A DNA stretch of 32,000 nucleotides from Pseudomonas aeruginosa (GCF_001457615.1 NZ_LN831024.1:2010001-2042000); one strand, 5' to 3'. Numbered from the stretch's first letter, positions 1 through 32,000 are shown. Made by a program: numbers and translations. The notes: generated by a model from the sequence alone, not told the origin.

Positions 1-11
1 TCGAGAGTGAA

Positions 12-87
12 GGGTGATTAGCTCAGCTGGGAGAGCATCTGCCTTACAAGCAGAGGGTCGGCGGTTCGATCCCGTCATCACCCACCA
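12..87 (+). tRNA. tRNA-Val (anticodon TAC)
   Basis: 76-nt cloverleaf: acceptor GGGTGAT pairs with ATCACCC, anticodon loop CTTACAA, T-arm GGTTCGATCC, encoded CCA end. Confidence 0.93.
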
Positions 88-103
88 ATCTCGCAAGTTA
101 CGC

Positions 104-180
104 GCAGCGGTAGTTCAGTCGGTTAGAATACCGGCCTGTCACGCCGGGGGTCGCGGGTTCGAGTCCCGTCCGCTGCGCCA
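104..180 (+). tRNA. tRNA-Asp (anticodon GTC), copy 1
   Basis: 77 nt: acceptor GCAGCGG/CCGCTGC, D-arm AGTTCAGTCGGTTAGAAT, anticodon loop CTGTCAC, T-arm GGTTCGAGTCC, encoded CCA. Confidence 0.95.
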
Positions 181-294
181 TTCACTTCCCCTCCCGAGTT
201 CACCACCCCGAACTCGCCGTCTTCCACCAGAAGGCGGGCAGCCTGGCTGCAACGAGAGGAAGTCGCTTTACCGGGCATCTTGCCCAGCCGACGC

Positions 295-371
295 GCAGCG
301 GTAGTTCAGTCGGTTAGAATACCGGCCTGTCACGCCGGGGGTCGCGGGTTCGAGTCCCGTCCGCTGCGCCA
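295..371 (+). tRNA. tRNA-Asp (anticodon GTC), copy 2
   Basis: Base-for-base identical to copy 1 over all 77 nt. Confidence 0.95.
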
Positions 372-411
372 TACATCTTCACCACGCCGAGGCGGGGTGA
401 GCCACGAAGAA

Positions 412-433
412 AGCGGCCAATGGCCGCTTTTTT
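412..433. terminator. Rho-independent terminator after the tRNA cluster, probably bidirectional
   Basis: AGCGGCCA / TGGCCGCT inverted repeat followed by a T6 run on the + strand. The GAAGAAA stretch before it gives TTTCTTC on the - strand, downstream of the AraC gene. Confidence 0.75.
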
Positions 434-657
434 CGTTTCCGTCGTCCCCTGCGTCTTCCGCTTTCTCCTTGTTTGCCGGATTTCCTGCTCCGTCGGTCCG
501 CGCGCGGTAATCCCGCTGTCATCTTCCTCGTCTACAGCTGAAAGACACAGACGAACGAAGGTGATCCGCGATGGACGACTACCAGGAAGAACTGCTGGAG
601 CAGCATGCCGCCGAATGCGATCTGCCAGAGCCGGCGGACGATGCCACCGAGATGTGA

Positions 658-1691
658 TCATGCGCTCTGTCGCTGGGCGCGGCGGAATTCGCCGGGCGTC
701 TGCCCGCTCCAGCGCTTGAAGGCGCGCTGGAAGGCTTCCGCCGAGGCGAAGCCGAGCAGGTAGGCGATTTCGCCGAAAGCCAGGTCGGTCTCGCGGATGT
801 AGACCATCGCCAGGTCGCGGCGGGTGTCGTTGAGGATGCTGCGGAACTGGGTGCCTTCCTCGGCCAGCTTGCGCCGCAGGGTCCAGGTCGGCAACTTGAG
901 GCGCGCGGCGATTTCCTCGAGGTCCGGTTCGCGACCATTGAGCATCGGCCCCAGCAGGCGGCTGACGCGCTCGCGCCAACTGCGGGTGCGGGTCAACTGC
1001 TCCAGTTCGCGGTTGCAGAGTTCCAGCATCTGGTTCCAGGTGCTCGGACAGTGCTCGGCATTCGCCAGGGCCAGGCTGGCCTGGCTCAGGCGCAACTGGT
1101 TGGTCGGCGCGCCGAATTCCACCGGGCAGCCGAAGAATGCCTCGTAGCGCTCGGCCCAAGGCGGCGCTGGATATTCGATCTCCACCCGCTCCGCTTTCAA
1201 CGGCTGCCTTGCCAGGGCGCCGAGATGGCTGATCCAGCCTGCCAGCACCGAATCGACGACGAAGCGGTTATAGGCGTTGTAAGGGCTGATCGAATAGAAG
1301 CGCAGCCAGGCGCCGCCGGCGTCTTCCACCAGGCTCGACTGGCCCCGGTAGTTCTGCGCGTAAAGCGGTTCCAGGTGGATCATTGCCCGCGCGGCGGCGC
1401 GCAGGTTGGGCGCCTGGGCGACGCTGACGCCGGCCAGGCCCATCTGTCCGAGACGGCTCAGGCGGCCCATCTGCAGGCCGAGGGCGGGGTCGCCGCTGAG
1501 CTGTATGGCGGCATGGCCGAGGCGCATGTAGCGAGGGATCGACAGGCGCGCCCCGGGTTCGGCCAGGCGCCGCTGGTCGAGGCCGTACTGCTCGAGCAGT
1601 GGTGCGGGCTCGACGCCGGCGGCGAGCAGGGCGTCGGCCAGCGCCTGGACGAAGCCGACCGAGAGGTCGCCGAGGCGAACCCGGGGCGCGC

Positions 1692-1695
<4 letters not shown>
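658..1695 (-). CDS. AraC/XylS-family transcriptional regulator (345 aa)
   Basis: C-terminal double HTH (…IAARLKLPTWTLRRKLAEEGTQFRSILNDTRRDLA…IAYLLGFASAEAFQRAFKRWSGQTPGEFRR) and an N-terminal AraC-type effector domain. Start MSAPRVRLGDL chosen because its ATG overlaps the upstream stop (ATGA at 1692-1695). The longer track ORF to 1794 would overlap the upstream gene. Confidence 0.85.
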
Positions 1696-5064
<3,369 letters not shown>

Positions 5065-5436
5065 GAGCCTTTCCGCGATCTGTTGCGTAGCGGAGAAACT
5101 GCGTTGAAAACGGCTTTTCTCCAGCTCGCACAGGTTCTGCGTATCGCCCCTGTCCGCCCTCGTCGGCGCGGCGGGGGGCTGTGCACCGGTTCGGTGAACG
5201 GTGGCGCTCTGCCACGGTGATCTCCGTCCGCTCAAAACCCGACCGCTTCACAATTTCCCCTACCGCTCGGCGGGCCGTCCGGCATCGCCCGGGTGTCTGC
5301 CAACCCAGTCACATTGCCCGCGACATTTTTTCCCCTAGACTTGCCCGAACAACGAGATAGCGCCTGTTTTTCAGGTGACATGCCAGATGGGTACTGCCGG
5401 ATGCGGGCCGCCTCGCCAGGCGTTCGAGGGTTAGCG

Positions 5437-6840
5437 ATGAGCATGCAGAAAAAGCCACAGATGGCGGAGGCCGTGCTGTTCTTCAACGACAGCGGCGTCT
5501 GCAAGGAAATGCTGTATCCCGAATTCGAGGCGCTGCTCGATGGCCTGGTGCGCATGCCGGAATACGCCGACCGGCAGATGCACCTGGCCTATGTGTTGAT
5601 CAATCCGCGCCTGCAGGCGCGGGCGGCGGTGTTCTTCTATCTCGATTTCGACGAGCAGGGCGGCGCCGACACCGGCTGGAACCTGCCTCTGCGCAACCTC
5701 GCCGAACGCGCCGGACGCGGCCCCGACATGGGCGGCGGGCCGATCCGCCTGGCCTGTCGCAGCCAGTGCCCGGTGTCCTGGCACCAGATGCACCTCTGGG
5801 ACCCGGAGAGCAGCGCCGGACGCAACCATTTCGTGCTCATCCGCGACGCGCTCAGGCGCAACCAGCTGGGCCTGCTGGTGGACGAAGAGCCTGCCGCGGT
5901 GGAGCCGCAGCGGCTGCAGATGGCCGCCGAAGAGCAATGGTACGCCGCCGGTCCCGCCGCCCCGAAGGCACCGCCCGCGGAGCCTCCGCGCAAGCAGGAG
6001 GACGAGCAGGCGGCGCGCCTGGCGCAACTGGTCAAGCAGCAGCGACAACAGCTCGCCGCCCTGGCCCGGCAGCAGGAGCAGCGCCTGGCCGGGCTCGCCC
6101 GGCAGCACGAAGAGGAACTGGCCAGGCGCGAACAGGACGCCCGCGGGCAACTGGACATCCTGCGCAGCGAAGTGCTCAGCCTGCAACAGGCCCTGGAACG
6201 GCAGGCGCGGGAGAACGCCGAATTGCAGCAGCGTCTGCTGGAGCAGGGCGAGCAGTTCCAGCGCAACCGCGAGGAACTGACCCGGCAACTGCGTTTCATC
6301 GAGAACCAGGGGCGCAACGAGACCGACCTGCTGCGCTCGGAGTTCGCCGACGAACTGGAGGCTCGGGTGGCGGCGGCGGTGGCCGGCTACAAGGAGCAGG
6401 TCTCGATCCGCGACGTCGAACTGGCCTACCGCAACGAGCTGGACCAGCAACTGGAGCAGGAACTGGCCGAGCTGCGCGCCGAGCGCGACCGTCTGGCCGC
6501 CCAGGGACCGGAGCAACTGCTGGAGCGTCTATCCGGCCAGGGCGTGGTATTCGTCGCCTACCATCCCGGTGCCGGGCACCTGACCATCCCCTTGCAGGAC
6601 ATCCCGCGTTACCAGGACAATCCGCTGGCCTACGCGGCGGCCAAGTGCTTCGTCTCCGAGAGCCAGTACCGCCAGTGGCTGGACCACTTCCAGCAGCCGC
6701 GCTGCGAGGCGCTGCTGCCCGGCGGCGAACGCTGCAACCTGCCGCTCGACCGGGTCGACAACCCGGCGCGCTTCGTCGCCGGTGACACCAACTGCTGCGC
6801 CCGGCACAAGACCACGGGGCGCCTGCGCACCGTGAGCTGA
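5437..6840 (+). CDS. Uncharacterised protein: unknown N-terminal domain, about 220-aa Q/E/R/L-rich coiled coil, Cys-rich C-terminal domain (467 aa)
   Basis: Long ORF with high third-position G+C. GAGGG RBS before ATGAGCATG at 5437. No family recognised. Confidence 0.7.
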   Translation: MSMQKKPQMAEAVLFFNDSGVCKEMLYPEFEALLDGLVRMPEYADRQMHLAYVLINPRLQARAAVFFYLDFDEQGGADTGWNLPLRNLAERAGRGPDMGGGPIRLACRSQCPVSWHQMHLWDPESSAGRNHFVLIRDALRRNQLGLLVDEEPAAVEPQRLQMAAEEQWYAAGPAAPKAPPAEPPRKQEDEQAARLAQLVKQQRQQLAALARQQEQRLAGLARQHEEELARREQDARGQLDILRSEVLSLQQALERQARENAELQQRLLEQGEQFQRNREELTRQLRFIENQGRNETDLLRSEFADELEARVAAAVAGYKEQVSIRDVELAYRNELDQQLEQELAELRAERDRLAAQGPEQLLERLSGQGVVFVAYHPGAGHLTIPLQDIPRYQDNPLAYAAAKCFVSESQYRQWLDHFQQPRCEALLPGGERCNLPLDRVDNPARFVAGDTNCCARHKTTGRLRTVS

Positions 6841-6844
6841 CTCC

Positions 6845-7777
6845 TTGCCGTTTCCCCACTGGTCACCGCATACACCCTTGCAGCGTCTCGAACTCGACTG
6901 GCTGCAACGGGCCGGGGTCGAACTGGCGCTGCTGCGCCTGGACCAGGCCGATCCGCTGATCTCCGGCAACAAGGGGTTCAAGCTCGCGCCACACCTGGCG
7001 CTGGCCCACGAGCAGGGGCTGGACGGCCTGATCAGCCTCGGCGGCGCCCATTCCAACCACCTGCACGCGCTGGCCGGCGCCGGCGCGCGTTTCGGTTTCC
7101 GTTGCGTCGGCCTGTTGCGCGGACACGAAGTCGATACGCCGACGGTGCGCGACCTGCGCAGTCTCGGCATGGAACTGCACTGGCTCGGCTACGGCGGCTA
7201 TCGCCAGCGGCATGCCGCCGGCTTCTGGCTTCCCTGGCGGGAACGTTACCCAGGCTTGCTGCCGGTCGCCGAGGGCGGTGGCGGGCTGCTGGGCGCGCGC
7301 GGTTGCATCGGGCTGGTGGAGCGCATAGCGACCCAGTTGCCGACGCTCGGCTGGGACGATTACGACGCGATCTGGGTGGCCGCCGGTACCGGTACGACAC
7401 TGGCCGGCCTGGTGCTCGGCGAGGCCGGGCGGCATCCCGTGGTGGGCGCGCTGGCGGTGCCGGAGGACCACGGCGTCGCCGCCCAGGTCGCGGCGACCCT
7501 TGCCGAGGCGGGCTGGGCCGATGCCGGCTATCGCCTGCTGGACGCCAGCCGTGGCGGTTTCGCCCGCCTCGATGGGAAATTGGCGCGGTTCATCGTCGAG
7601 TTCGAGACGGCCAGCGGCGTCGCCCTCGAACCGCTGTACACCGGCAAGCTGCTGCTCGCCCTGCGCGAGGCCGTGGAGAGCGGCGCGGTGGCTCGCGGCA
7701 GCCGGCTGGTGGCGCTGCACAGCGGAGGTCTGCAGGGCCGCCGGGCATTGCAGGAGCGTTTGCTGGCGTTGCTCTGA
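6845..7777 (+). CDS. PLP-dependent enzyme of the ACC deaminase / D-cysteine desulfhydrase family (310 aa)
   Basis: Conserved ISGNKGFKL (PLP-lysine block), GGAHSNH, glycine-rich AAGTGTTLAGL loop, C-terminal LHSGGLQG. Only usable start is TTG at 6845, 4 nt after the previous stop; no strong RBS. Confidence 0.8.
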   Translation: MPFPHWSPHTPLQRLELDWLQRAGVELALLRLDQADPLISGNKGFKLAPHLALAHEQGLDGLISLGGAHSNHLHALAGAGARFGFRCVGLLRGHEVDTPTVRDLRSLGMELHWLGYGGYRQRHAAGFWLPWRERYPGLLPVAEGGGGLLGARGCIGLVERIATQLPTLGWDDYDAIWVAAGTGTTLAGLVLGEAGRHPVVGALAVPEDHGVAAQVAATLAEAGWADAGYRLLDASRGGFARLDGKLARFIVEFETASGVALEPLYTGKLLLALREAVESGAVARGSRLVALHSGGLQGRRALQERLLALL

Positions 7778-8743
7778 TCAGGCATCCGCGGCCTGGCGCG
7801 CGCTACCCCACAGGCTGAGCCCCGGTGGCCAGTCGTCGCTGGCCAGGAACAGGCGCTCGGCCTCTACCCAGTAGCCGTCGCGCGGCACCACCCTTACCAG
7901 CATTTGCGGACGTGCCTCGTCGGCGAAGGCGATGTTCCAGCAGGCGCCGTCGCGCGGTGGGTCGAGCGGGTCCTGCCGCCGCATGGCCGGCGCCAGCCAG
8001 TGCTCGCGCGACAGATGCAGCCAATGCTGCCCGGTCTGCGGTCCGGCCAGGCTGGCCAGGTACGCCGGCCAGTCGCGCTGGCGGAGCCAGCGGCCACGCA
8101 GATGCCGTGGCTCGATGTCGGCGGGCAGGCTGCCCGGCCCGGGCCAGGGATGGAACAGGTAGCCGCTCAGCCACAATGCGGAAACGGCCGATTCGGCGCC
8201 ATGGGCGGCCAGCACCTGGCGACCCTCGCGGGTCGCCGCCAGCGGCAACTGGTGTCGGCAGAGGTGTTCCAGCTTGCGTGACAGGCGGTCCTGGCCGCCG
8301 GGGCCGAGCCAGTCGCCGGGGCCGGACTGGGGCCCCAGGTAGAGTTTGATCGCCAGTTCCAGATGGTGGATGCCGTCGTCGTCCCGCAGCAGCAGGTCGA
8401 GTTCGCCAAGGGTATGCCCGCCGTCGCGCACCGGCAGGTTGGCGGCGATCAGGCGCACGTCCGGGGCTTGTTCCAGGGCGAATTGCCAGAGATGTTCGTA
8501 GTACAGGCCGAGACGCTGCCGTGGCCACTGCGCGAGCCAGGCGGCGAGGTGCTGCGGCTGTCGCTCCTGTTCGCGCAACCAGGCGGCCAGGCGCTCCGGC
8601 TCCTGGCGCCAGCGGCTGGCGGCGAGCGGATGGCGCTGCGGCTCCGGGGTCCGGCGCAGCAACGGCGGGGCGAGCAGGGTCCAGGCCAGGTCGCGGACGG
8701 CCGGGTGGTGCAATTCGTCGAGCAGTTCGGTCAGCAGCGTCAT
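7778..8743 (-). CDS. DUF1853-family protein with a PD-(D/E)XK-nuclease-like core (321 aa)
   Basis: Recognised from GLYYEHLWQFAL…GELDLLLRDDDGIHHLELAIKLYLG. Its stop abuts the stop of the convergent gene (TGATCA at 7775-7780). Confidence 0.75.
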   Translation of the reverse strand: MTLLTELLDELHHPAVRDLAWTLLAPPLLRRTPEPQRHPLAASRWRQEPERLAAWLREQERQPQHLAAWLAQWPRQRLGLYYEHLWQFALEQAPDVRLIAANLPVRDGGHTLGELDLLLRDDDGIHHLELAIKLYLGPQSGPGDWLGPGGQDRLSRKLEHLCRHQLPLAATREGRQVLAAHGAESAVSALWLSGYLFHPWPGPGSLPADIEPRHLRGRWLRQRDWPAYLASLAGPQTGQHWLHLSREHWLAPAMRRQDPLDPPRDGACWNIAFADEARPQMLVRVVPRDGYWVEAERLFLASDDWPPGLSLWGSARQAADA

Positions 8744-8867
8744 ACCCTGAGGTTAGCCGGGTTGCGCCACTCGCGGCGATTTCCCTTACATGCGCGGGTT
8801 TGCCGCTGTCCGCGGCTTTCGCCCATAATCCGCTCTATCCCGCCCGCCAGCTTTTCGCAGGAACCGC

Positions 8868-9755
8868 ATGGAACCCTTTCGCAATATCGGCATCATCGGC
8901 CGCCTCGGCAGCACCCAGGTGCTGGACACCATTCGCCGGCTGAAGAAATTCCTGATCGATCGCCACCTGCATGTGATCCTCGAGGACACCATCGCCGAAG
9001 TCCTGCCCGGACACGGCCTGCAGACCTGCTCGCGGAAGATCATGGGCGAGATCTGCGACCTGGTGGTGGTGGTCGGCGGCGATGGCAGCATGCTCGGCGC
9101 GGCCCGAGCGCTGGCCCGGCACAAGGTGCCGGTGCTGGGGATCAACCGCGGCAGCCTGGGCTTCCTCACCGACATCCGCCCGGATGAACTGGAGGCCAAG
9201 GTCGGCGAGGTGCTGGACGGCCAGTACATCGTCGAGAGCCGCTTCCTCCTCGATGCCCAGGTGCGTCGCGGTATCGACTCGATGGGGCAGGGCGATGCGC
9301 TCAACGACGTGGTCCTGCACCCGGGCAAGTCGACCCGGATGATCGAGTTCGAGCTGTATATCGACGGCCAGTTCGTCTGCAGCCAGAAGGCCGACGGCCT
9401 GATCGTCGCCACGCCCACCGGTTCCACCGCCTACGCGCTGTCCGCCGGCGGTCCGATCATGCATCCGAAGCTGGATGCCATCGTCATCGTGCCGATGTAC
9501 CCGCACATGCTTTCCAGCCGCCCGATCGTGGTGGACGGCAACAGCGAGCTGAAGATCGTCGTGTCGCCGAACATGCAGATCTACCCGCAGGTCTCCTGCG
9601 ACGGGCAGAACCATTTCACCTGCGCCCCCGGCGATACCGTGACGATCAGCAAGAAGCCGCAGAAGCTGCGCCTGATCCACCCCATCGACCACAACTACTA
9701 CGAGATCTGCCGGACCAAGCTCGGCTGGGGCAGCCGCCTGGGCGGAGGCGACTGA
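8868..9755 (+). CDS. nadK: NAD(+) kinase (295 aa)
   Basis: GGDGSMLGAAR and NRGSLGFLTD motifs, full-length similarity to NadK/PpnK, AGGA RBS. Confidence 0.93.
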   Translation: MEPFRNIGIIGRLGSTQVLDTIRRLKKFLIDRHLHVILEDTIAEVLPGHGLQTCSRKIMGEICDLVVVVGGDGSMLGAARALARHKVPVLGINRGSLGFLTDIRPDELEAKVGEVLDGQYIVESRFLLDAQVRRGIDSMGQGDALNDVVLHPGKSTRMIEFELYIDGQFVCSQKADGLIVATPTGSTAYALSAGGPIMHPKLDAIVIVPMYPHMLSSRPIVVDGNSELKIVVSPNMQIYPQVSCDGQNHFTCAPGDTVTISKKPQKLRLIHPIDHNYYEICRTKLGWGSRLGGGD

Positions 9756-10735
9756 TGCAACTCGACCCCGGACGTGGCTACGACCTGATCGGCGATGTCC
9801 ACGGCTGCGCGCATACCCTGGACCGCCTCCTCGACCTGCTCGGCTACCGCCTGCAGGGCGGCGTCTGGCGCCATCCGCGGCGCCAGGCGCTGTTCCTCGG
9901 CGACATCGTCGACCGCGGCCCGCGCATCCGCGAGGCCCTGCACCGGGTGCACGCGATGGTCGACGCCGGCGAGGCGCTGTGCATCATGGGCAACCACGAA
10001 TTCAACGCGCTCGGCTGGAGCACCCCGGCGGCGCCCGGCAGCGGCCGCCAGTACGTCCGCGAGCATACGCCGCGGCATGCCCGGCTGATCAAGGAGACCC
10101 TCGAGCAGTTCGAGGGCCACGATGCCGACTGGCGCGACTTCCTCGGCTGGTTCCAGCAACTGCCGCTGTTCCTCGATGCCGGGCGCTTCCGCATGGTCCA
10201 TGCCTGCTGGGATGGCGAGCTGATCGCGACCCTGCGCCGGCAGTTCCCCGACGGGCGGATCAGCGAAGCCTTCCTGCAGGAGTCGGCGGAGCCCGGCAGC
10301 TTTGCCGACCTGGCCTGCAACCGTCTGCTGCGCGGCACCGACATGCGCCTGCCGCACGGTGCCACCCTGACCAGCAGCGATGGCTATACGCGCGCCTTCT
10401 TCCGCACCAAGTTCTGGGTCGAGGACGAGGCGCCGCGCACCTACGGCGATATCGTCTTCCAGCCCGACGCGTTGCCCGAAGCGATCGCCCGCGAGCCGCT
10501 CAGCGAGGAGCAGAAGTCCAGCCTGCTGACCTACGGCGCCGACGAACCGCTGTTGTTCGTCGGCCACTACTGGCGACGCGGCACGCCGGCGCCGATCCGG
10601 CCGAACCTGGCCTGCCTGGACTACAGCGCGGTGATGTACGGCAAGCTGGCGGCCTATCGCCTGGATGAGGAAACCCGCCTGGACCGGCACAAGTTCGTCT
10701 GGGTCGAAGTGAAGCGGCCGGAGGCTGACGAGTGA
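9755..10735 (+). CDS. Metallophosphoesterase of the PPP / ApaH-PrpA-like family (326 aa)
   Basis: GDVHGC, GDIVDRGP and GNHE motifs in canonical order. The ATG shares its A with the nadK TGA stop (1-nt overlap at 9755). Confidence 0.88.
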   Translation: MQLDPGRGYDLIGDVHGCAHTLDRLLDLLGYRLQGGVWRHPRRQALFLGDIVDRGPRIREALHRVHAMVDAGEALCIMGNHEFNALGWSTPAAPGSGRQYVREHTPRHARLIKETLEQFEGHDADWRDFLGWFQQLPLFLDAGRFRMVHACWDGELIATLRRQFPDGRISEAFLQESAEPGSFADLACNRLLRGTDMRLPHGATLTSSDGYTRAFFRTKFWVEDEAPRTYGDIVFQPDALPEAIAREPLSEEQKSSLLTYGADEPLLFVGHYWRRGTPAPIRPNLACLDYSAVMYGKLAAYRLDEETRLDRHKFVWVEVKRPEADE

Positions 10736-11592
10736 GCGCGGTGCAGGTCCTGAAGTTTCCCCTGTCGGTCGACCTGGCCGGCTTCGTCGGCCTGCTGCGG
10801 CGTCTGAACGTGCCGCACCGGGTCAGCGAGGAGTCCGGCCAGCAGGTCCTCTGGGTGCCCGACGAGCGGCTCGCCGAGCAGGTCCGCGAGTTGTACCGGC
10901 GTTATCCCGAAGGCGATCCGCAGGCGACCCTGGAGGCCGCGCCGCGACCGGCGGGGCAGGGTTTCGTCCGGCAACTGCGGATGAGCCCGATGACCGCCGC
11001 GGTGTTGCTGCTGACCTTCGTCGTCGCCGCTGTCACCTACCTTGGCGACAACTTCGCGACGATGCGCTGGCTGACCTTCCAGGACTTCCGTATCCAGGGC
11101 CAGTACGCGCTGTTCACGCCGTTGGCCGAGAGCCTGGCGGCGGGTCAATGGTGGCGGCTGTTCACGCCGATGCTGATCCACTTCGGCTGGCTGCACCTGG
11201 CGATGAACGCCATGTGGTTCTGGGAACTGGGCCGGCGCATCGAGTTCGGCCAGGGCCGCCCGATGCTGCTCGGCCTGACCCTGCTGTTCGGCCTGGTGTC
11301 CAACGTGGTGCAGTACGCGGTGAGCGGCGCCAGCCTGTTCGGCGGGTTGTCCGGGGTGCTCTATGGCCTGCTCGGGCACTGCTGGATCTTCCAGTACCTG
11401 GCGCCGAACCAGGCCTATCGCCTGCCCAGGGGCGTCGTGGCGATGATGCTGATCTGGCTGCTGGTGTGCCTGTCCGGGGTGATCGACCTGCTCGGCTTCG
11501 GCTCCATCGCCAACGGCGCGCACGTTGGCGGGCTGCTGGTCGGTTGCCTCAGCGGTTTGCTGGGCGGCCTGCTGGCGCGGCGTCGCCGTTGA
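10732..11592 (+). CDS. Rhomboid-family intramembrane serine protease, GlpG-like (286 aa)
   Basis: WWRLFTPMLIHFGWLHLAMN, catalytic GGLSGVLYG (Ser) and AHVGGLLVG (His), GlpG-like cytoplasmic N-domain. GTG start overlaps the upstream stop (GTGA). Confidence 0.88.
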   Translation: MSAVQVLKFPLSVDLAGFVGLLRRLNVPHRVSEESGQQVLWVPDERLAEQVRELYRRYPEGDPQATLEAAPRPAGQGFVRQLRMSPMTAAVLLLTFVVAAVTYLGDNFATMRWLTFQDFRIQGQYALFTPLAESLAAGQWWRLFTPMLIHFGWLHLAMNAMWFWELGRRIEFGQGRPMLLGLTLLFGLVSNVVQYAVSGASLFGGLSGVLYGLLGHCWIFQYLAPNQAYRLPRGVVAMMLIWLLVCLSGVIDLLGFGSIANGAHVGGLLVGCLSGLLGGLLARRRR

Positions 11593-11639
11593 GCGAGGGG
11601 CTGCGGCAGCTTCGATGTGCGCCGCCGGCCCCGGCCCGG

Positions 11640-11645
11640 TAGAAT
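11640..11645 (+). promoter_or_regulatory. Possible -10 element (TAGAAT) for the YeaC-like/DUF2797/pepN unit
   Basis: TAGAAT lies 31-36 nt upstream of the ATG at 11676; no convincing -35 was found. Confidence 0.2.
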
Positions 11646-11675
11646 GGCCGGTACGCCTTTTCACCGGAGCCGGCC

Positions 11676-11939
11676 ATGTCGTCCTTCAATCAAGCGATCG
11701 AGAACATCACTCCTGAGATCTACCAGAACCTCAAGCTGGCCATCGAGATCGGCAAGTGGCCGGACGGCCGCAAGCTGACCCAGGAGCAGAAGGAACTCTG
11801 CCTGCAGGCGGTGATCGCCTGGGAGCTGCAGAACCTCCCCGAGGAGGAGCGCACCGGCTACATGGGCCCGCAGCACTGCTCCTCGCATTCCGACGAGCCG
11901 ATCCCGAACATCCTGTTCAAGTCGGACTCCGTGCACTGA
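11676..11939 (+). CDS. YeaC-like DUF1315 small protein (87 aa)
   Basis: Recognisable …YQNLKLAIEIGKWPDGRKLTQEQKELCLQAVIAWE…; GGAG RBS. Confidence 0.8.
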   Translation: MSSFNQAIENITPEIYQNLKLAIEIGKWPDGRKLTQEQKELCLQAVIAWELQNLPEEERTGYMGPQHCSSHSDEPIPNILFKSDSVH

Positions 11940-12772
11940 TGGAAGAAATCGCCCGCGGCGCGCTGAGCAAGATGACGGCGCGCCTGGAAAGCAATGCTCC
12001 CGTGCAATACGCCTTCCGCCTCGACGACCGCGAAGTCGCGGTGAACCCGCTGATCGGCCGGCCGCTGCGCCTGGAGTACCTCGGCAGCATCTTCTGCACC
12101 CATTGCGGCCGCAAGACGAAGAAGAGTTTCAGCCAGGGCTATTGCTATCCCTGCTTCACCCGGCTGGCGCAGTGCGACAGTTGCATCGTCAGCCCGGAGA
12201 AGTGCCACTACGAGCAGGGCACCTGCCGCGAACCGGAGTGGGGCGAGCGGTTCTGCATGACCGATCACGTGGTGTACCTGGCCAACTCCTCCGGGGTAAA
12301 GGTCGGCATCACCCGCGCCAGCCAGATTCCCACCCGCTGGATCGACCAGGGCGCGCGCCAGGCGCTGCCGATCCTGCGCGTGGCCACCCGCCAGCAGTCC
12401 GGCCTGGTGGAAGACCTGCTGCGCAGCCAGGTCGCCGACCGCACCAATTGGCGGGCCATGCTCAAGGGCGAAGCCGAGCCGGTCGATCTGGCGGCAGTCC
12501 GCGAGCAGTTGTTCGACCAGTGCGCCGACGGCCTGCGCGAATTGCAGCAACGTTTCGGCCTGCAGGCGATCCAACCGGTTATCGACCTCGATCCGCTCGA
12601 GATCGCCTACCCGGTCGAGGCCTACCCGAGCAAGGTCGCCAGCCTCGACCTGGAAAAAACGCCTATCGTCGAAGGCACGCTTCGCGGTATCAAGGGCCAG
12701 TACCTGATCCTCAATACCGGGGTGATCAACATTCGCAAATACACGGCCTACCAGATCGCCGTGCATCACTGA
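11939..12772 (+). CDS. DUF2797-family protein with an N-terminal multi-Cys (zinc-ribbon-like) region (277 aa)
   Basis: CTHCGRKTKKSFSQGYCYPCFTRLAQCDSCIVSPEKCHYEQGTC cluster followed by VYLANSSGVKVGITR. ATG overlaps the upstream stop (TGATG). Confidence 0.8.
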   Translation: MEEIARGALSKMTARLESNAPVQYAFRLDDREVAVNPLIGRPLRLEYLGSIFCTHCGRKTKKSFSQGYCYPCFTRLAQCDSCIVSPEKCHYEQGTCREPEWGERFCMTDHVVYLANSSGVKVGITRASQIPTRWIDQGARQALPILRVATRQQSGLVEDLLRSQVADRTNWRAMLKGEAEPVDLAAVREQLFDQCADGLRELQQRFGLQAIQPVIDLDPLEIAYPVEAYPSKVASLDLEKTPIVEGTLRGIKGQYLILNTGVINIRKYTAYQIAVHH

Positions 12773-12790
12773 GCAGAAGGGCCACAAGCC

Positions 12791-15448
12791 ATGCGCACCG
12801 AGCAACCGAAAGTCATCCACCTCAAGGACTATCAGGCGCCGGACTACCTGATCGACGAGACCCACCTGAAGTTCGAACTGTTCGAAGACCACAGCCTGGT
12901 ACACGCCGAGTTGAAGCTGCGGCGCAACCCCGAGCGCGGCGCCGGCCTGCCGCCGCTGTTGCTGCATGGCCAGCAACTGGAGCTGCTGGCGCTCGAACTG
13001 GACGGCCAGGCGCTCGGCGCGGACGACTACCAACTGGACGACGAGCAGCTCGGGGTGCAACCGCGGCAGGCCGAATTCGTCCTCAGGAGCACGGTGCGTA
13101 TCCATCCGGAGAGCAACACCGCGCTGGAAGGCCTGTACAAGTCCGGCAAGATGTTCTGCACCCAGTGCGAGGCCGAGGGTTTCCGCAAGATCACCTATTA
13201 CCTCGACCGTCCCGACGTGATGAGTCGCTTCACCACCACCGTCAGCGCCGAACAGCAGCGCTACCCGGTGCTGCTCTCCAACGGCAACCCGGTGGCCAGC
13301 GGTTCCGAAGGCAACGGCCGGCACTGGGCGACCTGGGAAGACCCGTTCAAGAAGCCGGCCTACCTGTTCGCCCTGGTTGCCGGCGACCTCTGGTGCGTCG
13401 AGGACAGCTTCCGCACCATGAGCCAGCGCGACGTGGCGCTGCGCATCTACGTCGAGCCGGAGAACATCGACAAGGTCCAGCACGCCATGGACAGCCTGAA
13501 GAAGTCGATGCGCTGGGACGAGGAGGTCTACGGCCGCGAGTACGACCTGGACATCTTCATGATCGTCGCGGTCAACGACTTCAACATGGGCGCGATGGAG
13601 AACAAGGGCCTCAACATCTTCAACTCCAGTTGCGTCCTGGCCCGCGCCGAAACCGCCACCGACGCCGCCCACCAGCGGGTCGAGGGCGTGGTGGCGCATG
13701 AGTATTTCCACAACTGGTCGGGTAACCGGGTCACCTGCCGCGACTGGTTCCAGCTGTCGCTCAAGGAGGGCTTCACCGTATTCCGCGACTCGGAGTTCTC
13801 CGCCGACATGAACTCGCGCACGGTCAAGCGCGTCGAGGACGTCGCCTTCCTGCGCACCAACCAGTTCGCCGAGGACGCCGGGCCGATGGCGCATCCGGTG
13901 CGCCCCGACTCGTTCATCGAGATTTCCAACTTCTACACCCTGACCGTCTACGAGAAGGGCTCGGAAGTGGTGCGGATGATCCACACCCTGCTCGGCGCCG
14001 AAGGCTTCCGCAAGGGCTCGGACCTGTACTTCCAGCGCCACGACGGCCAGGCGGTGACCTGCGACGATTTCGTCAAGGCCATGGAAGACGCCAATGGCGT
14101 CGACCTGACCCAGTTCAAGCGCTGGTACAGCCAGTCCGGCACTCCGCGCCTGGCGGTGGAAGGCGAGTACGACGCCGCCGCCCGCCGCTACACCCTGACG
14201 GTGCGCCAGAGCTGCCCGCCGACTCCCGGCCAGCCGAGCAAGGAACCCTTCGTCATCCCGCTGGAGCTGGGTCTGCTCGACGGCCAGGGCCACGAACTTC
14301 CGCTGCGCCTGGAAGGCGAGGCCGTGGCCCAGGGCGGCAACCGCGTGCTGGCGGTGACCGAGGCCGAGCAGCGCTTCGTCTTCGTCGAGGTGCCGGAGCA
14401 GCCGCTGCCATCGCTGCTGCGCGGCTTCTCCGCGCCGGTGAAACTGAGCTTCCCCTACAGCCGCGACCAGTTGCTGTTCCTCATGCAGCACGACAGCGAC
14501 GGCTTCAACCGCTGGGAGGCCGGCCAACAGCTTTCGGTGCAGGTCCTGCAGGAGCTGATCGGCCAGCACCAGCGCGGCGAGCAACTGGTACTCGACCCGC
14601 GCCTGATCGAGGCCTACCGCACCCTCCTGGCGGATGAGGCGCTGGACCAGGCGATGGTCGCCGAGATGCTCTCGCTGCCCAGCGAGGCCTATCTCACCGA
14701 GATCAGCGAAGTCGCCGATGTCGACGCGATCCATGCCGCCCGCGAATTCGCCCGCCAGCGTATCGGCGAAGCGCTGTTCGAGCCGCTGTGGCAGCGTTAC
14801 CAGGCCAACCGCAAGATTTCCCGCGACACCGCCTACCTCGCCGAGGCCTCGCACATAGCCCGGCGCAGCCTGCAGAACATCGCGCTGTCCTACCTGTCGC
14901 TGTCGGGCCGGGAGGAAATCCTCGCCGCCTGCCTGGAGCAGTACGAAGGCTGCGACAACATGACCGAGCGCCTGACCGCCCTGGCGGTGCTGGTCAACTC
15001 CGGCTTCGAGGCGGAGAAGGGCAAGGCCCTGGCCATGTTCGCCGATTACTTCAAGGATGACCCGCTGGTGATGGACCAGTGGTTCAGCGTGCAGGCCGGC
15101 TCGCCGCTGCCGGGCGGGCTGGAGCGGGTCCAGGCGCTGATGCAGCACCCGGCCTTCACCCTGAAGAACCCGAACAAGGTGCGCGCGCTGATCGGCGCGT
15201 TCGCCAACCAGAACCTGGTCAACTTCCATCGTCCTGACGGCGCCGGCTATCGCTTCCTCGCCGACCAGGTGATCGTGCTCAACGCACTCAACCCGCAGAT
15301 CGCCTCGCGCCTGCTGGTGCCGCTGACCCGCTGGCGCAAGTACGACGAGGCGCGGCAGGCGCTGATGCGCGGCGAGCTGGAACGCATCCTGGCCTCCGGC
15401 GAATTGTCCAGCGACGTCTACGAAGTGGTGAGCAAGAGCCTGGCCTGA
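12791..15448 (+). CDS. pepN: Aminopeptidase N (M1 family, 885 aa)
   Basis: GAMEN exopeptidase motif, HEYFHNWSGNRVTCRDWFQLSLKEG zinc site (HEXXH-18-E), length typical of bacterial PepN. Confidence 0.95.
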   Translation: MRTEQPKVIHLKDYQAPDYLIDETHLKFELFEDHSLVHAELKLRRNPERGAGLPPLLLHGQQLELLALELDGQALGADDYQLDDEQLGVQPRQAEFVLRSTVRIHPESNTALEGLYKSGKMFCTQCEAEGFRKITYYLDRPDVMSRFTTTVSAEQQRYPVLLSNGNPVASGSEGNGRHWATWEDPFKKPAYLFALVAGDLWCVEDSFRTMSQRDVALRIYVEPENIDKVQHAMDSLKKSMRWDEEVYGREYDLDIFMIVAVNDFNMGAMENKGLNIFNSSCVLARAETATDAAHQRVEGVVAHEYFHNWSGNRVTCRDWFQLSLKEGFTVFRDSEFSADMNSRTVKRVEDVAFLRTNQFAEDAGPMAHPVRPDSFIEISNFYTLTVYEKGSEVVRMIHTLLGAEGFRKGSDLYFQRHDGQAVTCDDFVKAMEDANGVDLTQFKRWYSQSGTPRLAVEGEYDAAARRYTLTVRQSCPPTPGQPSKEPFVIPLELGLLDGQGHELPLRLEGEAVAQGGNRVLAVTEAEQRFVFVEVPEQPLPSLLRGFSAPVKLSFPYSRDQLLFLMQHDSDGFNRWEAGQQLSVQVLQELIGQHQRGEQLVLDPRLIEAYRTLLADEALDQAMVAEMLSLPSEAYLTEISEVADVDAIHAAREFARQRIGEALFEPLWQRYQANRKISRDTAYLAEASHIARRSLQNIALSYLSLSGREEILAACLEQYEGCDNMTERLTALAVLVNSGFEAEKGKALAMFADYFKDDPLVMDQWFSVQAGSPLPGGLERVQALMQHPAFTLKNPNKVRALIGAFANQNLVNFHRPDGAGYRFLADQVIVLNALNPQIASRLLVPLTRWRKYDEARQALMRGELERILASGELSSDVYEVVSKSLA

Positions 15449-15562
15449 TCCGCCAGCTTCGCCCGGAAGAGGGTGTTACTGGCCACTGGCTGGTAACGCC
15501 CTTTGTTACTTCTGGGAATCGCTTCACTGTTTTCCATTGATGGAGTCCGCTTAATCGTGTTT

Positions 15563-15633
15563 CGCGAACCTCCCTGCGCAGGCTCTGCGAAGGGACTTTT
15601 CGCGCCACCGGCGAAATTCGCCTGGCGCGTTTT
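15563..15633 (+). terminator. Two overlapping GC-rich stem-loops with short T tracts downstream of pepN
   Basis: SL1: TCCCTGCGCAG-GCT-CTGCGAAGGGA (15571-15595, one mismatch), extended by CGCGAA/TTCGCG (15563-68 / 15599-604). SL2: CGCGCCA-CC-GGCGAA-A-TTCGCC-TGGCGCG (15601-15629) followed by TTTT. SL1 and SL2 share 15601-15604. Confidence 0.35.
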
Positions 15634-15636
15634 GTC

Positions 15637-15698
15637 GGACACTTCCTGTTTTCTGGTCAGTGAATGAACAGTCATCCCGCAGGAAGTCCTGTTTTTTT
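15637..15698 (+). terminator. Long-loop hairpin followed by a T7 run (terminator-like)
   Basis: GGACACTTCCTG (15637-48) pairs with CAGGAAGTCC (15680-89) with one bulged A, followed by TG then TTTTTTT (15692-98). Confidence 0.45.
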
Positions 15699-15735
15699 CG
15701 CAATCCATTGAATTGCCTGGAGGATTCCGTTGAAT

Positions 15736-15751
15736 TGGCATCCCGGTTGCA
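15736..15751 (+). promoter_or_regulatory. Putative sigma54 (RpoN) -24/-12 promoter: TGGCAT-N5-TTGCA
   Basis: GG at 15737-38 and GC at 15749-50 with exact GG-N10-GC spacing; 10 of 11 conserved positions match TGGCAC-N5-TTGCW. Lies about 145 nt upstream of the DUF1302 ATG. Confidence 0.5.
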
Positions 15752-15894
15752 CTGCCTCGTCGCGCGGTTCCCTTTCGTCGATGCTAGGCCGGTGACGCCG
15801 CGACCACCCATAACAAGGCCGCAGAGAAACGGCCGAACGGCGAACCGCCCGCAGTGGCGGCGCCCAACGCATGACCACATGGAGTGAGTTCCCG

Positions 15895-17859
15895 ATGTAC
15901 ATCCCCAACCGCCAGCCCCGGCTGCGCTCCGCGCCGGCCCGGGCCGGCTTCGCCTTCGCCGGGCTGCTGCCGCTGCTGGGCGGCCAGGCCCAGGCCGTCG
16001 AATTCAGCTTCCTCGACAACGAGGTGTCCGGTTCGCTCGACACCACCCTGTCCTACGGCACCCTGTGGCGGGTGCAGGGGCAGGACAAGAGCAACAACGA
16101 CATCAACACCAACGACGGCAACCGCAACTTCGATACCGGCCTGGTTTCCGAGGTCTACAAGATCACCTCGGACCTGGAGGCGACCTGGCGCAACTATGGC
16201 GTGTTCATCCGCGGCACGGCGTTCTATGACACCCAGATCATGGACAAGCGCAACGACTACTACAGCCACAACGATCCATCGCAGCCGAGCCAGAGCTATC
16301 CCCACGACGACCGTTTCACCAGCCAGACCCGCGACATCGCCGGGCACAAGGCGGAAATCCTCGACGCCTACGTCTACGGCAGCTGGGACATCGGCAACAT
16401 GCCGCTGAGCGCGCGCTTCGGCCGCCAGGTGTTCAACTGGGGCGAGGGCATCTTCTACCGTGGCGGGGTCAACACCACCAACCCGGTGGACGCCGCCAAG
16501 TACCGCCTGCCCGGTTCCGAGCTCAAGGAAGTGCTGATGCCGGTGGAAGCGCTGAGCTTCAACATCGGCCTGACCGACAACCTGTCGATGGAAACCTTCT
16601 ACCAGTGGAACTGGAAGGAAACCCGCCTCGACCCGGTCGGTACCTTCTTCTCCGAGACCGACCTGTTCGCCGACGGCGGCAACACCGGCTACAGCGACTT
16701 CACCGGCACCGCGCTGGACACCCCGGTGCCCGGCTTCGGCAACGTCATCGGCCTGTACCAGGCGCTGGGCAACAATCCGCTGCTCAGCGGCGCGCTGAAG
16801 AACACCGGCCTCTATGCCAACGGCGTGACCCCGGCCTACGGCAACGTGATGAAGGTGTCGTCCATCGGCAAGGACATCAACGCGCGCAACGACGGCCAGT
16901 TCGGCGTGGCCTTCCGCTACATCGCCGAGGAACTGAACAGCACCGAGTTCGGCTTCTACTTCGTCAACTACCACTCCAAGGAGCCGACCCTGTACGCCGA
17001 CATCGGCGACTATGCCGGGGCCGACCTGGCGGCGCTGGCCAACACCCTGCGGCCGATCGCCGGCAACCTCGCCGAAGCCCTGGCCAACGGCCTGGTGACC
17101 GCCGACGTGATGGGCAACATCAATGCCCGCCGCGAGTTCGCCGAAGACATCCGCATGTATGGCTTCAGCTTCAACACCACGGTGGGCGACGCCTCGGTGT
17201 TCGGCGAGCTGGCCTATCGGCCGAACCTGCCGATCGGCATCGCCGCCACCAACGACCTGATCGGCGACCTCGCCCACGGTGCGGCGGAAGCCGCCAACGG
17301 CGGACAGATCAACGTCGGCGGGCAGATGGTCGGCCTCGGCGGGCAGATCCACAACTACGAGCGGGTCGAGGCGTTCAACACCTCCCTCGGGACCATCTAC
17401 AACTTCGGCCCGTCGCTGAGCTTCGACTCGTTGACCGGCGTCGCCGAGCTGGCCTCGGAACACCTGCGTGGCAGCAGCCTGAAGTACACCGCCTACGACG
17501 GCAGCACCCGCTACTATGCCGGGCGCGGCAACAGCTCGTACGTTTCCGGTGGCGACCGTGGCGACCAGGTGAACCGCAACGCCTACGGCTACACCCTGCT
17601 GCTCAGCGGCACCTGGAACGACGTGTTCGCCGGGGTCAACGTGTCGCCCTACGTGGTCTACAAGGACGACTTCGAAGGCAACTCCTACCAGACCGGCAAC
17701 TTCATCGAAGGTCGCAAGGCCTACACCCTGGGGATCAAGGCCACCTACCTGAACAGCCTGGAAGGCGAACTGCAGTACACCGAGTTCTACGGCGGCGGGC
17801 AGAACAACAACATCCGCGACCGCGACAACATCGGCCTGACCGTGAAGTACTCCTTCTGA
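15895..17859 (+). CDS. DUF1302-family predicted outer-membrane beta-barrel protein (654 aa)
   Basis: Signal peptide …AGLLPLLGGQAQA/VEF, alternating-pattern sequence rich in G/Y/N/T, C-terminal …GLTVKYSF (terminal aromatic typical of OMPs). GGAG RBS favours ATG 15895 over 15871. Confidence 0.85.
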   Translation: MYIPNRQPRLRSAPARAGFAFAGLLPLLGGQAQAVEFSFLDNEVSGSLDTTLSYGTLWRVQGQDKSNNDINTNDGNRNFDTGLVSEVYKITSDLEATWRNYGVFIRGTAFYDTQIMDKRNDYYSHNDPSQPSQSYPHDDRFTSQTRDIAGHKAEILDAYVYGSWDIGNMPLSARFGRQVFNWGEGIFYRGGVNTTNPVDAAKYRLPGSELKEVLMPVEALSFNIGLTDNLSMETFYQWNWKETRLDPVGTFFSETDLFADGGNTGYSDFTGTALDTPVPGFGNVIGLYQALGNNPLLSGALKNTGLYANGVTPAYGNVMKVSSIGKDINARNDGQFGVAFRYIAEELNSTEFGFYFVNYHSKEPTLYADIGDYAGADLAALANTLRPIAGNLAEALANGLVTADVMGNINARREFAEDIRMYGFSFNTTVGDASVFGELAYRPNLPIGIAATNDLIGDLAHGAAEAANGGQINVGGQMVGLGGQIHNYERVEAFNTSLGTIYNFGPSLSFDSLTGVAELASEHLRGSSLKYTAYDGSTRYYAGRGNSSYVSGGDRGDQVNRNAYGYTLLLSGTWNDVFAGVNVSPYVVYKDDFEGNSYQTGNFIEGRKAYTLGIKATYLNSLEGELQYTEFYGGGQNNNIRDRDNIGLTVKYSF

Positions 17860-17917
17860 CCGAACCGATAACGACACGGGCGCCGCGAGCGCCCGGCACC
17901 TCACACGGAGAACCCTC

Positions 17918-19285
17918 ATGTTGAACAAGCACCTGCTGATCGGCGCTTCCCTGGCGCTGGCACTGGGCAGCGGCGGCGCGCTGGCCGGCGTTTCCGCCGG
18001 CGAGGCGGCGCAACTGAAGTCGAGCCTCACCCCGCTGGGCGCGGAGAAGGCCGGCAACGCCGCCGGCAGCATTCCCGCCTGGACCGGCGGCATCACCCAG
18101 GCGCCGGCCGGCTACAAGCCGGGCCAGCACCACCCGGATCCGTTCGCCGCGGACAAGCCGCTGTTCACCATCGACAAGGCCAACCTGGAGCAGTACAGGG
18201 AACACCTGACCCCGGGCCAGCTGGCGCTGTTCAAGACCTACCCGGACAGCTTCCGGATGCCGGTCTACCCCAGCCGCCGTTCCGGCTCGGCGCCGCAGTG
18301 GCTGTACGACAACACCTTCGCCAATGCCACCAGCGCCAGGCTGCTGGACGGCGGCAACGGGTTCGCCGACGCCTATGGCGGGGTGCCGTTCCCGATTCCG
18401 AAGAGCGGCGTGGAGGCGCTGTGGAACCACGTCGCCCGCTACCGCGGCACCTATGTCGTGCGCCGCGCTTCGGAAGTCGCGGTACAGCGCAACGGTAGCT
18501 ATTCGCTGGTGACCTCGCAGCAGGAAGCGCTGTTCAAGTACTACCTCAAGGGCGGCAGCTTCGCCGACCTGAACAACCTGATGTTCTACTACCTGTCGTT
18601 CACCAAGAGCCCGGCGCGCCTGGCCGGCGGCGCGGTGCTGGTGCACGAGACCCTCGACCAGGTCAAGGAGCCGCGCCAGGCCTGGGGCTACAACGCCGGC
18701 CAGCGCCGTGTGCGGCGTGCGCCGAACCTTGCCTACGACACGCCGATCGCCGCCGCCGACGGCCTGCGCACCGCCGACGACACCGACATGTTCAACGGCG
18801 CGCCGGACCGCTATGACTGGAAGCTGCTGGGCAAGAAGGAAATCTACATTCCCTACAACAACTACAAGGTCAGCAGCCCCGAGGTGAAGTACGAGGAACT
18901 GCTCAAGCCGGGCCACCTCGATCCGCAATACACCCGCTACGAGCTGCACCGCGTGTGGGTGGTGGAAGGTACCCTGAAGCCGGGCGCGCGGCATATCTAC
19001 TCCAAGCGCACCCTGTACCTCGACGAGGACAGCTGGAGCGCGGCGGTGGTTGACCAGTACGACGGTCGCGGCGAACTGTGGCGGGTGTCGATGGCCTACC
19101 TGAAGAACTTCTACGACCTGCCGTACACCTGGAGCGCGCTGGACGTGTTTCACGACTTGCAGGCGCGTCGCTACCACGTGCAGAACCTGGACAACGAGGA
19201 GCCGGGTACCATCGACTTCACCCAGGCGATACCGGACGACTCCTACTTCAAGCCCTCGGCCCTGCGCCGCCGCGGCACCCGCTGA
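17918..19285 (+). CDS. DUF1329-family periplasmic protein (455 aa)
   Basis: Sec signal peptide MLNKHLLIGASLALALGSGGALA/GV with no lipobox Cys. Family recognised from …FPIPKSGVEALWNH…YRG… and …YELHRVWVVEG… blocks. GGAGA RBS. Confidence 0.85.
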   Translation: MLNKHLLIGASLALALGSGGALAGVSAGEAAQLKSSLTPLGAEKAGNAAGSIPAWTGGITQAPAGYKPGQHHPDPFAADKPLFTIDKANLEQYREHLTPGQLALFKTYPDSFRMPVYPSRRSGSAPQWLYDNTFANATSARLLDGGNGFADAYGGVPFPIPKSGVEALWNHVARYRGTYVVRRASEVAVQRNGSYSLVTSQQEALFKYYLKGGSFADLNNLMFYYLSFTKSPARLAGGAVLVHETLDQVKEPRQAWGYNAGQRRVRRAPNLAYDTPIAAADGLRTADDTDMFNGAPDRYDWKLLGKKEIYIPYNNYKVSSPEVKYEELLKPGHLDPQYTRYELHRVWVVEGTLKPGARHIYSKRTLYLDEDSWSAAVVDQYDGRGELWRVSMAYLKNFYDLPYTWSALDVFHDLQARRYHVQNLDNEEPGTIDFTQAIPDDSYFKPSALRRRGTR

Positions 19286-19391
19286 TCGCTCCGCTCGCCG
19301 GCGCCGACCGCTTCCCTCCGGGGAGGAGGGCGGCGCCGATCCCCCCGTTACAGACGGCTTACACGCTTAACAAAAGATAACGTGGCTTCAA

Positions 19392-19421
19392 TTGTCTCCG
19401 TCGCCAAACGCTGGCTATATA
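19392..19421 (+). promoter_or_regulatory. Possible internal sigma70-type promoter (TTGTCT-N18-TATATA) in an AT-rich spacer
   Basis: Pattern match inside the 180-nt AT-rich gap between the DUF1329 gene and the propeller gene. Confidence 0.3.
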
Positions 19422-19465
19422 ACGCTCACCACGAACCACTAATAACAACAACGGGGACGGTATCC

Positions 19466-20563
19466 ATGCGTGAGCCCATGACGTGGCGCACTTCGCCCGG
19501 CCAAACCGCGGACGCTTCGCGGCATCCGGCCATTCCTTCCAGATCGCCCCTGGCCAGCAGGGCCCTGTCGTTTCTCGGGGCACTTTCTCTTCTGACCTTC
19601 GCCGCCACCCCGGTCCTGGCCGAGTCGACGCCAACCGCCGCGCCGCCGCAATTCGCCGTGGAATCGCCGAAGGCCGCCAGCAGCCTGCTGCTCAGCGTCG
19701 CCCATGCCGGCAAGCGGCTGGTCGCGGTCGGCGACCGTGGGCATATCCTGCTCTCCGACGACGACGGCAAGACCTGGACCCAGGCCAAGGTGCCGACCCG
19801 CCAGTTGCTCACCTCGGTGTTCTTCGTCAACGAGCGCAAGGGCTGGGCGGTCGGGCACGATGCGCAGATCCTCGTCAGCGACGACGCCGGCAGCACCTGG
19901 ACCAGGCAGTTCGAGGACCTCGGCCGCGAAGCGCCGTTGCTGGACATCTGGTTCGCCGACGAACAGCACGGCCTGGCCGTCGGTGCCTATGGCGCGCTGC
20001 TGGAGACCCGCGACGGCGGCCAGCACTGGGAAGACGTCAGCGAGCGCCTGGACAACGAGGACCAGTTCCACCTCAACGCCATCGCCGCGGTCAAGGACAA
20101 CGGCCTGCTGGTGGTCGGCGAAGCCGGCAGCCTGTTCCGCTCGAAGGACTGGGGCGCCACCTGGGAAAAACTCGAAGGCCCCTACGAGGGCTCGCTGTTC
20201 GGCGCCATCGGTACCGCCGATGCGGGCGGCGTGCTGGTCTACGGCCTGCGCGGCCACCTGTTCCGCTCCGCCGATTTCGGCGACAGCTGGGAAGAGATAC
20301 CGCTGAAGGCGGCGTCCGGCGACCTGGAATTCGGTCTCTCCGACGGCGCGCTGCTGGCGGACGGGCGTATCGTCGTGGTCGGCCACGGCGGCAGTGTCCT
20401 CGAAAGCACCGACGGCGGGCGCAGCTTCAGCGTGTTCAACCGTCCCGACCGGCTGTCCCTGGCCGGCGTCAGCGCCACCGGCGACGGCCACCTGATCCTG
20501 GTCGGCCAGGGCGGCGTGCACCTCGCTGCGGCGAACGGTGCCGCGCTCGAACAACAACAATAA
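19466..20563 (+). CDS. Exported Asp-box (BNR) beta-propeller protein, Ycf48 / photosystem-II-assembly-factor-like (365 aa)
   Basis: Six spaced Asp-box-like repeats: SDDDGKTWT, SDDAGSTWT, TRDGGQHWE, SKDWGATWE, SADFGDSWE, STDGGRSFS. Hydrophobic signal segment LSFLGALSLLTFAATPVLA/ES. Start uncertain (19466 or 19478); the track start at 19382 lies in AT-rich, non-coding-looking sequence. Confidence 0.82.
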   Translation: MREPMTWRTSPGQTADASRHPAIPSRSPLASRALSFLGALSLLTFAATPVLAESTPTAAPPQFAVESPKAASSLLLSVAHAGKRLVAVGDRGHILLSDDDGKTWTQAKVPTRQLLTSVFFVNERKGWAVGHDAQILVSDDAGSTWTRQFEDLGREAPLLDIWFADEQHGLAVGAYGALLETRDGGQHWEDVSERLDNEDQFHLNAIAAVKDNGLLVVGEAGSLFRSKDWGATWEKLEGPYEGSLFGAIGTADAGGVLVYGLRGHLFRSADFGDSWEEIPLKAASGDLEFGLSDGALLADGRIVVVGHGGSVLESTDGGRSFSVFNRPDRLSLAGVSATGDGHLILVGQGGVHLAAANGAALEQQQ

Positions 20564-20575
20564 GGCGGGGGTCGC

Positions 20576-22957
20576 ATGAGTGCCATGAACCAGCATCAGC
20601 AAAACAAGGCGAGCCTGCTCGAACGCCTGATCTTCAACAACCGGCCGGTGGTGATCTTCCTCTGCCTGCTGGTCAGCGTCTTCCTGTTCTACCAGGCCAC
20701 CCAGGTGCGGCCGTCCACCAGCTTCGAGAAGATGATCCCGCTGGAGCACCCGTTCATCCAGAAAATGCTCGAGCACCGCAACGACCTGGCCAACCTCGGC
20801 AACACCGTGCGCATCTCGGTGGAGGCGGTGAACGGCGACATCTTCACCAAGGAGTACATGGAGACGCTCCGGCAGATCCATGACGAGGTGTTCTACATCC
20901 CCGGCGTCGACCGTTCCGGCCTGAAGTCGTTGTGGAGCCCCAGCGTGCGCTGGACCGAAGTGACCGAGGAAGGCTTCGCCGGCGGCGAGGTGATCCCGCA
21001 GACCTACGACGGTTCGCCGCGGGCGCTGGAGGAACTGCGCAACAACGTGCTCAAGTCCGGGCAGATCGGCCGCCTGGTGGCGAACAACTTCAAGTCGAGC
21101 ATCGTCGACGTACCGCTGCTGGAGATGTACCCGAACCCGAAGAACCAGAGCGAACTGATCAAGCTCGACTACCGCCAGTTCTCCCATGAGCTGGAAGAGA
21201 AGATCCGCGACAAGTACCAGTTGCAGAATCCCAACGTGAAGGTGCACATCGTCGGCTTCGCGAAGAAGGTCGGCGACCTGATCGACGGGCTGGTGATGGT
21301 GGTCGGCTTCTTCGGTATCTGCCTGCTGATCACCCTGGTCCTGCTGTACTGGTTCACCAAGTGCATCCGCAGCACCATCGCCGTGCTGATCACCACCCTG
21401 GTCGCGGTGCTCTGGCAGCTCGGCCTGCTCAACCTGGTCGGTTTCGGCCTCGATCCCTATTCGATGCTGGTGCCGTTCCTGATCTTCGCCATCGGTATTT
21501 CCCACGGCGTGCAGAAGATCAATGGCATCGCCTTGCAGTCCAGCGGCGCCGACAATGCGCTGATGGCGGCGCGGCTGACCTTCCGCCAACTGTTCCTGCC
21601 GGGGATGATCGCGATCCTCGCCGACGCCGTCGGCTTCATCACCCTGCTGGTGATCGACATCGGGGTGATCCGCGAGCTGGCCATCGGCGCCTCGATCGGC
21701 GTGGCGGTGATCGTCTTCACCAACCTGATCCTGCTGCCCGTGGCGATCTCCTACATCGGCATCAGCAAGAAGGCGGTGCAGCGCAGCAAGGATGACGCGG
21801 TGCGCGAGCACCCGTTCTGGCGCCTGCTGTCGAACTTCGCCAGCCCGAAGGTGGCCCCGGTGTCCATCGCCATCGCCCTGCTGATGCTCGGCGGCGGCCT
21901 CTGGTATGGCAAGCACCTGAAGATCGGCGACCTCGACCAGGGTGCGCCGGAACTGCGTCCCGACTCGCGCTACAACCTCGACAACGACTTCATCATCCGC
22001 AACTACTCGACCAGTTCGGACGTGCTGGTGGTGATGGTCAAGACCTCCCCGGAAGGCTGCTCCACCCACCAGGCCCTGGCGGCCATGGACGAACTGGCCT
22101 GGAAGCTGGAGAACACCGAGGGCGTGCAGTCGGCGATCTCGATGGTCACCGTGTCCAAGCAGGTGATCAAGGGGATGAACGAAGGCAACCTGAAATGGGA
22201 GACCCTGTCGCGCAACCAGGACGTGCTGAACAACTCCATCGCCCGTGCCGACGGTCTCTACAACACCGACTGCTCGCTGGCGCCGCTGCTGGTCTTCCTC
22301 AACGACCACAAGGCCGAGACCCTCGACCGCGCGGTGGCGGCGGTGCAGGCCTTCGCCGCGGAGAACGACAAGGACGACCTGCAGTTCCAGCTGGCCGCCG
22401 GCAACGCCGGGATCGAGGCCGCCACCAACGAGGTGATCAAGCAGTCCGAACTGATCATCCTGGTTCTGGTGTACATCTGCGTGGCGGCCATGTGCATGAT
22501 CACCTTCCGTTCCTTCGCCGCGACCCTCTGCATCGTCCTGCCGCTGATCCTCACCTCGGTGCTGGGCAACGCGCTGATGGCGGCGCTGGGCATCGGCGTG
22601 AAGGTCGCGACCCTGCCGGTGATCGCCCTCGGCGTCGGCATCGGGGTGGACTACGGGATCTACATCTACACCCGCCTGGAGTCTTTCCTGCGCATGGGCC
22701 TGCCGTTGCAGGAGGCCTACTACGAGACCCTCCGCTCCACCGGCAAGGCGGTGCTGTTCACCGGCCTGTGCCTGGCGATCGGCGTGGCCACCTGGATCTT
22801 CTCGGCGATCAAGTTCCAGGCCGACATGGGCCTGATGCTGACCTTCATGCTGCTCTGGAACATGTTCGGCGCCCTCTGGCTGCTGCCGGCCCTGGCGCGT
22901 TTCCTGATCAACCCGGCCAAGCTGCAGGCCAGGAAGGCCTCGCTGTTCGCTCACTGA
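20576..22957 (+). CDS. RND-superfamily transporter, MMPL/HpnN-like (793 aa)
   Basis: Two hydrophobic multi-helix bundles, each preceded by a large soluble loop; N-terminal …RPVVIFLCLLVSVFLFY… helix. No adjacent membrane-fusion or TolC-type gene. Confidence 0.9.
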   Translation: MSAMNQHQQNKASLLERLIFNNRPVVIFLCLLVSVFLFYQATQVRPSTSFEKMIPLEHPFIQKMLEHRNDLANLGNTVRISVEAVNGDIFTKEYMETLRQIHDEVFYIPGVDRSGLKSLWSPSVRWTEVTEEGFAGGEVIPQTYDGSPRALEELRNNVLKSGQIGRLVANNFKSSIVDVPLLEMYPNPKNQSELIKLDYRQFSHELEEKIRDKYQLQNPNVKVHIVGFAKKVGDLIDGLVMVVGFFGICLLITLVLLYWFTKCIRSTIAVLITTLVAVLWQLGLLNLVGFGLDPYSMLVPFLIFAIGISHGVQKINGIALQSSGADNALMAARLTFRQLFLPGMIAILADAVGFITLLVIDIGVIRELAIGASIGVAVIVFTNLILLPVAISYIGISKKAVQRSKDDAVREHPFWRLLSNFASPKVAPVSIAIALLMLGGGLWYGKHLKIGDLDQGAPELRPDSRYNLDNDFIIRNYSTSSDVLVVMVKTSPEGCSTHQALAAMDELAWKLENTEGVQSAISMVTVSKQVIKGMNEGNLKWETLSRNQDVLNNSIARADGLYNTDCSLAPLLVFLNDHKAETLDRAVAAVQAFAAENDKDDLQFQLAAGNAGIEAATNEVIKQSELIILVLVYICVAAMCMITFRSFAATLCIVLPLILTSVLGNALMAALGIGVKVATLPVIALGVGIGVDYGIYIYTRLESFLRMGLPLQEAYYETLRSTGKAVLFTGLCLAIGVATWIFSAIKFQADMGLMLTFMLLWNMFGALWLLPALARFLINPAKLQARKASLFAH

Positions 22958-22978
22958 GTCGCACCGAGCCTCGCCAAG

Positions 22979-23004
22979 ACCGCGGCCCCGGCCGCGGTTT
23001 TTTT
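22979..23004. terminator. Rho-independent terminator between the convergent RND and cprS genes
   Basis: ACCGCGGCC/GGCCGCGGT inverted repeat followed by T7 on the + strand; on the - strand the tail is only TCTTGG. Confidence 0.8.
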
Positions 23005-23028
23005 CGCGCGGAGGAAGGCCGCCGCGCT

Positions 23029-24324
23029 TCAGTCCGGTGTGGCGGGGAACAGCAGCTCGCAGCGGAAGCGCTGCTCGTCGCTGCTGTAATGCAGGCGCCA
23101 GCCGCTCTTCTGGCACAGGCGCTGGACCAGGTCGAGGCCCAGGCCATAACCGAACGCCATCGACTCCTCCGTGCCCTGGGCCGCACCGATGGGGTTGCTG
23201 ATCAGCAGGCTGCGGTCGCGCACGACGATTTCCACCACGCCCTCGTCGCTGTACTGCAGGGCGTTGCGCAGCAGGTTGCCGATGATGATCCGTGCGCGGG
23301 TCTGCGGCAGGCTGTGTGGCTCCACGTCGAGGTGGAAGGTCAGGCCGCGGCGCTGGCTCAGCGCCTGCTGTTCCTCGAGCAGCTCCTCCAGCAGGCGACC
23401 GACCTCGATGTGTCCGTCGTCGCGCAGTTCGCCGCTCTCGCGGCTGAGCCAGAGCAGGGTTTCGGTCATCTGCTGCATGCCCAGCGCCGAGCGGCGGATG
23501 CGTTGCAAGGCATGCGGGGAGGGCGCGCGGCCGGGTTGGTCGAGCAGCTCCAGGTTCATGCCGATCACCGCCAGCGGGGTGCGCAGCTCATGGCTGGCGT
23601 AGCGCAGGAAGCGCTCCTCGCGCTGGCTGAAGTCCTTGATCCGGGTCACGCTGTTCCACAGGGTATCCGCCAGCACGTTGAGTTCGCGGTAGTTGAAGCG
23701 CGGCCGCTGGCTGTCCGGGGCGAGGTCGTCGAGGGTCATCGACCAGCGCGTCAGCTTGCGCAACGGCGCGACGATGAACCAGACCAGCAGGCCGACGGCG
23801 GCCAGCGAAGGCAGGGTGACCGATAGGGTGACGATCCAGGTCTGCCTGACGCGGGCGTCGATGATGGCGTCGGACAGCGGCGTGTCGATGCTGCCGGCGG
23901 CGTCGTTGTCGTAGAGGTAGAGCGTCTTGCCGTCGGCCAGTGGCTGGCGGACCACCACGTAGGCATCGTCGCTGGGCGCGTCGTCATCCTCCTCTTCGTC
24001 ATCGTCGTCCCAGTTGCCGAGCAGTTGCATGGCGCCGATGCTCTTGTAGGGCGGGGTGTCGAGCATCTCCCTGAGTTTCGGCGGCAGCCCCGCGGTGCCG
24101 ACGCTGCCCTTGAAGTAGTAGCTGTCCGGCGCCGGCGTAGCCGGGTCTTCCTGGTAGCGCTGGGCGAAGTACAGCCCTTCCTCTTCCATCATCATGCTGA
24201 GCAGGTAGAGGGCGCCGGTCTCGCCGTAGTCGCCGAGCATGCGCGTGTAGACCAGCAACACCCCGGCGAGGATCAGGGTGACGCCGCCGCCGACGATGGG
24301 GATCAGGCTCAGGCCGCGTTTCAT
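23029..24324 (-). CDS. cprS: Two-component sensor histidine kinase (431 aa), CprS-like
   Basis: Two TM segments flanking a periplasmic loop with the acidic run NWDDDDEEEDDDAPSDD. H-box ASHELRTPLAV, ATP-lid GYGLGLDLV. ATG overlaps the cprR stop (ATGA at 24321-24324). Gene name rests on remembered synteny with PAO1. Confidence 0.85.
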   Translation of the reverse strand: MKRGLSLIPIVGGGVTLILAGVLLVYTRMLGDYGETGALYLLSMMMEEEGLYFAQRYQEDPATPAPDSYYFKGSVGTAGLPPKLREMLDTPPYKSIGAMQLLGNWDDDDEEEDDDAPSDDAYVVVRQPLADGKTLYLYDNDAAGSIDTPLSDAIIDARVRQTWIVTLSVTLPSLAAVGLLVWFIVAPLRKLTRWSMTLDDLAPDSQRPRFNYRELNVLADTLWNSVTRIKDFSQREERFLRYASHELRTPLAVIGMNLELLDQPGRAPSPHALQRIRRSALGMQQMTETLLWLSRESGELRDDGHIEVGRLLEELLEEQQALSQRRGLTFHLDVEPHSLPQTRARIIIGNLLRNALQYSDEGVVEIVVRDRSLLISNPIGAAQGTEESMAFGYGLGLDLVQRLCQKSGWRLHYSSDEQRFRCELLFPATPD

Positions 24325-24992
24325 TTGCGCTCCAGCTGGAAGCCGACGCTGTGCAGGGTATGGATCAGAGGGGTGGCGAACCCCTTGTCGACGGTGCTGC
24401 GCAGGTGGTGCATGTGCACGTTGAGGGTGTTGCTTTCCGGCGGTTCGTCGCCCCAGACGCTGCGCCCCAGCTGCTCGCGGGTGACCAGCGCGGGGCTGGC
24501 GCGCATCAGGCACTCAAGGATCTTCCAGGCGGTGGGGGACAGCGCCAGGGGCGTGCCGCCGCGGCTGGCCTGGCGGCTGTCGAGGTCCATCACCAGGTCG
24601 TCGACCTGCAGGCGCTGGGCCTGGCCGCTGCGGCGCCGGCTGAGGGCTTGCAGGCGGACCAGCAGCTCCGGCAGTTCGAAGGGCTTGAGCAGGTAGTCGT
24701 CGGCGCCGGCGTCGAAGCCGTCGAGCTTGTCCTGCAGGGTATCCAGGGCGGTGAGCATGAGTACCGGGGTCTGCAGGCCGGCTTCGCGTAGCTGGCGACA
24801 GACCTGCCGGCCGTTGATGCGCGGCAGCATGATGTCCAGCAGGATCACGTCGTAGCGGTTGGCGCGCGCCAGGTTGAGGCCGGCCTGGCCGTCGCGGGCG
24901 TGATCGCAGACCACCCCGGCGGCCTCGAGGTAGTCGATGACGGTGCCGGCGAGATCGAAGTTGTCTTCGACGACGAGTACGTGGATATGCAT
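24321..24992 (-). CDS. cprR: OmpR/PhoB-family response regulator (223 aa; alternative start at 25007 gives 228 aa), CprR-like
   Basis: Receiver domain MHIHVLVVEDNFDLAG…VILLDIMLP…LMLTA, winged-helix C-terminus …LSPTAWKILECL…VHMHHLRSTVDKGF…IHTLHSVGFQL. Neither start has a good RBS. Confidence 0.85.
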   Translation of the reverse strand: MHIHVLVVEDNFDLAGTVIDYLEAAGVVCDHARDGQAGLNLARANRYDVILLDIMLPRINGRQVCRQLREAGLQTPVLMLTALDTLQDKLDGFDAGADDYLLKPFELPELLVRLQALSRRRSGQAQRLQVDDLVMDLDSRQASRGGTPLALSPTAWKILECLMRASPALVTREQLGRSVWGDEPPESNTLNVHMHHLRSTVDKGFATPLIHTLHSVGFQLERK

Positions 24993-25053
24993 GGTATCTG
25001 TTCGCATGACGGATGGGACGCTGTGCCTGGTTCGCCGCGGGCGTTGCCCGCGC

Positions 25054-26142
25054 CTACTTGAGCACCTTGATCGGCTTCACCGGGGTGCCGTCGCTCCACT
25101 GGCCCATGCCGGTCTGCTCCGGCGTAGCGCCCAGGGCGTACTGGCGGTTGCGGTTGTAGAACGCCGCGTCGGTGAGGCCATCGAACAGCTTCCAGGTGCC
25201 GTACCAGTCGAGGGCGTCGATCACCAGCGGGTCGTGGCCGGTATAGCGGCCTTCGGCCTGCTGCACTTCGAGGCGCTTCTCGACGCGGTCGAGCAACCAG
25301 TCGCTGTCTTCTTCCTTCGGATACTGCGGGCCGAATACCGGCGCGGTGGGCGCCGCGTGGTTGGCCAACAGCGGCGGAGCGCCGTGGCGATCGCTGCGCA
25401 GCAACAGCAGGTTCTTGTCGCTGGGCGGAATGTGCCGGCTCTGGCGGTAGATGCGCTTGGCGTCGGTGCAGGCCACGTGGCTGTCCTCGTCGCCGCAGAC
25501 CGCCAGCAGCAGGGTGCCCTTGGCCAGCCCCGACAGGCGTTCCTGGGCCACGCCGTCCCAGCGCTTGCCCTGGCTCTTGCCGGGCTCGACCACCATCAGC
25601 GCCTTCGCCGCCGGCAGCTTCAGGCGTTCGCTGGCGGCCGCCAGGTTGGCGGCGAGCAGTCCGCCGGCGGAGTGGCCGAGGTAGGCGACCTGGTTCAGCC
25701 GCGGGCGCACCCCCAGCTCGCCGGCCTGCAGGCGCCTGAGGGCGTCGCCGAGGGCGCCGGCGGCATTGTCGAGGAAGTCTGCGTTGGGCGTCTTCAGGTC
25801 CGGCTGGTAGCGCGGGTAGACCACCACCATGCCGCGGCGGACGATATGGTCGATCCAGGCGCGGTAGAGGTCCGGCTGCATCACGCTCCAGCCGTGCAGG
25901 AAGATCACCAGCGGAGCGTTGCCGGGGACCGGTTGCTCGGGGGTGAACACCCAGTATTCGCGAGCGCCTTCGCCGAAGTGCCACTGATGCACGCTGGCAT
26001 GGCGATAGGCCGCGCCGCCCGGCCCTTCGGCCGGCTGCGTCGGCGGCGTGGGCGGCGTGGGCGCGGTCGGCGGTTCGGCGGCCGTCGCGGCGTGGCCCAG
26101 GAGCAGGCCGCACAGGACGAGGTACAGGGTACGGAAGCGCAT
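25054..26142 (-). CDS. Secreted alpha/beta-fold hydrolase (362 aa)
   Basis: Signal peptide MRFRTLYLVLCGLLLGHAATA/AE, Pro/Thr-rich linker PPTAPTPPTPPTQP, nucleophile elbow YLGHSAGG (G-x-S-x-G), AAGAGGG RBS. The 1095-aa track ORF is an artefactual upstream extension. Confidence 0.8.
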   Translation of the reverse strand: MRFRTLYLVLCGLLLGHAATAAEPPTAPTPPTPPTQPAEGPGGAAYRHASVHQWHFGEGAREYWVFTPEQPVPGNAPLVIFLHGWSVMQPDLYRAWIDHIVRRGMVVVYPRYQPDLKTPNADFLDNAAGALGDALRRLQAGELGVRPRLNQVAYLGHSAGGLLAANLAAASERLKLPAAKALMVVEPGKSQGKRWDGVAQERLSGLAKGTLLLAVCGDEDSHVACTDAKRIYRQSRHIPPSDKNLLLLRSDRHGAPPLLANHAAPTAPVFGPQYPKEEDSDWLLDRVEKRLEVQQAEGRYTGHDPLVIDALDWYGTWKLFDGLTDAAFYNRNRQYALGATPEQTGMGQWSDGTPVKPIKVLK

Positions 26143-26195
26143 GCGGGCCCTCTTGCGGAATCGGAATGTCGTGCCAGTCCTAACCATAGCGCCGT

Positions 26196-27827
26196 TCAGC
26201 GCGGATAGAGCGGTGGCAGGCCGCCATTGTCGACCGCTCCCGCCGGCGCTTGTTCCGTGGTGGGCAGGGCGCGGATCGCCCGCCACAGGTCCTCGCCCTG
26301 CCAGGAATGGCCGCTCTCGCTGTACAGCGCGCCGTTGAGGCCATCCAGGGCGTCGGACAGCGGTACGAAGCGGGCCGCCATGTCGGCCAGGGTATCGGGT
26401 TGCTGACGGGCCCAGGCGTCCAGGGCCTGGCGGGTCGCCTGGGGATCGTTGGCCAGGCAGGCGCGGCGCAGCTCGTCGAGCAGGCTGCGGCTGCTCGGGC
26501 CGTTGGCCGCGGCGCGGATCACCGCCGGCAGCTGGCGGGCGCGCCACCAGAGGCCGAAGCCGAGCAGGGTGGTCAGGGCCAGCACGGCGGTAGCCAGTTG
26601 CCAGGGCCAGAGCGTCGGCTCCAGGTGTTCGCCGAGCGGCAGCGCCGCCGCCGGCGGCTCCGCCTCGGCCTGCGGCGCGGCGGCCACTTCCAGGGTGCGC
26701 GGTGGCAGGCTGGTGCGCTCCAGGCGGTCTTCGCGGGTGTTCCACCAGACCACTTCGAGCGCCGGCAACTCGATGCGCCCGGCCTGCTCGGGCACCAGCG
26801 CCTCGCGCTCCTCGCGACTGCCGATGAGGCCCTGGTCGGTGCTCTGGTCGGCCAGCTGCGGTTGGTCCGGGTAGCGCCGCAGGCCTTGCACGTCGGGCAG
26901 CGGCAACGGCGGAAGCTGGGTGCCGGAAAGCCCCTCGACCTTCAGCAGCACGTTGCGCGTCAGCGATTCGCCGACCTGTGCCTGCTCCGGCTGCGGGCTC
27001 CAGCTTTCGCTGATGCTCAGCGCGCGGGCCGGCATCCAGGGCGCGTCGGCCGGATAGTCGGCGGGCTTGGGCCGGACCTGCAGCGGGATGCTCGGCGAAG
27101 TCACCCGCATCTGCCGGCCGGGGCGCGGGCCGAAGGGGTTGTAGTCGTCGCTGCCACGGTCGACCAGGGTCGCACTGAAGGCTTGCGCAGGAATCTCCAG
27201 GGTGCCGCTCTTCTGCGGGAAGATCGCGTAGCGCACCTCGATCACGCCGTGGCGGATGCCGTTGATCTCCTTCTCGTAGGTGCGCGCCTCGCCGAGCTGT
27301 TCGACCTTCGCGTCGTTCATCGCCAGCGGGGTCAGGCTGCTGTCGTCGTATAGCGACACCGAGTGGTAGATGCGCAGGGTGAGGATCGCCTGGGCCTGCA
27401 CGTAGACTGTCTCCTGGTCGACGCTGGCATCGATGAAGACCGGCGCCAGCTTGCTGCTCTTGGCGCGGTCGCGCGCCTCCAGTACGTGCAGCCTGATCGG
27501 CTGGGTGCTGCTGGCGCCGAGGCTGATCGGCGGGATCGCCACGTAGCCGCTCTGCTTCGGCAGGAGGGTGACGATCCAGCGGGTGGTGGCCTGGGCCCGG
27601 CCGTTCTGCGTGGCGAGACGGTTGACCTGGCGCGTGCCGAGGACCTCGAAGAGGGCGTCCAGCGGGCTCAGGTCGGGTTTGCCGAAGAGGGTCGGGTCGT
27701 CCGATTCCAGCGTCAGTTCGACGCTTTCCCCTTCGGTCAGGCGGGCGCGGTCGACGCTGGCGCTGAAGCTGGCATGGGCGGAAACGCAGAGGAGCGCGAG
27801 AAGCAGGCTGCAGAACAGGCGGATCAT
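26196..27827 (-). CDS. BatD-like (oxygen-tolerance family) membrane protein (543 aa)
   Basis: Signal peptide MIRLFCSLLLALLCVSAHA/SF, large extracytoplasmic region, single late TM LATAVLALTTLLGFGLWW. Position at the end of a Bat-type operon. ATG overlaps the upstream stop (ATGA). Confidence 0.8.
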   Translation of the reverse strand: MIRLFCSLLLALLCVSAHASFSASVDRARLTEGESVELTLESDDPTLFGKPDLSPLDALFEVLGTRQVNRLATQNGRAQATTRWIVTLLPKQSGYVAIPPISLGASSTQPIRLHVLEARDRAKSSKLAPVFIDASVDQETVYVQAQAILTLRIYHSVSLYDDSSLTPLAMNDAKVEQLGEARTYEKEINGIRHGVIEVRYAIFPQKSGTLEIPAQAFSATLVDRGSDDYNPFGPRPGRQMRVTSPSIPLQVRPKPADYPADAPWMPARALSISESWSPQPEQAQVGESLTRNVLLKVEGLSGTQLPPLPLPDVQGLRRYPDQPQLADQSTDQGLIGSREEREALVPEQAGRIELPALEVVWWNTREDRLERTSLPPRTLEVAAAPQAEAEPPAAALPLGEHLEPTLWPWQLATAVLALTTLLGFGLWWRARQLPAVIRAAANGPSSRSLLDELRRACLANDPQATRQALDAWARQQPDTLADMAARFVPLSDALDGLNGALYSESGHSWQGEDLWRAIRALPTTEQAPAGAVDNGGLPPLYPR

Positions 27828-29584
27828 GGCGTGGCTTCCTGGCGTTGCTGCTGTTGGTACCAGAACTTGCGCCGCAGCAATTCGGCGGGATCGTCGGGAA
27901 TCTGTCGCAGCCATTGCTCGAGGGCCTGGCGACGTTCGTCGTCGAGTCCGTCGTCGGCTTCCTCGTCGCCCGTCCGCTCGTCCTCGGCGTTGGGCTGCGG
28001 CTGCGCTTGGCCGGGTGCTCCGGCGGTCTTCTCGCCTTCGTCTTCCGGCAGGCTGGTCGAGGGCGCCGCGGCCTGGGCCTTCTGCGCATCGACGGTCGCC
28101 GCGTCGCGCGGCGGCCGCTGGCTGCTTCCGGATGGCGGGCTCTGCTGGCTCGCTTCCTGGCGCTGTTCCTTGTTCTCGCCGGCCTGCTGCTGCGCCGCCT
28201 GTTCCTGGCGTTGGCGCAGCAGTTCCTCGACCAGGGCCTTGTTGCGTTGCGCGGCGACCAGTTGCGGCTGGCGCTCCAGGGCTTGTTCGTAGGCGTCGAC
28301 GGCGGCTTCCAGTTCGCCCTGGCGGGCCAGGGCGTTGCCACGGTTGTAGTGATCGTCGGCCTGGTCGCCCTGGGCGAAGGCCTGGGCCGCGGCGGCGTAG
28401 TCGCGGGCCTGGTAGAGCGACAGGCCTTTCCAGCGGAAGTCCTCGAAGCGCTTCGCCGCCTCGTCCGCCTGGCCCCGTTGCAACAGGCGCTGGCCTTGCT
28501 GGTCCGGACGCAGCCAGAGGTCTTCGAACTGGAAGGCCATGGCCGGTTGCGGCAGGCTCAGCATCAACAGCGGCAGGCAGAACAGCCAGCCGCGCCGTCC
28601 GGCACAGGCGGCCAGCAGGAGCAGCGGCAGGAGCAGCCAGTAACCCTGGTCGGCCCAGCGCTGCAGGCGCAGCAGGGCGTTCTCGCGATCTTCCTCCAGC
28701 GTGCCGCCGCGGGCCAGCAGGCCGAGGCTGTCGAGGTCGCGGTCGTTCGGCCGCAGGCGCTGGTAGCCGGCGCCGATCTCCGCGGCGAAGCGGCGCAGCC
28801 CGCTTTCGTCGAGCCTGGGCAGGAGGATGCCGCCCTGGTCGTCCTTGAGGAAGCTGCCATCCTCCTGCTGCACCGGAGCGCCCTTCGGCGTGCCGACGCC
28901 GAGCACGGCGAGGCGCGCCGCCCGGTGCTCGAGGGCGCTGCGGATGCCCTGGCGCTCGGGTTCGCTCAGCTCGCTGGTCAGCAGCAGCAGGCGGCCGCGG
29001 CCCTGGGCGCCCTGTTCCAGCAGGTCGAGGGCCTGGCGCACGGCGAGGTCGGCGCGCTGGCCGGGCTCGGGCATGATCGAAGGTTTCAGGGCGTCGAGCA
29101 GGTTGCGCGCGGTGAGCTGGTCGTCCGACAGCGGCACCAGGGTATGCGCGCTGCCGGCGTAGACGACGATTGCGGTCTGCGCGTCGTTGCGCGTGCGAAG
29201 CAGGTCGAGCAGCTTGCGCCGGGCCTGCTCCAGGCGGGTCGGCGACAGGTCGCCGGCAAGCATCCCGGGAGTCAGCTGGAGGATCGCCACCAGCGGGTCG
29301 CTACGCTTCATCGAGGGCTGTTCCAGTTGCTGCCAACTGGGCCCGAGCAAGGCCAGCAGGGCCAGCAGCCAGGCGATGCCGAGGCAGATCCAGGGCATGC
29401 GGTTCTGCCGCCCGGCGCCGCCGACCAGCAGCCAGGGCTGGAAGGCCGTCGGCAACAGCAACTGCCAGCGTCCGGCACGACGCTGGCGATGCAGCAGCTT
29501 CCACAGCAACCAGCCAAGCAGCGGCGCCAGCAGCAGCCAGTAGGGGCGCAGCCAGTGCGGCCAGGCGTCCAGCAACAGGTTCAT
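27824..29584 (-). CDS. BatB/BatC-like fusion: TM + von Willebrand A domain + TM + TPR + acidic Q/E-rich tail (586 aa)
   Basis: N-terminal TMs, VWA-like block DPLVAILQLTPGM…TAIVVYAGSAH…RLLLLTSE, TPR-like YNRGNALARQGELEAAVDAYEQALERQP. ATG overlaps the batA-like stop (ATGA at 29581-84). Confidence 0.82.
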   Translation of the reverse strand: MNLLLDAWPHWLRPYWLLLAPLLGWLLWKLLHRQRRAGRWQLLLPTAFQPWLLVGGAGRQNRMPWICLGIAWLLALLALLGPSWQQLEQPSMKRSDPLVAILQLTPGMLAGDLSPTRLEQARRKLLDLLRTRNDAQTAIVVYAGSAHTLVPLSDDQLTARNLLDALKPSIMPEPGQRADLAVRQALDLLEQGAQGRGRLLLLTSELSEPERQGIRSALEHRAARLAVLGVGTPKGAPVQQEDGSFLKDDQGGILLPRLDESGLRRFAAEIGAGYQRLRPNDRDLDSLGLLARGGTLEEDRENALLRLQRWADQGYWLLLPLLLLAACAGRRGWLFCLPLLMLSLPQPAMAFQFEDLWLRPDQQGQRLLQRGQADEAAKRFEDFRWKGLSLYQARDYAAAAQAFAQGDQADDHYNRGNALARQGELEAAVDAYEQALERQPQLVAAQRNKALVEELLRQRQEQAAQQQAGENKEQRQEASQQSPPSGSSQRPPRDAATVDAQKAQAAAPSTSLPEDEGEKTAGAPGQAQPQPNAEDERTGDEEADDGLDDERRQALEQWLRQIPDDPAELLRRKFWYQQQQRQEATP

Positions 29585-30603
29585 GGTTGCCTCCCGGAAC
29601 GGCGGCGCGGCCAGGTCCGGTTTTCCCGTGGCCAGAGTTCCAGCGCCACCAGCAGCACACTCAGGCCGAGGGCGGCGGCCAGCGGCCAACTGTACAGCGC
29701 CAGGGCCGGGCGCGCCCGGGTAGTCTGCTGGGCGACCGGTTCGAGGCGGTCGAGGGTCGCGGAAATGCTTTCCAGCTCGGCGCTGGATCGCGCGCGGAAG
29801 TATTCGCCGCCAGTGCTCTCGGCGATACCGCGCAGGGTCGGCTCGTCGAGATCGAGCCCCGGGTTGAAGCCGAACAGGCCGGGCACGCCGCCTTGCTGCG
29901 GGTCGGCGCCGATGCCGATGGTGTAGATCTTCACCTGTTGCTCGGCGGCCAGTTGCGCGGCGATCTGCGGGGCTATCTGTCCGCCGGTGTTGGCGCCGTC
30001 GGTGATCAGCACCAGCACCCGGCTTTCCGCAGGCCGCTGGCGCAGGCGCTTGACCGCCAGGCCGATGGCGTCGCCGATCGCGGTGTTCTTGCCGGCGATG
30101 CCGATCTGTGCCTCGTCCAGCCAGACCCGCACGGTGTGCCGGTCGAAGGTCAGCGGCGCCTGCAGGTAGGCCTGGCTGCCGAACAGGATCAGGCCGACGC
30201 GGTCGCCACGACGGTCTTCGATGAAGTCGCCGAAGAGTTTCTTGATCAGTTCCAGGCGGCTGATCTCGTCTTCCTGCCAGCGCATGTCGCGGTAGTCCAT
30301 GGAGCCGGAGACATCCACCGCGAGCAGCAGGTCGCGGCCGCTGGCGGGTAGCGGCAGGGGGTCGCCGACCCACTGCGGGCGGGCCGCGGCGAGCAGCAGG
30401 AGGAACCAGAGCAGGGCGAAGCGCACCTGCTGCCGCCAGGCCGGCAGGCGTGCGCGGGCACGGCGTCCGGCGAGGCTTTCGAGTTCGTCGAGGAAGCTCA
30501 CCTTGAGCGCCGCCTCGCCGCTGTCGGCGGCCGGCAGCACCAGGCGCAGCAGCCAGGGCAACGGGGCGAAGGCGAAGACCCAGGGCCAGGCGAACTCAAA
30601 CAT
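29581..30603 (-). CDS. BatA-like membrane-anchored von Willebrand A protein (340 aa)
   Basis: N-terminal MFEFAWPWVFAFAPLPWLL, intact MIDAS LLAVDVSGSMDY, VLVLITDGANTGG, C-terminal TM ALALYSWPLAAALGLSVLLVAL. Confidence 0.88.
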   Translation of the reverse strand: MFEFAWPWVFAFAPLPWLLRLVLPAADSGEAALKVSFLDELESLAGRRARARLPAWRQQVRFALLWFLLLLAAARPQWVGDPLPLPASGRDLLLAVDVSGSMDYRDMRWQEDEISRLELIKKLFGDFIEDRRGDRVGLILFGSQAYLQAPLTFDRHTVRVWLDEAQIGIAGKNTAIGDAIGLAVKRLRQRPAESRVLVLITDGANTGGQIAPQIAAQLAAEQQVKIYTIGIGADPQQGGVPGLFGFNPGLDLDEPTLRGIAESTGGEYFRARSSAELESISATLDRLEPVAQQTTRARPALALYSWPLAAALGLSVLLVALELWPRENRTWPRRRSGRQP

Positions 30604-31090
30604 GCTTGCGAATCCAGGTGGCGACGGCGGCGTCGAGGCCGTCCACGGCCTTGTCGTCGAGGGTGCAGTCGGCGCGGTAGCCGCCTTCCACCAGGATCAT
30701 CCAGCGGGTCAGGCCGGCGGCCGGGCAACGGTTGTCGAGGAACGCCAGCCAGGCGCGGCCGCTGAGGGCGTGGCTGCCGCTATCTGGCCAGCGCGCCCTG
30801 CAGACCCGCTTGAGCAGGCCGTTGATGGCTTGCAGCCAGGGCCCGGCGGAAGCCCTGCCGTAGGGCTTGGCAAGCGCCGCCAGTTCGGCCAGGGCCGCTT
30901 CGCGCAGCGGATCCAGCGGCGCTTCGCCGCGGGTGGCGATGGTGCGCCGCGGCAGGTGCCGGCGCAGTCGCCAGAGCCCCCAGCCGAGCAACGGCAGCAG
31001 GGCGGCCAGCAGCCACCAGCCGGGCGCTGGCGGCCACCAGCCGACGGGCAGGGGAGCGATCAGCGGTTCCAGCCGGTCGAGCGGATTCAT
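30596..31090 (-). CDS. DUF4381-family small membrane protein (164 aa)
   Basis: Characteristic WWPPAPGWWLLAALLPLLGWGLWRL TM, and position between DUF58 and VWA genes. 8-nt overlap downstream and ATGA overlap upstream. Confidence 0.78.
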   Translation of the reverse strand: MNPLDRLEPLIAPLPVGWWPPAPGWWLLAALLPLLGWGLWRLRRHLPRRTIATRGEAPLDPLREAALAELAALAKPYGRASAGPWLQAINGLLKRVCRARWPDSGSHALSGRAWLAFLDNRCPAAGLTRWMILVEGGYRADCTLDDKAVDGLDAAVATWIRKHV

Positions 31091-32000
31091 GCGCGATACC
31101 CCGGCTGGTGTTGTTCCAGCAGGTCCCGCAACTGCTCCACCAGGTCTTCCTGGGTCGACAGCGGCAGCAGCGGCACGCCCAGTCGCTGGGCCAGCCGCTG
31201 CCAGCGCGCGCGGCGCGCCTCGGCCTGTTCGCGATAGGCCTGGCGCAGCTCGTCGGCGTGGGTGTCCAGTTCGAGGTCGGCGGCGCCTTCGCGGAAGCGC
31301 AGCAGTCCGGCGGCGGGAAGGGCATGGTCGAGCGGGTCGGACAGCGGCAGCAGCACCAGGTCGGTATGGCGTGCGATCAGGCTGAGTTGCTGCTCGGCGA
31401 CGTCATTGAGTGTGCGCTCGTCGCACAGTACCAGGATCAGGCTGCCCGGGCGCAGCACTTCGCGGGCGCGGCGCAGGGCCAGGCCGAACAGTTCGCCAGG
31501 CCGCTCGGCCGGCGTCTCGCGCAGCTCGCGATTGGCCCGCAATAGCTGGTTGAACAGTTGCAGCAGGCTGTGCTTGCTGCGTCGCGGCTTGATTTCGTGG
31601 CAGTCGCGGTCGCTGAATACCAGGCCGCCGATACGGTCATTGTGGGCCAGCGCCGACCAGCCGATGAAGGCCGCCGCGCGTGCCGCCAGCACTGCCTTGA
31701 AGCACAGGCCGGAGCCGAAGAACAGGCGCTGGCTCTGTTCGACCAGGACGAACACCGGTCGCTCGCGTTCCTCGTGGAACAGCTTGGTGTGCGGCTCGCG
31801 GGTGCGCGCGGTGACGCGCCAGTCGATGGTCCGTACGTCGTCGCCGGGCTGGTAGATGCGCACCTGGTCGAAGTCCACGCCGCGTCCGCGCAGGCGCGAG
31901 TGATGCAGGCCGACCAGTGGGCTGCGGCGGTTCTGCGAGGAGAACAGGCGCGCTTCGTGGAGCCGGTGGCGCATTTCCAGAAGCTCGTCGAGGCCCAGTT
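31087..32000 (-). CDS. DUF58-family protein (MoxR-operon partner), 5' end outside the window
   Basis: LRGRGVDFDQVRIYQPGDDVRTIDWRVTARTREPHTKLF signature. The frame stays open upstream of the M at 31974 (…LGLDELLEMRHRL…), matching the usual DUF58 N-terminus, so it is probably truncated by the window edge. Confidence 0.85.
   Translation of the reverse strand, partial: LGLDELLEMRHRLHEARLFSSQNRRSPLVGLHHSRLRGRGVDFDQVRIYQPGDDVRTIDWRVTARTREPHTKLFHEERERPVFVLVEQSQRLFFGSGLCFKAVLAARAAAFIGWSALAHNDRIGGLVFSDRDCHEIKPRRSKHSLLQLFNQLLRANRELRETPAERPGELFGLALRRAREVLRPGSLILVLCDERTLNDVAEQQLSLIARHTDLVLLPLSDPLDHALPAAGLLRFREGAADLELDTHADELRQAYREQAEARRARWQRLAQRLGVPLLPLSTQEDLVEQLRDLLEQHQPGYRA

Follow-up and report, generated by a model that had tools for sequence, protein, structure and literature searches.

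The PA3082–PA3079 quartet of Pseudomonas aeruginosa: two gene modules that most likely form a periplasmic shuttle for very hydrophobic molecules

The PA3082–PA3079 quartet of Pseudomonas aeruginosa, four co-oriented open reading frames (ORFs), is best explained as a chromosomal housekeeping copy of an AmeABCD-type four-component RND system. It most likely acts as a periplasmic shuttle for very hydrophobic molecules. The idea of such a system has been known since 2016–2018 and is not new here. What is new is its division into two modules: an invariant propeller-RND pair and a separable DUF1302-DUF1329 pair. Also new is that each module appears to have its own conserved promoter, predicted to be of the sigma-54 type for DUF1302–DUF1329 and of the sigma-70 type for the propeller gene, and in P. 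aeruginosa the four genes are very probably transcribed as two units. The AAnAAnAA (Hfq/Crc-type) motif that accompanies the sigma-70-type promoter across Pseudomonas is new as well, as is a confident AF2 model of the RND protein that points to lipid transporters rather than AcrB. The original prediction, that these genes form a trans-envelope system, is supported as far as an envelope transporter is concerned, but the idea had already been published. As for the quartet being a unit, the four genes do occur together in distant taxa, but they make up two modules that are often encoded apart.

Four envelope proteins and their families

The window (the 32-kb stretch of DNA that was analysed) carries on its plus strand ORF1 (PA3082, gbt; 15895..17859), ORF2 (PA3081; 17918..19285), ORF3 (PA3080; 19466..20563), and ORF4 (PA3079; 20576..22957), which encode envelope proteins of 654, 455, 365, and 793 aa. 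The coordinates and the intergenic gaps of 58, 180, and 12 nt are as predicted, and each protein is identical to a P. aeruginosa protein of wide occurrence. Profile searches likewise placed ORF1, ORF2, and ORF4 in the expected DUF1302, DUF1329, and RND families.

ORF1 is a DUF1302 outer-membrane beta-barrel protein, matching the Pfam model over its full length (E 5e-162). The signal peptide and C-terminal KYSF on which a barrel had been predicted are both present; the protein ends in ...LTVKYSF, and the terminal F is invariant across 12 homologues. An alternative ATG at 15871, 5' of the ORF1 start, lacks a Shine-Dalgarno sequence. No PDB relative of ORF1 was found, and a paper of August 2026 describes DUF1302 as having neither a solved structure nor direct functional characterisation in P. 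aeruginosa. Others have modelled DUF1302 proteins as 18-strand barrels, and in Delftia they were detected experimentally in outer-membrane and vesicle fractions. The sequence of ORF1 is that of Q9HZC6 (gbt/PA3082), whose UniProt name, "glycine betaine transmethylase," is unfit for an exported DUF1302 protein. At least one second DUF1302/DUF1329 pair in P. aeruginosa adjoins a fatty-acid CoA ligase and a LuxR regulator.

ORF2 is a soluble periplasmic protein of the DUF1329 family (E 6e-165; PF17131 is precomputed for all listed homologues). It begins with a hydrophobic segment (signal peptide) and has no Cys in its first ~60 residues and therefore no lipobox, again as predicted. The LolA-like fold originally ascribed to DUF1329 agrees with Pfam and the literature, which place the family in the LolA superfamily; ORF2 itself has a sub-threshold match to LolA_like (28.6 bits, cutoff 30; aa 341-450), and its profile matches PDB entry 9tp6, an "outer membrane lipoprotein-sorting protein," with E 0.021. 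Many Arg, Asp, and His residues of DUF1329 are invariant. A published complex prediction pairs DUF1302 with DUF1329 (ipTM 0.84).

ORF3 is an exported, Ycf48-like BNR/Asp-box beta-propeller, related to Pfam PSII_BNR/Ycf48 (E 7e-27) and to Ycf48 structures in the PDB (2xbg and 5ojr; E 1e-20). The six Asp boxes originally counted correspond to six matches of [ST]x[DN]xGxx[WFY], at aa 97, 138, 181, 226, 268, and 314.

ORF4 is a 12-TM RND transporter of the MMPL/HAE3 type, as foreseen. It matches Pfam MMPL (E 3e-31), and its best NCBIfam match is HAE3 (TIGR00921; E 5e-42, under the curated cutoff); it scores 17.7 bits against ACR_tran (cutoff 28) and far under the cutoffs of the HpnN, BstA, and actII/MMPL family models. 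Its topology is that of an RND protein: TM1, a loop of ~195 aa, TM2-6, TM7, a loop of ~185 aa, and TM8-12. The fold in the AF2 model (pLDDT 93.4, pTM 0.91) resembles the lipid transporters MmpL4/5, MmpL3, NPC1, and HpnN, not AcrB: MmpL4/5, MmpL3, NPC1-family proteins, and HpnN are the top matches in a structure search (TM score 0.66-0.75), while the first AcrB-type pump appears at rank 50. Sequence identity to the lipid-transporter structures is just 11-16%. MmpL3/4/5, HpnN, and NPC1/NPC1L1 share with ORF4 the 12-TM fold, two periplasmic domains of ~190 aa, an Asp-Tyr motif in a central TM helix, and a reliance on accessory extracytoplasmic partners instead of MFP/TolC, although the partners of ORF4 (the Ycf48-like propeller, DUF1329, and DUF1302) are unrelated to MmpS, AcpM, and NPC2. 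GVDYGIY in TM10 of ORF4 aligns with the Asp-Tyr motif of MmpL, and D692, Y693, H310, and Q313 are nearly invariant (51 homologues); in TM4, Ser-His stands in place of Asp-Tyr.

HAE1 pumps such as MexAB-OprM and AcrAB-TolC are likewise envelope-spanning members of the RND superfamily. They differ in the size of the pump (~1050 aa versus 793 aa for ORF4) and in having a HlyD adaptor and a TolC-family channel. Neither a HlyD-type adaptor nor a TolC/OprM-type gene turned up among the window's main ORFs, in agreement with the prediction.

Two modules and their predicted promoters

A BNR gene lies immediately 5' of the RND gene in all 74 loci with enough flanking sequence. The outer-membrane module, on the other hand, may be present, partial, rearranged, or absent: of 54 fully flanked loci, 23 have a DUF1329 gene within 10 kb and 13 have a DUF1302 gene. 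The inner-membrane module is stably linked to pepN from Pseudomonas to Marinobacter, with RND identities of 74-89% in Pseudomonadaceae loci; at long range, RND proteins remain 55-58% identical versus 29-34% for DUF1302. All four genes together occur in Limnobacter (Betaproteobacteria), in MAGs of Chromatiales and other gammaproteobacteria, and in Marinobacterium, well beyond close relatives, and published reports extend the list to Castellaniella/Thauera, Shewanella, Kangiella, and a benzene degrader of the Desulfobacterota.

Where has this set of genes been seen before? In Castellaniella defragrans it was named the "tetrapartite RND transporter AmeABCD" (Puentes-Cala & Harder 2018, PMC6394551). 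By its published description, AmeABCD has the same four families in the same order (a DUF1302 outer-membrane protein, a DUF1329/LolA-superfamily protein, a COG4447/Ycf48-like periplasmic protein, and an HAE3 RND of ~790 aa) and no MFP or TolC-type gene. AmeABCD, however, belongs to a catabolic island for monoterpenes and is induced by them, whereas the P. aeruginosa copy is a conserved housekeeping locus beside pepN and apparently consists of two units, one sigma-54 and one sigma-70. Co-fitness of the cassette genes was reported for Shewanella, Kangiella, and Pseudomonas (2016/2018), and the cluster of the same families extends over Shewanella, Kangiella, P. stutzeri, P. fluorescens, and P. 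putida (Price et al., Thompson et al., Foldy). Co-fitness holds even where the quartet is split over two loci: in P. stutzeri and P. putida, the outer-membrane module is encoded elsewhere rather than adjacent as in P. aeruginosa. A 2024 study of P. putida modelled the cassette as a shuttle system; in the published AlphaFold contact map, PP_2018 and PP_2019 make a strong contact, and DUF1329 contacts both the RND protein and the barrel more weakly. PP_2018/PP_2019, the BNR/RND genes of P. putida, probably match the pepN-BNR-RND arrangement of putida-group loci, whose RND proteins are 82-84% identical to that of P. aeruginosa. The present analysis itself establishes the families and folds, the modular synteny, and the conservation of the promoters and of the Asp-Tyr. 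Co-fitness, growth phenotypes, and predicted contacts are all taken from the literature, in which no biochemical function accounts for the four components, as the original prediction had supposed.

The predicted promoters are likewise specific to the modules. 5' of ORF1-ORF2 lies a putative sigma-54 (RpoN) type promoter, TGGCATCCCGGTTGCA (15736..15751), the single match to TGGC-N7-TTGCW on both strands of the window. The element recurs 165-191 nt 5' of DUF1302 in loci L002-L005 and L037, and none of the 76 BNR genes checked has the pattern upstream. About 100 nt 5' of the predicted sigma-54 start, an inverted repeat, TGGTCA-N5-TGAACA (15654..15670), is a candidate upstream activator site; it is conserved in L005 and L037 and perfect, TGGTCA-N5-TGACCA, in L002 (alignment A6). 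The pepN terminator recovered by a terminator scan (15468..15509; a 17-bp hairpin and T-run) can also be read as TGTTAC-N13-GTAACG, with a third TGTTAC after it. This resembles a CbrB-type F1/R1 site (published consensus, TGTTAC-N12-14-GTAACA) and, at ~250 nt 5' of the sigma-54 promoter, is offered as a lead only. In L002, L005, and L037 the stem sequence is kept, not just the pairing, as a perfect or near-perfect TGTTAC-N12/13-GTAACA.

3' of ORF2 is a GC-rich hairpin, CCCTCC-GGGGA-GGAGGG (19314..19330), that lacks a T-run; nitroreducens-group loci carry a strong intrinsic terminator with a T-run at this place. The predicted sigma-70-type promoter of the inner-membrane module (19367..19421), conserved across Pseudomonas, comprises an A-rich block, TTAACAAAAGATAAC (19367-19381), a -35 element, TTGTCT (19392-19397), and a -10 element, TATATA (19416-19421), with a spacer of 18 nt. 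With up to 3 mismatches, the block precedes the BNR gene in 41 of the 43 Pseudomonas-type loci with a BNR call (42 matches over all loci), independently of whether DUF1302/DUF1329 is at the locus. Just 5' of the ORF3 Shine-Dalgarno, AATAACAACAA (19441..19451) contains two overlapping copies of AAnAAnAA, the Crc/Hfq target motif. The motif stands 8-35 nt before an in-frame BNR ATG in 38 of 41 Pseudomonas-type loci (expectation, 0.009 per 40 nt). The sigma-54, CbrB-like, and Hfq/Crc elements are predictions from sequence.

Direction of transport and competing explanations

How might the two modules work together? In the inner membrane, the Ycf48-like propeller (ORF3) would dock onto the small MmpL/HpnN/NPC1-like RND protein (ORF4), which would couple to the proton motive force (PMF) through the intramembrane Asp-Tyr D692/Y693 (TM10) plus H310/Q313 (TM4). 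The outer-membrane module, with its own predicted sigma-54 promoter, would supply the DUF1302 barrel (ORF1) and the LolA-like DUF1329 protein (ORF2). DUF1329 would ferry a very hydrophobic small molecule over the periplasm, docking alternately at the barrel and at the propeller/RND pair; a carrier is proposed because the periplasmic domain of the RND protein is not long enough to span to the outer membrane, and neither an adaptor nor TolC is present. The Lol (LolCDE-LolA-LolB) and Lpt/Mla shuttles follow a similar concept, in which a soluble carrier of the LolA fold links an energised machine in the inner membrane with an acceptor in the outer membrane, the likeness of DUF1329 to the Lol pathway being a weak LolA_like match. 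They differ in having an ABC transporter as engine instead of the PMF-driven RND proposed here. The Lol acceptor is a lipoprotein rather than a large barrel, and its cargo is a lipoprotein, which the cargo of PA3082-PA3079 is not known to be. Overall, this two-module shuttle architecture is probable. Joined to an inward direction it is proposed tentatively, and an outward direction, divided over two export rivals, is about equally likely.

The inward route would run from the barrel via DUF1329 and the propeller/RND pair to the inner membrane, formally like NPC2 handing cholesterol to NPC1. Six lines of evidence point to it. (i) Transposon-fitness work of the kind mentioned in the original prediction (RB-TnSeq in P. 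putida; Thompson et al.) shows that growth on Tween 20 or butyl stearate involves DUF1302/DUF1329 as well as the BNR/RND pair; the mutants fail specifically on these fatty esters, not on the free fatty acids, in pooled cultures in which the cells share secreted goods. (ii) The ameABCD deletion mutant fails on unfunctionalised monoterpenes but grows on their oxygenated derivatives, and on acetate it also grows with limonene up to 5 mM (PMC6394551). (iii) Paralogous cassettes occupy catabolic islands for non-toxic, insoluble substrates: one in a crude-oil P. aeruginosa adjoins an almA-like long-chain alkane monooxygenase, and further ones are linked to the breakdown of phenanthrene, steroids, p-cresol, and benzene. 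(iv) The outer-membrane module has a predicted sigma-54 promoter. (v) The propeller gene carries AAnAAnAA at its ribosome-binding site genus-wide; both elements are typical of Pseudomonas nutrient-acquisition genes. (vi) The outer-membrane module is diversified and faster evolving, and the inner-membrane module is conserved. Drug-efflux systems show the reverse: there the outer channel is generic, and specificity and diversity normally lie with the inner-membrane pump.

Could the system instead pump outward? An efflux or tolerance pump, as proposed for AmeABCD, would pass cargo from the RND protein to DUF1329 for exit via the DUF1302 barrel; this is somewhat unlikely, though several observations favour it over inward transport. 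To our knowledge, all characterised bacterial RND transporters export their substrates, and the closest solved structures (MmpL3/4/5 and HpnN) are exporters. The proposed PMF-coupling Asp-Tyr is conserved. Extraction from a membrane costs energy and insertion does not, so the RND protein is favoured as donor. Tween 20 is a detergent, and the ameABCD deletion slightly raises Nile Red accumulation and makes limonene above 5 mM more harmful, even in the presence of acetate (PMC6394551). Yet butyl stearate, long-chain alkanes, and phenanthrene are implicated by mutants or gene contexts though barely toxic and poorly soluble, and acetate rescues the ameABCD mutant at 3-5 mM limonene. The location of diversity in the outer-membrane module is opposite to the efflux pattern, and sigma-54 plus Hfq/Crc-type control would suit acquisition better than defence.

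Less probable still is that the system exports an endogenous lipid or amphiphile of the envelope to the outer membrane or cell surface, by analogy with HpnN, MmpL3, and BstABC; Price et al. suggested "export of a cell wall component." The exported lipid would then act indirectly, preparing the surface or vesicles to meet hydrophobic substrates. The pleiotropic phenotypes of Shewanella and P. stutzeri mutants, and the constitutive-looking promoter and housekeeping-level conservation of the inner-membrane module at its stable locus, count against inward transport, and lipid export would fit the phenotypes and the conservation, as it would the occurrence of DUF1302/DUF1329 in outer-membrane vesicles/nanopods and the resemblance of ORF4 to lipid exporters. 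Against it, lipid biosynthesis genes are linked to none of 80 loci, paralogous modules sit inside substrate-specific catabolic islands, the genes are dispensable with condition-specific defects, and, as mentioned, the HpnN and BstA models score far under their cutoffs. Finally, it is highly improbable that ORF1/ORF2 are enzymes, whether a fatty-ester esterase (Thompson et al.) or, for ORF1, a glycine betaine transmethylase: PP_0765/6 mutants are defective specifically on esters in KT2440, which has no known esterase, DUF1329 is rich in invariant Arg/Asp/His, and Q9HZC6 bears the name gbt, but ORF1 is DUF1302 end to end with a signal peptide and a C-terminal aromatic beta-signal, the HMM search matched no methyltransferase or hydrolase domain in it, DUF1302 proteins are found in outer-membrane fractions and modelled as barrels, and the authors of the esterase idea later switched to a transport model.

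If the shuttle does run inward, its role would be to take up nutrients that do not dissolve in water, such as long-chain fatty esters. Its logic would then be like that of TonB systems, with specialised outer-membrane modules and a single conserved inner-membrane engine.

The four proteins and their families

The four genes of this locus all read from the + strand and are separated by 58, 180, and 12 nt, as the original prediction described, and profile HMM searches placed the first, second, and fourth in the families it had expected. ORF1 (15895-17859; 654 aa) is a DUF1302 protein, matching PF06980 at an E value of 5e-162 over positions 26-662 of the ORF. It begins with a signal sequence and ends in the predicted barrel signature KYSF, the last Phe of which is invariant in 12 homologues. 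Sequence and profile searches of the PDB returned no solved structure related to DUF1302. ORF1 is identical to UniProt Q9HZC6, the entry for gbt/PA3082, and the quartet therefore corresponds to PA3082-PA3079. Is ORF1 then the "glycine betaine transmethylase" of that entry? The protein is exported, Pfam finds DUF1302 end to end as its sole match, NCBIfam finds no match, and a catalytic domain is absent. Judged by a sequence in which nothing backs the enzyme name, gbt is a long-standing misnomer. The name persists for this exported protein in UniProt and in the literature, from which it spreads into omics tables.

ORF2 (17918-19285; + strand; 455 aa) covers the whole DUF1329 profile (PF07044; E value of 6e-165). 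It carries a signal peptide and, as it contains no Cys, lacks a lipobox. The LolA-like fold named for DUF1329 in the original prediction finds borderline matches: ORF2 scores 28.6 bits against LolA_like (PF17131), for which the cutoff is 30, and does so over aa 341-450 only. In the PDB, sequence and profile searches with DUF1329 gave a marginal match of the profile to a "lipoprotein-sorting protein" (E value of 0.021) and nothing beyond it. An AF2 model from 22 orthologues (81 to 85% identical) reached a pLDDT of 38.5 and was discarded, a failure due to an alignment limited to near-identical orthologues. The locus encodes no ABC partner.

ORF3 (19466-20563; + strand; 365 aa) contains all six of the Asp boxes claimed for it and belongs to the PSII_BNR/Ycf48 propellers (PF14870; E value of 7e-27), matching Ycf48 structures in the PDB at 1e-20. 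It is not the photosystem II factor Ycf48/HCF136, with which it has the fold alone in common: it scores 90.9 bits against NF010237, where 326 is required, and P. aeruginosa is not photosynthetic.

ORF4 (20576-22957; + strand; 793 aa) is of the RND/MMPL type that had been proposed, exceeding the PF03176 gathering score of 20.5 with 108.9 bits (E value of 3e-31). Its top NCBIfam match is HAE3 (TIGR00921; E value of 5e-42), at 143.8 bits below the cutoff of 351.9. The transmembrane segments are arranged 1+5/1+5 with two periplasmic loops of about 190 aa each; length and topology fit an HAE3 RND of about 790 aa and 12 TMS, and we tentatively infer that ORF4 belongs to the AmeD lineage within HAE3. 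Could it instead be part of a tripartite HAE1 pump like AcrAB-TolC or MexAB-OprM? ACR_tran (PF00873) reaches 17.7 bits against a cutoff of 28 and covers half of the protein, and neither an HlyD adaptor nor a TolC-family gene occurs among the main ORFs of the window, as first noted, or as a conserved neighbor in 80 related loci. This assignment was rejected, as were the hopanoid transporter HpnN (TIGR03480, 62.7 versus 751.85; NF052374, 17.6 versus 1100) and the sterol transporter BstA (NF045600, 22.3 versus 1400).

An AF2 model of the RND, built with 50 diverse representatives, has a pLDDT of 93.4, a pTM of 0.91, and a compact periplasmic domain. The solved structures nearest to it are MmpL4/5, MmpL3, NPC1-family proteins, and HpnN (TM-scores of 0.66 to 0.75); the first AcrB-type (HAE1) pump ranks only 50th. 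GVDYGIY in TM10 aligns with GTDYGIF and GSDYNLL of MmpL4, which carry the intramembrane Asp-Tyr proton-relay motif of the MMPL family, and TM4 has Ser-His at the motif position. D692, Y693, H310, and Q313 are nearly invariant across the family. The motif match and these residues support proton coupling, short of proof.

The AmeABCD-type cassette in other bacteria

In family composition the locus is an AmeABCD-type cassette. DUF1302 with a signal peptide, DUF1329, and a COG4447/Ycf48-like BNR protein are all present, and only 12 nt separate the BNR gene from the RND gene that follows it. We found no functional study of PA3079-PA3082 in the literature, and deletion phenotypes on hydrophobic substrates are known from relatives only. 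Price et al. reported that the four genes are co-fit in Shewanella, Kangiella, and P. fluorescens, and also in P. stutzeri, where they are split over two loci, and suggested export of a cell wall component. Puentes-Cala and Harder named the Castellaniella defragrans cassette AmeABCD, a "tetrapartite RND transporter." Their ameABCD deletion grew more poorly on unfunctionalized monoterpenes and was unaffected on oxygenated derivatives or acetate; acetate rescued it with limonene up to 5 mM, and Nile Red accumulation rose slightly. The link of DUF1302/DUF1329 genes to fatty esters and detergents, mentioned in the original prediction, is borne out by Thompson et al.: PP_0765/6 (DUF1302/DUF1329) and PP_2018/9 (BNR/RND) are specifically required on Tween 20 and butyl stearate, but not on laurate or myristate.

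Other reports touch on the parts. The Foldy paper predicts that the BNR protein contacts the RND strongly and that DUF1329 contacts both the RND and the barrel more weakly, and it proposes two alternative complexes. ECLIPSE (2026) models a P. aeruginosa DUF1302 protein as an 18-strand barrel, with an ipTM of 0.84 for its pairing with DUF1329, and states that DUF1302 lacks structural or functional characterization. In Delftia, DUF1302 occurs in outer membrane fractions and a DUF1302/DUF1329 pair in vesicles; in an anaerobic benzene degrader, a cluster of hypothetical protein-DUF1329-...-YCF48-MMPL is highly expressed. P. aeruginosa has a further DUF1302/DUF1329 pair beside a fatty-acid CoA ligase and a LuxR regulator. 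The idea of a four-gene trans-envelope system was right, though it repeats hypotheses already published.

How constant is the quartet? A scan with the RND alignment, taking one genome per species, gave 80 loci of 53 to 89% identity from Pseudomonas sensu lato, Marinobacter, Idiomarina, Limnobacter, Thalassolituus, and many MAGs. They are the closest RND relatives rather than a random sample (the RND has matches in 766 clusters at 50% identity with E values of 1e-30 or below), and were annotated by tblastn and iterated HMMs in flanks of at most 10 kb, in which "absent" means locally absent. Wherever at least 1.3 kb of upstream sequence is available (74 loci), the BNR gene immediately precedes the RND gene. 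Conservation of the full quartet, by comparison, held only in part: all four genes occur in 12 of the 54 fully flanked loci, BNR and RND only in 30, DUF1329 without DUF1302 in 11, and DUF1302 only in 1. P. aeruginosa, the nitroreducens group, and E. alcaliphila have the order pepN-DUF1302-DUF1329-BNR-RND; the putida group and stutzeri have pepN-BNR-RND; and several other Pseudomonas loci, e.g., in P. fluorescens and P. koreensis, have BNR-RND without pepN. Idiomarina carries a divergent DUF1329. In two loci (L071 and L073) the order is BNR-RND-DUF1302-DUF1329, matching an accessory cassette beside an almA-like gene in crude-oil P. aeruginosa. Marinobacter, Porticoccaceae, and Thalassolituus have pepN-DUF1329-BNR-RND with no space for a barrel gene. 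In nine loci of this Marinobacter type (L044-L049, L051, L053, and L061), DUF1329-BNR-RND follows right after pepN, and neither DUF1302 nor another outer membrane gene was found within 10 kb. Such organisms either encode the barrel elsewhere or run the system without one. Pfam searches of the neighbors of DUF1302-less loci gave no substitute outer membrane gene, and all-against-all ORF clustering of the 80 loci gave no fifth conserved partner.

The proteins also diverge at different rates. Against the nitroreducens group, identity is 87% for the RND, 84 to 85% for DUF1329, 74% for DUF1302, and 70% for the BNR protein; against Limnobacter, the values are 55, 50, 29, and 31 to 33%. Taken with the fixed BNR-RND adjacency and the variable outer membrane genes, these rates lead to a reading in which the system is two modules: by its gene order, the propeller and RND form an inseparable inner membrane pair, and the outer membrane pair appears movable, duplicable, and faster evolving.

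The surroundings are conserved to varying degrees. In the window the order rhomboid protease-DUF2797-pepN spans 10732-15448, and from Pseudomonas to Marinobacter and Thalassolituus the RND module is preceded by a corresponding, conserved DUF2797-pepN pair (L044-L053). This linkage points to a probably ancient, stable chromosomal neighborhood. All four proteins and the upstream aminopeptidase N have exact matches on at least 1000 P. aeruginosa contigs. A histidine kinase and an OmpR-type response regulator (23029-25007; - strand), which by PAO1 gene order we take to be CprS/CprR, run convergently toward the RND gene, leaving 72 nt between the stop codons; none of the 80 other loci has a histidine kinase beside the RND, and the adjacency is thus specific to P. 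aeruginosa. Farther downstream lies an unrelated Bat/MoxR-type cluster (BatD, VWA+TPR, VWA, and DUF58; 26196-31974; - strand). About 11 kb upstream, 658-5064 encodes an AraC-family regulator, a CN-hydrolase, and a FadH-like 2,4-dienoyl-CoA reductase, an enzyme of unsaturated fatty-acid beta-oxidation. Long ORFs at 5293-6840 (+ strand; 515 aa) and, on opposite strands, at 24845-26208 (422/423 aa) have no Pfam match.

Predicted control elements

The region of about 390 nt 5' of ORF1 contains a sigma-54-type promoter, TGGCATCCCGGTTGCA (15736-15751; + strand). It is the sole TGGC-N7-TTGCW match on either strand of the window, and five related loci of other species have it at the aligned position. 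An inverted repeat about 100 nt upstream, TGGTCA-N5-TGAACA (15654-15670), is conserved and could plausibly serve as an activator site. A terminator scan found a 17-bp hairpin after pepN (15468-15504). Its conserved stem reads TGTTAC-N13-GTAACG, and a third TGTTAC follows (15468-15509); two relatives have here a perfect TGTTAC-N12-GTAACA, which is the F1/R1 consensus published for CbrB. CbrB activates lipase genes as well. CbrB sites are known to be poorly predictive, however, and the distance between palindrome and promoter exceeds that at the PP2810 promoter dissected in P. putida; for these reasons, its candidacy as a CbrB site is only a lead. The hairpin may have a double role, as terminator and enhancer site. 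The predicted ORF1 leader of about 130 nt (15762-15894) has two hairpins conserved across species, GGCCG...CGGCC (around 15819-15836) and CCGCC...GGCGG (around 15846-15866), neither with an Rfam match; no known RNA element was found by Rfam in 15400-23200.

What drives the inner membrane module? Relatives have a strong intrinsic terminator after DUF1329, where the P. aeruginosa hairpin lacks a T-run. The ORF2-ORF3 gap then holds a conserved block, TTAACAAAAGATAAC (19367-19381), followed by a -35 element, TTGTCT (19392-19397), an 18-nt spacer, and a -10 element, TATATA (19416-19421). Of the 43 Pseudomonas-type loci in which a BNR gene was called, 41 have this promoter block 5' of that gene, among them loci without DUF1302/DUF1329; the block also fixes the start of ORF3 at 19466. 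A generic sigma-70 scan of 15200-23400 gave no promoter; the ORF3 promoter emerged solely through cross-species alignment. Directly 5' of the ORF3 Shine-Dalgarno sequence is AATAACAACAA (19441-19451), at whose position AAnAAnAA occurs in 38 of 41 Pseudomonas-type loci, compared with 0.009 expected per 40 nt. AAnAAnAA is the motif that Hfq/Crc targets in Pseudomonas to repress translation. From the two promoters and this motif, all assigned by sequence, we predict two transcription units: an activator-dependent, sigma-54 outer membrane module starting near 15762 and a sigma-70 inner membrane module, under catabolite control, starting near 19428.

Proposed mechanism and direction of transport

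With a compact RND periplasmic domain and neither adaptor nor channel-tunnel, a soluble LolA-like shuttle is the simplest bridge. DUF1329 would cross the periplasm, docking by turns with the barrel and with the propeller/RND complex, an architecture that we regard as quite probable. Which way does the cargo move? Inward delivery is our tentative choice, held at somewhat less than even probability. The growth defects are cell autonomous and specific to very insoluble substrates, with none on their polar products; paralogous cassettes are tied to catabolism of non-toxic insolubles, such as long-chain alkanes and phenanthrene; and acquisition genes typically show control of the sigma-54 and Hfq/Crc kind predicted here. 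The system combines diversified outer membrane parts with a conserved inner membrane engine, a pattern that TonB systems show and efflux pumps do not. NPC1, which receives sterol from a soluble carrier, also has this RND fold.

Outward transport has arguments of its own. To our knowledge, every characterized bacterial RND is an exporter, and energy is needed for extraction from a membrane, not for insertion into one. The Nile Red and high-limonene results of the AmeABCD study, as well as the pleiotropic phenotypes seen elsewhere (Price et al.), also fit export. We consider xenobiotic efflux unlikely and export of an endogenous lipid more doubtful still. An enzymatic role for ORF1 or ORF2 is highly improbable.

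If delivery is indeed inward, the cassette could be the first bacterial RND-dependent importer, a prokaryotic counterpart of NPC2-to-NPC1 transfer, a possibility that we rate as rather unlikely in its full form. A genome would have several specialized barrel/LolA-like modules, some of them on catabolic islands, to capture insoluble nutrients (fatty esters, long-chain alkanes, terpenes, and PAHs), and one conserved, PMF-coupled propeller/RND would unload these nutrients into the inner membrane; in Pseudomonas, sigma-54 and Hfq/Crc would control the system. The arrangement would be TonB-like, with many receptors and one engine. Such a pattern of many outer membrane modules and one engine is what we infer from the 10-kb flanks.

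To the published work, this analysis adds a two-module rule with counts, a putative dual-promoter and Hfq/Crc-type architecture conserved in Pseudomonas, a structural model that groups the RND with lipid-type RNDs, and the flagging of the gbt misnomer. Only part of the route that takes very hydrophobic molecules past the LPS barrier and through the aqueous periplasm is understood; the outer membrane step is accounted for by FadL-type channels, the periplasmic one is not. The cassette is widespread, strongly conserved in a major pathogen, and needed on fatty esters in related pseudomonads, and it recurs in degradation islands for terpenes, alkanes, PAHs, and benzene. Its cargo and direction matter for envelope biology, as a possible new class of lipid/hydrophobe shuttle, and for bioremediation and metabolic engineering, where uptake of oils, esters, and alkanes is concerned. 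They possibly matter as well for drug entry or tolerance in P. aeruginosa.
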